From contig CAVTCR010000062.1 in the NCBI GenBank assembly GCA_963733195.1, positions 352,001-416,000 on the forward strand: a stretch of 64,000 bases of DNA. Reading direction: 5' to 3'. Below the pieces are notes generated by a model. It had not been told where the DNA came from and did not search any database. It worked only from the letters and a program-made list of their open reading frames with translations. The DNA is from an uncultured delta proteobacterium. GTDB lineage: Bacteria > Desulfobacterota > Binatia > Bin18. Within the stretch, counting starts at the first letter, position 1. Every line of letters begins with the position of its first letter. Positions 1-64,000 of this stretch are shown in pieces. The translations under genes and the position numbers were made by a program.

Positions 1-490
1 CTTGCGGCATCGCTGGCAGCCAGCGTTTCATCAGATGAAATTGATACTGGGCACGATTACTGCGGTCGATTCCAGCTACTAGGTCTGGGCCATACTCAGA
101 AAACGGTACCCCTCCACCTTTGACAAATGCTTCGGCAACACGCGGAGCAACATTGATCATCGTCGGGGTGTTCTGGAAAAATCCAGCCAGAAAACTCGGG
201 CTGTTCTCGTCGGCTAATACCGCTGCGTGTTCTTCAGGAAAAGTAAAACGTTCAGTTGCAGGGTCATAATCGACGATTCCTGCTGCTGCCATCGCCGAAA
301 GCCATTCACGTACGTAGCGTTCCTGTAAGCCAGCTTTTGCCGCCAGTTCCGCTACTGAGACCGGCCCTGCGCCTGCCATTGCTTTGAACAATCCGACCCG
401 ATCTCCGATGTAGATCATGCCTGAGAGGGCAGCACCAGTAACGTACCCCATCATCTGATTAACGAACTGTTCGCGCTTACTTTTGTCCAT
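1..490 (-). CDS. Class I SAM-dependent methyltransferase with N-terminal HTH-like domain (5' part; runs off the window)
   Basis: Manual translation from ATG at 490: MDKSKREQFVNQMMGYVTGAALSGMIYIGDRVGLFKAMAGAGPVSVAELAAKAGLQERYVREWLSAMAAAGIVDYDP, typical of Rv2258c-like methyltransferases. Confidence 0.8.
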   Translation of the reverse strand, partial: MDKSKREQFVNQMMGYVTGAALSGMIYIGDRVGLFKAMAGAGPVSVAELAAKAGLQERYVREWLSAMAAAGIVDYDPATERFTFPEEHAAVLADENSPSFLAGFFQNTPTMINVAPRVAEAFVKGGGVPFSEYGPDLVAGIDRSNRAQYQFHLMKRWLPAMPQ

Positions 491-604
491 AGTCGTATCT
501 CCTCTTGTTCGAGAGAACGCTGCCATAGGAAGCAGATGAAAACAACGGGGCTGATTCCCATCAAGCTTTCCCCTCTCCCCGCCGATCCTTATAATAGGGG
601 ATAT

Positions 605-2060
605 ATGGATACGCAAACTCAAGCAACGATAGCCTCAGCACTACCGGTCTCGTATGATTATGATCTCATCGTCCTGGGCTCTGGCCCTGCAGGCGAAAAA
701 GCCGCGATCCAAGCCGCAAAGTTAGATAAACGCGTCGCTGTGGTTGAACGCGGCCCACAACTCGGTGGTGCGTGTACGCATACCGGCACTCTCCCAAGCA
801 AAACCCTGCGCGAAGCTGTGCTGTTTATCTCCAGTCTCGAGCAGCGGACATTCCCTGGCATTCAGTGTGCAGTCAAGAAACATCGCTTGGGAGTCCAGGA
901 TCTCCTGCGCTATAAAACAACCGTTGTCCAGGCACAGGCAGACGCGACACGGCGGAAACTTGATCGCAACGACATTGATACCTTCCACGGTCAAGCGACT
1001 TTCATTGACTCGCACCGAATCGCCGTCGACAGTAGCGATGGCTCACGTCGCACGTGCACTGCGGCAGCGATTATCCTTGCCGTTGGCTCCCGTCCAGCGC
1101 GTCCAGCCTCGATCCCATTCGACGATCAGTTGGTGTTTGATACTGACTCTGTCCTCTTCATGGAGCGTATTCCCCGCACTCTCGCGGTGATTGGCGCTGG
1201 GGTCGTCGGCTGCGAGTACGCGTCGATCTTTGCTGCGCTGGGAGTGAAGGTGACGCTCATCGATATCCGTTCCAACATCCTCGATTTTCTCGACGATGAG
1301 TTGAAGCAGCGCTTGCTGTATCGCATGCTCAATGCCGGGGTGGTGATGCACTTCGGTGAAGAAGTAACTGCTGTCACTGTCCCTGAACCTGACCGCGTCG
1401 AGTCACACTGCGCCAGTGGCAAAATCGTGACCGCTGAGCGTGTCCTGCATGCTGCGGGTCGAGTCGGCAACACTGATCAGTTCGGGACTGCAAGCGATCG
1501 GCCTCGCCACCGACAATCGGGGTTTACTGAACGTCAACGAACATTTTCAAACGTCGCTTCCACATATTTATGCGGTTGGTGACGTGATCGGATTTCCCGC
1601 GCTTGCCGCAACAGCAATGCACCAGGGACGACTTGCCGCCGCGCATGCGTTTCGGCGAACAAATGGGCGAGGTGAAAGTAAGGCTCTCCTTTCACCGCTG
1701 GGACCGCTTCCGTTTGGTATTTACACTATTCCAGAAGTGTCAATGGTCGGTGCAACTGAAGAAGAGCTGACTACAGACAAAGTCCCGTACGAAATTGGCC
1801 ATGCCTATTATCGTGAGACTGCCCGTGCCCATATCATGGGAGAAATCGATGGCATGCTGAAACTCATTTTCCATCGTGAGACACTCCAACTGCTCGGCGT
1901 ACACATCATCGGTGAACGAGCATCGGAGCTGATTCATATCGGACAGGCAGTGATCGCCTACGGAGGGTCGATCGAGTATTTTATCGACAACGTCGTGAAC
2001 TATCCGACCTTGTCAGAAGCCTACAAGGTCGCAGCATTGAATGGCTATAATCGGTTGTAG
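605..2060 (+). CDS. sthA: Soluble (Si-specific) NAD(P)+ transhydrogenase; one frameshift near 1480
   Basis: [46 protein letters not shown]-terminal [20 protein letters not shown]; split between ORFs 536..1582 and 1440..2060. Confidence 0.9.
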
Positions 2061-2241
2061 AGGAATCAAATGAATCAAATGGTGACGAGCGACTCGACCA
2101 ACTTGATGATAGCGCTGGGGAAGTTGCATCCAAATCCCACTCGACTCTGAGGCGGGCGTCCCACTCGCGCTCCTAGAAAAGAACCTATGCCAGTAGGAAA
2201 CGGTTGACAACAAGGCAACACCAGCCGAATAATCCACATCT

Positions 2242-4600
2242 ATGAAGGACGAGCCTAGCAGGGTGGTCCACACTGAGCAGCGGCGAGCTAGCGGCGATCA
2301 TGTTCACCGACATCGTCGGCTTCAGCCGCCAGATGGGCACTGATGAAGCTCGGACGCTGCGGTTGTTGGACCTCCATAACCAGGTTATTCAGCGGACCGT
2401 GATAGCGCATCATGGTACGATTATCAAAACCATCGGTGATGCGTTCCTGGTAGACTTTCCCTCCGTCGTCCACGCCGTGCAATGCGCGCAGCAGATTCAA
2501 ATACAATTCCGTACCCACAACGAACGAGAAGGGAAACACCGAACAGATTCATGTCCGCATTGGCATCCATTCTGGCGATATCGTCCAGCGTGATGGTGAT
2601 GTGTTCGGCGACGGGGTGAACCTTGCCTCCCGCCTTCAGACTCTGGCCGAGCCGGACACCATCTGCATCTCAGACGTTGTGTATCGGGATGTAGCCCAGA
2701 AAGTTGCTTTGGGGACGGTGGTCTCGCTGGGGCGACCAAAGCTGAAGAACATTATCCAGCGCTTCCAAGTCTACGCTCTGCTGCCCGAACCATCCAAAGG
2801 ATTGCGTCAGACTCTACGAGTACAATTCCTGAAGCTCTCGCATCGGCTGAGCAGTACCCACCGAGCCGTGGCTGGCGGGGTACTCCTTGCAGGTGTGATC
2901 TTACTCGTCTGGTATTTTGCCTTTCCAACACCTAACACCCAGCCCCCAGCCCCTAGCACCCAGCCCCTTCCGCTGCCCGACAAACCCTCCATCGTGGTCC
3001 TGCCGTTTGACAACATGAGCAAAGACCCTGAGCAGGATTATTTCAGTAATGGGATCACCGAAGTGCTAACCAGTGATCTTTCCCGTATTTCTACCTTGTT
3101 CGTTATCGCCCGCAACACGGCGTTCACCTACAAGGGCAAATCTGTCAATGTCCAAGACGTTGGTAAAGAACTGGGGGTACGATACGTACTGGAAGGCAGC
3201 GTACAGAAAGCCGGAGAGCAGGTGCGAATCGTCGCGCAATTGATCGATACCACTACCGGCGGCCACATCTGGTCTGAACGCTACGATCGGCCACTCAAGG
3301 ACATCTTTGCCCTGCAAGACGAGATCGTGCAGAAGATCGTGACCACACTGAATCTGCAACTCACGTTACAAGAGCAAGGGTTCATTGTGCGCAAGACGAC
3401 GAACAATTTAGAGGCGTATGATTCCTTGCTGCGGGGAATCGAGCCTCTTTTCCGTTACACGCAAGAGGCCAATACTCAGGCGCGACAAATGTTTGAGAAA
3501 GCCATTGCCTTGGACCCACAGTATGCGGAGGCGTACGTGTGGCTAGGATGGACCTACTACCTGGAGTGGATGTTTCGCTGGCGTATGGCCCCCCAGAGTC
3601 TGGAACGCGCGTTAGCGCTGGCGCAACAGGCGCTTGCCCTGGACGACTCCCTGCCTCAAGCCCATACGCTCTTGGGCAATGTCTATGCAGTAAGCAGCAA
3701 TATGACCAGGCCATAGCCGAGAGTGAGCGAGCTATCGCTCTCGATTCTAACAATGCGGACAGTTATAAATACCAGGCGAATGCGTTGAACTTCGCGGGCA
3801 GACCAGAGGAAGCCTTACAGATGGTGAGAGCAGGCGATGCGGCTCAACCCCCGCTATCCGCCTCTCTACTTATACCAATTGGGCTGGGCATACGGCCCGA
3901 CCGGGCGGCATGCTGAAGCGATCGCCACGCTGAAGGAATTCCTCAGCCGGAGCCCTAATCTTCAGGCTGCGTACCTCATCCTGGCTCTCAACTATGTGGA
4001 TCAGTGGGCCTCACAACAAAATTCCGATTCGCAGACGTTGGACGCAGGCGGAGGCGGCAGCGCAACGTGCCCTCGCCCTCAATGCCTCCGACCCCATAGG
4101 TCATGCATTCTTGGGCTCTGTCTATCTATGGCAGAAGCAGTACGAGCAGGCCATCGCCGAGATGGAGCGAGGCTATCGCCCCTAATCTCAACATGGCTGA
4201 TATCTATGCATTGTTGGCTGCTGCGCTGGGTCGGATAGGCAGGCCGGAGGAAGCTATTGCGATGGTAGAGCAGGCGCTGCGCCGCAAACCCTTTGTTGCG
4301 GACTGGCACTTAGACAGCGTGGGCGACTGCCTATTATCTGGCCGGGCGGCCTGAGGAGGCAATTGCTCCTCTGAAGCAATATCTCAGCCGCTACCCCAAC
4401 ATTCTGGGTCGCTCACCTGACCCTGGCGGCGGTCTACAGTGAGTTAGGTAAAGAAGCGGAGGCGCGGGCGGAGGCAGCGGAAGTCCTGCGAATCAATCCG
4501 AAGTTTTCGCTTAGAGGTTCACAAAGAGAGAGTGCCGATCAAAGATCCGGCGATGTTGGAGCGGCATATTGCGGCACTACGTAAGGCAGGGCTCAAGTGA
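2242..4600 (+). CDS. Class III adenylate/guanylate cyclase - TM - TolB-like - TPR protein (several frameshifts)
   Basis: IMFTDIVGFSR, KTIGDAFL, FGDGVNLASRLQ, PDKPSIVVLPFDNMS..QDYFSNGITE, TPR repeats, end AALRKAGLK* at 4600. Confidence 0.85.
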
Positions 4601-4769
4601 GTGAAGAATTAAGAGTTAAGAATGAAGAATGGAGGAATAGGCTAAAGGCTTGAGCCCGAAGGGGAAGGAAGAATGAAGAATAGGCCATAGGCTACAGGAC
4701 AAAGAAAAAAAGCGCAGGTGTGTTTTCGTCAATGACCCAATGACTCAATGGCCTTTGTCCTTATTCCCC

Positions 4770-5165
4770 TAACGCAAGCGAACGTGGCCGAGAGCATTAC
4801 TGATGTAGATCGACATTTGTCTCTGGGTGACCCGGACAAGCTAACGCCATCCGCATTGCTTTCGACTTCAGTTCCGGCATGTTAACAGTCGCCGTAACAA
4901 CAGTCGGCGAGCTCTCGCAATCGCTCATTCGACTAAGGAAAACCGATGATCAATAACGAGGTCGGCACGTACGGTCTCCAGAACATCAGTGACTTTGATT
5001 TGACAAATGTTGCGGTTCAATCTCGTAAGTAGGTCGGGATCGCTTCGTCTTAATAATGCCCCAGATCAAGCTGCTACGATCGAGCATACGCGCCTGAGTC
5101 GAACCAGGCGGCGATAGGGCTCAAGCAGCGATCATTGCTCGATGCATCCTTACTCCAAACCATGC
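4770..5165 (-). pseudogene. Putative PIN-like (DUF5615-type) toxin, heavily indel-damaged; boundaries approximate
   Basis: Minus-strand fragments reading like IKDEAIPT..L, FV..., FW, LRRL and RVTQRQMSIY; lies downstream of a DUF433-like gene. Confidence 0.35.
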
Positions 5166-5329
5166 AAGAAGGCTCACTCGCGCCTAATTCGGCGATCACG
5201 GCCCCTCGCTCCGATTGCTGGCGAGCCGGCAGCCGCTGGCGCACTGGCAAACCAGCCGTGACTCAACGGCCGCTGCGCTGGAATTGTGGAGGTGCATTAA
5301 CCATGCCTACGGAGGACGAGGAGATGCTC

Positions 5330-5628
5330 ATCCGAAGCGATCACGCCCGACAGCCTCAGCTTCACGTTTCAGCAACACGGTCGCTAGTCGAGTGTCTCTA
5401 CGATCGCTTCCGAGAAACAGGTCTTGAAGGATTATCGATCATCTGCTCAATCGGCTCTCCGCCGCGAGTAAGTCGCAACGAGCAATTGTACCTCGATCCT
5501 GGTATATTTAACGTCGGGCGGCTACCACAAATTCCAGGTGCAGTCAACGATGTAACTTTCCAACGGATAATATTCGTATGCGTTCACTTGAACCATCTCT
5601 CGACTAATTTTTTCGTCACCTTGGCCAT
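5330..5628 (-). pseudogene. DUF433-family antitoxin-like gene, indel-damaged; 3' boundary approximate
   Basis: ATG at 5628 (MAKVTKKLV), then fragments AYEYYPL..YIV..APGICGSRPT.KYTRIEV..AAGEPIEQ matching the DUF433 pattern. Confidence 0.5.
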
Positions 5629-5663
5629 AGGATAGCAATCTCGTTCCAAAACTACTCCGCAAA

Positions 5664-6089
5664 TCAACACTCCTGACTCCCAACTCTAATCCCCAATCCC
5701 CGTTCCCCTTCCGCCACGACCACCGCCTCTGCCAACATCGCGGTATGCGTGAGCGCGAGATGAAAACGTGTGATGCCGAGTGACTCGGCGTATTCTTTCG
5801 CTTTTCCATGCAGAACAATTTCTGGGCGTGAGCCGCGTTTTCGTACGACTTCAATATCAAGCCAGCCGACGTAACGTCCCCATCCACGACCTAACGCTTT
5901 CATTGTCGCCTCTTTCGCTGCAAAACGTGCGGCGTAACTCTGATACTTTGCAGCTCTGCGGCTCTCACAATAAGCCTGCTCTCCTTGCGTATAGACGCGA
6001 TCGCGGAACCGTTCTCCTATCCGCGGATGGTCCACTGCTGCCTTGATACGATCAACTTCGGCAAGGTCATTGCCAATAGCGATAATCAT
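5664..6089 (-). CDS. acpS: Holo-[acyl-carrier-protein] synthase
   Basis: GNDLAEVDRI, YAARFAAKEATMKALG, FHLALTHT. Confidence 0.92.
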   Translation of the reverse strand: MIIAIGNDLAEVDRIKAAVDHPRIGERFRDRVYTQGEQAYCESRRAAKYQSYAARFAAKEATMKALGRGWGRYVGWLDIEVVRKRGSRPEIVLHGKAKEYAESLGITRFHLALTHTAMLAEAVVVAEGERGLGIRVGSQEC

Positions 6090-6176
6090 GGGGGAAATTC
6101 ACACCCTCATAGTTCATAAGACAAACGTGCTTCAAAACTAGCACGAGGTTTTTCTCATCACGTTATCCGTTACCCG

Positions 6177-7970
6177 TTAACACGCTTCACACTTATGACA
6201 CGTCGTAACATCACACGGCTGGGTCTGAAATCCCAACAACGCCTTGCGCCATTCTGCCAGCAGATACTGTTTACTCACTGAATGATCGATAAAATCCCAC
6301 GGCAGGATTTCTTTGGAATCGTAACGGCGGTGGACGAAGAAATCGGGCTTCAGGGTGGCAGGGGTAGCCTTGCGTATTGACGTATTGCGTGTTCGGAGAC
6401 TTTGCAGACTTTGTGGCGCGACGTAATCGCTGAACCACACTCCACCAATCGCCACCATTCTGATGGGCTTCGAGCAGAATTTGTCCAGTACGACGATCAC
6501 CACGAGAAAGTAACGTCTGATAGTAGGCTTCGCGTGGAGATTCAGTATCCACTGTAATACGAGGCAACCGCGCGAGTCGTTTTTTCAGCAACGCGAACTT
6601 GTCCCGCAGTATCGCCATCTCTTCCATTGGTTCCCACTGCAACGGGGTCCACGGTTTTGGGGAAAAAGAATTGACGGATAAAGTGAGACCACCAACCTTC
6701 GCTCCTTTGCTACAGTAGCGTTCGTGAATCTTGTCGGTCAGTTCAGCAATCGCTTCTACATCTTCAGTTTTTTCCGTTGGTAACCCCAACATGAAGTACA
6801 TCTTCAGCGACTGCACCCCACCACCAACCAGCCACTCGGCTGCACGCAGGATCTCCGGTTCGGTCAGATTCTTGTTGATGAGACGACGCATCCGGTCAGA
6901 ACCCGCTTCAGGCGCAACTGTCACCGAACGGTTCTTCTGTGCGCCTAATGCATCAGCAAGATCACGGGTAATCACATCGGCTTTCAGGGATGACGGTGAA
7001 GCCCGACCACCAGCCTGACCGATGAACTCGCACAACGCGGCAATCCCTGGCTGACTCGCCATTTCTGCCCCAACCAACCCGATAGTCGAGCGCTCTTTCA
7101 ATCCTTCGGTCACACTTTGTTTCACTGAATCGAAAGCTACGATACCGCACCGGTCGATACATGAATCCTGCTGCGCAAAAGCGACAACCCCATTCACAGC
7201 CACGACTGGCTCTCGACAAGAAACATATCGCCAAAGACAGCCTCTGGGCTGAGAATCTGCGAAGTCGTGGGATAGGCATCAAGATTTTGATGAGTCGACG
7301 ATTCACTCGCGGTTTGCCTTCGCCATGATACTCAATACGAACGATACGTCCCTGGTCATCGTACTGCGGCGTAAACAGTTCGGGCAGATATGCTCCCTCG
7401 ATCGTGCTCAGCGCGTGTAATTTCTCTTGCCGGCTACACCGAGCATTGCGGAGTTCGGCATAGCGCTCGACAAACTCAGGAATCATTTCTTCGCCTTCAC
7501 CGATCAGAAATAGGTCAATGAAGTCTGCCACCGGTTCGGGATTGAGAAACGTTGCTGGTCCACCAGCGATCACAATCGGATGATGTTCTTCGCGTTCACG
7601 CGCCAGCAGCGGGACATGGGCAGCAGCAAGAATGTCGAGGATATGAATGTAATCGGTCTCAAACGACAGAGAAAACGCTAGCAGCTCAAAATCTGGTAGC
7701 GGTCGTTGAGTTTCGAGCGAGGCGAGACGGTGCTTTCGCACGACTCAATGCATCTGCTTCATCTGGATCAGGAAGAAACGCACGTTCACAACGACAACGT
7801 GGGTCTTGGGCGATAATCTTATAGGCTGCATGAAATCCTAGATTTGCCATTCCCACGGGATAGCGATTGGGGTAGATCAAGCAGATAGGAATCTCACCCT
7901 CAGTATTCGCGGTAAAGAGTCGTTTCTCTTGGGCAAGTCGTTGCCGGGCACGTTCAGTGGTCAACCACAT
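6177..7970 (-). CDS. B12-binding-domain radical SAM protein (TIGR03960-like); frameshifted
   Basis: YPNRYPVGMANLGF, RGCEWGCRFC (CxxxCxxC), TVAPEAGSDRMR, YFMLGLPTE, PKPWTPLQW, LPWDFID, C-terminal CxxxxCxxCxAC. Confidence 0.85.
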
Positions 7971-8300
7971 ACAGGAAACCTATCGTTCTACCGACTGGCA
8001 TGCAAGGCAAGCCTTCAGTCTGGAACTTATGCTCTCAGTCAACTTTTTTTTCCAGAGCAGCAAAACGGAAGCCATTGTGCATCTTATAAGAGAAAAATCT
8101 TTCAGTGTTTGTACGAGTACATCAATGGCATACACTTTGCTCTCTGAAAGACAAATGTGGTGCGCAGGAGAAAACCGCCTCGGTTATAAGCCCCGCTCTT
8201 GATTCTCACACTACGAATAAGAAAGCAAAAGCTCGCGCTCGTTCCCCCTCACAGTTCAGCGCGGTTGCGACCAACGGTGCCGAATTGGTATGACAGGAGC

Positions 8301-11300
8301 GTGTCACCTCCTCCTTTTTCCGCTGCTATTGGCACCTTCGTCGGACGTGAAGCTGAGTTGGCTGCACTCTACGATGCATTCAACAGTGTTCTCAGCGGCC
8401 GTGGCCAGTTCGTGCTAGTGAGTGGCGAACCGGGCATCGGCAAAACTCGCTTAGCTGATGAATGTGCTGCTGTCGCTCAGCAGCAGGGATTGCCCAAGTC
8501 CTTTGGGGCCGCTGCTGGGAAGGGGATGGTGCACCGGCGTTCTGGCCGTGGGTCCAGATTATTCGTACCCTCGTGCAACAGAGTAACGTTGACACCCTCG
8601 CCACAGAAATGGGGAACGGCGCGGTAAATATCGCGCAAGTTGTTCCTGAGGTGCGAGAGTTGCTCCCAGATTTGCCCGTAGCGGCTAGCCTGGAATCTGA
8701 ACATGCCCGGTTCCGTTTTTTCGATCATCTCACTAGCTGGTTCAAAAAAGTAGCGGTTCGGCAACCACTTCTTCTTATTCTCGATGACTTGCATTGGGCC
8801 GACACCTCATCGCTTCTCTTGTTACAATTCCTGGCACGCGAGGTCTCCGATGCTCGGTTGTTCGTGCTTGGCACCTATCGAGACACAGAGGTCAACCACG
8901 GGCAGCCGCTTTCTGAAGCGCTAGGCGCTCTCGCACGCAATAGTCGGCGGCTTCCTCTCAGTGGGCTCGCAGAAGCAGAGGTTGCCGACTTTATTACCGG
9001 GATGGGCTTACAGTCTAACGAGACCTTCGTCACGACACTCTACAAGGAAACCGAAGGCAATCCCTTTTTTCTCTCTGAAGTGCTGCATCTTCTCGCGCGA
9101 GATAAAGAGCCAACGCTCACCCCTTTTCCGATTCCTCATGGCGTACGGGAAACCATTCGCCGCCGTCTGGCGCATTTGTCTCCTGCGTGTATTCAGCTCC
9201 TCACGCGGGCAGCCGTGATCGGACGCGAGTTCACGCTCGACCTCCTCTCGCGGAGCAACAGTGTACAAACGGAAACCGAACGTCTCCAGATGTTAACGCT
9301 CGTACAGGAAGCACTCTCTGCACGACTCCTCATGGACGCCTCTGACAAAGTCTATACGTATCGGTTCGTACATGCTCTGGTCCGAGAAACGTTGTACGAG
9401 GATTTGTCCCTACCGGAGCGCATCCATCTGCACCGTCATGTTGGTGAGGCAATTGAACATCTCTATGCTCGGAGATCTGGGACCATATCTCGATGAGTTA
9501 GCCGACCATTTTTTCAAAGCGGCGGCTGGCGAGCGCAGCGAAAAAGCGCTGCAGTATGCCATCCAAGCCGCAGAACGAGCTAGTGCTTTGTTGGCGCATG
9601 AAGAAGCGGCCATCTACTACGAACGTGCGTTTCAACTTTTACCTCTTCAAGAGTCCACGACAGGCCAACGCGGAGAAGTCCTACTCGCGATGGGGCACGC
9701 GTTGGCACGGGCAGGAGAACCCAAACGCGCTCGTGCAACGTTTTCGCAGGCAGCAGCAATTGCCCGAGATTTGCGAACTCAAGGAGAAGCGTCAACAGCT
9801 GCACTACTTCTGGCACGGGCAGCATTGGGATTTTCCGGTCATGGCGATATCGCCACGCGCTTTGATCAACCTATGGTCAATCTTCTGGAAGAGGCGTTAA
9901 GCGTATTACCAGAAGAAGACAGTACACTACGCGTGAGAGTTCTTGGCCGTCTCGCTATGGCGCTCTATTTCTCTCCTTTCATCGACCGTTGCGACACCCT
10001 GAGCCACCAAGCAGTTGAGATGGCACGGCGACTCGGTGAAACCACGGCAGTAGCATACGCCCTAAACGCGCGGCAAATCGCCTTGATTGGGCCAGATACC
10101 GTGCATGAACGGTTAGCATTGTCCACCGAAATGGTTCACCTCGCTGAAAAAGAAGACAGGAAAGAGTTGGCGCTCGCCGGTCATCTCGGACGGATCATGA
10201 GCTTGCTTGAACTCGGTGACCGCCGAGCAATCGACCAAGAGCTGCACTTGTATACACAGATCGTGACCGAACTGCGGCAGCCTTTCTACATGTGGCATGA
10301 CACTATCCTGCGAGCGATGGCGGCGCTCCTTGCCGGTCGACTGGTGGAGGCAGAGCAGTTAGTCCAGGAAGGATTGACGCTCGGCCAACAGGTGCAGACA
10401 CCAAATGCCTTTCTCTTATTTACCGTTCAGCTGTTCGCTCTACGTCGTGAGCAAGGACGATTACAGGAACTCGAAGACGCAACCAAAAGCTTAGTGGAAC
10501 GGTTCCCCGCCATTCCTGGGCTGCGAACAGCACTCGCGTTCCTCTACAGCGAGCTTGGTCACGAAAGCGACGCGTCGTACGCAGTTTGAACAAGTAGCCG
10601 CGAAGAACTTTACGGATCTGGTACGAGACCAAGGCTGGTTGGGAAGCATGACGAATTTGACCCAAGTTGCCTTTTTTCTCAAGGATAAGGGACGAGCAAG
10701 CACCTTGTATGATTTATTGCTTCCATATGCTGAACGGACTGTGATTGTCGGTTCAGCCAACGACTGTTTCGGAGTGGTAGCACGTTATCTCGGGCTACTG
10801 GCAACGATACTGGAGCGCTGGGACAAGGCAATGCACCACTTTGAAGCAGCCTTAGCAATCAATACGCAAGTAGGGGCACGACTTTTTGTTGCCCATACTC
10901 AGTACGACTATGCGTCAATGCTACTCACTCGTAGTGCTCAAGGTGATCATGAACGCGCACGAGAGCTACTCGGAGTGGCGTTCGCTACCGCACAAGAGTT
11001 GGGGATGACGCGACTGGAGGAGAAAATTCAGGGGCTAGGGGCTAGGGACTGGGGGCTAGGGAAAGAAACCAGTGCCCCATACAGTTTCCTTTCTATCCCT
11101 CAACTTACCCCGGAACCAAACTCTTCTGACCCTATCCCTGACACCCGACCCCTAATCCCTAACCCCCAATCCCCAGCTCCCAATCTTCTCCGCCAAGAAG
11201 GCGATTACTGGACTGTAGGATATGAGGGTAGCGTTGCACGCTTGCAGGACGCAAAAGGACTGGCTCATCTCGCCTGTTTGTTGCGCGAGCCGCAACGGGA

Positions 11301-11902
11301 ATTTCATGTTCTCGATCTGCTTGCCATGACTGACGGTGTACCATCGGAAGGTGCAGACGCAGGGAAACACGAAACACAGGTCCTTCAACTCCATCCCACG
11401 ACTGAGTTTTCTGATGCACGAGCGTTTCCCGATCGACAAGCAATAACAGGCTTGTATGACTGACGGTGTACCATCGGAATGGCGCAGACGCAGGAAAACA
11501 CGAAGCTCAGGCGTCCAACTCCTTCCCAACAGTGAGTCTTCTGATACCCGGGCACTTCCCGATCGACAAGCAACAACGGTGTATCAACAGCGTTTACGGG
11601 ATTTGCGTGAAGAACTCACCGAGGCTGAACGCTTCAACGACTCTGGCCGTGCAAGTGCTTTACGTAGCGAAATTGACTTTCTGACTACGGAATTAGCCGC
11701 AGCTTACGGAACCGCCGCCCATACTCGTAGACGAAACGAAGATACTGAGAAAGTACGGAAGACTATTACGCATCGGATGCGAACGGTGCTGACGAAGATC
11801 AAGAAAGCCCATCCGAGCCTATGGCGGCATCTCCATGTTTCGCTCAAAACCGGGACGTTTTGTTCGTATACTCCTGAAAAGCCTACAAATTGGGATTTGT
11901 AG
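8301..11902 (+). CDS. Large AAA_16/STAND-type ATPase regulator with TPR-like region and C-terminal putative DNA-binding domain; frameshifted
   Basis: GTG start after AGGAG; FVGREAEL, Walker A SGEPGIGKT, LDDLHWAD, EGNPFF, FVHALVRETLY; C-terminus EKVRKTITHRMR..HPSLWRHL..SLKTGTFCSYTP. Confidence 0.8.
11326..11584 (+). repeat. Imperfect tandem duplication, period 130 bp, inside the ATPase gene
   Basis: atgactgacggtgtaccatcggaa...cccgatcgacaagcaa begins at both 11326 and 11456. Confidence 0.9.
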
Positions 11903-12102
11903 CTCATCTCTCCCAGCTGGGGCCACCGCACCATAGGGTACGCTGAACAAGAGCAAGCTCCATTCTCCCACCTCTAACGATCGTTTCCTCTCTATCCGTT
12001 TTCTTCATTTCCCTTTAGCCTTCGGCCTTCAGCCTATTCCCCTTTTCCCTTTTATCCATTTTCCCGTTTATCCCTTTTCGCCCCTTCCCCATTTCGCTCA
12101 TT

Positions 12103-12142
12103 CGCTACGCCCCATCTAGCAGTGCGACACGCAATCTAGCGC
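12103..12142 (+). promoter_or_regulatory. Direct repeat (ATCTAGC, 20-bp period), candidate operator
   Basis: cgctacgccccATCTAGCagtgcgacacgcaATCTAGCgc between the regulator and the secreted-protein operon. Confidence 0.35.
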
Positions 12143-12288
12143 CTTTCTTACAGAGAGTAGGAATCAAGCTCTCATCGATGAAGGAGGAAGGCAAACCCAT
12201 GTAAACCCTGAACTCAACTCGCACTGTAACCCTTGGCAACAGACATTCACCATTTGTTCAGTACCCCACAAAGAAAGGAAATAAGACT

Positions 12289-13347
12289 ATGAAGACACGA
12301 TTTCTGTACAAACAACTGCGCACCTTCGCTGCAGTGAGCTGGCTCCTCTGGGTTCCAATGACCGCCCAGGCAACCGACGTTGCAGTGCTTAGGCTCGGCA
12401 CCCTGATCGACCAAGCCGACGTTATTGTCATTGGGACAGCAAAGGAAGTGAACGAAGACAAAGCCTCAGGCTCGCAGAAGGCAGCTATTACTATTCAAGA
12501 AACCTTGCTCGGCAAAGCGCCTGCGACGCTGACACTTGCCGGGAGTACGACAGACCCGACGCTCCATAACTTTACCGTGGGTGTGCAATTCCTCGGGTTT
12601 CTCAAAGCGACTTCGACGGGATTCACCCCGGTAGGAGATTTACACGGCCTGATAGAGATTCCTGCTGGCCGACTCCCAGCGACTAACGCCATCATAAAAG
12701 AATGGCTAGCGAAAAGAACCGATATTCGCCTTGCCAACCTCCGTGATGACGTGGTCGTGCAAAAGTCCCCTGCTGCATCAGTGCTCATCGGCTCCATGCT
12801 AGAAGAGATGACTGCACGTCTTACTGTCGCGGATGTTCCTTTGGTCACGGAAATGGCGTGCAATCAGAAGCAAGAATTTCCCTCAGCAGTTCAAGTCTGG
12901 GCGATCCACCGTGTTGGTCCGCTAAAAGTTGGCGATGCGCGTTCCTGCGTCGAAGCACTGCTCACGGCGAAGGATAAAAGCGCAGCGAGTCTGGCAGCAG
13001 CAGAGACACTCGGCAACCTAAAAGACCCGCGTAGTCTCCCTGCACTGACCTCTGTACTCACCACACAAGACCAAGCCTCAGAAGACGTCAACGACGATGC
13101 TGACGGTGGGTTAAGCCTCGCGGTGATCCTGGCTATAGGCAAGATCGGTGACTCATCGGCAGTATCAACGTTGTTGAAAATCGCACAAAACGGTGAAGAC
13201 CTCGCCCTTCATTCGACAGTCGTACATGCATTGGGACTGATCGGACCTAAGAGTATTGATGCACTCACCGACATTAGCAAAAACCACCCAAATCAACTCA
13301 TCCGTGCCCAAGCGCAGCGAACATTAGAACGCGTGCAAAAGGCGTAA
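12289..13347 (+). CDS. Secreted HEAT-repeat protein
   Basis: Signal peptide (..VPMTAQA|TD); HEAT_2-like motifs AAETLGNLKDPRSLPAL, ILAIGKIGDSSAVSTL, VHALGLIG. Confidence 0.75.
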   Translation: MKTRFLYKQLRTFAAVSWLLWVPMTAQATDVAVLRLGTLIDQADVIVIGTAKEVNEDKASGSQKAAITIQETLLGKAPATLTLAGSTTDPTLHNFTVGVQFLGFLKATSTGFTPVGDLHGLIEIPAGRLPATNAIIKEWLAKRTDIRLANLRDDVVVQKSPAASVLIGSMLEEMTARLTVADVPLVTEMACNQKQEFPSAVQVWAIHRVGPLKVGDARSCVEALLTAKDKSAASLAAAETLGNLKDPRSLPALTSVLTTQDQASEDVNDDADGGLSLAVILAIGKIGDSSAVSTLLKIAQNGEDLALHSTVVHALGLIGPKSIDALTDISKNHPNQLIRAQAQRTLERVQKA

Positions 13348-13387
13348 CTGACTCTCACCCTATTACTTTTATAAGGAGAACATAATC

Positions 13388-15097
13388 ATGAAACGCTATC
13401 GACTTCTGTTGTTTATTCTCACCAGTTTACTGTACACCGTACCAGCTAGAGCCCATCAGGTAATCTTTCTCGACTTCTCTGGGTTCGATCTCTCTGCCTA
13501 CGCAACTGTAAATGGGAACAGCCCAGCAACCACCGATGATGTGACCGCGGTGCAAGAATTGGTCATCGCTAATATGGTGAAAGACTATGCGCCGTTTGAT
13601 GTTCACTTTACTACCGTGCAACCCGCCAGTGGTCGCTTCACCCGAGTGACGTTCCACGAGGATGATGCGGGACTTTTCGGTTGTGCCGGTCCCGGCTGTT
13701 GTCTCTTTGGCAACTGTACTGGCATTGGCACGTTTACCCAGAACCAAAGCGGTTGTGAGGTGTATGCCGGCAGTTTTGCTGACGATGCCAATTTCTCTGG
13801 CGATAACGCCACCACTGCACGCATTGCTAAAGGGATATCACACACTGCCAGTCATGAACTGGGACACGTATTAGGTCTGCGCCATTGCCATGCGGCTGAC
13901 GATTTTGTCTCGTCCGGTTCTTCCTGCTTCGATGGCTTCCAAAATACCAACGACCAGAACGTGAACTTTCATATCATGGCCAGCGGCGCCTCGTCTGGTC
14001 TAACGATGGAGCAACGCGCCACACGCGATCGTTTCTTTAGCATTCATTCGAGTCGTCGTGTGCTGTATCGCAATTTCCAACCCCGCAATCACTGGAGCCT
14101 TCTCCAAAGCGTGAATACTGGTGATCGTGCTGATCTCACCTATGGCAGTCTCCGGACTCCGGATAAGGTCCGCTGGTTCAATCGTCTCTCCAATGGTGAG
14201 ACTTTTGGCAGCCTGACTACTTTCACAAACGATGCGGGAAAAAGAGCGGACATGTTTCTCGAAGGTGATGTCGATGGTGATAATCGCGCCGACCTCGTGA
14301 TTGGTGAAATCCGTAACGCCACCACCGTGCGCTGGCGGGTACGCCTCTCGACCGGTACGTCCTTCGCAGCCGCAACCGTCTTTACCGAAGACGCCGGGAA
14401 TCCTGGCGACATCTTCCGCCTGGCGGACGTGAATGGGGATGGTCGCAAGGACCTCCTGCGGGGCACACCGCAAGCGGTTACGAATGCCGTAAGTTGGAGG
14501 GCGCATTTCTCAACGGGATTAACTTTCGGGAATAGCACAACCGTCTCTAATAGCGCTGGTTTTGGTAGCGATCTGTTTCTTGTGGGTGATGTCACTGGAG
14601 ATGGATTCGATGACCTCGTTGCCTTCGGTCCGGGACGGGTAGAAGTGCACCGATCGTTTGGCAATTTGCTCGGTGCAGTTGATAACACCGACATCCCAGT
14701 CATCAACACTCCAGATTATCTATTTCTTGGTGATCTGACAGGTGACGGGCAGGCAGATCTCCTGACTGGTATTGTCCTCAGTAACTCACAAGTAGAATGG
14801 CACATTCAGCAGTCGTTGGCTTGCAACGTCATTCCGTTTGCCTCTGTCTGCTTCGCCGACGCGCGTCGGTTCAACAGTGATAGCGGGGCGGCTGGAGATC
14901 TTTTCCGCCTTGGCGACACCAACGGTGATGGCAGAGCTGACCTCTTGTTTGGTCGCGCAGTCGGACAGGACGATCTCGATACTGATCCCAATCTTTCACT
15001 GGTTCGCTGGTTTGGACGTCTCTCGAATGGGCAGAATTTTGACCCGACTACAACCTGGCGGAATGATGCCGGGAATGAAGGCCACCAATTCCCGTAA
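13388..15097 (+). CDS. Secreted metzincin-type zinc metallopeptidase with FG-GAP/VCBS repeats
   Basis: Signal peptide; HELGHVLGLRH zinc motif; Met-turn candidate FHIMAS; repeated GDxxGDxxADL motifs. Confidence 0.8.
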   Translation: MKRYRLLLFILTSLLYTVPARAHQVIFLDFSGFDLSAYATVNGNSPATTDDVTAVQELVIANMVKDYAPFDVHFTTVQPASGRFTRVTFHEDDAGLFGCAGPGCCLFGNCTGIGTFTQNQSGCEVYAGSFADDANFSGDNATTARIAKGISHTASHELGHVLGLRHCHAADDFVSSGSSCFDGFQNTNDQNVNFHIMASGASSGLTMEQRATRDRFFSIHSSRRVLYRNFQPRNHWSLLQSVNTGDRADLTYGSLRTPDKVRWFNRLSNGETFGSLTTFTNDAGKRADMFLEGDVDGDNRADLVIGEIRNATTVRWRVRLSTGTSFAAATVFTEDAGNPGDIFRLADVNGDGRKDLLRGTPQAVTNAVSWRAHFSTGLTFGNSTTVSNSAGFGSDLFLVGDVTGDGFDDLVAFGPGRVEVHRSFGNLLGAVDNTDIPVINTPDYLFLGDLTGDGQADLLTGIVLSNSQVEWHIQQSLACNVIPFASVCFADARRFNSDSGAAGDLFRLGDTNGDGRADLLFGRAVGQDDLDTDPNLSLVRWFGRLSNGQNFDPTTTWRNDAGNEGHQFP

Positions 15098-15106
15098 CCC
15101 AGCGAC

Positions 15107-15128
15107 TTCCCCTCGTTAGAGGGGCAGA
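15107..15128 (+). terminator. Stem-loop after the peptidase gene
   Basis: cccctc-gtta-gagggg just after the stop; no clear U-tract. Confidence 0.35.
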
Positions 15129-15239
15129 AGTTGAGGACATTACACACGCAGCCGGGAACAACTCCGGTTGCGTGCTCGCCACGGATAGGCACCCTATCCG
15201 TGGCTTCACTTTTGGCGATAGTCGCTGTGGTGTTTCTCT

Positions 15240-15505
15240 TCACTAGAGACACTGTTGCGTTGATGCACTGCGGTAGATCGAGGACATCAGGTCCGAGCCG
15301 ACGCTCGCGGGCAAGAATCATTGCCCGTTCCAACACATTCGCCAGTTCCCGCAGGTTGCCTGGCCAGTGATAAGCCGAGAGTTTCGCGAGCCCTTCACGC
15401 GAGAGCGTATAGCCGTGCCGCCCCATACGCCGTTAAAAGGACAGTACAAATGAGGGCAGGTCTTCCATCCGCTCTCGTAGTGGGGGCAATTGCAACTATG
15501 CGAAC
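15240..15505 (-). pseudogene. Fragment of a sigma-54 (NtrC-family) activator, C-terminal AAA lid only
   Basis: LQLPPLRERMEDLP..(in-frame stop)..LSAYHWPGNLRELANVLERAMIL; no Walker A or GAFTGA region upstream. Confidence 0.7.
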
Positions 15506-15527
15506 ACAACCATAGGGTGAGATTCTG

Positions 15528-15872
15528 ATGACAGCGCGCGACAAAAAAAACGATGCTCCCACCGATCCAACGTTTGCCCCCCTCGACGACGAAAACCCTT
15601 TTCCTGACCCAGTCGAACTCCCTCTCGAAGACGTGCTCGACTTACATCCGTTTCTTCCTAAGGAGATTCGCAGCGTAGTCGAAGAATATCTCACGCAATG
15701 TTGTGAAGCTGGTTTTCCTGTTGTTCGATTGATTCATGGCAAAGGCAAAGGCGTCCAACGCGAGAGTATTCGTGCATTGCTGACGCGGCTGCCCTTCGTA
15801 CAGTCGTTTCAGGATGCTCCACCCGAGGCCGGTGGCTGGGGGGCAACGATTGTGTATCTTCAATCCAAATGA
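15528..15872 (+). CDS. Smr/MutS2 C-terminal domain protein
   Basis: DVLDLHPF, VRLIHGKGKGVQR, GGWGATIVYL. Confidence 0.9.
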   Translation: MTARDKKNDAPTDPTFAPLDDENPFPDPVELPLEDVLDLHPFLPKEIRSVVEEYLTQCCEAGFPVVRLIHGKGKGVQRESIRALLTRLPFVQSFQDAPPEAGGWGATIVYLQSK

Positions 15873-15884
15873 GGGGTGATCATG

Positions 15885-15972
15885 AAGAGCACTGCGAAGC
15901 AATCTCGTTTCGCTGGAGATTGCTTCGTCGTGGAGTTTATCCTGAGCGTGTCGAAGGGCTCCTCGCAATGAT
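15885..15972. repeat. Palindromic REP/MITE-like element, copy 1
   Basis: gcgaagcaatctc..gagattgcttcg + gagtttatcctgagcgtgtcgaaggg + cgcaatga; near-identical at 49020-49075. Confidence 0.7.
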
Positions 15973-16104
15973 TGTTACTTCCTAACCTAACGTCATTGCC
16001 CTATGGCCTGAAGCCTCCAGCCTAAAGCCTATCCGCCTTTCCCTTGCGTTTCCCCGGTGCAAAGGAGTAAATAGGAAGGGTCATCCTAAAAAGGAGGGGT
16101 TTCT

Positions 16105-16845
16105 ATGCAAACTACAGACACTTTCGTACAAGATTTACGTGTCTACATTAAGAAGGAGGATGAAAAGCCGCTCCTGGGGCCGAGTTTTTACAAGGCGGTT
16201 CTCGACGGCACCCTCTCCCGTGAACAACTGAAAAAATGGGCACTGAACCTTTTCTATGTCACTGGCCAACATATTCGCGCGTTTGGTGGGATCTTCATGA
16301 ATACAGGGCTCAGTCCTATGGACCAGAAGATTCGCCGTCATATAGTGGAGAATCTTATTGATGAAGAAACCATCATGGGTCGCGGTGATGATGCACACTG
16401 GATGCTGTCAATGCGTTTAGCGAAAGCTCTCGGCGCAACCGACGAAGAAGTGTTACATCCGACCGTCTCCAAAGAAGCCGTTGAGTACGTCAACTGGGTC
16501 ATTGAATTAGGGCGTAAGGAGTATGGCTTGGTGACTCTCGCTGCGATGTCAATCGGCGGAGAAACTCGTAGTGATAGTTCAATGAAAGGTTTTGTCAAAG
16601 CCTTAAAGGAAAAATACAACCTCAGTCGCGCCGACCTGGAGTTCTTCTACGCCCACATGGGCGAGGCCGAAGCCCATGGCGAGCCGGTATTCGAGATGGT
16701 GAAAGAATACGCGACCACGCCAGAGCGGCAACAAAAGATTCGTAACAGCATCACCACGTGGTGTGAGAAGTTTTCTGCTGCCCAAGAAGGCGGATACCGG
16801 ACGGCGATGGGAGTTGATCCCGGCGTTCAGGTACATTTGGCCTAA
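16105..16845 (+). CDS. Heme-oxygenase-like diiron/iron-containing redox enzyme (PqqC/CADD/TenA fold)
   Basis: GTLSREQLKKWA, ENLIDEE..AH, EFFYAHMGEAEAH. Confidence 0.75.
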   Translation: MQTTDTFVQDLRVYIKKEDEKPLLGPSFYKAVLDGTLSREQLKKWALNLFYVTGQHIRAFGGIFMNTGLSPMDQKIRRHIVENLIDEETIMGRGDDAHWMLSMRLAKALGATDEEVLHPTVSKEAVEYVNWVIELGRKEYGLVTLAAMSIGGETRSDSSMKGFVKALKEKYNLSRADLEFFYAHMGEAEAHGEPVFEMVKEYATTPERQQKIRNSITTWCEKFSAAQEGGYRTAMGVDPGVQVHLA

Positions 16846-16970
16846 AGACAAAGAGGAAAAGGGGGAACTGGTAAGAAAAGACAGAGAAGCGAGACAGAAA
16901 AAGAAATAGAGAAGTGAAATACAGAGATAAGAAGTAAGGAGCCCACAACTGAAATATAGGAGGGGTAACC

Positions 16971-18662
16971 ATGTACGATCTCATTATCGAGAATGCTCAA
17001 ATTTGTGACGGCACAGGCAAGCCAAGTTTTCATGGCAATGTTGCCGTCAAGGATGGAATGATTGCCGCAGTTGGCAAAGGCAATGGCGAAACAGCAGCCA
17101 AGAAAATCAATGCCGACGGCTTGGTGCTCGCGCCAGGCTTCATTGATCCGCATACGCATTATGACGCCCAGGTCGCGTGGGATCCATTGGTGACTTGTTC
17201 ATCGTGGCACGGCATTACCACCGTCGTCATGGGCAACTGCGGCGTGGGAGTAGCTCCGGTACGACCTAAGGCCCGTGATATTGTCATGTGGGATCTTGTG
17301 AACGTCGAAGCGATCCCTTTTGATGTCATGGAACGTGGGATCGACTGGAAATGGGAAAGTCACGCCGAGTATCTCGACGCATTGCAGAAACGCGGGATGG
17401 GTATCAATGTCGCCTCGTTGGCAGCACTCACACCGCTTCGTCATTATGTGATAGGCGAGGAGTCCTTTGAGCGCGCCGCCAACGAGAAAGAAATCGCAGA
17501 TATGCAGCGTTTGTTCCGCGATGCGATCCGTGCTGGGGCGTTCGGTCTCACCTCAACCATCTTGAATAATCACATTGGCTACGAAGGTCGTCCGCTTGCG
17601 TGTCGTCAGGCAAGCCGAGCCGAACTTTCTGCTCTTTGCCAAGTGTTGCGAGAGGAGCGGCGCGGAACGATTGAGATCGCATTGACAGGAACCAATATCG
17701 GGCAAGTGTCAGATGATGAGTACAACCTGTTAGAATTTTTAGTGAATGAAAGCCAACGGCCAGTAACGTTCCTGGCATTGTTCAATAAGCCTGGGAAACC
17801 AGAGTCCTATCTCAACGCGGTCGAGAAAGTGAAACCGATTCTGGCCTGGAACAAAGCAGTTCCGCAGGTCACCTGCCGTCCGCTGCGCATTCAATTCAAC
17901 ATGCGCAACCCATTCATTTTTGCCATCTTCTCAGTCTGGCATCCGGTGTTCAACAAGAGCGTCGAAGAGCAAATGAAGCTCTACGCCGACCCTGGCTTCC
18001 GACAGGCATTCCGCGAAGAAATGGATCAACGACGTATCTTTGCCGGACAGTGGGGCCGAATGACGGTTATTGATGCAAAGAGCCCAGAAGTCCAGAAGCA
18101 TGTGGAGAGTAAAAAGACTGTCGCGCAGATTGCCCGCGATCAAGGTAAAGATCCGATCGATACGTTTCTAGACCTCGCTATTGCCGACAAGCTCGAGCTG
18201 CTCTTTGATCTGCAAGCGTTTAACTTTGAACCTGAGGGTGTGAAGAATCTCGTCAGTGATCCGCGTTTCCTCATCGGCCTGTCCGACGGCGGAGCACATG
18301 TGGATATGTTATGTGATGCCGGATACGCCACCTATCTATTAGGACGTTGGGTACGGGAACATCAAGTCTTGTCACTAGAAGAAGGCGTGCGCCGTCTCAC
18401 TTCGGTTCCTGCGGATCTCTTCGGCATTCCGAAGCGTGGTCGAATCGCTCCGGGGCTGGTCGCTGATCTCACGCTTTTTGATCTCGCGACGGTCGATGCC
18501 AAAGACCCAGAATATGTCTGGGATTTGCCGGGTGGCGGCAAACGTTTCGTTGCCAAATCCAAAGGCATTAAGACAACGATTGTCTCAGGTCAGGTACTCT
18601 ACCAAGATGACGAGTATCAGGGTGGGTTACCGGGCAAGGTGTTACGCAGTTACGACGCGTAA
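16971..18662 (+). CDS. Amidohydrolase, N-acyl-D-amino-acid deacylase family
   Basis: APGFIDPHTHYDAQ, GITTVVMGNCG, LSDGGAH, RGRIAPGLVADL. Confidence 0.9.
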   Translation: MYDLIIENAQICDGTGKPSFHGNVAVKDGMIAAVGKGNGETAAKKINADGLVLAPGFIDPHTHYDAQVAWDPLVTCSSWHGITTVVMGNCGVGVAPVRPKARDIVMWDLVNVEAIPFDVMERGIDWKWESHAEYLDALQKRGMGINVASLAALTPLRHYVIGEESFERAANEKEIADMQRLFRDAIRAGAFGLTSTILNNHIGYEGRPLACRQASRAELSALCQVLREERRGTIEIALTGTNIGQVSDDEYNLLEFLVNESQRPVTFLALFNKPGKPESYLNAVEKVKPILAWNKAVPQVTCRPLRIQFNMRNPFIFAIFSVWHPVFNKSVEEQMKLYADPGFRQAFREEMDQRRIFAGQWGRMTVIDAKSPEVQKHVESKKTVAQIARDQGKDPIDTFLDLAIADKLELLFDLQAFNFEPEGVKNLVSDPRFLIGLSDGGAHVDMLCDAGYATYLLGRWVREHQVLSLEEGVRRLTSVPADLFGIPKRGRIAPGLVADLTLFDLATVDAKDPEYVWDLPGGGKRFVAKSKGIKTTIVSGQVLYQDDEYQGGLPGKVLRSYDA

Positions 18663-18777
18663 AGGAAACCCATTCGGCACAAAGGTCACGTAACACGCTA
18701 CACGCTACACGAAACTCGTGCGGCTGTGACGTGTTACGTAATGCGTGATTCTTGAAACGACTTGCCGTTCGCGGTTG

Positions 18778-19092
18778 CTAGCATTCCTCACCAACAATAA
18801 TATTCTCCCGCGTAAACATGATAGCGATCTGGCTGGAATGGCTGGTCGCACTCTGACGCGCGGTTTGACCTTCCGATAACGCAAACACCTTTTCAAGATC
18901 CTCTTTGGTCTCGAACCATACCTCGGCCATGCCATCAAACGGCTGATCCGGTGTCGTTGTTAAATTAATCGCGTATCGCTTGAGTCCAGGAAAGCGTTTC
19001 ACATAGACAGAATGCTCAATCAACCACCAACGATGGAAATCCTCCAGACTCATCCCCTCGGGCCGTTTTAACAAACCGATGAGTTTATACAC
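18778..19092 (-). CDS. EthD-family (dimeric alpha-beta barrel) protein
   Basis: KLIGLLKRPEGMSLEDFHRWW..H, FDGMAEVWFET. Confidence 0.85.
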   Translation of the reverse strand: MYKLIGLLKRPEGMSLEDFHRWWLIEHSVYVKRFPGLKRYAINLTTTPDQPFDGMAEVWFETKEDLEKVFALSEGQTARQSATSHSSQIAIMFTRENIIVGEEC

Positions 19093-19139
19093 CGTCCCCC
19101 CTTGTGGAACTCAGCAGCGTCCCCGTACCCTGCTCACGT

Positions 19140-20135
19140 TTACATGCTCGACGCTTTATCAAGCACTGGATACATCTCGACGCGGTCTCTCCCATTACGC
19201 TTTGCGGCGTACAGCGCCTGATCCGCCTGTTCGAGGATCTCCTCTAACGTCTGCGTCCGGTCGTGGTTCATACTTGAGGCACCAAAACTCACGGTCACGT
19301 GCATGATCCTTGAGGGCTGATTGAATACCAAACTGCGGACCGCAGCACATAGCCGATCAGCCACTTTGTAAGCCTCGACTAATTCCGTCTCTGGCAATAA
19401 GATCGCGAATTCTTCTCCACCATATCGAGCACAGAGATCACTGGTACGGCAATGCCGAAGCAAGGTTTGTCCAATATCCTTGAGCACTATATCACCAAAG
19501 GCGTGGCCATAGGTATCATTGATCGACTTAAAGTGATCGAGATCTGCCAACAGAATCGAGAGGGGATGATGGTACCGTTGGGCACGGAGGCATTCTTCTT
19601 TCGCCCGTTCTTCAAATCGCCGACGATTCGCTAGTCCAGTGAGAGCATCTTCCCGAGCAAGATGCTCTAGTTGCGACTGTTGTTCCTGGAGGGTCTTTTG
19701 GTAGCGAACGATACGCTCTCCGACTTTGATACGTGCCTGTAGCTCCGTCAGACTGAATGGTTTCGTGAGATAGTCCGCTGCGCCGAGTTCTAGTCCTTTG
19801 ACTTTATCTTCAAGAGTGTCTCGCGCAGAGGTAATAATAATGTGGAGATCACGCAGAGAGGAATCACTCTGCACCGCTCGACAGAACTCAAACCCATCCA
19901 TCTCAGGCATCATGAGATCAAGCAAGACAATATCTGCCATCTGCTCGCGTAACCGGGCAATTGCCTCTTTGCCCGTTGCAGCCATAACAATAGCGTACCC
20001 CATGCCCCGCACCATGAGTGCTACCATTTCACGGATCTCTCTATCATCTTCAACGATAAGAACTCGAAGTTGGCGGCTTGTGGCTGGATCGTTGGTTGGC
20101 ATGGTGTCTTTGTTAGTCCGCGACTGTTTGGCCAT
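19140..20135 (-). CDS. Response regulator diguanylate cyclase (REC-GGDEF)
   Basis: LIVEDD, LLDLMMP, DALTGLANRR, DLDHFKSINDTYGH, RxxD I-site (RTSD) and YGGEEF. Confidence 0.92.
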   Translation of the reverse strand: MAKQSRTNKDTMPTNDPATSRQLRVLIVEDDREIREMVALMVRGMGYAIVMAATGKEAIARLREQMADIVLLDLMMPEMDGFEFCRAVQSDSSLRDLHIIITSARDTLEDKVKGLELGAADYLTKPFSLTELQARIKVGERIVRYQKTLQEQQSQLEHLAREDALTGLANRRRFEERAKEECLRAQRYHHPLSILLADLDHFKSINDTYGHAFGDIVLKDIGQTLLRHCRTSDLCARYGGEEFAILLPETELVEAYKVADRLCAAVRSLVFNQPSRIMHVTVSFGASSMNHDRTQTLEEILEQADQALYAAKRNGRDRVEMYPVLDKASSM

Positions 20136-20246
20136 ATTTCCTCTTCATCCTTCAGAAGTCAAGAGAAACATACAGCAAAACAGTACGTACTGGTTACAAG
20201 CGTTGAGGATCTCCATTCCGTGTATCATACGTTTCTATTATCTTCA

Positions 20247-22364
20247 TTACGCCCGCTGTCGATTGCGCTCTAGAGAAAAGTTCGTTACAGCACTCGCCTT
20301 TTTTCCCCAAGGCGATTCGTGTAACCAGTGGGCTAGATCCGTTGGAGGGATGGGACGACTCAGCAAATACCCCTGCACGATGTCACATCCTAAGGCCGCA
20401 AGTGCGTCCCATGTCGCTTGATCTTCAACACCTTCGGCAACAATCTTTAGACCTAAGTTGTGCCCCAGTTCAATGGTTGCACGAACAATAGCCGCGTCAT
20501 TCTCGTCTGTCGTTAACCCTTGAACAAACGACTTGTCGATCTTCAGCGTATTAAGTGGCAATCGTCGGAGTAGGGCAAGAGATGAATAGCCTGTACCAAA
20601 GTCGTCAATAGCGATACTGACTCCCATCGTCCGTAGTTCTGAAAGAGTTTTCAGCGTACTCTCCATGTCCGCAGCAATCGCGGTCTCGGTAATTTCGACT
20701 TCGAGGCTGGTTGGGGATACGCTCCAAGACTCAAGCAACCCGGCGATGATACGTGGGATCTGCGCATCTTGGAGATCACGCATCGAAAGGTTCACTGCCA
20801 CGTGTAGCTCAACCCCGTTCTGCTGCCATATACGGCACTGACGAATCCCTTCATTCAAAGCCCACCGGCTAATAGAACGAATGAGGCCAGTTTGCTCAGC
20901 CACGGGAATAAACCGGTCTGGAGGAATGAGGCCTTGCTGAGGATGGCGCCAACGAATCAGCGCCTCAACTTGAGAGACAATCCGAGAGGCGATGTCTGCT
21001 TTTGGTTGGTAATAGAGTAAAAGTTGTTCTTGTTCGACTGCCTGACGGAGGTCACTAATCAACACGAGGCGATTCGGATTATAGCGATCCTCCTGCTCCT
21101 GCGTGTAGAAAGCATAACCGCTGCCTGCTTCTTTGGCGAGGTGCATCGTCATATCCGCACGCCGCATGAGTGTTTCTCCGTCCGCCCCGTGATCAGGGTA
21201 AAACACTACACCGATGCTTGCGCCGACGGTCACTTTGTGCCCCTCAACGAGAAACGGAGCTTCCAGTACTTGCAGCATTCGTCGTGCTAAGCGCGTTGCA
21301 CCGGCCGTGTCACTCACTGAGGGAAGCAGAACAACGAATTCGTCGCCATTGAGACGCGCCAGGGTGTCAGATTTTCGTAATGCGCCTTGAAAGCGCGGCG
21401 CGACTTGCTGCAAGATAACATCCCCCCAGCGATACCCGAACGTATCATTGATCTCCCGAAAACGATCTAAATCCATGTACAACAAGGTGAGCCGTCGACC
21501 TTTTTCCTGCGCAATACGGAGTGTTTCTGTAAACGCCTCGTTAAACAAGGCACGATTCGGTAGTCCGGTCAGTGCGTCATGGAGAGATTGATGTTTGAGT
21601 GCTGCGCTTTGTGCTTCGTGTTCGGTAACATCGCGGGCATTGACGATCGCCCGTAAGGGCTGTCCTTCTTCAGGAAGCGTAATACTACTCGCTTCTAATA
21701 CATGCCATTCTTCAGTTGCTGATCGGAGGCGAAACTTGATCGTGCTGCTGGTCCCTAGCTGTGCAAACGTCTGAGCTAGCGTATCTCGAACCGCATCAGC
21801 ATCTTCCTCGTGGACATAGGAAAAGATACTCTCACCTGACAGCATGTCGGATTGATAACCCAGCATCCGTTCACTCGAACGGCTGGTGTACTGGATGACC
21901 CCGTCAGTATTCAAAACGATAATGAGATCCAACGAGTTCTCAAGGAGAGCACGAAAGTGGTCGGTATCTTTCCGCCACACGTGGCGGTCACGCGCATCAC
22001 GGAGTTCGCGTTCGATGGCTGGAATGAGTCGTGTGAGATTATCCTTCATGAGATAGTCACGAGCACCGGCTTTCATCGCCGCCGCAGCTGTCTCTTCACT
22101 AATATGCCCCGACACGACGAAGAAGGGCAGATCCAGTTGACGTTCTTGCAACAATTGTAATGCATCCAGTGCGCTAAATTGGGGAAGGACGTAGTCTGAG
22201 ATCACCAGATCCCACACCTTGTCTTCTAGCGCAGCCGACATCATCGCCGCCGTTTCCACTTGTTCCCACGTCGGCTCGTATCCCCCATTACGAAGGGTGC
22301 GCATGAGCAAGATCGCATCGTCTGCCGAGTCTTCAACTACCAAGACACGCAACGGCGTGCGCAT
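20247..22364 (-). CDS. REC-PAS-GGDEF-EAL protein (likely phosphodiesterase)
   Basis: LVVEDS, PAS region, HDALTGLPNR, variant NGDEF motif, VEALIRW, IDDFGTGYSSL, AEGVE. Confidence 0.92.
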   Translation of the reverse strand: MRTPLRVLVVEDSADDAILLMRTLRNGGYEPTWEQVETAAMMSAALEDKVWDLVISDYVLPQFSALDALQLLQERQLDLPFFVVSGHISEETAAAAMKAGARDYLMKDNLTRLIPAIERELRDARDRHVWRKDTDHFRALLENSLDLIIVLNTDGVIQYTSRSSERMLGYQSDMLSGESIFSYVHEEDADAVRDTLAQTFAQLGTSSTIKFRLRSATEEWHVLEASSITLPEEGQPLRAIVNARDVTEHEAQSAALKHQSLHDALTGLPNRALFNEAFTETLRIAQEKGRRLTLLYMDLDRFREINDTFGYRWGDVILQQVAPRFQGALRKSDTLARLNGDEFVVLLPSVSDTAGATRLARRMLQVLEAPFLVEGHKVTVGASIGVVFYPDHGADGETLMRRADMTMHLAKEAGSGYAFYTQEQEDRYNPNRLVLISDLRQAVEQEQLLLYYQPKADIASRIVSQVEALIRWRHPQQGLIPPDRFIPVAEQTGLIRSISRWALNEGIRQCRIWQQNGVELHVAVNLSMRDLQDAQIPRIIAGLLESWSVSPTSLEVEITETAIAADMESTLKTLSELRTMGVSIAIDDFGTGYSSLALLRRLPLNTLKIDKSFVQGLTTDENDAAIVRATIELGHNLGLKIVAEGVEDQATWDALAALGCDIVQGYLLSRPIPPTDLAHWLHESPWGKKASAVTNFSLERNRQRA

Positions 22365-22578
22365 TTCTCTTCTCTCTTTCTACAGCAGGGCAACGAACTG
22401 AAAATTTTCTTGTAGTGCCCCACCGGTACCCGGGAATTGGCGATTTCCGGTTCCGCTTCAATCGAGGACATCGGCTGCTAACTGAAAAGATTTAAAGGGC
22501 AGAAAAGTGCTTCTCTCGTTGCCTTCCCAACAGATTTGGGTTAGGGATAACGGCGCTGTTCACCATGGGAGGCACTAT

Positions 22579-23829
22579 ATGGAAACTCGTCCATCGTTCT
22601 TAGTTCCTGAACAATTTGGCCCTCTTCAAGGAGTACGGATTTTGTCGACTGGCAGTCTTATTGCGCAGCCGTACGCGGCAACGCTTGCCGCCGAAATGGG
22701 TGCAGAAGTCATTCAAGTCGAACGTCCCGGTGAAGGGGATGCTGCATGGCGGCATCTTGGTCGGCAATTGCCCACGACAGATGGCACAGGCAAAATTGCC
22801 ACCACGTGGATTCAGGAACGTCGCAATGAATTCTATGTCTCGCTTGATATGAGCAAACCTGAGGGCAAAGACCTCTTTCTCCGCCTCATCAAATCGTGCG
22901 ATCTGTGGATGGAAAGCTCTAAGCCCGGGAGCTACACGAAATGGGGACTCACGGACGATGTCGTCCTGCAAGCGAATCCCAAAATCGTCATCACCCATGT
23001 GTCCGGCTATGGCCAGTCAGGTCACCCCGAATACTTGGGCCGTGCTTCCTACGATATGATCGGCCAGGCTTTCGGTGGGTTAATGTACCAAACCGGCTTT
23101 CCTGATCCTGATCCACCGATTCGCGCCAATCCCTGGACCGCAGATTATATTACGGCGCTATTTTGCTTGTGGTCATCACTCGCCGGGTATATTTACGCTC
23201 AACGCACTGGCAAGGGGCAAGTCGTTGATGTCTCACAGTTTGAGTCTATTCATCGTTTACTCTCCGGCACAATGGTCGAGTATTTCGCCGATGGGTTTGT
23301 CCGTGGTCGCTCAGGCAATAAAGCCACGGCCTTTCAACCGTACAACACATTTCAAGCTCAAGATGGGTGGGTCGTGATTGGTGCAGTTGGATTTGCCGTC
23401 TTCTCTCGTGTCTGTCACGCGTTGGGATTAGATCCCAATGACCCGAAATGGCAACAGGCAAGTACGGATGTAAACTCCATGGAAGGCATTGAATTCGACG
23501 CTATCCTACAGGGCTGGGTTGCCGAGCGTCCAGTTCAAGAAGTGGTCGAAATCATGAATGCTAACCAAGTGGCGTGCTGCCCCATCATGAATAGCAAAGA
23601 CATGGCAGAAGACCCACATTATCGCGCCCGAAACGTCCACGTGGAATGGGAAGATGAACAAGCTGGTAAAGTCAAAGGCACAGGCATCACGCCCAAGTTC
23701 TCTCTCACGCCGGGAAAGATTTGGCGTGGCTCCGTTGTCGTCGGCCATGACAACGAGCGCATTTATTCTCATTTCGCCGGACTCACAAAAGATGACCTCA
23801 CGCGACTCAAAGAAAAAGGCGTGATCTAG
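22579..23829 (+). CDS. Class III CoA-transferase (CaiB/BaiF)
   Basis: GPLQGVRIL, EMGAEVIQVERPGEGD, VSGYGQSG, YDMIGQAFGG. Confidence 0.9.
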   Translation: METRPSFLVPEQFGPLQGVRILSTGSLIAQPYAATLAAEMGAEVIQVERPGEGDAAWRHLGRQLPTTDGTGKIATTWIQERRNEFYVSLDMSKPEGKDLFLRLIKSCDLWMESSKPGSYTKWGLTDDVVLQANPKIVITHVSGYGQSGHPEYLGRASYDMIGQAFGGLMYQTGFPDPDPPIRANPWTADYITALFCLWSSLAGYIYAQRTGKGQVVDVSQFESIHRLLSGTMVEYFADGFVRGRSGNKATAFQPYNTFQAQDGWVVIGAVGFAVFSRVCHALGLDPNDPKWQQASTDVNSMEGIEFDAILQGWVAERPVQEVVEIMNANQVACCPIMNSKDMAEDPHYRARNVHVEWEDEQAGKVKGTGITPKFSLTPGKIWRGSVVVGHDNERIYSHFAGLTKDDLTRLKEKGVI

Positions 23830-23934
23830 CACCGCAAAAAAGGGGGAAATGGAAGAGGAAAAAAGCGAACATTCCTCGGTGACCATTTTACCGTTTCTCC
23901 TTTTCGCCGTTTTCCCTTTCCCCAGTCGATACGC

Positions 23935-24855
23935 ATGTCGTTATTAGAAATCTCCGAGTTATATAAACGCTACGATGCGGTCGAGGCACTCAAAGGCGTG
24001 TCGTTTTCCGTTGAACGCGGAGAGATCTTCGGCCTGCTAGGGCCGAACGGCGCAGGCAAGTCCACTACGATTAACATTCTCCTGGGACTTATTCTGGCCG
24101 ACAGCGGACGCATCGAGGTCTTTGGGCAAGACTTCACCCATCATTCACTTGCGATTCGGCGACGCATGAACGTTGCCGCTGCTTTTACCAGCCTCAATGG
24201 TGTTCTCACTGTTCGAGAGAACCTGCGCGTGTATGGTCATATCTACGGGGTAAAGAATATTCGCGCCAAAATTGACGAACTCCTTGAACGCTTTGAGATT
24301 GCCGATCTTGCCGATAAGAAATTACAGTATCTAAGTTCTGGACAACACACGCGAGTGACCCTGTGCAAAGGACTCATCAACGACCCCGAACTCCTCTTGT
24401 TGGATGAATGTACTGTCGGACTTGATCCGGACATTGCTGAGAAGACACGACGAGCACTCAAGGAGTTTCAGCGCGAGAAACACACGACGATTCTGTTTAC
24501 ATCGCACAATATGAACGAGGTTGAAGAACTGTGTGGCCGCATCGCCTTTCTCAGCAAAGGGCAGATTCTCCGCATCGACACCACCGAACGCATTACACAA
24601 CTCATTCCACAACAAACGCTCACCATCCGTTTTCGCGCTGGGACCGCAGTGACCGCCCTTCCCCGGCCTGACACTCTTCCTCCGGCTGAAGTCGGGACGG
24701 ACGCAACGCTCCGCTTTGTCCTTACTGACCCTGAGCAGCAGCTTGACGCTATCTTACGGCACTTTACTCAATCCGGGGCAACGATTGCGGATGTTCAACT
24801 CGTTCGTCCAACACTAGAGGATGTGTTCATCAAAATCGCACGAGGAGAAATCTGA
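23935..24855 (+). CDS. ABC-2 type transporter ATP-binding protein
   Basis: GPNGAGKST, LSSGQ, LLLDE, FTSH. Confidence 0.92.
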   Translation: MSLLEISELYKRYDAVEALKGVSFSVERGEIFGLLGPNGAGKSTTINILLGLILADSGRIEVFGQDFTHHSLAIRRRMNVAAAFTSLNGVLTVRENLRVYGHIYGVKNIRAKIDELLERFEIADLADKKLQYLSSGQHTRVTLCKGLINDPELLLLDECTVGLDPDIAEKTRRALKEFQREKHTTILFTSHNMNEVEELCGRIAFLSKGQILRIDTTERITQLIPQQTLTIRFRAGTAVTALPRPDTLPPAEVGTDATLRFVLTDPEQQLDAILRHFTQSGATIADVQLVRPTLEDVFIKIARGEI

Positions 24856-24957
24856 GGAGAGTGAAGAATGTAAGAATGAAGAGTGAATAATGAAAAACCG
24901 TCTTTTTACCTTCTAATCTGCATTCTTAACTTTTAATTCGTCATTCTTCATTATCCT

Positions 24958-25776
24958 ATGAATTACCAGGAGCTGTATAGTTTCCGAGCGTCAGTCGTGT
25001 GGGGCTTGGTCTATAAGTTCGCGACCATCTGCTATCGCAGCCTGGATCGCATTTTTGATATCGTTTACTGGCCGGTGATTTCACTGCTCTTGTGGGGATT
25101 CACCAGTACCTTCGTTGCGACAACCTCGTCGACCTCTGGTGTCATGGAATTCTTCCTTGGTGGCACGGTGCTGTGGAGTTTATTCTGGCGCGCGCAAACA
25201 GATGTCGGGACGTTTGTTCTAGAAGACTTCTGGAGTCGTAATATTTACAACTTGTTTGCCTCTCCTGTCACGCCACTCGAACTTTTCAGTGCGATCGGGC
25301 TGATCGGGCTGTTTCGCTGCATCCTAAGCTTCATCTTTCTCAGTCTGCTCGCCTGGTTTCTGTATGCGTTTAATATTCTCTTGGTGGGCGGGACTGCACT
25401 GATCATCTTTACCAGCATTCTCCTGCTCTTTGGCTGGGTCGTCGGCATCATCATCGCCGCGTTGATTTTTCGCTATGGTCTACGTATTCAAGTGCTCGCC
25501 TGGTCGGTCGGATTCATTATTCAGCCCTTTAGCTGTGTCTTTTATCCGCTGGAGAGCATGCCACGTTGGGTACAGATAATCGCCGTCACTCTCCCGACCA
25601 CTCACGTATTTGAGGGCCTACGTCACGCTATCGCCACTGGAGAAATTGCCCGCCAATCCCTGTTCTTCGCGTTGGGCCTTACAGCGGTACTACTCCTTGT
25701 GTCGCTGTGGTTTTTTCAATACGCCTTACAACAGGCGAAACGGCGTGGACTGCTTACTCGTGCAGAGATGGCGTAG
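24958..25776 (+). CDS. ABC-2 type transporter permease
   Basis: Six hydrophobic segments; FYPLESMPRWVQ..LPTTHVFEGLR. Confidence 0.88.
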   Translation: MNYQELYSFRASVVWGLVYKFATICYRSLDRIFDIVYWPVISLLLWGFTSTFVATTSSTSGVMEFFLGGTVLWSLFWRAQTDVGTFVLEDFWSRNIYNLFASPVTPLELFSAIGLIGLFRCILSFIFLSLLAWFLYAFNILLVGGTALIIFTSILLLFGWVVGIIIAALIFRYGLRIQVLAWSVGFIIQPFSCVFYPLESMPRWVQIIAVTLPTTHVFEGLRHAIATGEIARQSLFFALGLTAVLLLVSLWFFQYALQQAKRRGLLTRAEMA

Positions 25777-25876
25777 CAACGAATGATAAATGCAGAATAA
25801 AAGATGAGGAAAGCGTAGGAACTGTTTGTTTGTTCATCGTTCAGCATTCCGCATTCATCACAACAACGGAGGCCCC

Positions 25877-26284
25877 ATGCCCGGTAAACTCAAAGCCTTT
25901 CACGAATTCCGCTCGGCAATGAACGAAAAACTCCTCAGCAAAGGCAATCTGCAGCTCAAACGATTCTTCAATCTCGACTCGCAAGTCTACGTCGATGGTG
26001 CGCTGCCGAGCAAAACAAAAGAGCTGATGGGGCTTGTCGCCTCAGCAGTGTTACGCTGTGACGATTGCATAACCTATCACATGATTCAGTGCGCGGACCA
26101 AGGAGTGACGGACGAGGAGTTCTTCGAGACATTTAATGTTATTCTTATTGTCGGTGGTTCAATTACCATCCCGCATGTCCGCCGCGCCGTGGAAACTCTA
26201 GAAGAGATCCGCACAAGCGAAAAACGGCAAATGGATAAAAGGGGAAAAGGAAAAACGGCAAAGGCAAGAGAGAAGAAAGGATAA
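25877..26284 (+). CDS. Carboxymuconolactone decarboxylase/AhpD-like protein
   Basis: DGALPSKTKELMGLVASAVLRCDDCITYH. Confidence 0.88.
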   Translation: MPGKLKAFHEFRSAMNEKLLSKGNLQLKRFFNLDSQVYVDGALPSKTKELMGLVASAVLRCDDCITYHMIQCADQGVTDEEFFETFNVILIVGGSITIPHVRRAVETLEEIRTSEKRQMDKRGKGKTAKAREKKG

Positions 26285-26312
26285 GGGATAAAAGGAGAAA
26301 GGCGATTATGAA

Positions 26313-27763
26313 ATGAAGCGTCATCATCGCTGCTGTCTTTCTCTGTACTGGGAGTTTTTATGGCCAATGCACAGGACAAACCCACTCCACCGAGTGCGAC
26401 ACCCGCACCACGCAAAAGCACGCTCGCGGAACAATCACAAGTTGCGCTGACGGTGTACAACTCTAACATTGCGTTAGTGAAAGAACAGCGGGACATCGAT
26501 CTTGCCTCAGGAGAGAATACCTTACAGTTTAGTCGATGTAGCCGCTCAGATCATTCCGACCACTGTACACATCAAATCCTTAAGTGATGCCCAGGCGTTA
26601 CAGGTCCTGGAACAGAATTACGAATACGACTTGTTGAATCCAGAGAAATTGCTAGAGAAGTATGTTGGCAAGGAAGTAAAAATTTTCGATAAAAACTATT
26701 ATACCGGCAAAGATGAAATTGCGGTCGCCACCCTGCTCTCAACCAACAATGGCTTTGTCTATCAGATCAATAACGAGATTCACATTAATCCCCCGGGGCG
26801 CGTCATTCTTCCTCAGGTGCCAGAGAACTTGATAGCCAAGCCAACACTCGTGTGGTTCCTACGCGCGAGCCGCGCAGGAAAACAAAAAATCGAAGCCTCT
26901 TATCTGACTAATCAGATCACCTGGCAGGCAGACTATGTCACCGTGCTCAACCTCGATGACACAAAAGCCGATCTGACTGGGTGGGTCACGATCGACAACA
27001 AATCAGGCAGCCACCTATCAAAATGCCACGTTGAAACTCGTTGCTGGCGATGTTCATCGCCTCACGCCCCCACAAATGTATGGCAAAACCATGGCGATGG
27101 AAGCCCGCGTCCAGGCCGCACCTCCCCAGTTCAAAGAAGAAGCCTTCTTTGAATATCATTTGTATACGTTAGATCGTCCGGCAACCGTAAAAGATAATCA
27201 AACTAAACAAATGACATTGCTGTCTGCTCTGGAAATTCCTATCACCAAGCGCCTACTATTCAGAGGACAGCAAATGTATTTTTACGATGCGTATGGCGAA
27301 GAAACATTTCAAAAACAGAAAGTGAGTGTCGTGCTCGAAATCGAAAATATCGCAGACGAATAATCTCGGCATACCACTGCCGAAAGGCACAGTCCGTGTC
27401 TACAAAGCCGACAAAGATGGCGGCATCAATTTATCGGTGAAGATGCGATTGATCACACACCCAAAGACGAGAAGTTCACTATTAAGATGGGGGAAGCGTT
27501 CGATGTCATTGGGAATCGTAAGCAGACCGATTTCAAGCGGATCTCACAAACAGTAACTCGAGAATGACATGGGAGATTGCCTCCGCAACCACAAAACCGA
27601 AGCAGTTACTGTCCGTGTCGAGGAGCCTGTCCCCGGCGATTGGGATGTACTCTCCAATTCACACAAGTACACCAAAGTCGACGCTCACACCTTGCAGTTT
27701 GATGTGCCTGTACCACAGAACGGCGAGGTCAAGGTGACGTATCGAGTGCGGGTGAAGATGTAA
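26313..27763 (+). CDS. DUF4139-domain secreted protein; several frameshifts; start uncertain
   Basis: [89 protein letters not shown]. Confidence 0.85.
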
Positions 27764-27857
27764 CGCAAGGCCATAGACTATAGGCCGCAGTCTATAGGGA
27801 AAAACCTTATCGAAACACAGAATACTCGTAGACTTTATGCTACGGTCCCTCGGGTGT

Positions 27858-27950
27858 GTCATTCTGAGCCCTTCGCTTCCGCTCATCCTGAGCGTAGACG
27901 CGCAGCGTCGAAGTCGAAGGACGCTCAGAATAAACTCCGCGAAGAATCTC
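27858..27950. repeat. REP/MITE-like palindromic element, copy 2
   Basis: gtcattctgagcccttcg..catcctgagcg..gtcgaaggacgctcagaataaactccgcgaagaatctc. Confidence 0.6.
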
Positions 27951-28018
27951 TCGGAAAACCCTTCTACGATTATAGGTTATCTCAATGGTGTTGTTCCCGT
28001 ATCAGTGTAACTACATCT

Positions 28019-28213
28019 TCACTCGACAATCTCTTGTACCCTGCCAATCGCGCCGGTCTCAAGGCGCACTTTAATCCCATGCGGATGATGAGGTGAGCTC
28101 GTCAGAATATCTTTGACGACGCCGCGAGTTCTCCTCCCGCTGCGTTGATCCTGTTTCATGACGATATCGACCTGCAGGCCAGGTCTAATATCCTTCCGGT
28201 TTTGCCCGTTCAT
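28019..28213 (-). CDS. YwbE/DUF2196 family protein
   Basis: MNGQNRKDIRPGLQVDIVMKQDQRSGRRTRGVVKDILTSSPHHPHGIKVRL. Confidence 0.9.
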   Translation of the reverse strand: MNGQNRKDIRPGLQVDIVMKQDQRSGRRTRGVVKDILTSSPHHPHGIKVRLETGAIGRVQEIVE

Positions 28214-28991
28214 GGTTTCAATTCTCCCTCGATAGGGAAACAAAGCATGCATAATACGTCCAGTCACCGTTTGCTGCCTGATCTGAGACCTCTCGGATTT
28301 CTTCTGACACTAAAATAGCACTACCCAGAGTGCAAGTAAGGAACGACCTACCACTGCCGGTCACGTGCATGGTGCTGACAAGTAGTAAGCCGTTCGGTTG
28401 ACGTGAGGCTTTCTTCATTATCGCCAGAGTCTCTTTGATGATTTTGTCATTTCGTTTTTGACTTTGCTTCCTTGATTGTGATTTCCTGATAGCTGCTCGC
28501 GTGTTCTGCAAACGACCTCAGCAGCCTGCGAAGGTCATGGATATCTGCGAAGGGGGGAAACAGATGTCCCGCAACGATCAGGTCACTCGCCAATGGTTAT
28601 TGCTGAAAAACTGGAGCGTTCACACGGCGCAACGCTCCAAGAACTCGCAGATACCCTCCCCGAAGATTATTCCCGCCACCCAGAACGATTCGACGCGACC
28701 TAGAAGCGCTCGAACCCGTTTTCCGTCTGGTGACTGAACAGTGTGAATAGACAGACGCGCTGGCGGCTGATGGACGGGTATCGGCAAGTGCCACCGCTTG
28801 CACTTTCGCCAACAGAACTCATGGCGCTAGTGTTTAGTCGGAACTTACTCAAACCGCTTGACGGGACCGAGATCAAAACTCCCTTGATTCCGCATTAAAT
28901 AAAGCCGCCGCGCTACTGCCGCCGAAGGTGCGGCTTACGTGCAGCAGATGCAGGGGTATTTTGCTGTTGGCCTTGGACCACACAAGACCTA

Positions 28992-30301
28992 AGGAGCTGT
29001 CCATAAACAAGTGTAACAACTTCAGGCGAGCGCCACGGAAGGGCGGATCGCGTAGTTCCAGTCCCCATGAAAATCAGCCGGAAACAAATTGACCGCGGCG
29101 AATTGCTTTTGCGTAATGCGGATGCCGGTTGGGATAGCACCCCGTGTCGAGTTCAGCCTGAACGCGCAACCCGGTGGTCGTGGTCGTGTGGGCAATCAAT
29201 TCGATAATGACAGCGTGACTCGTCAAGGGCTGCCCCCGCCAGTTGGTCGAGATCTGGCTAAACAAGCGATGTTCGATCTTGTTCCATTTGCTAGTCCCTG
29301 GAGGGAAGTGGCAAACCTGGATCCTCACTCCCAGTTCGTCGGCCAACGCTTGCAGCGAGACTTTCCACAGGCGGCTGCGACTGCCGTTGCTGCCTCCGCC
29401 ATCGGCCGTAATCAACAGTTCCCGTGCGTGCGGATACAAAGGCTGCCCGAGGTTTTGCCACCACCGCCGAATCGTGGCCACCGCAAAGGCGGCCGTATCA
29501 TGGTCAATGCCCACACTGACCCAGCCCAGGTTCGCCGTGAGGTCATAAATGCCGTAAGGAATTGCCTTGCCCAGTTTGGGTCGGCAAAGTCGTGGACGCG
29601 CACGCGGGTGGGCTGGCCCCGTCGACACCATTCGCGGCCCGGGTTTTTGAACTCGCCGACCAACTCTTTCTTCTTGGTATCGACCGAAATGACCGGCAGG
29701 CCCGCGCCTGAAAAGCCGCGACGGCGGCCGCGATATACTCGAACTGCGCATTGCGATCGGGATGCTGACTGCCCTCGCGGGTTTTCCGATTGGCCTGCAA
29801 GCTGTACCCCAGCTCGTGCAGCAAGTCCGCCACTTTCTGCCGTTCGATGTGAAACCCCTGTTCCTGCAGTTCGGTCGCCAGCCGCCGCACGCCCTTACAG
29901 GTCCACCGCAACGACGACTCCGGATCTCCACGGGCCGTGGGCTCGACCAGCGCCTCCAGCGCATCGGGCAACTCCGGCTGTGTCACCACCAGTGGTTTCC
30001 GTCCACCCCCAGTACTTCTGATCCGCTGGGGACGCCACGAGGACTGGAGGCTGCTCAGCTCCTTCAGCCCCGCGTGAATCGCGCGCCGCGAGATCCCCGT
30101 GACCCGTGCCACTGCCGAAATTCCCCCATAGCCCAGCGATTTCGCTTCCACTGCTGCCCACACACCGCCGTTCCCGTTCATTGAGCAGCGCACCCAGATC
30201 AGCAAATCGCTGGCGAATAGCCGCGTCTATGCTCGCTCGTTGCATAGACACGCTTTACGTGATCCATCACCAAGTTGTTACGGTTATTTATGGACAATTC
30301 C
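28992..30301 (-). mobile_element. ISAzo13-family insertion sequence with ~31-bp imperfect terminal inverted repeats and a TA/CTA target duplication
   Basis: Left aggagctgtccataaacaagtgtaacaactt versus right aagttgttacggttatttatggacaattcct; CTA at 28989-28991 and 30301-30303. Confidence 0.92.
29022..30245 (-). CDS. ISAzo13 transposase (frameshifted)
   Basis: GDPESSLRWTCK, GYSLQANRKTREGSQHPDRNAQF, LLITADGGGSNG, HFPPGTSKWNKIEHRLFS. Confidence 0.92.
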
Positions 30302-30848
30302 TACCGCCAGCATCAACGGACAATTGATCAACTCACCCGTGCCATCGCCCAATCACGTACCATACAGATGCGCTATTACTCAGCCTCACGAGACGTGACT
30401 AACCGCCGCGAAGCAGACCCATACCGATTGTGGTACACGGACGGAGCACTCTATCTTATTGCTCACTGTCATCGACATGGCGAACCTCGCATGTTCGCGG
30501 TCGATCGCATTCGTTCGCTAACGATTACCAATCAGCCGTGCCAACTCCCGCTGGGCTTTGATCTTGATGCCTACGTACGAGACGCACTCGTAGTGATGCG
30601 AGGAAAGCCGATCGAGGTGGAACAGTTATTCGATCGGTCGAACTGCAGCGTGGGCAAAGGATCGCCAGTGGCATCAGAGTCAACAGAGTACCGTGCACAA
30701 GGATGGACAGGTAACCATGCGGTTGCAAGTCGCCGACACCCGCGAGTTAGTGGGGTGGATTTTACATTTTGGCAGTGGCGTGCGGGTTATCGAGCCGCAA
30801 TCGCTACGAGAAAAGGTGCAGGAAGAGGCACGAAAAATATTTTCGCAC

Positions 30849-30869
30849 GTGTGACCCCGGATGTCACGC
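30849..30869. promoter_or_regulatory. Palindromic operator GTGAC-N7-GTCAC ending 25 bp upstream of cas3
   Basis: gtGTGACcccggatGTCACgc overlapping the WYL stop codon. Confidence 0.55.
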
Positions 30870-30892
30870 TCGTCTGGTAAGCAACGACAATT

Positions 30893-33604
30893 ATGCACAC
30901 ACCATCTCTTCTTTGGGCAAAGAAACATGGACCAAAGGATAACGAAGTTTGGCACCCTCTCCTGTATCACATGATCGATGTCGGTGTGGTAGCCGCAGAA
31001 CTTTGGCACCATGCGTTGCATCGTTCACTCCGGCGGTTCTTTGTAGTTGAGTTTGGTCTTTCTGAACAAGAGACAGTTGCATGGATTTGTTTTCTGGCAG
31101 CGTTACACGATACCGGCAAAGCCTCTCCTGCCTTTCAGAAACAAAGTACCCAAAGCAGTACAACTCCGGTCACAGGGAAAAGGATTCAAATTTGCGCCCC
31201 ATGCACTTCGTTGTCCGCATGGCATCATCACTGCGGATGTTCTGGCTGATCTCTCTGCAATCCTTCTGTATGCCCGCTGATTTTCCCCGCGAGTTAAGGA
31301 AAAGCAGTTGCCTTAACTGTTGGTGGTCATCACGGCGTCTTCGACAAGGACAAATCAAGACCGAATCAACGGGGAAACGAGTCACGGTGGCGTGAAAGGT
31401 CCGGCAAGATATTATCGCTGCGCTTGCAGAGCTTTTCGCTGTCCCTCGTTCGGTAATCCCACGCTCCAGCGCAAATCCAGCCCTGTACATCTTGCTTGCG
31501 GGATTGACCTGCGCAGCCGACTGGATTGGTTCTGATGAACGATACTTTCCCTATTCTCCCGATGAGGCCAGATCCGGCACGCTACCTTGCCAGCGCACGG
31601 CAGCGAGCTGCCCACGCTGTTCAGTCTTTGGGCTGGTCTGGTTGGCATCCTCCCACCTCGTCGGCAGCGTTCAATGATTTGTTTCCCTTTATTGTCGATC
31701 CGCGCCCTTTACAGATCGAAGCTATTGCTCTCTGCCCCGCGCTCTCAACGGCTCAGCCTCTTTGATTATTATCGAGGCACCGATGGGAGAAGGAAAAACC
31801 GAAGCGGCCATGTTTCTGGCTGACTACTGGGCAGCAACCCAGCAACAGCAAGGCTGCTATTTCGCTTTACCGACGCAAGCCACCAGCAATCAGATGTTTG
31901 GACGCGTCAAAAAAATTCCTGAAAGCACGTTATTCTAACTTCCGGGTAAATACTCAACTCGTTCATGGGGCAACGTTACTGTCACAAGAATTCACTGAAC
32001 TGCGATTAGCAACATACCCAGAGGACGGAGAAGGCAACACCAATGAATGCAGCGGAGTCGTCGCCGAAAGCTGGTTTCTGCCAAAGAAACGTTCTTTGCT
32101 TGCACCATTTGGAGTGGGAACCATCGATCAAGCACTTCTGGCTGTCCTCCAAACTAAGCATTTCTTTGTTCGCCTGTTCGGCTTAGCTCACAAAACCATC
32201 ATCATCGATGAGGTCCATGCTTACGACACATACATGTCAACGCTGCTCGAACGGCTGCTCGAATGGCTCCACGCACTTGGTTGTTCGGTTGTTCTTCTGT
32301 CTGCAACCTTGCCAGCGCAGAAGCGGCTGGCGCTACTCAAAGCCTTCGGTAGCAACGAGCCGCAACAGGAAGTGGTGTACCCGCGACTCACCTGGATTTC
32401 AGGCAACGAGAATGGTGCAGTCAACTTTCCAGCCGCACAGCCAAAACAAATCACGGTCCGTCACATCAGCAACGATGTCACTGAACTTGTGCAAGCTCTG
32501 CGCGCAGCAATCGCACAAGGCGGCTGTGTAGCGGTTGTGTGTAACACCGTTGGCCAAGCGCAGGAAATTTATCAGACCCTGAGACAAGAACAGCTTGTGT
32601 CAACCGAATGCCTCCAACTTTTACATAGTCGTTTTCCTTTCGAGGAGCGCGAGAAAAGAGAACGCCGCACGCGCTTGAGTTTTGGAAAAGAGGAGCAAGG
32701 TAAGAGACCGCTCGTTGCCGTTCTAGTTGCCACCCAAATCATCGAGCAAAGTCTCGATCTCGACTTTGACCTCATGGTGACAGACCTCGCACCAGCAGAC
32801 CTGGTGCTCCAGCGTGCAGGGCGTCTACACCGACACGACAATCAACGTCCTACGCCTTTGGCCTCACCGACGCTGTGGTTACGAATGCCGCCCGTAGACG
32901 ATCACCAGATTCCTGAATTCGGTCCCTCAGCAAAAATCTACGATCACTACACACTCCTTCGTTCCTACCTCGCGCTTAAAGACAGACAGTTCATTCAACT
33001 CCCAGAGGACTTAGAAACGATCGTAGAAGCAGTGTACGGCGACCAAGTCTCTTGGCCGTCGGCAGCATGGCAGGAAGCCGCAGCGACAACGAAAGAGGAG
33101 TTCGAGCAAGAAATTGCAAAGGACGAATATAAGGCACGCAGCAACCTCATTGCTTCTCCAAAGACCTCGGAAACACCAGGTGAGTTCTTGGCGCGATTCT
33201 CGCAGCAACTAGAAGAGGATAACCCTGAGGCGCATCAGGCACTTCAAGCGTTAACGCGGTTAGCTGAACCGTCAGTCCAAGTGGTTTGCTTACTACAGAC
33301 TCCGGAGGGTTGCGTTATCAGCCAGACGGAGAAGTTATCGCTCTCAAGGGCAAACCGACTGCTGAAATCAGCCACACTCTTCTTCGTCGCTCTCTAACCA
33401 TTTCAGATAAACGCGTGGTTTTCACTCTTGCTTAAAGAGGAACAATTCAAACCACGTGCCTGGAAAGAAAATGCCGCGCTTCGGCATCACCGTTTGCTAG
33501 TTTTTGAGAACAGTGAGGCAACGATCGGACGGTATACACTCCGGCTTAATCCCGACTTAGGCTTGGTCATAACTACGCCCGACACAGGAGGAAATGCCGA
33601 GTGA
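30893..33604 (+). CDS. cas3: Cas3 HD nuclease-helicase (frameshifted)
   Basis: WHPLLYHMIDV, ALHDTGKASPAFQ, ADWIGS, EAPMGEGKTEAA, IIDEVHAY, LSATL, QRAGRLHRH. Confidence 0.95.
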
Positions 33605-35158
33605 AGTACAGTTTCAACCTTATTGATGAACCATGGATACCGTGTGTGCTTCCCAACGGAGACGCGCTAAGAACTGAGCCTGCGTGACACGTTACTCCAC
33701 GCCCATGAACTTCCGCGCCATCTTCGACCAGTCTCCTTTGGCAACGGCAGCGCTTGCATCGCTTCCTGTTAGCGATTCTCCATCGGAATTTTGGCCCGGC
33801 GTCACGCACGGAATGGAAGCAGCTTGTGGCAAGCGAAGCGATTTGATGAAGGCTCGCTCAACACATACTTCTCCCAGTGGAAGCATCGTTTTGATCTGTT
33901 CGATGAGAACGTACCTTCCTTTTATCAAGTGGCGCAGTTCAAAACGAAGCAGAAGGAGGTCGAAATTAACGACATCCTTCCCGAACTGTCCAGGGGGAAT
34001 AATCCGACCTCTGTTCGACCACACCACGGATAAAACCTGCCTCCCTCTCAGCCCGGCAGAAGCGGCAAAAGCACTGCTCACGCTTCAAGCCTATAAACTT
34101 GGCGGTCTCAGTGGATTGGAAGCGAACTACCGTGACGCACCGAGTAGCCAGAGTCAGTCTACTTGCTTGTCCTTGGGCGGTACGCTCTTTGAAACCTTGC
34201 TCCTCAACTTTGTTTCTTACTTTGGTGATAATCCGATGCCGAAAGATAGGAAACGACGCATCCTATATGGGAGCGAGAGGAAGCGTTGTCAACTGCCTCG
34301 CATCCGGAAGGATACCTCGACTACCTGACATGGCCGACGCTTTCCTTAGCTTTTGTTACCCGCATCCACTTCACACGGCGGAACTGAAGTCGCCAAGACA
34401 AAGATTGCTCTTGGGCGGAATTTTCAACGTAGCCGCATCCTTGACCCAGGCTGTGCCTATTACAAAAACGCCAAAGCAAAAGCAAAAGAAGACCCCTGGC
34501 TCTTCCTTCGCTTTTGGGAACACAAGATGCTTTGGCGAGATAGCACGACTCTTCTCCGCCTTGCTGGCCAGGAAACGCGTCCGCCTCTTGCTCTGACGCA
34601 GGTGGCGCGACTTGTAAGCGATGGAATTCTTGACGCAGGCGCGCAGTATCGCTTGGCCGCCTTTGGCATTTGTCCTGACCAAGCAAGCATCATGTTCTGG
34701 CGTCAAGAACAACTTCCCCTTACCTGTTCGTTATCTTGCCGACGAAAGCTTGGTCAGAACACGTTAAGCATTGGCTCTCAGTCGTGCGGAAACGCTACAG
34801 GTAGTACGTTGCAAAGAACGATGAATCTCTTATCCAAACGTCTGCTCTATCCCAACAAGCAAGAGACAAACCTTACAAAAGCTCAATCGGACGAAGCCGG
34901 ACGCGTGGCACTGCACTTGGCCGCAAGAGAACGCTACTGGGTCTCTCTGGAAATTCCTTTTTCCAATCTTGGCGCGAACCTTACCTGACAACTCAGACGT
35001 GGCGCTCACGGAATGGATGGAAGTACATCCGCTTAGCAGCATTGAATGCCTTCGATGAAACAACAAGCTCACTGGATCAATCAGCACGCGTGCTACGAGC
35101 AGTAGTCACGAGCCGTAGAGATACTGACCAGCAGACTGCGTTACATCCTGGAGTCTGA
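33601..35158 (+). CDS. casA: Type I-E large subunit Cas8e/Cse1 (frameshifted; end approximate)
   Basis: MKYSFNLIDEPWIPC, RFDLFD..FYQ, LFDHT, LSPAEAAKALLTLQAY, GTLFETLLLN, GYLDYLTW, LWRDS. Confidence 0.88.
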
Positions 35159-35181
35159 ACAGTAGGAAAGAGAGGTGAGAG

Positions 35182-35712
35182 ATGGCAACACAAGATTGGT
35201 AGGGATGGATTTATCAAACATCTCGAAAAACTGCGCGACCAAGAGGACCGCAGAGCGCTAGCTCTTCTACGTCGGGGGCTTGGCCGTGAGCCAGGCACAG
35301 TGCCGGAGATGTACTCTCTCGTAGTCCCATGGGTTCCGGAAAATCGATATGCGGAAGATTGCCGCGTTCCTTGTTGCCGCCCTCTTTGCGTTACATCCAC
35401 AATCTGGCGGGCAAAGAACGTTAGGAACCTGCGTTCGCTAACCTTCTGACGCAAGTGAAAGCATCGAGCAGACGCTTCGAACCGCGTTACTGAATTGTCA
35501 TCACGGATGACCTTACTGACGTCATCTCCGTCAATCCGATAAGCCTGTTACGAAGTAAGGAAATCCCTGTCAATTGGCGACAACTGTTGCAGGACGTTCT
35601 TGGGTGGGACCATGAAAGCCGTTTCGTTCAACCGCGCCTGGGCGCGGGAATTTTGGCGTACTGTCGAGCAACCCACGAGATACGGATGAGACTAAGCGAA
35701 GAGGCCGCGTGA
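35182..35712 (+). CDS. casB: Type I-E small subunit Cas11/Cse2 (frameshifted; absent from ORF track)
   Basis: Manual reading: DRRALALLRRGLGREPG, LVAALFALHP, IPVNWRQLLQDVLGW, VQRAWAREFW. Confidence 0.85.
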
Positions 35713-35772
35713 AGAATAAATCTCGGCAATAACTGCTCAACTCTAGCTCTCAACGAAAGAAAGGACTCTCGT

Positions 35773-36950
35773 ATGAAGATTGAACTACACCTCTTGCAAA
35801 ACGTAGCCCCGGCCTGCCTCAATCGCGACGATACGAACACGCCCAAAGATTGTGAGTTTGGGGGAGTACGTCGAGCGCGGATTTCCTCGCAGTGCTTGAA
35901 GCGCTCCATCCGTACCGAGCCAATGTTCGCCAATATCCTCTATAGTGAATTAGGGCATGCGGACCAAAGGCATTGTCAGCCGCCTTGCCACACGTTTAAG
36001 CGAAACAGGCAAAGCGTACGAAGAGGCCGAAGGTGTTGCTGGTGGTTTCGTGGCTGCCGCCCTCAGCGCCCTAGATGAGAAGACCTCGAAATCGAAAGTT
36101 TTGCTCTATCTGGGAGAAGACGAAGTGCAACGTATGGCCAAAATTCTTCTTGCTCAGTATGACGTCCTGCTCGCGGCGAGTAACGAGCGGCAAAAGCAAC
36201 CCCAGCAAGTGGAAAGAAGAGCAAAAGCGATCCGTTTAAGGATGCTTGTGCACAAGTGGCGAAAGGCTTTAAGAGTGGGACGAAAGCGGTCAATATCGCC
36301 CTGTTCGGTCGAATGATGGCTGAACATCCAGAAACCAATGTCGATGCCGCTTGCCAGGTCGCCCACGCCATTTCTACCAACAAAGTCTCCATGGAAATGG
36401 ATTTCTACACGGCAGTCGATGATCTCCAAAGACGATGCGGAAACCGGGGCAGGCATGATGGGGTTTACCGGCTTCAACTCCTCCTGCTTTTACCGTTATG
36501 CAGTCATCGACCTTGCCCAACTCGTCAAAAATCTCAACAACGACCTCGAACTAGCACATAATGCCGTTGAGGCATTTCTCCGCTGCATCTGTCACCGCTT
36601 CCCTGCCGCCAAGCAAAACTCGATGGCTGCGCATAATCCACCCGATGCGATCTTCGCTGTAGTTCGGGAGAATGGTGCTCCGGTATCTCTCGCTAATGCT
36701 TTTGCAAAACCGGTACGTCCCAGCCACGACAGTGACTTGATGGAAGAGTCGATTGCGCAGGCTGGACTGACGTATTGGGGAAAATTGAGCAACCGTGTAT
36801 GGTAAACATGGGGTTACAGCCAAAGCCATTTGTGTTGTTCCAGAGGTGGAACTGAAAAATCTAAAAGATGACATAAAAAGGCATCCTCTGCAGAAACGTC
36901 AGTGAAAGTCGTCAAAGATGCACTGCAAAAGATCACAAGTGGAGACCAGT
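35773..36950 (+). CDS. cas7: Cas7/Cse4 backbone subunit (frameshifted)
   Basis: [86 protein letters not shown]. Confidence 0.95.
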
Positions 36951-36951
36951 C

Positions 36952-37685
36952 ATGAGATGTTATGCTACTCTGCATCTGGTTGGCCCAATGCAGTCATGGG
37001 GAACTCAAAGCCGCTTTTCAATCCGTGACACCGGGCTGGAGCCATCCAAAGAGCGGCGTCGTGCGGCTTGCTTTGCGCTGCTCTTGGGCCGCCCACGTGC
37101 CACGCCAGTAGATGACCTTGCCGCCTTACGCATGGGAGTCCGGGTAGACCGCGAGGGGCGCATGGAAAAAGATTATCACACCACCGATGGACAACGTGAG
37201 GGCACCCCCGGCCCGCGCGGAGTTCTGAAAGCCGGCGGTGGTCTTTCCTACAACGCGGTGTTGTCGACTCGCTTCTACCTCGCTGATGCCGCGTTTCTTG
37301 TTGGTCTGGAAAGCGATGACCTGAATCTTTTGCGCAAACTGGACCGCGCCCTTGCCGATCCAGTCTGGCCGCTTTTTCTCGGACGCAAGGCGTTTCCCCC
37401 AAGTTCACCTGTTCGTCTAGACTGATGGCCTACGCGAAGGAGAAAGCCTGGAAAAAGCGCTGCATGGGTATCAACGCATTGCTACGGCGAGGCGAGGAAA
37501 ATGAGAATACGCTGCTTCGCCTCGTAATGGAAACCTCCACGGGTGAGATGGTGCGTGTTGACCAACCGCTCTCGTTTGCGACCCGTCGCTTCACCCAGCG
37601 ACGAGTAACAACGGCTTGGGTTGCGGCCAACACGCTCTCCTGCAGGAAAGGAGGATCTAATGTTTCTCTCTCAGCTTACCCTTAA
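36952..37685 (+). CDS. cas5: Cas5e
   Basis: LVGPMQSWG..RDTGLEPSK, GVRVDREG..DYHT, RFYLADAAFLVGLE, PVWPLFLGRKAFPPS. Confidence 0.93.
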
Positions 37686-38295
37686 CCCTGTCATCGCGCC
37701 GTGTGCAGGACAGAAATCGGGCGTCCCTACGAGTTACATCGAACTTTGATGCGAGCGTTTCCGTCTGCTCAAGACGAAGGAAGCGACCGTGTTCTCTTTC
37801 GAGTCGAGACGAATCGCGAGACCGGAGCAATCATACTACTCGTGCAGTCAGTCCAGGAACCGAATTGGCAACAGCCCCAGAAACCAGCACCGACTTTTCA
37901 CAGGAACCGCCGAAGTGTAAGCAATTCACTCCAGTCCTTCAGAACCGGTCAACAGCTTAAATTTTCGCCTGCGTGCGAATCCAACCGTCAAACGTCAAGG
38001 CAAGCGTTTCGGGTTGATGAAAGAAGACGAACAATATGTGTGGTTACGACGAAAGGGCGAAACAGGTGGGTTCGCGCCCCTTTCAATTGTTGTCATTCCA
38101 GAGAGACAAATGGAGGACAAAAAAACAGACGATACCGGACATACTCACGATTTGACTCTGATCGCCGTTCGCTTTGATGGCGTCTTGCAGATAACCGACC
38201 TGACAACATTTAACCGGACCTTGGAGCAAGGCGTTGGGAGTGGGAAAGGATTTGGGTTTGGACTGCTCTCGGTTGCACCTAGTGAGGTGAGAGCA
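37660..38295 (+). CDS. cas6e: Cas6e/Cse3 endoribonuclease
   Basis: MFLSQLTLN, PYELHRTLMRAF, RVLFRVE, FRLRANPT-like motif, VRFDGVL..GVGSGKGFGFGLLS. Confidence 0.93.
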
Positions 38296-39200
38296 ATGCG
38301 TAGTTTACATGAACTTCCGCGATTTCGTGACCGTTGGAGCTACCTCTACCTGGAAAAAGGACGGATGGAGGTAGACGGCAGTGGCCTGAAGTTTTCCAAA
38401 AGGGACCGAGACGGACGATATTCCAGTCCCCATCGATCAACTGGCTGTTATCATGCTCGGTCCAGGAACGACCGATTACCCACGCCGCAGTACAGATCAC
38501 TCGCTCAGAACAACTGTTTACTCACCTGGACAGGCGAACAAGGGGTCCGTCTATATGCCGCCAATACGGGCGGGACCTTCAGTGCACGACGAATCATCCG
38601 CCAGGCTGCTTTAGTAAGCGATGAGCGGTCTCGCATCGACGTTGCCAAGCGGATGTATCAGTTTCGTTTTGCCGAGCCGCTGCCCGGAAGATGCACTCAC
38701 TTGAAGTCATTCGCGGCATGGAAGGCATTCGCGTGCGCAAGGTATATGCCGAAATTGCCGACACAATGTTTGGCGTAGAATGGAAAGGTCGGAATTATGA
38801 TCAAACTGAGCTGGTCGTAACGCTGACCCGATCAATCGTGCACTATCCACTGCGACAGCATGTCTCTATGGCCTTTGTCACGCGGCCATCCTCTCGGCAG
38901 GGTATTCCCACGCTTTAGGGTTCATTCATACCGGGAAGATGTTGAGCTTCGTCTACGACATCGCCGACCTGTACAAAACTGAAATCGTGATTCCTCTCGC
39001 CTTTCGCATCGTGAGCCAGAAGCCAGAAGATCTTAGAGCGTACAGTTCGACTTGCATGTCGTGATGCCTTTGCCGATTCACGGCTTAATGAACCGCATAC
39101 TGCCTGATATCGCGGAGGTGCTTCATGCTGGTGATGATAGTCGAGAGAGTATCGACGAGTTTAAGGAACGACATTGTCACGTTGGCTCATTGAGCCAAGT
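38296..39200 (+). CDS. cas1: Cas1 (type I-E; frameshifted; end approximate)
   Basis: [67 protein letters not shown]. Confidence 0.93.
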
Positions 39201-39453
39201 ACGGGAGTCTTCGTTGGGAATCCCAGTGCGCGAATTCGTGACGAATTGTGGAAGAAAGTCCTTGATGAACGCCCCCGAAGGAAGCGGCCTTACAGATTTG
39301 GTCAGCGCAAACACCCGCAAGGATTCGCGTACCGGCAACATAACCCGGCGCCATACGAGAACTAGTAATTATTGAGGGCATCAACGCTCGTCCGAACTAT
39401 TAACAAAGAGATATTTCCTCAATCGAAAGGAAGAAACAGTAAATTCCTTGTGA
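39125..39453 (+). CDS. cas2: Cas2 (type I-E; end approximate)
   Basis: [37 protein letters not shown]. Confidence 0.88.
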
Positions 39454-39489
39454 CGCAAAGTTTCAGAACGTTTGTTTGCAGTTTCCAGA

Positions 39490-40075
39490 GTCTTCCCCAC
39501 ACGCGTGGGGGTGAACCGACACTGCGCTGGCATTGCAGATGTACTACAAGATGTCTTCCCCACACGCGTGGGGGTGAACCGTGTCCGTCAGTCCTGCTAG
39601 TCGGCTTCGCTATCTGTCTTCCCCACACACGTGGGGGTGAACCGACGCCGGAGTGGGCGCGGAAAACTGGCGCGGAAGTCTTCCCCACACACGTGGGGGT
39701 GAACCGACACTGATCGGGCTTCTATTGGCGAGGAGCGCAGTCTTCCCCACACACGTGGGGGTGAACCGTCTTTAAGGCACATGTTCCGAACGACATTCCT
39801 GTCTTCCCCACACACGTGGGGGTGAACCGGCCGCACTCACCAGCCTGTCCGCTAGCGCCAGTCTTCCCCACACACGTGGGGGTGAACCGTCCAAGCGACT
39901 AATATCGTCGATGTCACGCTGGTCTTCCCCACGCACGTGGGGGTGAACCGCACTATCGTAGATCGGCACGGAACACGTTGACGAGTCTTCCCCACGCACG
40001 TGGGGGTGAACCGGCGACAGTAGGATGTCAGTATCAGAGATGTTTCGTCTTCCCCACGCACGTGGGGGTGAACCA
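39490..40075 (+). CRISPR. Type I-E CRISPR array: 10 repeats of 29 bp (GTCTTCCCCAC-NNNN-GTGGGGGTGAACCG), 9 spacers of 31-34 bp
   Basis: Repeats start at 39490, 39553, 39616, 39678, 39740, 39801, 39861, 39922, 39985, 40047; the last ends in A instead of G. Confidence 0.98.
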
Positions 40076-40078
40076 TCA

Positions 40079-40119
40079 GTGATAAAACTTTCCTTGTGAT
40101 GCCGAAAGGCGTTGAGCAC
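40079..40119 (+). repeat. Orphan CRISPR-repeat-like unit A (type I-B/Myxococcus-dev-like class)
   Basis: gtgataaaactttccttGTGATGCCGAAAGGCGTTGAGCAC; hairpin GATGCC-GAAA-GGCGTT. Confidence 0.65.
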
Positions 40120-40266
40120 GAGGGATAAGTTTCTCGCTCCTGGTTTCTAGTTTCGATTTTCAGATCGGCGTGAGCTTCTTTGAAATGTCGTGGACATCTG
40201 GATCTCTTATACCTTCGTGTGCACGGCGCACGCTACAGGATTGGTGAGCGGGGCTTTTTCTATTGA

Positions 40267-40666
40267 CTAATAGTCGTCCACTTGCAGATTCGGAATTCTG
40301 GAAGTGTCGGAGGTTTCGGGTAATAACAGTGTCGTTATCCACTAACGCTTGGGGGCCAATCAGCAGGTCCATAGTCGCAACCGTGTATCGTTGTCGCTTC
40401 AGCTCGGAAAGGATTTCCCCGTAAACCGGCGCAAAGCGTTCGTCGGGGTACACCACTTCGAACTGTTCACAAATGCGCCGTACCCTGTGGCGCTCCTCAG
40501 GGTCCTGAGAAAGTGCTACGCCAGCTTCAAGCTCGCACACCACAAAGACACTCAGTCGAACAGGAGAGTTTCCCAACTGTTGAAGCTTTTTATGCACGCG
40601 TCCTGTAACGCTACAACGCTGTTCTCGAAGGAGGTCTATAACAAAAGTAGTATCAAAGAAACTCAT
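40267..40666 (-). CDS. vapC: VapC-family PIN toxin (frameshift near 3' end; true end IPNLQVDDY*)
   Basis: FFDTTFVIDLL, VVCELEAG, MDLLIG..AL..ITRNLRHF. Confidence 0.9.
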
Positions 40667-40896
40667 AGCCGCAGGATGCGTGCTGAATGCCGACGGCGCT
40701 CTTTGACCTGCATCTCGATCTCGTCGAGGCTTTCCTCTGTCAAGGTGAGGGAAGGCAATGCGCGTAAAAGCGCTGCGGCAGTTTTGTGCTTCCCAAAATG
40801 TTTCTTGATGACTGTCGAGAATGATTGTCCAGGTCGCTTTTGGCGAGACAAGATCTCATACGCATCCATGTCGATAGTAATAGTCTTGACTGCCAT
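40663..40896 (-). CDS. vapB: VapB-family antitoxin (DUF217-like)
   Basis: MAVKTITIDMDAYEILSRQKRPGQSFSTVIKK; overlaps the vapC start (ATGA). Confidence 0.85.
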   Translation of the reverse strand: MAVKTITIDMDAYEILSRQKRPGQSFSTVIKKHFGKHKTAAALLRALPSLTLTEESLDEIEMQVKERRRHSARILRL

Positions 40897-40942
40897 GCGC
40901 TGAGCGTACACTGATTTTGGCCCGAAAACAACGATTATTCCT

Positions 40943-40978
40943 CGATGTCCCTTTGTGATGCCGAAAGACGTTGAGCAC
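40943..40978 (+). repeat. Orphan CRISPR-repeat-like unit B
   Basis: ccctttGTGATGCCGAAAGACGTTGAGCAC; 23/24 identical to the core of unit A. Confidence 0.65.
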
Positions 40979-41126
40979 TTCAGACAGAGACGAGAGATAA
41001 AGACAGAGTTGAAAGCTAGATCTGTTATCGTGCGCCTAATGAATGCTATGGAATTAGTGGACGATGCCCACCCTACTGACTGTAGGTTCTCTAATTCATT
41101 TGTGGATTATACCGTTCATGCGTCGA

Positions 41127-41216
41127 CTGCACCCTGCGGGTGGAGTTTATCCTGAGCCAGGTCGAAGGACTCAGCACGAACGGACCGCGAAAGCCGCTCG
41201 TCTTGAGCGGAGCGAA
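41127..41216. repeat. REP/MITE-like element, copy 3
   Basis: ggagtttatcctgagccaggtcgaaggactcagcacgaacgg..cttgagcggagcgaa. Confidence 0.6.
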
Positions 41217-41246
41217 GACGTGCCCGTACCCAAGAACGGCGAGGTC
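41217..41246 (+). repeat. Relic copy of the DUF4139 gene 3' end (direct repeat of 27701-27730)
   Basis: gacgtgcccgtacccaagaacggcgaggtc versus gatgtgcctgtaccacagaacggcgaggtc, 26/30 identical; DVPVPKNGEV versus [10 protein letters not shown]. Confidence 0.8.
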
Positions 41247-41318
41247 GTGGTTGAACAGAACAGAGGATGACTCCGTCTAATAGAAACAAACTCGCCTTCT
41301 GCTTGGGGGAAACTTGAT

Positions 41319-43637
41319 ATGAGTCTATCTCGCAGTGTCATCGTTGGCACGGTCATCTTGGTTGTTACTTTTGTTGCTCATGCCGAAGAAACCACGCAAA
41401 AGGTGGTCCCTTCCTCGGCACAACCGGTTAACAAATCAACGGAAGCGCAAATCTTCGAGAAGATCCTGGCTCAATATAACAATCTGACCTACGACCAACT
41501 CAAGGCGGAGCTAAAACCTCGCCAGTATTTAGACAAGTTATCCTTCGATCCCGCCACGGTGAAGTATTTCGACAGAGCTGCCTCAGGATTAAAACTGAAT
41601 GACCAAGAACGAGCGATCTTCAAACGCAACGGTTTTGTCTCTGTCGATCATGATCAACGCTACAGTTTTGCATCAGCCTACTACGCAATTTACACAAGAG
41701 ATTTGCCTGTCCTGATCACGACTGACTCTATTCTTCATGCAATGCATCGCTCCTACGATCAGATCTTGCTCGAACTGGAGATGACCTTTTTTTCCTACAC
41801 GATTGAGGAAGTCCTCACTGCTTGCCACGAAGAACTCTCTCGACTCGCAGAGCAGAATCGCAATCCTGTCCTTGTGGATCACTATCGCGATGTCGACCTC
41901 TATCTAACCGTTGCACGTAACCTTCTTGCTGGAGCAGGCGCTGACGTATCTGCTCCACCAGACCCCAGCGGAGAGCAGGAAATGGATGAATGGAAAGGAT
42001 ACCTACTCGTTACGTCGAAAATGGAGCAAGATGCCAAGGTCTTAGAGATTCTTAGCCCCGTCCGTTCATTAACGCTGCAAACACCAGGGCTTCCGCTCAC
42101 AACCATTTATGGCGGTGAGCGTTCCATTGATTACTCACAGTTTCGTCCTCGTGGTCATTACACTAAGGCGACAATCTTAAAGCGATATTTCCGTACTATG
42201 ATGTGGATCGGACGGGCAGATTGTGGTTGGAATATCAACTCGGATCGCGAACTCGGAAACGCTGTCCTGTTGGTTGAATTGCTCACAAAAACCAACAGCA
42301 TCAAACGGATTCAAACGCTTGATGACCTTATCACCTTCATGGTCGGCAGAAGTGATAACCTGCGCATCTTTGACTTGCTCAGGATCATGCAGGATCACCA
42401 GCTCACCACACTCGGAGACATTACGAATGTAGCCACGCGAGAGCTACTCAAAAAGGCGATTGCGTCAGGAGCGTATGGCCAACAACGGATTCGCTCTCAG
42501 GTTATGAAGTCTTTCCCTGACGTGCCAGAGAAGGTCGCACCTCCACAGATTTTCCAGTTATTCGGTCAGCGCCTTGTCATCGACTCGTTCCTGTTATCGC
42601 AGGTCGTCTTCGATTCCATCGTCTATCAAGGAAAGAAGGTTCAGCGCTTTATGCCTACAGGGCTCGATGTCATGGCTGCGTTGGGGAACACCGAAACCAT
42701 TCCGCTCCTGGCTGCTGAGCTGACACAGTATCCGTACAGTGCGAACCTGAAGGCAGGCCAAGTGTTTGTGGGTCTCTATGATCCCGACTTTTGGCGCGAG
42801 AATCTGTATAACATCTGGCTCGACGCATTACGCATACTTGACGATGACATGACGCAACAAAAGCACTTTCCCCAAATTATGCGTACTCAGACATGGCAGA
42901 TGAAACAACTACAAACACAGCTGGCCTCTTGGGCTGAGCTACGTCACGATACGATTTTGTATGCAAAGCAATCCTATACTGCCTTCGCGGTGTGCGAGTA
43001 CCCAACCGGGTACGTGGAACCCTACCCTCACCTTTATGCCAAGGTAAAAGATTTTGCCAAAGAAACAGTGCGGCTTTTGGAGAAAATCGACTTTTCTTCT
43101 CCCAATGCCCAGAAATACGGCGAACTAGGCCTAATGAAAATGCGACAGCTCGCTTTCCTAAACACGATGACGGGTCACCTTGGTCAACTTGAAAAATTAG
43201 CGCAAAAGGAACTCATGGCCCAACCATTCACTTCTGAGGAGCAACTGTTTCTGAAGAAGACGATTGATGCCCGCGGGGGGGGAAGTGGCGGACCCAATTA
43301 TGACGGTTGGTACTGTGATCTTTTCTATGGAGGTGAGTATGCGGCGATGAAATGGGACCCCACCATCGCTGACGTACATACGGACCCGAATAGTGGGCAA
43401 GTCTTAGAAGTGGGCGTTGGGGATGCCAATTTTCTGGTTGCCGCGATTGACAACGAAGAGGATCATCTGGTCTATGTCGGCCCGATGTTCTCGTATTACG
43501 AATTCACACAACCAGCAAGTAAACGCCTTACCGATGAAGAATGGCAGAATAAGATCTCTAACAACATGTTGCCACCACGACCAACATGGACTTCTTCATT
43601 CCAAGGACCTCGGCAGAAACGCGAGGCCGGACGGTGA
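41319..43637 (+). CDS. DUF3160-domain secreted protein
   Basis: Signal peptide; ITTDSILH, DYSQFRPRGHYT, YFRTMMW, LASWAELRHDTILYAKQSY, GYVEP, IADVHT, GPMFSYYEF..RLTDEEW. Confidence 0.88.
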   Translation: MSLSRSVIVGTVILVVTFVAHAEETTQKVVPSSAQPVNKSTEAQIFEKILAQYNNLTYDQLKAELKPRQYLDKLSFDPATVKYFDRAASGLKLNDQERAIFKRNGFVSVDHDQRYSFASAYYAIYTRDLPVLITTDSILHAMHRSYDQILLELEMTFFSYTIEEVLTACHEELSRLAEQNRNPVLVDHYRDVDLYLTVARNLLAGAGADVSAPPDPSGEQEMDEWKGYLLVTSKMEQDAKVLEILSPVRSLTLQTPGLPLTTIYGGERSIDYSQFRPRGHYTKATILKRYFRTMMWIGRADCGWNINSDRELGNAVLLVELLTKTNSIKRIQTLDDLITFMVGRSDNLRIFDLLRIMQDHQLTTLGDITNVATRELLKKAIASGAYGQQRIRSQVMKSFPDVPEKVAPPQIFQLFGQRLVIDSFLLSQVVFDSIVYQGKKVQRFMPTGLDVMAALGNTETIPLLAAELTQYPYSANLKAGQVFVGLYDPDFWRENLYNIWLDALRILDDDMTQQKHFPQIMRTQTWQMKQLQTQLASWAELRHDTILYAKQSYTAFAVCEYPTGYVEPYPHLYAKVKDFAKETVRLLEKIDFSSPNAQKYGELGLMKMRQLAFLNTMTGHLGQLEKLAQKELMAQPFTSEEQLFLKKTIDARGGGSGGPNYDGWYCDLFYGGEYAAMKWDPTIADVHTDPNSGQVLEVGVGDANFLVAAIDNEEDHLVYVGPMFSYYEFTQPASKRLTDEEWQNKISNNMLPPRPTWTSSFQGPRQKREAGR

Positions 43638-43859
43638 ATCGTCCGAAGTTCCGTAGGTTGTGCAGAAGCGAAGCGTTGCCCAACAATCAGTAGCGCATGG
43701 GGTTTGGCACGAGCAGTTCAATCTACGGAGATCATTCTCCATCTCTCTTCATGTCTCCCTCGCACGTCGAGGACTAAGAGTCGAGAATAGTCTTCAGTGC
43801 GTGGTTCCGCTCCCCCCTCCACCAGTTATTCGCGTGTGGATATCGCGCGTTAGCTCTCA

Positions 43860-44809
43860 GAGGCTCTCCGGAAACCTTTATGCAGCCGCAGCATAGCGAA
43901 ATTCACGCTGGGCCGATGGAGCAAGTTTGCGCAGCATCAAGTGAATGTTGCTCAGTTGGATCATGGCAGCGGCAGATTCTGGCTTGCGCTCATAGTCCTT
44001 GCGGTTGCGTCGCGCCCGGCCATTCCACGCCTTCGTGCGCTCCACCACCCAGCGTTTACGTACAGGCGTAACCCCCGTGCTGCCTGCTGGCCGGGCCTTC
44101 CCCTCGATTCTCCAGCCCGGCCGCTTCTTCGTCAGCCACTCTTCGAGCGCCTGATGGTGATACTTGGTATCGCCAAAGATCGTCGGCAGGCGGGGACCGT
44201 CTGGCACGCTGATTTGCGCAAGTACCATTGCCGCCGCGACCCCCTCATCGACCTGTGCCCTCGTAATCACGACAGCCATGAGTAACCCCAGGGTATCCAC
44301 CAGCAAATGCCGCGTGCGACCCTTGATTTTCTTCCCCCCGTCATAACCGCGTTCCTTGCCGCCGATCTCGGTGGTCTTCACCGATTGACTCTCGATGCAC
44401 GCGGCACTGGGAGTGGACTCCCGCCCCGCTTCCCGACGCACCCGCTCCCGCAAGGCCGTCAGAATCTTGCTCCCAGTTCCCTCCTCGCGCCACTGCGCAA
44501 AATAGTCATAGCCGCTACTTTTGGCCAGCAAGTCCTGCGGCCGCCTCTCCCCTTGGCAGCCACTGCGGTTCAGATACAAGAGCGTGTTGAGTACCTCGCG
44601 CCTGTCGAGTTCCCGGGGGCGGCCTCCCCGAGTGTAGCGGGGGGCGGGAATCAGAGGTTCTATGATTGCCCATTGAGCATCCGTGAGATCCGAAGGATAC
44701 GCCTTCCGCTTTTCATGCTCCTCCGCCATCCTTGCTCCCTCCTATGCTTGCTCAATGTTGCCCTCCCTCTTACCACATCTTTTGCCAAAATCAGTTTCCG
44801 GAGAGCCTC
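43860..44809 (-). mobile_element. IS5-family element (IS1031-like), 16-bp perfect terminal inverted repeats
   Basis: GAGGCTCTCCGGAAAC ... GTTTCCGGAGAGCCTC; flanks TCA / TAA. Confidence 0.9.
43878..44729 (-). CDS. IS5-family transposase, probably degenerate
   Basis: YPSDLTDAQW, GYDGGKKIKG, LLVDTLG, RWVVERT; consensus IDSQSVK reads IESQSVK and GCQW reads GCQG. Confidence 0.85.
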   Translation of the reverse strand: MAEEHEKRKAYPSDLTDAQWAIIEPLIPAPRYTRGGRPRELDRREVLNTLLYLNRSGCQGERRPQDLLAKSSGYDYFAQWREEGTGSKILTALRERVRREAGRESTPSAACIESQSVKTTEIGGKERGYDGGKKIKGRTRHLLVDTLGLLMAVVITRAQVDEGVAAAMVLAQISVPDGPRLPTIFGDTKYHHQALEEWLTKKRPGWRIEGKARPAGSTGVTPVRKRWVVERTKAWNGRARRNRKDYERKPESAAAMIQLSNIHLMLRKLAPSAQREFRYAAAA

Positions 44810-45140
44810 TAACATGCGTGCCGTGAGCGCTTGCGATTCGAGCAGCATGGTTGCAAGCGCTCTCGTGCTGTCCGCCACGACTTGCGCGATCCGCTCCTGT
44901 CCTTGCGCGATCCGCTCCTGTCCCCTGTGCAATCTGCTCTTGCCCTTGGGCGATTCGTTCTTGTCCCTGCTGGAGCCGTTCCTGTCCTTTGCTGATCTCA
45001 CTCAATGCCACGATGGTTGCCTGGTTCTGTCGTTCTTGTCGCTCGGACGATTGTTGTAGCCACGCAACAAGCTGGGCATTCCCTTCACGCATTTCGGCTG
45101 CGAGCGTCAGAATTGCCTCAGTTGTACTAGTTCGTGCCAT
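44810..45140 (-). pseudogene. Small coiled-coil protein with 21-bp (GQERIAQ) tandem repeats; 3' end cut by IS5
   Basis: MARTSTTEAILTLAAEMREG..KGQERLQQGQERIAQGQEQIAQ.GQERIAQGQERIAQVV; the frame continues ML-ELTRDIHTRIT beyond the IS (from 43856 leftward). Confidence 0.6.
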
Positions 45141-45204
45141 GTACGTTGTTCCTTTCTAATAAGAGATTTTTAGCGCGTGACATTGTCGTGGGCAATCTCT
45201 TTTT

Positions 45205-45238
45205 AGGCGTTGAGCACTTCAGACAGAGGCGAGCGATC
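45205..45238 (+). repeat. Partial orphan repeat C plus flank shared with unit B
   Basis: aggcgttgagcacttcagacagaggcgagcgat versus agacgttgagcacttcagacagagacgagagat at 40966. Confidence 0.75.
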
Positions 45239-45377
45239 AAATCGTGCATGTAACTCTTTTCCTACCTCGTTACCATCTATCCTAAAGTAGTCCCTCCTGG
45301 GCTCGATACTTCCCAAAGCAGTCACCAAACATCTCCGTATCGTTTTGCTTGGTGGAGTACGGAAAAGGGGGAATTTC

Positions 45378-46249
45378 ATGCAACGTCTCTTCGCTTTTGC
45401 GGTCACTACTACACTGTGGTTGTCCACATCGTGGGCGCTAGCCGAGTTTTCCACATCGATTATGAAACCGACACCAGTAGATGCCAATGGCGTCATTAGT
45501 GCACCGTTCCCTAGCGGTGGGCAAAGCACCTTGTATTATTTTTCTGTTGAGGCGCAACCTGGTGATCTCCTCACGCAGATCTCTTATCAAGGACGGGCCA
45601 GAGCGGATAAACAGTTAGAACTGTCGCTGATCAACGAGAATGGTAAGCAAGGCAACTCGTACTGGATTCATGGGTCTGATCCCATAGCAGAGGGAACTCG
45701 GAGCTTTCCTATCGACAAAAAAGGACGGCAGATAGTTCGCCTCGCTGTGCGAGGCCCTGAAACAGGGCAATTTCGAGTCGAGTTAGGTGGAACTGCTGTC
45801 AGTGGCGCGACACCCAAAAGTCCGCAACTTCACAATGGGTTTTCTCGCTCTATCTTCATACCTACTCAGGTTGGCAATGATGGCGTAATTAGCGGTTCAC
45901 TACCTGGAACTGAGGCACCAGCCGTCTACTATTTCGTCGTCAACGCTAAGGCAGGAGAGCTGCTCACACAAATTTCTTACGAAGGGCGTGACGGAGCCCA
46001 TAAAGAACTCACCCTGCGACTGCTAGGACCTGATGCGCGAAGTGCCCAATGGTACTGGATTCACGGTTCTGATCCCAAGAAGAATCAACTCGTAGTTTCC
46101 CAATCGATTCGGCCGGGCGCAAGGTGTTTTGTATCGAGGTTGCTGGACCGGCAACCGGAACCTTCCGTGTTGAGTTGGGAGGCTCTGCTTTCGTCAGTAA
46201 TAATGCAGATAAGAAAGCGCCAGTGACGACGAGTCAGGCAGCACGTTAG
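45378..46249 (+). CDS. Secreted protein with two tandem ~120-aa beta-rich (PPC-like) domains; frameshift near 46085
   Basis: Signal peptide; duplicated FSxSIxxPTxV..GVIS..YYF.V.A..GxLLTQISY.GR..YWIHGSDP..TRSFPID..GP.TG.FRVELGG. Confidence 0.7.
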
Positions 46250-46251
46250 TA

Positions 46252-46290
46252 GTCGGTCAAACGATTCTGGTGAGTACGAGTCTGACCGAC
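46252..46290. terminator. Stem-loop after the stop codon
   Basis: gtcggtca...tgaccgac inverted repeat. Confidence 0.35.
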
Positions 46291-46541
46291 AGCCTCCTCT
46301 TTCACATCAGTGCGCAACCATAGAATCGTCGGGTCGAGATTGTCATTGATACCTGCGATCGCACAGCCAATGCGGGCAAGTAAGCGAGACGACAAGACAT
46401 GGATCCGAAGACCGGACCGTCGTCCTTGCTCATTATCTCTCCAGTCTAACCTGCCCTTTGATAGAAGAGGGAACCTTAAATCCATCATTGAGAACACGAG
46501 AGCTTTTGGCTATTGTGCCCCCGGAAAAGGGAGGTCTTGTC

Positions 46542-47633
46542 GTGGCTCAACGTTCTTACCCTCCAACAGAAACCATACGCCTCGGGTTCTGGGCTCCCGT
46601 GTACGGCAACTGGATCTTCTCGAAGCATCCAGCAACACACAATGCGTCGTTCGATTATACTCGTCGATTGACAACGCTCGCTGAGGAGATCGGTTTCGCT
46701 ACCCTGCTCCTTGCCGAGCACACGTTTAATCCATTCGACGCAGAAAGTGATCAGCTCGAAACCTGGACCTCAACCGCTGGTCTCGCCACCATCACCAAAC
46801 ACATTGAGTTAATGCCTGCGGTACGACCCACGTTTAAGCATCCAGTGCTGACAGCCAAAATGGCAGGCAACATCGATCAGATGAGCGGCGGACGGATGGC
46901 GATCAATCTCGTCTCCGGCTGGTGGCAAAAAGAAAGTGATGCCATGGGAATCCCAAGTCTTCCCCATGACGATCGCTATCAACGTTCGGAGGAGTATCTC
47001 ACGATTCTCAAGGGTTTGTGGACGCAACCGCACTTCAGTTTCTCTGGTCAGTATTATCAAGTGAACGATGTCACGCTTGCCCCACTACCAGTGCGTAAAC
47101 CACACCCGCGCATTTATCTCGGTGGAGAGTCTGATATTGCCCAGCGTTTGGCTGCTAAATTAGCTGACGACTATCTTATCAATGGCCGTCCGGTTGAAGA
47201 AGTAAAGCAATTGATCGACCATATCCGGCCGTATGCGGCTGAATCTGGGCGCCGCTTGCAGTTTGGTATCAGTGCGTTTGTCATTTGCCGCAAGACTGAA
47301 GAAGAGGCGTGGAAAGAACACGCGCGCCTCCACTCCATACGCGCGGAAGAGATGATCCCAGGTGTCGATCGTAAAGTTACGATGATCCGTACTTATGCGT
47401 ATCGCGCCGGTGCAGTCGGCTCGAACGGTGGCACTGATGCAGGCCTGGTTGGCACACCACAACAGATCGCTGATCGCCTGCGTGCGTTTCACGATATCGG
47501 AGTGACGACGTTTCTCCTACAATTTCACCCGATGTTAGAAGAGATGCAACGGTTCGGTGAGGAAGTTGTGCCGCTGTTAGAAAAAGCCAACGTGTGGCAA
47601 CATCCGGCTCGCAGCGAGGCGCGTCATGTTTGA
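46542..47633 (+). CDS. LLM-class flavin-dependent monooxygenase (SsuD/SfnG-like)
   Basis: AEEIGFATLLLAEH, IDQMSGGRMAINLVSGW, HDDRY, IYLGGES, GLVGTPQQIADRL. Confidence 0.88.
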   Translation: MAQRSYPPTETIRLGFWAPVYGNWIFSKHPATHNASFDYTRRLTTLAEEIGFATLLLAEHTFNPFDAESDQLETWTSTAGLATITKHIELMPAVRPTFKHPVLTAKMAGNIDQMSGGRMAINLVSGWWQKESDAMGIPSLPHDDRYQRSEEYLTILKGLWTQPHFSFSGQYYQVNDVTLAPLPVRKPHPRIYLGGESDIAQRLAAKLADDYLINGRPVEEVKQLIDHIRPYAAESGRRLQFGISAFVICRKTEEEAWKEHARLHSIRAEEMIPGVDRKVTMIRTYAYRAGAVGSNGGTDAGLVGTPQQIADRLRAFHDIGVTTFLLQFHPMLEEMQRFGEEVVPLLEKANVWQHPARSEARHV

Positions 47634-47921
47634 TATCTCGGTCCTTCCACAGTTAATCCGTCATGATAGTGAATACTTCCACAGTGGCTCGCCAGAGGAA
47701 CAGGAACGACGGCAACGTCAGCTCGTGGCTGATAACGAAGTCTTACTGAAACCATGCTGGAGGGAATGCGGCACAACGCTGAACGCTTCTTGATAGAGAA
47801 ACTCGGCCTTGATCCGTCGGTAATGGAAGCATTTGCCCATATTCCTGAGCGTACCCGGTTCATCTACCGCACGATTGGTATTGAAGAGAGCAATTGGCCG
47901 TTATGGTTGAAGGCGGCATAA
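47626..47921 (+). CDS. Small hypothetical protein (one frameshift)
   Basis: MFDISVLPQLIRHDSEYFHSGSPEEQERRQ...MLEGMRHNAERFLIEKLGLDP...WPLWLKAA*; fills the gap between two co-oriented genes. Confidence 0.45.
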
Positions 47922-47936
47922 CACAGGAGGGACACC

Positions 47937-48989
47937 ATGAGAGCGTTGGTATTTCTTGGCGTAGGCAAAGTCGGGGTTGTTGAAAAACCAATCCCTGATC
48001 CTGGCCCCAATGATGCTGTAGTGAAAACGACGGCGTCACTTATTTGCACTTCCGATGTGCATACCGTGCGTGGTGTCATTGAAATCCCTAGCGGTCGGGG
48101 TCTCGGACATGAAAGTGTTGGCGTTGTGTCCAAGGTCGGTGCAAACGTCACCCGTTGTAAAGAAGGGGATCGTGTTGCGGTCTGCGCCATTACTCCCTGT
48201 GGACACTGTGAGAACTGTCAACGCGGTTTTACCTCACAATGTGGTGGGATGTTGGGTGGCTACAAATACACCACGCAACGCGACGGTAATCTCTCCGAGT
48301 ATTTCTTCGTCAACGATGCGGACTATAACCTCGCGCCCATTCCCAAGTCGTTGAGTGACGAACAAGCCGCGTATACGACAGATATGTTAACAACTGGTTT
48401 GGCCGGGGCTGAAAATGCCGAGATCCCTCCCGGTGGAACAGTAGCAGTTTTTGCGCAAGGACCCGTCGGTCTTGCGTCGACTATGATGTCGCGCCTTTTA
48501 GGTGCCGGGTTAGTGATCGCTGTCGAGTCCAAACCCGACCGTAAGGCATTGGCAAAGAAACTGGGGGCCGATGTTGTAGTTGATCCTACCCAAGGTGATG
48601 TCGTCGAGCAGATTCGTCAGCTCACCGGAGGTGAAGGAGTTGATTCTGCGATTGAGGCACTTGGTCATCCAGTGACGTTTGAGAATTGCATTAAGGCCAC
48701 GCGACCAGGTGGGGTGATCTCGAACGTTGGTTACCATGGTGAGGCTGGGAATACTTTACAAATCCCACTACCGGACTTCGGCCTTGGCATGGGAGACAAG
48801 CAGATTCGCACGGCACTGTGCCCCGGTGGGCGCGAGCGGATGATGCGTTTACTGCGACTCTTGGAGAGTGGTCGAATTGATCCGACGCCGATGACCACCC
48901 ATCGTTTTCCGTTTTCACAAGTTGAGCGGGCGTTTCAGATGATGGAAACGAAAGAAGATAACATCGTGAAACCGTTGATTACGTTCTAG
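47937..48989 (+). CDS. Zn-dependent NAD(P) alcohol dehydrogenase (secondary ADH-like)
   Basis: ICTSDVH, GHESVG, CGHCENC, DMLTTG, VFAQGPVG. Confidence 0.92.
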   Translation: MRALVFLGVGKVGVVEKPIPDPGPNDAVVKTTASLICTSDVHTVRGVIEIPSGRGLGHESVGVVSKVGANVTRCKEGDRVAVCAITPCGHCENCQRGFTSQCGGMLGGYKYTTQRDGNLSEYFFVNDADYNLAPIPKSLSDEQAAYTTDMLTTGLAGAENAEIPPGGTVAVFAQGPVGLASTMMSRLLGAGLVIAVESKPDRKALAKKLGADVVVDPTQGDVVEQIRQLTGGEGVDSAIEALGHPVTFENCIKATRPGGVISNVGYHGEAGNTLQIPLPDFGLGMGDKQIRTALCPGGRERMMRLLRLLESGRIDPTPMTTHRFPFSQVERAFQMMETKEDNIVKPLITF

Positions 48990-49014
48990 TGGATGACCAT
49001 GGAAATTTTGAGTA

Positions 49015-49275
49015 GGGAAAGATTGCTTCGTCGCGGAGTTTATCCTGAGCGTGTCGAAGGGCTCCGCGCAATGACAGCCCTCCTTGTCATTGCGAGTTAT
49101 CCATAGCGCAGTACGCTAAGCATGGAGGCAGAAACTGGATGCGCCTGAATTCCGGGTCTCGCGGTGCTCGCCCGGAATGACGGGTATGTCGTCTGCGTCA
49201 TTCCAGCGCAAGCTGGAATCCAGGGGGCAGTGGGCGGAGCATTTTGTTTCTGAGCAGCGCAACGAAGCAATCTCC
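49015..49275. repeat. Cluster of REP/MITE-like palindromes
   Basis: gattgcttcg..gagtttatcctgagcgtgtcgaaggg..gcaatgac..gtcattgcgag; ccggaatgacg..cgtcattccagcgcaagctggaatccag; cgaagcaatctc. Confidence 0.7.
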
Positions 49276-49335
49276 CCGCGCGATCACAGACTGACCTGTC
49301 AAAATCTCTGTGGTCGACCACTAGGGTGAAGATCG

Positions 49336-49749
49336 CTATGTCTGGACTGGCATAAACACCGGCACCCAGATCTCCTCCGTCACCTTTCGCAACTGAATTT
49401 CCCCTTCCAAGCCAATCACGACAGATTCCACTGGACACTCGACCACTTGCAGGACCATACGCACTCCTTCAGCGAGATCGACAAGTGCGACGGCATAAGA
49501 AATTTCGCCGGTATATGCCGGATGAAATGCACGGTGATAGACCACGAAGCTGTGAATAGTCCCGCGACGTGACACAGGAAGCCAGCGGGATTCGAGCGAT
49601 CCGCAGCGTGAACACACCAGGACAGGTGGATAACGCCAGGATTCACAGGAAGTGCACCGCTGGAGCAACAGTTGACCACGTCGACAGCCGTCCCAGAACG
49701 GTGCGGAATCGGGAGTGATGATAGGAAGCGGTTGCAAAATAGCAGGCAT
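49336..49749 (-). CDS. DUF35 Zn-ribbon/OB-fold protein
   Basis: PFWDG..LLLQRCTSC..YPP..CSRCGS, GTIHSFVV, ALVDLAEGVRM. Confidence 0.9.
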   Translation of the reverse strand: MPAILQPLPIITPDSAPFWDGCRRGQLLLQRCTSCESWRYPPVLVCSRCGSLESRWLPVSRRGTIHSFVVYHRAFHPAYTGEISYAVALVDLAEGVRMVLQVVECPVESVVIGLEGEIQLRKVTEEIWVPVFMPVQT

Positions 49750-49838
49750 AAGGAAAAATCTATAGTTGTTGAGTGATACCTGTTACGTGATTCGTGGTGC
49801 GTGGTGCATTTTCTACATCACGTTCCACGCCTCACGTT

Positions 49839-51007
49839 TTACGTCGTCCCCAAGAGTAGGGTGGCATGCGCGGCCAACACTCCAGCACCACCACTGACGA
49901 GACCGACTTGAGCGTTCGGCACTTGCCGTACTCCAGCCTGGCCGCGTAACTGTTTCACTGCTTCAGTCACATGCAAAATACCATCAGCGTGTGCTTGTGA
50001 GAGTAATCCTCCGTGTGTATTCACCGGAAGTTCTCCTCCCAAGCCGATGCGTCCACCTTCGACAAAGGAACCGCCTTCACCTTTGGCGCAAAAGCCGTAA
50101 TCTTCTAATTGCACTAAAACCGTGTACGTAAACGAATCGTACAGTTCGGCGAAATCAATATCCCGGCACGACACGCCTGCCATTTGTAATGCAGATGGTC
50201 CAGATTTAACTGCTCCACAGGATGTGACGTCTTCGTCTTGCATTAGATAACGATGGGGATGCGATTCTCCATACCCGAGAACAGCCACCGGCTTCTGCGG
50301 CAGATCGAAGCTGCACGTTCATGTTGTCGTCACGATAAACGCCCCACCGTAATCGGAAACGAGCGAGCAATCAGGCAAGCGGAACGGCTCGACGATCCAC
50401 GGAGCAGCGGAAGGTAATCGTCAAGTGTGAGCGGTTTACGTATTTGCGCATTATCAGTCAACAATGCATGCTGTCGCTGCATAACAGCGATCATTCCTAA
50501 TTGTTCAGGCGTCGTCCCATAGCGATGCATGTGTCGTTTCGCCGCAAGTGCATATCCCGCCGGTGGACCGATCAAGACCAAACGGTTCTTCCCAGTCTTC
50601 GTACCCCCAATGCAATTTGCCGTGTGTTGGATGAGGGGACTTATTGTAGCTCAACCAGTTCTCACCAAAGGCAACAAGTACGGTGTGACACACATCGGCT
50701 TCGATAGCTCGCGCTGCCTCGGCCAAGGGCAAGAATTGGCGTACATCCACCGACATGCAGATCATGGCCATAACGCAATCGTAATCCCCAAGGGACTCGG
50801 CCAAGCTGATCAGTAAAGAGAAACGTTGGCTCTTGATAGGGAGCCTTGCTGAGGCAACCATCAATGTCTCTGAGTGTGAGTCCCGGCATCTAGCAAAGCA
50901 CGTGAGACTGATTGCACAGTCAAGGACATACTGGTGCTGTTCGGCACTAAGCCAAGCGTACTTTCTCCAATGCCAACGATGCAAATGTGTGGATGACTAC
51001 GTACCAT
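49839..51007 (-). CDS. Thiolase-family (SCP-x-like/aldolase-type) protein; frameshifted
   Basis: CIVGIGES, YALAAKRHMHRYGTT, FAELYDSFT, LEDYGFCAKGEGG, LPVNTHGGLLS; paired with DUF35. Confidence 0.85.
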
Positions 51008-51196
51008 TCCTTCTCCGTCCGGTTGTTGCTCGTGCGCATGGTGCACGCTACTGAGCTGGGTTCAGCATCCTGCGCCCCTACAAGACGGCGCTCCGGCAAG
51101 GTTTGTTTCCCTCTTGTCCTTCTCGTGAGCGGTCAGTATCGTATGGTTCCGTACCATCCGCAGGTATATCCAGCAAGATGTAGGAAGGAGGACTTC

Positions 51197-52426
51197 ATGG
51201 CTTTTTACCAACTCGATCCTGAAGTCACCCCACAAGAAGTGGGCATGGACAGCACAACAGTCAACAAACTCACAACGCTATTCCGTACAGAAGTCGAGTC
51301 AGGAAAATTATTTTGGGGTGCCCAGCTCGCCGTATTTCGACGTGGCAAGCGTGTTCTCGACATCGGCGGAGGACTTGCCCGCGCAAGCGATCAGAAGCCC
51401 ATTACTCCAGAAAGCATGTTCGTCCTCTTTTCTTCGACCAAAGGCCTCGCTGCACTGGCAATGCATATGCTGCAAGATCGAGGTCGCTTCCAGTACAGCG
51501 ATCTCGTTTCTCGTTACTGGCCAGAGTTCGCTCGTAATGGCAAAGAACGGGCGACGATTGCCCATGTTCTCGGTCATCGTATTGGCAACACGATTGGGCC
51601 AGATTGGTTAACCTACAAACTGTGGGGAGATCGGCAGAAGTGTGCGCAAGCGATGGAAGAATTAACGCCGCGCTGGACGCCGGGTGAAGCGAGCGGTTAC
51701 CATCCGCTCAACTACGGCTTCATGATCAACGAGTTGATGTTGCGCATCGACGGACGCGATTGTGGACAATTTCTTCGCGAAGAAGTGTTTACGCCGCTAG
51801 GACTGAACAGCGTGTTTGTTGGCTTACCCGAGTCCGAAGAAGCGCGTGTGGCCTGTGTCTATGAAGCCCCGGCAGACCGTGCGTCAATCACGCAGATGGC
51901 GACGATGATGGGTTTCACTCCTGATGAAGAATACTTTGCGTTTCAGCGATTGCTCAATTTTGATGAAAAGATAGAGGGGCAGTCGCTGCCTTTTCCTGAG
52001 GCGGCAAATATCTTCAACCGTCCAGAAGTACATCGTGTGGTCGTTGCCGGTGGTGGGGGTATTGGCTCTGCTCGTGATATGGCGAAAGTCTATGCCATGC
52101 TCGCTTGCGGAGCGGAATGGGAAGGCACGCGTTATCTCTCTACAGAAACCTTGCAACGTTCGATTACGCCAACCAACGAGAAGGGTGACATCGATCGTTC
52201 GTTGCGCATTCCGATCATCTACGGATTGGGCTGGATGCTTGGACATCTTGCGCGCGGGGCAAGCTTGCGCACGTTCGGTCATCCCGGCAAAGGTGGGCAG
52301 GTGTGTCTCGCTGACCTTGATCGTGAGTTGTCGTTCTCGTTTCTCAATACCGGCCAGAAAGACTATGCCGGGTTTGCCCAGTTTTCGATCGAACTCGTTT
52401 CCCTTGCCCTTGATGCGTGTCGATAA
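51197..52426 (+). CDS. Serine hydrolase, class C beta-lactamase/esterase family
   Basis: FSSTK (SxxK), YWPEFARNGKE, GYH..NYG, FGHPG. Confidence 0.88.
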   Translation: MAFYQLDPEVTPQEVGMDSTTVNKLTTLFRTEVESGKLFWGAQLAVFRRGKRVLDIGGGLARASDQKPITPESMFVLFSSTKGLAALAMHMLQDRGRFQYSDLVSRYWPEFARNGKERATIAHVLGHRIGNTIGPDWLTYKLWGDRQKCAQAMEELTPRWTPGEASGYHPLNYGFMINELMLRIDGRDCGQFLREEVFTPLGLNSVFVGLPESEEARVACVYEAPADRASITQMATMMGFTPDEEYFAFQRLLNFDEKIEGQSLPFPEAANIFNRPEVHRVVVAGGGGIGSARDMAKVYAMLACGAEWEGTRYLSTETLQRSITPTNEKGDIDRSLRIPIIYGLGWMLGHLARGASLRTFGHPGKGGQVCLADLDRELSFSFLNTGQKDYAGFAQFSIELVSLALDACR

Positions 52427-52432
52427 ACGACA

Positions 52433-53065
52433 ATGAAACGCCTTCTCCTCACCTGCAGTATATGGGGGCTGTGGGTTGTCGCTGCCGGTGCAGCTTCCGG
52501 TCCAGAGTTCGGAATTCGTCTGTTCAACGATAAACAATGGACCACGGCACAACAGTTTTTCGAATCGTTCACCGCAAAACATCCGACTGACGCGGTGGGA
52601 GCATTCTATCTTGGACGCACGTTGTTTGAACAAGAGCAATACGAGCAAGCTATAGAATGGTTAGAAAAAGCGGCTTTGCTCAATAGCGGCGACTCATATT
52701 ATCACCTTTGGTTAGGACGTGCGTACGGTAATAGTGCACAGCGAGCAAGCATTCTGTGGCAATTTCCCCTTGCCCGTAAAGTCAGGATCCACTTTGAAAA
52801 AGCGGTTAAACTTGACCCAGACAATGTCGATGCACGTGCTGACTTAGCAGAGTACTACCTCAAAGCGCCGCGTATTCTTGGTGGGGGAAAAGAAAAGGCC
52901 GAAGCCCAAGCCCATGAAATTTCATACCGCAATTTACAGGAAGGGTTACGCGTTTGGCGGATGATTGCTGCAGAGAGTGCACAGGAATACGTCGAGGCAG
53001 AGCAAGAACGACAGAAACAGCTACAGGAGAGCGAAGCGACATTGGGGAAAAGAGTTTTGCCATGA
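52433..53065 (+). CDS. Secreted TPR protein
   Basis: Signal peptide; [39 protein letters not shown]. Confidence 0.8.
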
Positions 53066-53247
53066 ACTTCACTCACAAATACATACAAACGAATGGTATC
53101 CGGATGCATGTAGTCGAAGCTGGCAGCGGGTTTCCTGTGCTCTTATGCCACGGGTTTCCTGAGTTATGGTACTCCTGGCGGCACCAACTCAAGGAGAAGC
53201 CCGTAGAGGTGAATGCGGCGTTGTTGGAGTTTTTGCGGGAGTTCTGA
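53062..53247 (+). pseudogene. Epoxide-hydrolase-like alpha/beta hydrolase with a large internal deletion
   Basis: [33 protein letters not shown] joined directly to the C-terminal [14 protein letters not shown]. Confidence 0.8.
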
Positions 53248-53257
53248 AAGTAAGAAT

Positions 53258-53288
53258 AGGAGAGGCGCAGACTATCTGCGCCTCTCCT
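53258..53288. terminator. Strong hairpin between convergent genes
   Basis: aggagaggcgcaga-cta-tctgcgcctctcct, 14-bp perfect stem. Confidence 0.75.
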
Positions 53289-53311
53289 TGCTCTGTATAC
53301 GGTGCAGATCG

Positions 53312-54523
53312 CTAGTTTGCATGTTTCCGCAAGAACGCCGGGATATCGAACTTATCTTCGCTCTCAGCATGCGACGTTGATGTTACAGCAGGCGCGTTTT
53401 CTGCTTGCCGTTTACGTTGCCAGGTCGGCACGTCAAGATCGTCAATTGAGCCCATATGCACAACTTTCCGTCCACCTAGAGCAATCGGCTGTTGTCCACG
53501 AACTCCGACTCCACCACGCAGCGCGCTGAGCGACGGTTTTCCGGTTGTCGGTAGCTGCAACACTTCTTCCTCACCAAATCCGGTCGCAATCACAGTGATA
53601 CGGAGTTCATCACCAAGAGTTTCGTCGATCACGGCACCAAAGATAATGTTGGCCTCTTCGTCTGCTTCTTCTTGAATCAGCGTTGCTGCTTCATTAACCT
53701 CATGGAGTGTAAGATCAGCACCCCCAGTGACGTTGATCAATACACCTTTCGCGCCACGGATCGAGATATCTTCAAGCAACGGACTCGCGATAGCCCGTCG
53801 CGCTGCTTCTTCGGCGCGATTCTCACCAGTCGCCAATGCCGCACCCATAATCGCCATACCCATTTCCGACATAATCGTTCGTACATCAGCGAAATCGAGG
53901 TTAATCAGTCCGTGAACAGTAATGAGATCAGAGATGCCACGCACAGCCTGCAACAGCACTTCATCTGCTTTGCGGAACGCTTCTAGTAACGGTTGACTGC
54001 GGCTGGCGACTGCAAGTAAGCGTTGGTTCGGGATCGAAATCAGCGTATCTACGTTTGCCTTTAGTTCCCGCAACCCCTCTTCTGCCTGACGCATCCTTTT
54101 TTTGCCTTCAAAGAGGAAAGGTTTGGAAACTACACCTACAGTAAGTGCACCCATTTCTTTAGCGATACGTGCCACCACGGGAGCCCCACCGGTTCCCGTC
54201 CCGCCTCCCATCCCCCCAGTCACGAACACCATATCCGCGCCACTGAGCAACTCGCGGATCTCGTCTTCAGTCTCCATCGTCGCGCGGCGACCAATCTCCG
54301 GGTTCGCTCCCGCCCCAAGTCCTTTGGTGAGGTCACCGCCAAGTTGGACCTTGGTGGGCGCAAGATTCACCCGCAAGGCCTGCGCGTCAGTATTCGCGGT
54401 AATGAAATCAACACCAGAGAGCCCAGCCGCAATCATAGTGTTTACCGCATTCCCGCCAGCGCCACCAACGCCAACGATGCGAATCTGGGCCTTATTGCCA
54501 TCCTGCTCAACAAATTCGATCAT
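53312..54523 (-). CDS. ftsZ: Cell division GTPase FtsZ
   Basis: [28 protein letters not shown]-terminal DIPAFLRK. Confidence 0.98.
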
Positions 54524-54579
54524 CTCACACCTCCTCCTGTTGTTACTGTCCCTCCCCTGCGGGAGGTTCTGTTACTGCG

Positions 54580-55812
54580 TTAGAAAAAATCACGAAACCA
54601 TTCGGCGACTCGTTCTCGCATCCGCTGCCATCCATGTCCGCTCTGGCCACGTGCGACTCCGTTGCCGTGATGATGCTGGAGTTCACGCAGCGCGAGCCCG
54701 ATACCAGTGGCGTACATCGGCCCATTCACCGCATCGACAGTATTGCCAAGGAACCGTGGCACCCCACGTCGGATCGGCAACCGAAAGACCCGTTCCGCTA
54801 GCTCCGTCATCCCTTCCATGATGGCACTGCCACCAGTCAGAACGATTCCAGCACCGAGTCTTCCTAACAACCCATTCGCTTCACACTGTTCTTTAACTAA
54901 GGAAAAGATCTCTTCTGCCCGTGGTTCAATAATCTCACTGAGTTTGCGGCGCGGCATCGGCGAGGGATCGCGCCCCCCGACCCTCGGCATTTCAATCATC
55001 TCACCAGGAGTTATCATATCTACGAGTGCACAGCCATGCCGTTGCTTAATTTTCTCGGCCTCCGCCTCAGGAATGCGCAGGCCGACAGCAAGGTCCTTGG
55101 TCATGTTATAACCACCAACGGGAAGCACAGCAGTATGCGTGACCGCTCCGCGCTGGAAAGCTACAATGCTTGTCGTTCCGCTGCCGATATCAAGGAGTAC
55201 AACTCCTAACTCCCTCTCTTCCGGCGTGAGCACGGCCTCGGCAGCCGCGAGGCCACCAAAGTGCATACTATTGACGTGCAATCCTGCCCGCTCGCAACAG
55301 CGCGCAAGGCTTTCAAGGGCACCGGTCGCAGCCATGACAAGGTGGACGTTCGCCTCAAGTCGCACTCCCGAGGTTCCGACCGGCTCGTGCCCACGATCTT
55401 GCCCATCGACGAAGAACTCCTGCGGAACCACGTGGAGGATCTCACACTCTGCCGGCAACGCGACCGTGCGCGCAACCTCAATCACTCGCGCGACATCTTC
55501 CGGTGAGACTTCACGATCCTTGACAACTACCATCCCCGGACTCGTCAAGCCGGTGATATGAGCACCGGCAATCGCCGTACAGACATTATGAATCTCACTA
55601 CTCGTGCCAAGCTGCGCTTCTTCTACTGCTTTGCGAATCGCCTGGACTGTCGCCTCAACGTTAATGACTTGCCCTTTTCGTAGACCTCCCTGGGACAAAG
55701 CGGTCCCCACTCCCAGTACTTCGATGCCTTCCGGCGTGGATTCTGCCACGACAACAGCGGTTTTATAGGTTCCGACATCAAGACTCACAATGAGAGAGTT
55801 TTCTTTCGCCAT
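54580..55812 (-). CDS. ftsA: Cell division protein FtsA
   Basis: [24 protein letters not shown]-terminal amphipathic WFRDFF. Confidence 0.97.
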
Positions 55813-55822
55813 GATACTTCCT

Positions 55823-56687
55823 TTATAGCGGATCAGCAGGAGTTACTGGACGTAATCCGTACTCATCAAGAAACGGACGGACGACAACCTGATTTATAAA
55901 GCGAGCATCAAACAATGCTGGAGGACCGTCTACTGGCCATTGCGCTAACACGGTCGTGACCTGAGCAAACTTCTCTGGTGCCGTTTCCCACCCTAAACGA
56001 ATGGCGAGGTGACGGCGAGCAAGAAACACGGTGTAGCCAGTTCCCCAATCCCAGCGGATCTCCGACACGGGCTCAGCCCATAATTCCTTCGCTAACGATA
56101 ACAGCGATACCGTTCCAGTCAGCGCCGTCCGTGCTGTTGCTGTGTCTAACTCATCTTTAGCGAACCCGGTCACATATGGCAGATCAAGTTCTTTCTTCTG
56201 TGCTTGCGATGTAAACCACACTCCGTCCTTGTCGAGATAGGTCAATGACGGATGGGCGACGACAGCGATGGGATGTCGCGTCTGCACTTGTACGACGACG
56301 CGCTGTGGAAATTCGCGTCGAACCTCAACATCTCGAATACCCTGGTATGTCAGCAAGCGTGCACGTACCTGTTCCGGGTCAACAGTCCACAGGTTCATGC
56401 CGTGAGTTATCCCACTCCAGGCAATAATCTCTTCTTGTGAGAACAGCGCTCCCACATCCAAGTCAATGTCAATCGCACTGATAGAAAAATACGGATGTTG
56501 CTGGGTATAGTGGGATATCATCAGCCATCCCGTCGGCGACATACAAACTCGCGCCAAGCAGCATAAGAAGAGTGAGCATATACCATCGCTTTTGCGTGGG
56601 CACGCTTGGAGTTGTGCGCCGGTTCTCGTGCTTGCCCCACGCTTTCCAGCGATTGACCAGTGTTGCAGTCAGCGACAACGTACTCAC
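55823..56687 (-). CDS. ftsQ: Cell division protein FtsQ/DivIB (frameshift near 56530)
   Basis: TM segment, POTRA motif VEVRREFPQRVVV, DARF; position between ddl and ftsA. Confidence 0.85.
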
Positions 56688-57622
56688 CGTGCACTCCTTT
56701 GGATATGTAAGGTCGCCCGTTGAAGAATGGCTTCCACCAAATCCCCGTAATCCAAACCCACTGCCGCTGCGATACGCGGGAGATAGCTCAGAGCTGTAAA
56801 TCCTGGTAGCGAATTAACTTCGAGGAGGAAGACCTCGCCTTGTTCATTGATTCTGGTATCGACACGACTGTAACCGCTACAGCCCAACGCCAGGTGCGCC
56901 GTCAGCGCAATCTGCAGCACTCGCTCATATAACGACGGTGGTAACGGCGCTGGTAAAATGAACTCTTCACGACCAGCGGTGTATTTGACGTCGTACGAAT
57001 GAAACTCACCTTTGGCGACAACTTCCATCGCCCCTAATGCGCGTTCGCCTAGAATCCCGACTGTTACCTCTTTACCTGGGATATACGTCTCCACCAATGC
57101 TTGCGGATCATAACGGAATGCTTCCGCTAAACCGCTTTGCAGGGTCTCTGCCGAACGAACGATACTGACGCCAACACTCGATCCTTCAGTAGTCGGTTTC
57201 ACTACAACGGGATACGATAGTGTGAGGGTTTCGGGTTTCTCTTTATCAATTACTTGCCACGTTGGAGTCGGCAAGCCGTAGGTGTGCCACACGCGCTTGG
57301 CCATCGGCTTATTCATAGCCAATGCGCTCGCAAGCACACCAGAACCAGTGTACGGCACTCCCAACAATTCAAGGACTGCTTGTACTGTTCCGTCTTCACC
57401 AAACTTGCCGTGAAGTGCAATGAAGGCAACATCAATGGTGCGGATGTGGGTGATCCATGCACCGGTTGCATCTACCTCGATTGGCGTCACCGTGTACCCC
57501 CGCTCTCGCAACGCCTGACTGACACCGGCTTCGGTCAAACGGGAGATTTCTTGTTCGGCGGAGAGTCCGCCAAAGAGCACCCCCACTCGTTTGTCGCGCC
57601 AAGTTGTACTCATCACATTCAT
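56684..57622 (-). CDS. ddl: D-alanine-D-alanine ligase
   Basis: GGLSAEQEIS, LHGKFGEDG, EGSSVG, LEVNSLPG. Confidence 0.96.
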   Translation of the reverse strand: MNVMSTTWRDKRVGVLFGGLSAEQEISRLTEAGVSQALRERGYTVTPIEVDATGAWITHIRTIDVAFIALHGKFGEDGTVQAVLELLGVPYTGSGVLASALAMNKPMAKRVWHTYGLPTPTWQVIDKEKPETLTLSYPVVVKPTTEGSSVGVSIVRSAETLQSGLAEAFRYDPQALVETYIPGKEVTVGILGERALGAMEVVAKGEFHSYDVKYTAGREEFILPAPLPPSLYERVLQIALTAHLALGCSGYSRVDTRINEQGEVFLLEVNSLPGFTALSYLPRIAAAVGLDYGDLVEAILQRATLHIQRSAR

Positions 57623-57659
57623 CCCTTAGTTACGTATCGTCGTCAATCCGAATCTGACC

Positions 57660-58578
57660 CTACCAATCCCCCACAAGTCGAACTTCCGGTTCTAACCAAA
57701 TATTGTTTTTTTCCCATACCGTTCGTTGGATCTGATCCATCAGCAACCTGACATCGCTCGCGCTCGCGCCTCCAGTATTCACGATAAAATTCGCATGTTG
57801 CTCAGATACCTGCGCTCGTCCTTGTACTTGTCCCTTGAGCCCTGCAGATTCAATGAGGCGGCCAGCATAGGTGCCAGGAGGATTCTTAAAGATCGAGCCA
57901 GCATTCGGATACCCGTGAGGTTGAGTCTTGTGGCGTTTGTGTTGTGCCTTGCTCATCACTGCGGCAATCTCTTCTGCGTGTCCACGCATGAGATGAAACT
58001 CTACTTCTGTCACGGCAAATTGAGGCGGTAGCCCTGTCCGTCGATAGGCAAACCCTAGTGCCTCGCCACGTAAACGTTCACTTCTCCCCTCACGATGTAC
58101 GCCAGTAATCGCCGCAACAACTGCGCTGAGTTCGCCACCAAACGCGCCGGCATTCATTAAGAGACCACCACCAACAGTTCCAGGAATTCCCTCAGCAAAC
58201 TCCACTCCGCGATAGCCCTTCCGAACCGCCTCGCGGACAAACCGTCCCAATGAATTCGCCGCTCCGACGCGTACCGTCGCATCCTCGTGGTGATTCCTCC
58301 CATCTGACATAGTTAAATCCGTCGCCCAATTTCACCACAACGCCACGAACCCCTTTGTCACTGACCAGAATGTTCGTTCCTCCCCCAAGCAGAAACATCG
58401 GCACCGATTCTTCAGACAGTAACGCGAGCAACGTTTGCAACTCGTCGAGCGTATCTGGTTCAGCAAACGCATCTGCAGGCCCACCAATACGGAACGAGGT
58501 GTGACGAGCGAGGGAAAAGGAGAACCGCACTCGTTCACCTAACAAGTTGGTCAGTCGCTCGCACAGTTCAGGACGCAC
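57660..58578 (-). CDS. murB: UDP-N-acetylenolpyruvoylglucosamine reductase (frameshift near 58300)
   Basis: HTSFRIGGPA, GGGTNIL, GIPGTVGG..MNAGA, AGSIFKNP, HANFIVN. Confidence 0.95.
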
Positions 58579-60121
58579 GCAGCCCTCCCTCCTGCAAGCG
58601 TGACAGCAGTCCCACGCCAGTGCGGTAAATGTCGCCTGCACCAAGAGTGAGGACAATATCGCCGGGTTGCACGACATCCAAGAGCGCGGCGACAATCTCC
58701 TCCTTCTGGGGTAGAAAACGCACATCCGCGTGCCCGCGCTTTTTCAATGCGCGGTACAATGATTCACCGGTAACGCCTTCAATACTTTCCTCACCCGCGG
58801 CATACATTTCAGTCAGAAACAACACATCGGCATCATCAAACGCCGAAAGAAAATCGTCGAACAAATCTCGCGTACGTGAATAACGATGTGGTTGAAACAA
58901 GGCAATCAGACGGCGGTCTCCTCCACGTGCCACTCCCTCGCGCGCGGCACGTAGCGTAACACGAAGCTCTTCTGGGTGATGCGCATAATCATCGACCACC
59001 ATCACTCCGGCCTCTTCCCCTTTGACCTCAAAGCGTCGCTGAATGCCGGCAAACGCAGCCAGTGCCTCTTGTACCTGCGCGAATGGAATACCGAGTTCAC
59101 GAGCCACAGCCACAACAGCCAGTGCATTTAATGCATAGTGACGGCCAGGGAGATTCAAGCGTAATGGTCCCAAACATTCCTGCCCATGCCACACTTCACA
59201 CGAAGTCATCAGTCCGGTCACGCGCAAGTCACGGGCAGTTAACTCCGCGTCCGGCCCAAGTCCATACGTCACAAACCGCTTATGAACGTGCGGCAACAAC
59301 GCACGTACGTTCACGCTATCCAGACACAGGACGGCCCGCCCATAGAAAGGAATACGATTAATGAACGAAAGATATGCGGCTTTGGCTTTTTCGAGGTCAC
59401 CATAGAAATCGAGATGCTCGGGGTCGATATTAGTCACTACCACGACAGTGGGACTCAACAGGACGAAAGTACCGTCGCTTTCATCGGCTTCGGCAACAAG
59501 AAAGCGGCTTTGTCCTAAGCGCGCGTTCGCACCACCAAGCACATCGAGTTTGCCGCCAATAACCATGGTCGGATCAAGGTGCGCTTGTGCGAGCACGGCT
59601 GCGATCAACGACGTGGTTGTGGTCTTACCGTGAGTTCCGGCAACCGCAATCCCATATTTCAGTCGCATCAGCTCAGCCAGCATCTCAGCCCGAGGGATGA
59701 CGGGAATCATCAGTTCACGCGCACGAACTACTTCGGGGTTGGAAAACTTCACCGCCGATGAAATAACAACCACGTCCGTCTCCGAGGTTACATGCTCAGC
59801 ACGATGTCCACCACACCAAACTTGGGCTCCGTTAGCGATGAGCCGCCGCGTCGTCTCTGATTCCGCTAAATCAGAGCCACTCACGTGGTACCCCAGGTTC
59901 AATAACAATTCGGCAATCCCACTCATGCCAATGCCACCAATGCCAACGAAGTAAATACGGCGGTTGGTGTCAAACAACACTTGCCCGTTGCCATTGACGA
60001 TCTGAGATGCAGATTTCCGTGTCCGCCGTCCTTTCCCCAAAACTTCCTTTCCTCTCGAACTTTGGACTTTGGACTTTGGACTTTGGACTCTGGACTCCGG
60101 TCCCCGGCCTTTTACCGCCAT
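58568..60121 (-). CDS. murC: UDP-N-acetylmuramate-L-alanine ligase
   Basis: GIGGIGMSGIA, GTHGKTTT, EADESDG, DDYAHHP, FQPHRYSRT. Confidence 0.97.
   Translation of the reverse strand: MAVKGRGPESRVQSPKSKVQSSRGKEVLGKGRRTRKSASQIVNGNGQVLFDTNRRIYFVGIGGIGMSGIAELLLNLGYHVSGSDLAESETTRRLIANGAQVWCGGHRAEHVTSETDVVVISSAVKFSNPEVVRARELMIPVIPRAEMLAELMRLKYGIAVAGTHGKTTTTSLIAAVLAQAHLDPTMVIGGKLDVLGGANARLGQSRFLVAEADESDGTFVLLSPTVVVVTNIDPEHLDFYGDLEKAKAAYLSFINRIPFYGRAVLCLDSVNVRALLPHVHKRFVTYGLGPDAELTARDLRVTGLMTSCEVWHGQECLGPLRLNLPGRHYALNALAVVAVARELGIPFAQVQEALAAFAGIQRRFEVKGEEAGVMVVDDYAHHPEELRVTLRAAREGVARGGDRRLIALFQPHRYSRTRDLFDDFLSAFDDADVLFLTEMYAAGEESIEGVTGESLYRALKKRGHADVRFLPQKEEIVAALLDVVQPGDIVLTLGAGDIYRTGVGLLSRLQEGGLRAS
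60058..60103. repeat. 7-bp tandem repeat (TTGGACT) in the murC 5' extension
   Basis: gaactttggactttggactttggactttggactctggactccgg. Confidence 0.85.
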
Positions 60122-61242
60122 GCTACCTCCTGTTGCGCTCGCATATCAGGAGGCAAGGATGCCAGACACTCACGTACCACCGCAGTAGTTGCGTCGGGTC
60201 GGCCAACTGTTGTCGCAGCACGTCCCATCGCCTCCAACTGCGCAGGGTTGGTGATCAACGTACGAATCTCATCGCTCATACGCTCGGGAGTTAGCTCTGC
60301 ATCGAGGACTATACGGGCTGCGCCAGCCTGCAGCAAAATTTCGGCGTTGGCACGCTGGTGGTCATCAACTGCATACGGATACGGAATTAAAATGGCGGGT
60401 TTGCCGAGCGACGTCAGCTCGGCAATCGTGGTTGCTCCTGCACGGCACACCACCAAATCTGTTGCCAGATACATTTCTTGCATGTTGTCGATGAACGGAA
60501 CGACTGCGGCTTGCAACCCAAGCCGAGCGTATGTCGCACTCACCTCTGCATGATCAGCTTTGCCAGTTTGATGAACGACACGCACCTTCCCTTGGTCTTG
60601 CCCTAGCAATGCTAACGCGTGTGGCAACGTCTGATTCAGTCGTCGCGCTCCTGCGCTCCCGCCGAAAATCAGGAGTGTACACTGTGTCTTCGGCGCAATT
60701 GTCGGAGCAGAGTTCTTCTGTACGCTGCTGGATTTCCAGCGGACGGGATTGCCGGTGTACACGGCCTTATGAGCAGGAAAAATTGCCGCAGTCTGCGGAA
60801 ACCCGACACATACTTTGGTCGCCAACCGACCTAACCATTTGTTTGTCATTCCCGGAATCGCATTTGGCTCTAAGAGGACACAAGGGATGCGACGGAGCCA
60901 CCCCACCACAACTGTCGGGGCAGAAGCATAGCCGCCAATGCTGAAGATCAGGTCTGGAGCGAAATCGCGTACGACGCGCCAAGCTACTCCGATCGCACGA
61001 AAAGCTGCCCACAGTGAGTGGAGGACACCTCGCCAATTGCGACCGCGCAATTGCTCAGCCGGAATAAATCGCAAAGCAAAACCCAGTCGTGGAATCATGT
61101 CCTTTTCCATTCCGTGCTGCGTCCCAACGAATAGGATCTCCGCTCCCACATCACGCCGTGCGGCTTCAGCAACAGCGACACCTGGAAACAGATGACCTCC
61201 AGTACCGCCGGCCGCAAAAAGCATACGGACAGCTCTAGGCAT
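60112..61242 (-). CDS. murG: Lipid II GlcNAc transferase
   Basis: GGTGGHLFP, GGYAS, TGNPVR, GGSAGA, RAGATT, HQRANA. Confidence 0.97.
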   Translation of the reverse strand: MPRAVRMLFAAGGTGGHLFPGVAVAEAARRDVGAEILFVGTQHGMEKDMIPRLGFALRFIPAEQLRGRNWRGVLHSLWAAFRAIGVAWRVVRDFAPDLIFSIGGYASAPTVVVGWLRRIPCVLLEPNAIPGMTNKWLGRLATKVCVGFPQTAAIFPAHKAVYTGNPVRWKSSSVQKNSAPTIAPKTQCTLLIFGGSAGARRLNQTLPHALALLGQDQGKVRVVHQTGKADHAEVSATYARLGLQAAVVPFIDNMQEMYLATDLVVCRAGATTIAELTSLGKPAILIPYPYAVDDHQRANAEILLQAGAARIVLDAELTPERMSDEIRTLITNPAQLEAMGRAATTVGRPDATTAVVRECLASLPPDMRAQQEVAWR

Positions 61243-62419
61243 ACGCTTGATTCTCCCGCAGGCTCTCACGTGAGAGACTCAAAAGTACGCCAGCACAAAT
61301 CAGCGCAGTAACTAACGCCGATCCACCATAACTAATAAAAGGCAATGGCAGCCCCTTTGTCGGCAAGAGCCCGAGGACAACCCCCATGTTCAACCCAGCC
61401 TGGCACACCAACAGAAACGTACAGCCGAACGCTAAAAGCCGTCCGAACGGCTGCGGATGCCGCATCGCTACACGCAAGCCACGCACTCCCAATAAGGCGA
61501 AGAGTACGATGATAGTTCCACCTCCCCACAGTCCGGCCTCCTCACCAACTACAGCGAAGATAAAATCTGTGTGCGCCTCTGGGAGATACAACATCTTCTG
61601 ACGGCTTTCACCCAAACCGACGCCGTAGACACCTCCGGCTCCAAATGCCAGCAGCGACTGATTGAGTTGATAACTGTGCCCTTGCTTGTGTTCGCTTTTG
61701 TTAAAAAAGGAGGTGACACGATTGAAGCGGTATTGGGCCGTTAATGTGGCGCAAATGAAGAGGACGATCCCACACACAGCCAACAGTCCAAGGTGGCGCA
61801 GGCGAGCCCCGGCGACAAACAGCATGGCAAACAGGACAAGGCCGACAGAAACCGCACCACCAAGATCCGGTTCCAAAGCAATCAAAAGGATGATTGCACC
61901 AATAATCACTAGAGGAGGAAGAATGCCGTAGAAAAAGTCCCCGATCCGCCCAGCTTTCTTCGCCAGGGAGGTTGCGAGATATAACACCGCGGCCCCTTTG
62001 GCGAGTTCTGATGGTTGGAAGTTGATCGGGCCAGCGTGAATCCAGCGATGGACCTTCCCGTACGAAACTCCCGGAGCAAAAACGATCGCGAGGCTCACGA
62101 ATGCCAACGCGAGTAATGGGTAGGCGAACCGCCGATAGGTCTGCGACGGGATCATCGAGGCAAGGACGAGGCCACTGCCACCAATGAGGACCGCAAGCTG
62201 ATGTTTCCAAAAGAAGCGGTAAGGGTCGTTGAAACGTTCGAACGCGTAAAAATACGATGTACTGAAGACCATCACCTCGCCGATAAGCAACAGCACAACC
62301 ACAGCCAGCAACAACCAGGGATCAAACAGCCCACGTTGAATAGTGGAACTTGGTGCTACAGTCGGTATGCGTTGCGACCGTAACAACACCGTTGGTTGTA
62401 TGAACACCTCACCCGTCAT
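61235..62419 (-). CDS. ftsW: SEDS peptidoglycan polymerase FtsW
   Basis: RWI..FQPSELAK, EPDLG, YLPEAHTDFIF..GEE, PTKGLPLPFISYGGS. Confidence 0.96.
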   Translation of the reverse strand: MTGEVFIQPTVLLRSQRIPTVAPSSTIQRGLFDPWLLLAVVVLLLIGEVMVFSTSYFYAFERFNDPYRFFWKHQLAVLIGGSGLVLASMIPSQTYRRFAYPLLALAFVSLAIVFAPGVSYGKVHRWIHAGPINFQPSELAKGAAVLYLATSLAKKAGRIGDFFYGILPPLVIIGAIILLIALEPDLGGAVSVGLVLFAMLFVAGARLRHLGLLAVCGIVLFICATLTAQYRFNRVTSFFNKSEHKQGHSYQLNQSLLAFGAGGVYGVGLGESRQKMLYLPEAHTDFIFAVVGEEAGLWGGGTIIVLFALLGVRGLRVAMRHPQPFGRLLAFGCTFLLVCQAGLNMGVVLGLLPTKGLPLPFISYGGSALVTALICAGVLLSLSRESLRENQAYA

Positions 62420-63756
62420 AACGCCTCCACAGCCGCCCGAAACACTTCCCCACGGTGGGCATAGTTACGAAATTGATCAAAGCTCGCACACGCTGGCGAG
62501 AGCAGAACTGTATCTCCTGCACATGCGATTGTCGCCGCTGCGCGGACGGCCTCAGCCAGGGTGTCCACAACAAGCGTATCCGTCGCGTTCCCCAGTGCGG
62601 ACGCGATGATCTCCCGCGCTGCACCAAAGAGAATCAATTTTCTCACCTTGGTTTGCACAAGGTGTCGCAATGGGCAGTAGTCCCCTCCCTTATCGACTCC
62701 TCCGGCCAGCAAAATGACTGGTCCATCAAAACTTGCGAGCGATTGCACCACCGCGCCCACATTCGTACCTTTGGAATCATCGAAATACGTGACACCCTGT
62801 TTCGTCGCGACCAATTCCAGTCGATGGCGTAGTCCAGTGAAGCGAACCAGCACTCGCGCTACGACATCAGATGGAACTCCCCAGAGTATTGCGGTTCCGA
62901 CCGCAGCCATGACATTTTCAAGATTATGACGCCCATAGAGGCGCAATCCTACAAGCGAAAGGCGCGTCTCTTGTCCCGCAATACTTACAACGAGTATTTT
63001 TTTTGCGACGTCGATCCAGACCCCGTGCGTGACGGGCTCCCAGCCAAACGAAAAGAGCTGCCCAGAAAGCCCTTGCACGAAGCGTCGGACTTCAGGGTCC
63101 TGGCGATTGATAATCATCCAGTCCGTTGGTTCCTGCCGTAAAAACAATGCCCGTTTTGCTTCTCCATACGCGGCAAGCGTGCCATGTCGATCCAGGTGGT
63201 CTTCTGTCAGGTTCAGCCAAACGCCGATGCGAGGACGGAACTGCTCGACCCATTCCAGTTGGAAACTCGACACTTCGGCAACGACAACCTCAGCATCTCC
63301 ACTCACAGCATCCAGCAACGGGGTCCCAAGATTGCCACCAACAAAGACTCGCTGGCCGTGTTCGCGCAAACATTCACCGAGTAATGTGGTGGTCGTACTC
63401 TTGCCGTTGGTACCGGTCACTGCCAGCACCGGTACATGCAAGAAACGAAACGCCAATTCTATCTCGCTCCATACCGGAATGCCGCGTTGCCGTGCCACGA
63501 TCAAGAGCGGAGCTGTGCGCGGAACACCAGGACTTGGCACAACCAGATCAATACCGTTGAGCAACGTCTCGTCTTCGGTTCCTAGACACACCTCAGGTAC
63601 GATATCCGCAATCTGCGCCAGCTCTTCTTTGAAATGGGCCTCATTCTGACGGTCAGTGACCCGTACACGTCCGCCACATCGAGCGATAAAGCGGGCGACA
63701 CTGACACCAGTACGTTTTAGGCCAATGATAAGAACAATCTTCCCGCTAAACTTCAC
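62416..63756 (-). CDS. murD: UDP-MurNAc-L-Ala-D-glutamate ligase
   Basis: SPGVP, TGTNGKSTTT, EVSSFQLE, DHLDRH, DDSKGTN, LLSPACASFD. Confidence 0.97.
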   Translation of the reverse strand: MKFSGKIVLIIGLKRTGVSVARFIARCGGRVRVTDRQNEAHFKEELAQIADIVPEVCLGTEDETLLNGIDLVVPSPGVPRTAPLLIVARQRGIPVWSEIELAFRFLHVPVLAVTGTNGKSTTTTLLGECLREHGQRVFVGGNLGTPLLDAVSGDAEVVVAEVSSFQLEWVEQFRPRIGVWLNLTEDHLDRHGTLAAYGEAKRALFLRQEPTDWMIINRQDPEVRRFVQGLSGQLFSFGWEPVTHGVWIDVAKKILVVSIAGQETRLSLVGLRLYGRHNLENVMAAVGTAILWGVPSDVVARVLVRFTGLRHRLELVATKQGVTYFDDSKGTNVGAVVQSLASFDGPVILLAGGVDKGGDYCPLRHLVQTKVRKLILFGAAREIIASALGNATDTLVVDTLAEAVRAAATIACAGDTVLLSPACASFDQFRNYAHRGEVFRAAVEAL

Positions 63757-63761
63757 GGGAG

Positions 63762-64000
63762 CTACCTCAACTTTAATGTACTCAGTGCCGCAACGGCACA
63801 AATAACCGAGATGATCCAGAAGCGAACGATGATTTGCGGCTCAGGCCACCCTTTCAATTCAAAATGATGGTGAATCGGCGCCATGCGGAAAATGCGTCTC
63901 CGTGTGAGCTTGTATGAGGTCACTTGGGAAATCACTGAGACCGCCTCAACCACAAACACACCACCAGCAACCACCAGCACCAACTCTTGCTTACTAATTA
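63762..64000 (-). CDS. mraY: Phospho-MurNAc-pentapeptide transferase (3' part)
   Basis: [39 protein letters not shown]. Confidence 0.96.

Follow-up and report, generated by a model that had tools for sequence, protein, structure and literature searches.

The two CRISPR repeat units that enclose a vapBC toxin-antitoxin pair in this genome are probably trailer relics of a type I-MYXAN array that was displaced by a type I-E module, with the vapBC cassette now lying between them and no CRISPR role left to them. The window analysed here is a stretch of 64,000 nt from an uncultured member of the Binatia (contig CAVTCR010000062.1), and its genome is called G000 in the comparisons. The features that matter, in window coordinates, are as follows.

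28596-30879, plus strand: relic of a WYL-domain regulator gene, in two pieces (28596-29046 and 30296-30879) with internal frameshifts and an IS-like insert between them
31898-39375, plus strand: I-E cas operon, pseudogenised, with fragments of cas3, cse1 (two ORFs), cas7, cas5, cas6e, cas1 and cas2
39489-40075, plus strand: I-E CRISPR array of 10 repeats, the terminal repeat ending GAACCA
40079-40119, plus strand: unit A, an I-MYXAN repeat of full length whose 3′ 26 nt are intact and which carries 5 extra nt (TAAAA) behind GTGA
40120-40263, no strand: stretch of 144 nt from unit A to the cassette, partly read as the frameshifted vapC tail
40160-40666, minus strand: vapC, PIN-domain toxin (PF01850, E 2.2e-09), 168 amino acids instead of 133
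40264-40921, minus strand: conserved vapBC cassette of 658 nt, comprising about 25 nt of 5′ region, vapB, and vapC to its ancestral stop (about 40265-40267)
40663-40896, minus strand: vapB antitoxin (PF02697, E 6.4e-13), 77 amino acids, 73% identical to the VapB of G010
40903-40931, minus strand: putative weak promoter (TTGTTT-17 nt-TACGCT), whose end lies 6 nt short of the vapB ATG
About 40941-40978, plus strand: unit B, an I-MYXAN repeat with its 3′ core intact save one G-to-A change and its 5′ third unrecognisable or truncated
41083-41217, no strand: REP-like dispersed element of about 135 nt, outside the CRISPR relic, with 9 further partial matches in G000 and several in G001 and G002

A first-pass annotation of this DNA had placed a repeat unit of a foreign subtype 3 nt beyond the terminal I-E repeat, and the unit is there: the I-E array ends, TCA follows, and unit A (GTGATAAAACTTTCCTTGTGATGCCGAAAGGCGTTGAGCAC) begins at 40079. 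The near-identical copy of its 24-nt core that the annotation reported (23/24) is likewise present at 40955-40978, with one mismatch. Aligned without gaps, the two units share a repeat of 26 nt (25/26 identical, 96%), 859 nt apart from start to start, and they lie as direct copies on either side of the antisense vapB-vapC pair. The hairpin of unit A (GAUGCC-GAAA-GGCGUU) folds at -17 kcal/mol on the plus strand (z -3.3) and at -7.8 on the minus strand. The modelled hairpin (GAUGCC-GNNA-GGCGUU) contains two G-U pairs and so can form on just one strand, the plus strand, which gives the units the orientation of the I-E array. The G-to-A change in unit B disrupts one C-G pair of this hairpin.

The core is confined to these two places. 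Two core matches never arose in 100 dinucleotide-shuffled versions of the window. With up to 3 mismatches allowed, the whole assembly (6,946,292 bases in 87 contigs, 93% complete) contains two forward matches and no reverse one, and a reversed control has none. A profile made from the repeats of 12 relatives picks out units A and B alone in the genome (E 3.5e-07 and 2e-05; next best E 1.1). The shuffles, the genome-wide count and the profile search rule out a chance match or a generic REP, and the prospect raised at first pass that the motif might be such an element, or might match no CRISPR repeat, did not materialise. The same profile found no additional decayed repeats in 40120-40940 or beyond unit B at E values up to 100. 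Two copies 859 nt apart, with none elsewhere in the genome, fall short of a working array, which has three or more repeats at regular spacing and spacers of about 30-40 nt.

By sequence, the units belong to the repeats of type I-MYXAN, a I-B variant. Both carry the hairpin and tail of the 36-nt I-MYXAN unit (GAUGCC-N4-GGCGUUGAGCAC), the core being exact in A and with one mismatch in B, and the same core occurs in arrays of G023, G029, G002 and G010. The annotation had likened them to the Myxococcus dev class of I-B repeats, and this assignment holds good, as the units match I-MYXAN array repeats that adjoin cas genes in G023. The closest Rfam family is CRISPR-DR33, and the scores of unit A (28.2 bits, E 0.0016) and unit B (17.7) fall under its gathering score of 39 because the 5′ third has diverged. 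The exact 22-nt core (GATGCC-N4-GGCGTTGAGCAC) is found in 28 of 301 sampled genomes of the class and in 21 of 48 from the family, with control matches in no genome. Most occurrences are in arrays whose 36-nt repeats recur every 71-73 nt, with up to about 70 copies in relatives. In the complete genome G023 the array is preceded by cas6_cmx6, cas3, cmx8, cas7, cas5_devS, a fused cas4-cas1_MYXAN, and cas2; the Cas6/Cmx6, Cmx8, Cas5/DevS and Cas1_MYXAN proteins exceed the NCBIfam cut-offs for type I-MYXAN.

Cognate machinery was not found in G000. The annotation saw no matching cas genes in the window, and this can be extended to the 93%-complete assembly, where tblastn with eight G023 proteins returned nothing over threshold. 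Profiles for Cmx6 and Cmx8 (TIGR02807, TIGR04413) also gave nothing over threshold in G000, the Cmx8 negative being weak by itself since that profile is silent in all control genomes too. The cognate I-B array or cas6 for which a genome-wide search had been advised did not turn up, the search yielding the two units only and no cmx6 or cmx8. The genome has one unrelated generic Cas6, on contig C28, and five other arrays, all with different repeats (found with a 20-mer spacing scan, which picked up two non-CRISPR simple repeats as well).

Comparison with two genomes of the same genus, G001 and G002, indicates what the site held before. In G002, on contig C299, an uninterrupted WYL gene aligns with window positions 28455-28991 and 30294-30879 and is directly followed by cas6_cmx6 and cas3. 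Another G002 contig has cas4-cas1, cas2 and then a 20-repeat I-MYXAN array, and the DNA that starts at most 160 nt past the end of this array is homologous to window 45427-46108 and 46502-47605 and runs in the same direction. G001 has two full repeats with a 36-nt spacer upstream of a homolog of window 46503-47637, also in the same orientation. The site between the conserved genes (at about 28.5-28.6 kb and 45.4 kb) therefore held an I-MYXAN system in the genus. In the window, the I-E module occupies the place expected for I-MYXAN cas6 to cas2 and the leader, and two I-MYXAN repeats are left on the trailer side. No homologs of the vapBC DNA were found in the same-genus genomes, where only the repeats and the REP-like element matched.

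The upstream end of the site has its own relic. The WYL gene heads the I-MYXAN operon in relatives, and the window copy, recognised as WYL/WCX by Pfam, is 46-57% identical to the WYL protein of G023 across several frames (tblastn). The IS-like insert that splits it is about 1.3 kb long (about 28999-30302) and has imperfect terminal inverted repeats of about 24 nt. Comparable junctions on the repeat side occur in G076 and G039. In G076, behind a foreign array whose last bases are ATTGAAAC, there is a stub of an I-MYXAN repeat (11 nt), then a spacer of 36 nt and a single complete repeat. In G039 a solitary core lies behind another foreign array with a similar junction.

The I-E module has decayed as well and is riddled with frameshifts. 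Pfam matches in its operon are partial, covering 124-197 and 257-424 of 450 positions for Cse1 (in two ORFs), 203-311 of 361 for Cas7, 4-154 of 217 for Cas5 and 17-141 of 223 for Cas6e, and the Cas3 match is likewise partial. The region contains short overlapping ORFs only; genes elsewhere in the window are intact.

The annotation had described the two units as enclosing an antisense vapB-vapC operon with unit B upstream of vapB, and the domain matches (PF01850 and PF02697) agree. The start of vapB is most likely the ATG at 40896, judged by alignment to orthologs, and unit B lies about 46 nt upstream of it. As in type II VapBC pairs, a small antitoxin gene precedes the gene of the PIN toxin, and the two overlap by 4 nt (40663-40666). 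Alignment by blastn to six orthologous loci (71.8-77.6% identity) sets the cassette borders at 40264-40268 and 40918-40921, and two further orthologs (L066 and L067) align over a shorter span within the cassette. The stretch 40120-40263 has no homology to the orthologous cassettes or to same-genus genomes.

The toxin gene has lost its intact C-terminus. A 2-nt deletion past codon 123 (G000 lacks two A in CAGAAAATTCC) swaps the last 10 residues and lengthens the ORF by 35 codons. The ancestral frame is kept in all eight orthologs, five of which have the homologous stop and a conserved IPNL-type tail; two of the others extend six codons beyond and one ends in a close tail variant. The putative vapB promoter would yield a leaderless mRNA, and its -35 element falls outside the conserved cassette. 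A consensus promoter scan of 39300-41400 listed no sites, this one included. We predict that vapBC is an ordinary type II toxin-antitoxin pair whose toxin gene is starting to decay.

From these observations we infer the order of events and the insertion of the cassette into a spacer. Units A and B would be the last two trailer-end repeats of an I-MYXAN array that formerly stood here, in a variable hotspot between conserved genes that reach up to about 28.6 kb on one side and start from 45.4 kb on the other. The I-E cas operon and array would have taken the place of the I-MYXAN cas genes, their leader and nearly the whole array, with the WYL regulator gene surviving as a relic on the upstream side and the two repeats on the downstream side. 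Later the I-E module itself would have decayed, with the WYL gene and vapC decaying too. A mobile vapBC cassette (the 658-nt core) now sits between the relic repeats, where a same-genus genome has a 36-nt spacer, and would be read from its own weak, putative promoter. The units presumably have no current CRISPR role because no cognate Cas6 or Cascade was found and both copies are damaged. The addictive pair may have helped the stretch to escape deletion, including by recombination between the two repeats. The locus looks like evolutionary debris rather than a new mechanism.

The damage to the repeats is uneven. Over their 3′ 24-26 nt the units differ from the same-genus repeat by 0 and 1 changes, and their 5′ thirds are strongly diverged. 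This does not fit plain neutral decay well; possible causes are selection acting on the hairpin core, gene conversion, and breakpoints that fell within the repeats.

The vapBC cassette has relatives elsewhere. Among 55 genomes of the family, the closest VapC is that of G010, from a different genus (73% identity, E 5.1e-56), and nine other matching relatives are at about 30%. A scan of genome contigs for the G010 VapC gave two loci, one 100% identical (most likely the G010 locus itself) and one at 29%. A metagenome scan gave 13 vapBC loci, seven of them at 71-78% identity, mostly on contigs of just 1.1-2.7 kb and with short flanks. Eight orthologs (53-78% amino-acid identity, seven of them at 71-78%) share with the window the DNA of 40264-40921 or less, with unrelated flanks, which is how a mobile cassette of 658 nt would behave.

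A 110-nt repeat with two hairpins and compensatory changes precedes the cassette in six of the seven closest metagenomic orthologs and also follows it in three of them; several of these contigs represent the same locus in related organisms and are not independent. An alignment of the 110-nt element showed no AAC...GTT core sites of the kind an integron attC reading calls for, and the element is absent from G000. This gives a third-lineage context, with the cassette between copies of the two-hairpin repeat.

G010 presents a second contact between the cassette and I-MYXAN repeats. Its orthologous vapBC lies 35 nt past the last, perfect repeat of a live I-MYXAN array, in sense orientation, whereas that of the window is antisense; cas6_cmx6 is present in this genome. 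Given 26 and 31 PIN genes per genome, chance alone is an unlikely reason for this cassette lying next to this repeat class in two genera, and the adjacency in G010 is left unexplained by a simple relic account. When G010 is compared with G005, the repeat and the neighbouring monooxygenase gene align and nothing else does, and the borders of the insertion are not definable from the alignment.

We surveyed the surroundings of I-MYXAN repeats at 17 loci with at most three repeats and no adjacent I-MYXAN cas operon, leaving out the solitary unit of G018:C347. Four of the 17 have toxin-antitoxin-type neighbours within about 300 nt: the window, G001:C843 (DUF3368/UPF0175, antisense), G001:C713 (a HigA-like HTH gene and a 37-aa remnant, which is weaker evidence) and G017 (a HepT-like/nucleotidyltransferase pair, sense). 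Three other orphan loci lie behind foreign arrays, one by Cas1/Cas2 fragments and two by other defence-type genes; the rest are among ordinary genes or unknown ORFs. A recognisable toxin-antitoxin pair follows one of nine full arrays on the trailer side (G010), a count that leaves out a Pfam scan of two large trailer ORFs, in G002 and G015. G037 has two I-MYXAN repeats that enclose an ORF of 179 aa matching no Pfam family.

These neighbourhoods bear on how the cassette arrived, a question on which the relic reading of the repeats is compatible with more than one answer. As the annotation also proposed, vapBC may have arrived, or may move, by recombination at CRISPR repeats; for instance, a circle with one repeat and vapBC from another I-MYXAN array could have crossed over within the 26-nt core and left two direct repeats. 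We regard this as unlikely, with some evidence in its favour. Units A and B share 25 of 26 core bases and differ fully upstream, as expected for a crossover within the core, and both units, together with the solitary unit of G001:C843, have T for the array-repeat C just 5′ of TGTGATGCC. The adjacency in G010 speaks for capture, as does the different cargo held between two repeats in G037. However, the orientation of vapBC relative to the repeat is opposite in G000 and G010, and one shared module of repeat and vapBC cannot give both. I-MYXAN repeats were found in the flanks, short as they are, of none of the 13 metagenomic vapBC relatives, and 36 nt is scant homology for RecA. Contigs of public runs showed neither a circular nor a deleted form: the share of sampled words held was at most 0.12 in 20 of the 24 listed runs, and the four runs examined gave short contigs only, none of which spans the repeat-cassette junction or shows a deletion joint. 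Ordinary I-MYXAN arrays at the same chromosomal site in relatives, with no repeats by those 13 vapBC loci, are largely what the annotation had named as speaking against a special association of the repeats with toxin-antitoxin genes. A broader link, in which this vapBC lineage and I-MYXAN repeats are specifically connected, is one we consider quite unlikely. Under it, the cassette would have landed by or between repeats at least twice and in both orientations, hairpin repeats (CRISPR repeats included) would serve as landing or recombination sites, and a lodged cassette would anchor the surrounding repeats against deletion.

Regulatory readings have less in their favour. Solitary repeat units (SRUs) that give rise to crRNA-like RNAs repressing toxin or defence promoters are described (10.1101/2024.12.27.630466; PMC10651486), and unit A or B could in principle produce such an RNA, guiding Cascade to repress the vapBC or cas promoter, or sequestering Cas proteins in the manner of Racr. 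In favour are the good plus-strand fold of the unit A hairpin and the position of unit B, immediately upstream of the putative vapB promoter. Against this, the 93%-complete assembly yielded no I-MYXAN effector genes, Cas6 and Cmx8 included, and the hairpin of unit B is broken. No run of more than 9 bases from the 40 nt past either unit recurs anywhere in 36000-45000, none of the shared runs lies at the vapB promoter, and the best match genome-wide is a low-complexity stretch of 28 nt (E 0.036). The locus is also chromosomal and syntenic, its flanking genes being common to two same-genus genomes, whereas Racr units are solitary repeats on a virus or mobile element. We find a functional unit of this kind hardly credible, and the CreTA- or SRU-like regulator suggested at first pass is not supported, for want of a cognate effector and of a promoter match after the repeat. 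A transcript that starts at the I-E leader and runs on past the array and unit A would be antisense to vapC-vapB and would couple the toxin to array expression, a reading from gene arrangement that we judge very improbable. The I-E array and both units lie on the plus strand with vapBC on the minus strand, and a consensus scan finds no terminator-like site from the array end to vapC. Promoter-like sites are equally missing from 39300-41400, however, the I-E operon is pseudogenised, and in G010 the cassette lies sense behind the array, so the antisense arrangement is not a conserved one. Positions 40650-40873 are covered by one RNA-library contig, which informs neither on strand nor on transcription.

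The displacement of the I-MYXAN system by the I-E module, which remains our preferred explanation, has a published counterpart in the in-place replacement of cas-E genes in E. coli (Almendros et al. 2014, PMC3903273). Common to both are a cas swap at a fixed site, the involvement of insertion elements, and old remnants beside the newer system. Unlike the E. coli case, the subtypes exchanged here (I-MYXAN to I-E) have unrelated repeats, the old array is down to two repeats, and the incomer has decayed.

The position of the toxin-antitoxin pair also has parallels. CRISPR-Cas loci of the Sulfolobales contain vapBC among their cas cassettes, and the pairs are suggested to help maintain the locus (Garrett et al. 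2015, PMC4390879). The window likewise has a vapBC pair inside a CRISPR-Cas region, but this pair lies between two repeats of a relic array, and in a bacterium. In chromosomal integron arrays, toxin-antitoxin cassettes penalise cassette loss (PMC13108822), and the window resembles these in having an addictive pair between direct, recombination-prone repeats, where deletion would remove the antitoxin gene. Integron repeats, however, are attC sites used by an integrase, while here they are CRISPR repeats with no known recombinase and the stabilising effect is one that we infer. A protective role of the addictive pair would fit both the integron cassettes and the Sulfolobales vapBC (PMC13108822, PMC4390879). 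With CreTA, crlRNA and RNA anti-CRISPR SRUs the locus shares isolated repeats by a toxin-antitoxin locus, away from a cognate array (10.1101/2024.12.27.630466; PMC10651486). It differs from them in having no cognate effector or Cascade that could be found, no pseudo-spacer matching the promoter (longest shared run 9 nt within 36000-45000), and a PIN toxin with a protein antitoxin. In the open-access literature searched, we found no published toxin-antitoxin pair between two CRISPR repeats.

The locus offers a clean, well-bounded case of CRISPR-Cas turnover at one hotspot, in which a subtype appears to have been swapped in place, relics are left at both ends, and the newcomer then decays. It also counsels caution against taking every solitary repeat next to a toxin-antitoxin pair for a regulator. 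If the contact between vapBC and I-MYXAN repeats exceeds what defence-island clustering gives, CRISPR repeats may serve as landing or recombination sites for cassettes, and addictive genes would shape which array fragments persist. Such a link, if true, would be a CRISPR counterpart of the toxin-antitoxin cassettes in integron arrays.

The type I-E cas operon (window 31898-39375) is in pieces: cas3, cse1, cas7, cas5, cas6e, cas1, and cas2 are all fragmented into short out-of-frame ORFs. Genes outside 27-39.4 kb of the window are intact. The associated array of 10 I-E repeats retains its regular spacing despite the broken cas operon. Also disrupted is the gene for the WYL regulator, which in relatives heads the operon of I-MYXAN, a variant of CRISPR type I-B. 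It is interrupted by an insert of ~1.3 kb (window ~28999-30302) that encodes two ORFs, of 296 and 310 amino acids, on opposite strands; neither has a Pfam match, and we found no further copy of the insert elsewhere in the window's genome. The ends of the insert carry the following feature:

Ends of ~28999-30302, terminal inverted repeats of the insert, ~24 nt, imperfect: TGTCCATAAA..GTAACAACTT

A dispersed repeat of ~135 nt (window 41083-41217) could form a hairpin. There are nine more partial matches to it in the window's genome and several in both same-genus genomes (G001 and G002). A different element, 110 nt long with two hairpins, flanks orthologs of the vapBC toxin-antitoxin cassette on six metagenome contigs (L062 and L064 to L068), always in the orientation of the vapBC genes. 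Compensatory changes fall in its first stem (alignment A3). This element is absent from the window's genome.

Solitary I-MYXAN repeats occur in other genomes. Lone repeat cores remote from arrays were found in four loci (L089 in G021, L085 in G062:C81, L094 in G018:C111, and L096 in G024), where they occupy short gaps amid ordinary metabolic or housekeeping-looking genes. In two further loci the solitary repeat is followed within ~200 nt by a gene pair: HepT-like/nucleotidyltransferase in sense (L083 in G017, 3170-4157) and DUF3368/UPF0175 in antisense (L031 in G001:C843, 1503-2492). A second "giant spacer" is present in G037:C36 (L097, 1443-2208), with two I-MYXAN repeats at the sides of ~650 nt of AT-rich sequence and a degenerate third repeat after them at normal spacing. 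It encodes an antisense ORF of 179 amino acids whose start is signal-peptide-like, and for which no Pfam family was found.

A 249-nt soil-metagenome contig (run X4, record 9; compared with window 39923-40119) contains an I-MYXAN repeat core and, 47 nt on, a piece of an I-E-type repeat. The order is the reverse of that in the window, and this single low-depth contig may be chimeric. I-MYXAN remnants lie directly after arrays of other repeat types in G076:C6 (L087, 1431-1523), in the order 11-nt stub, 36-nt spacer, and one perfect I-MYXAN repeat, and in G039:C52 (L102, 497-606). These two junctions suggest that other CRISPR-Cas modules displaced I-MYXAN systems in place, repeatedly.
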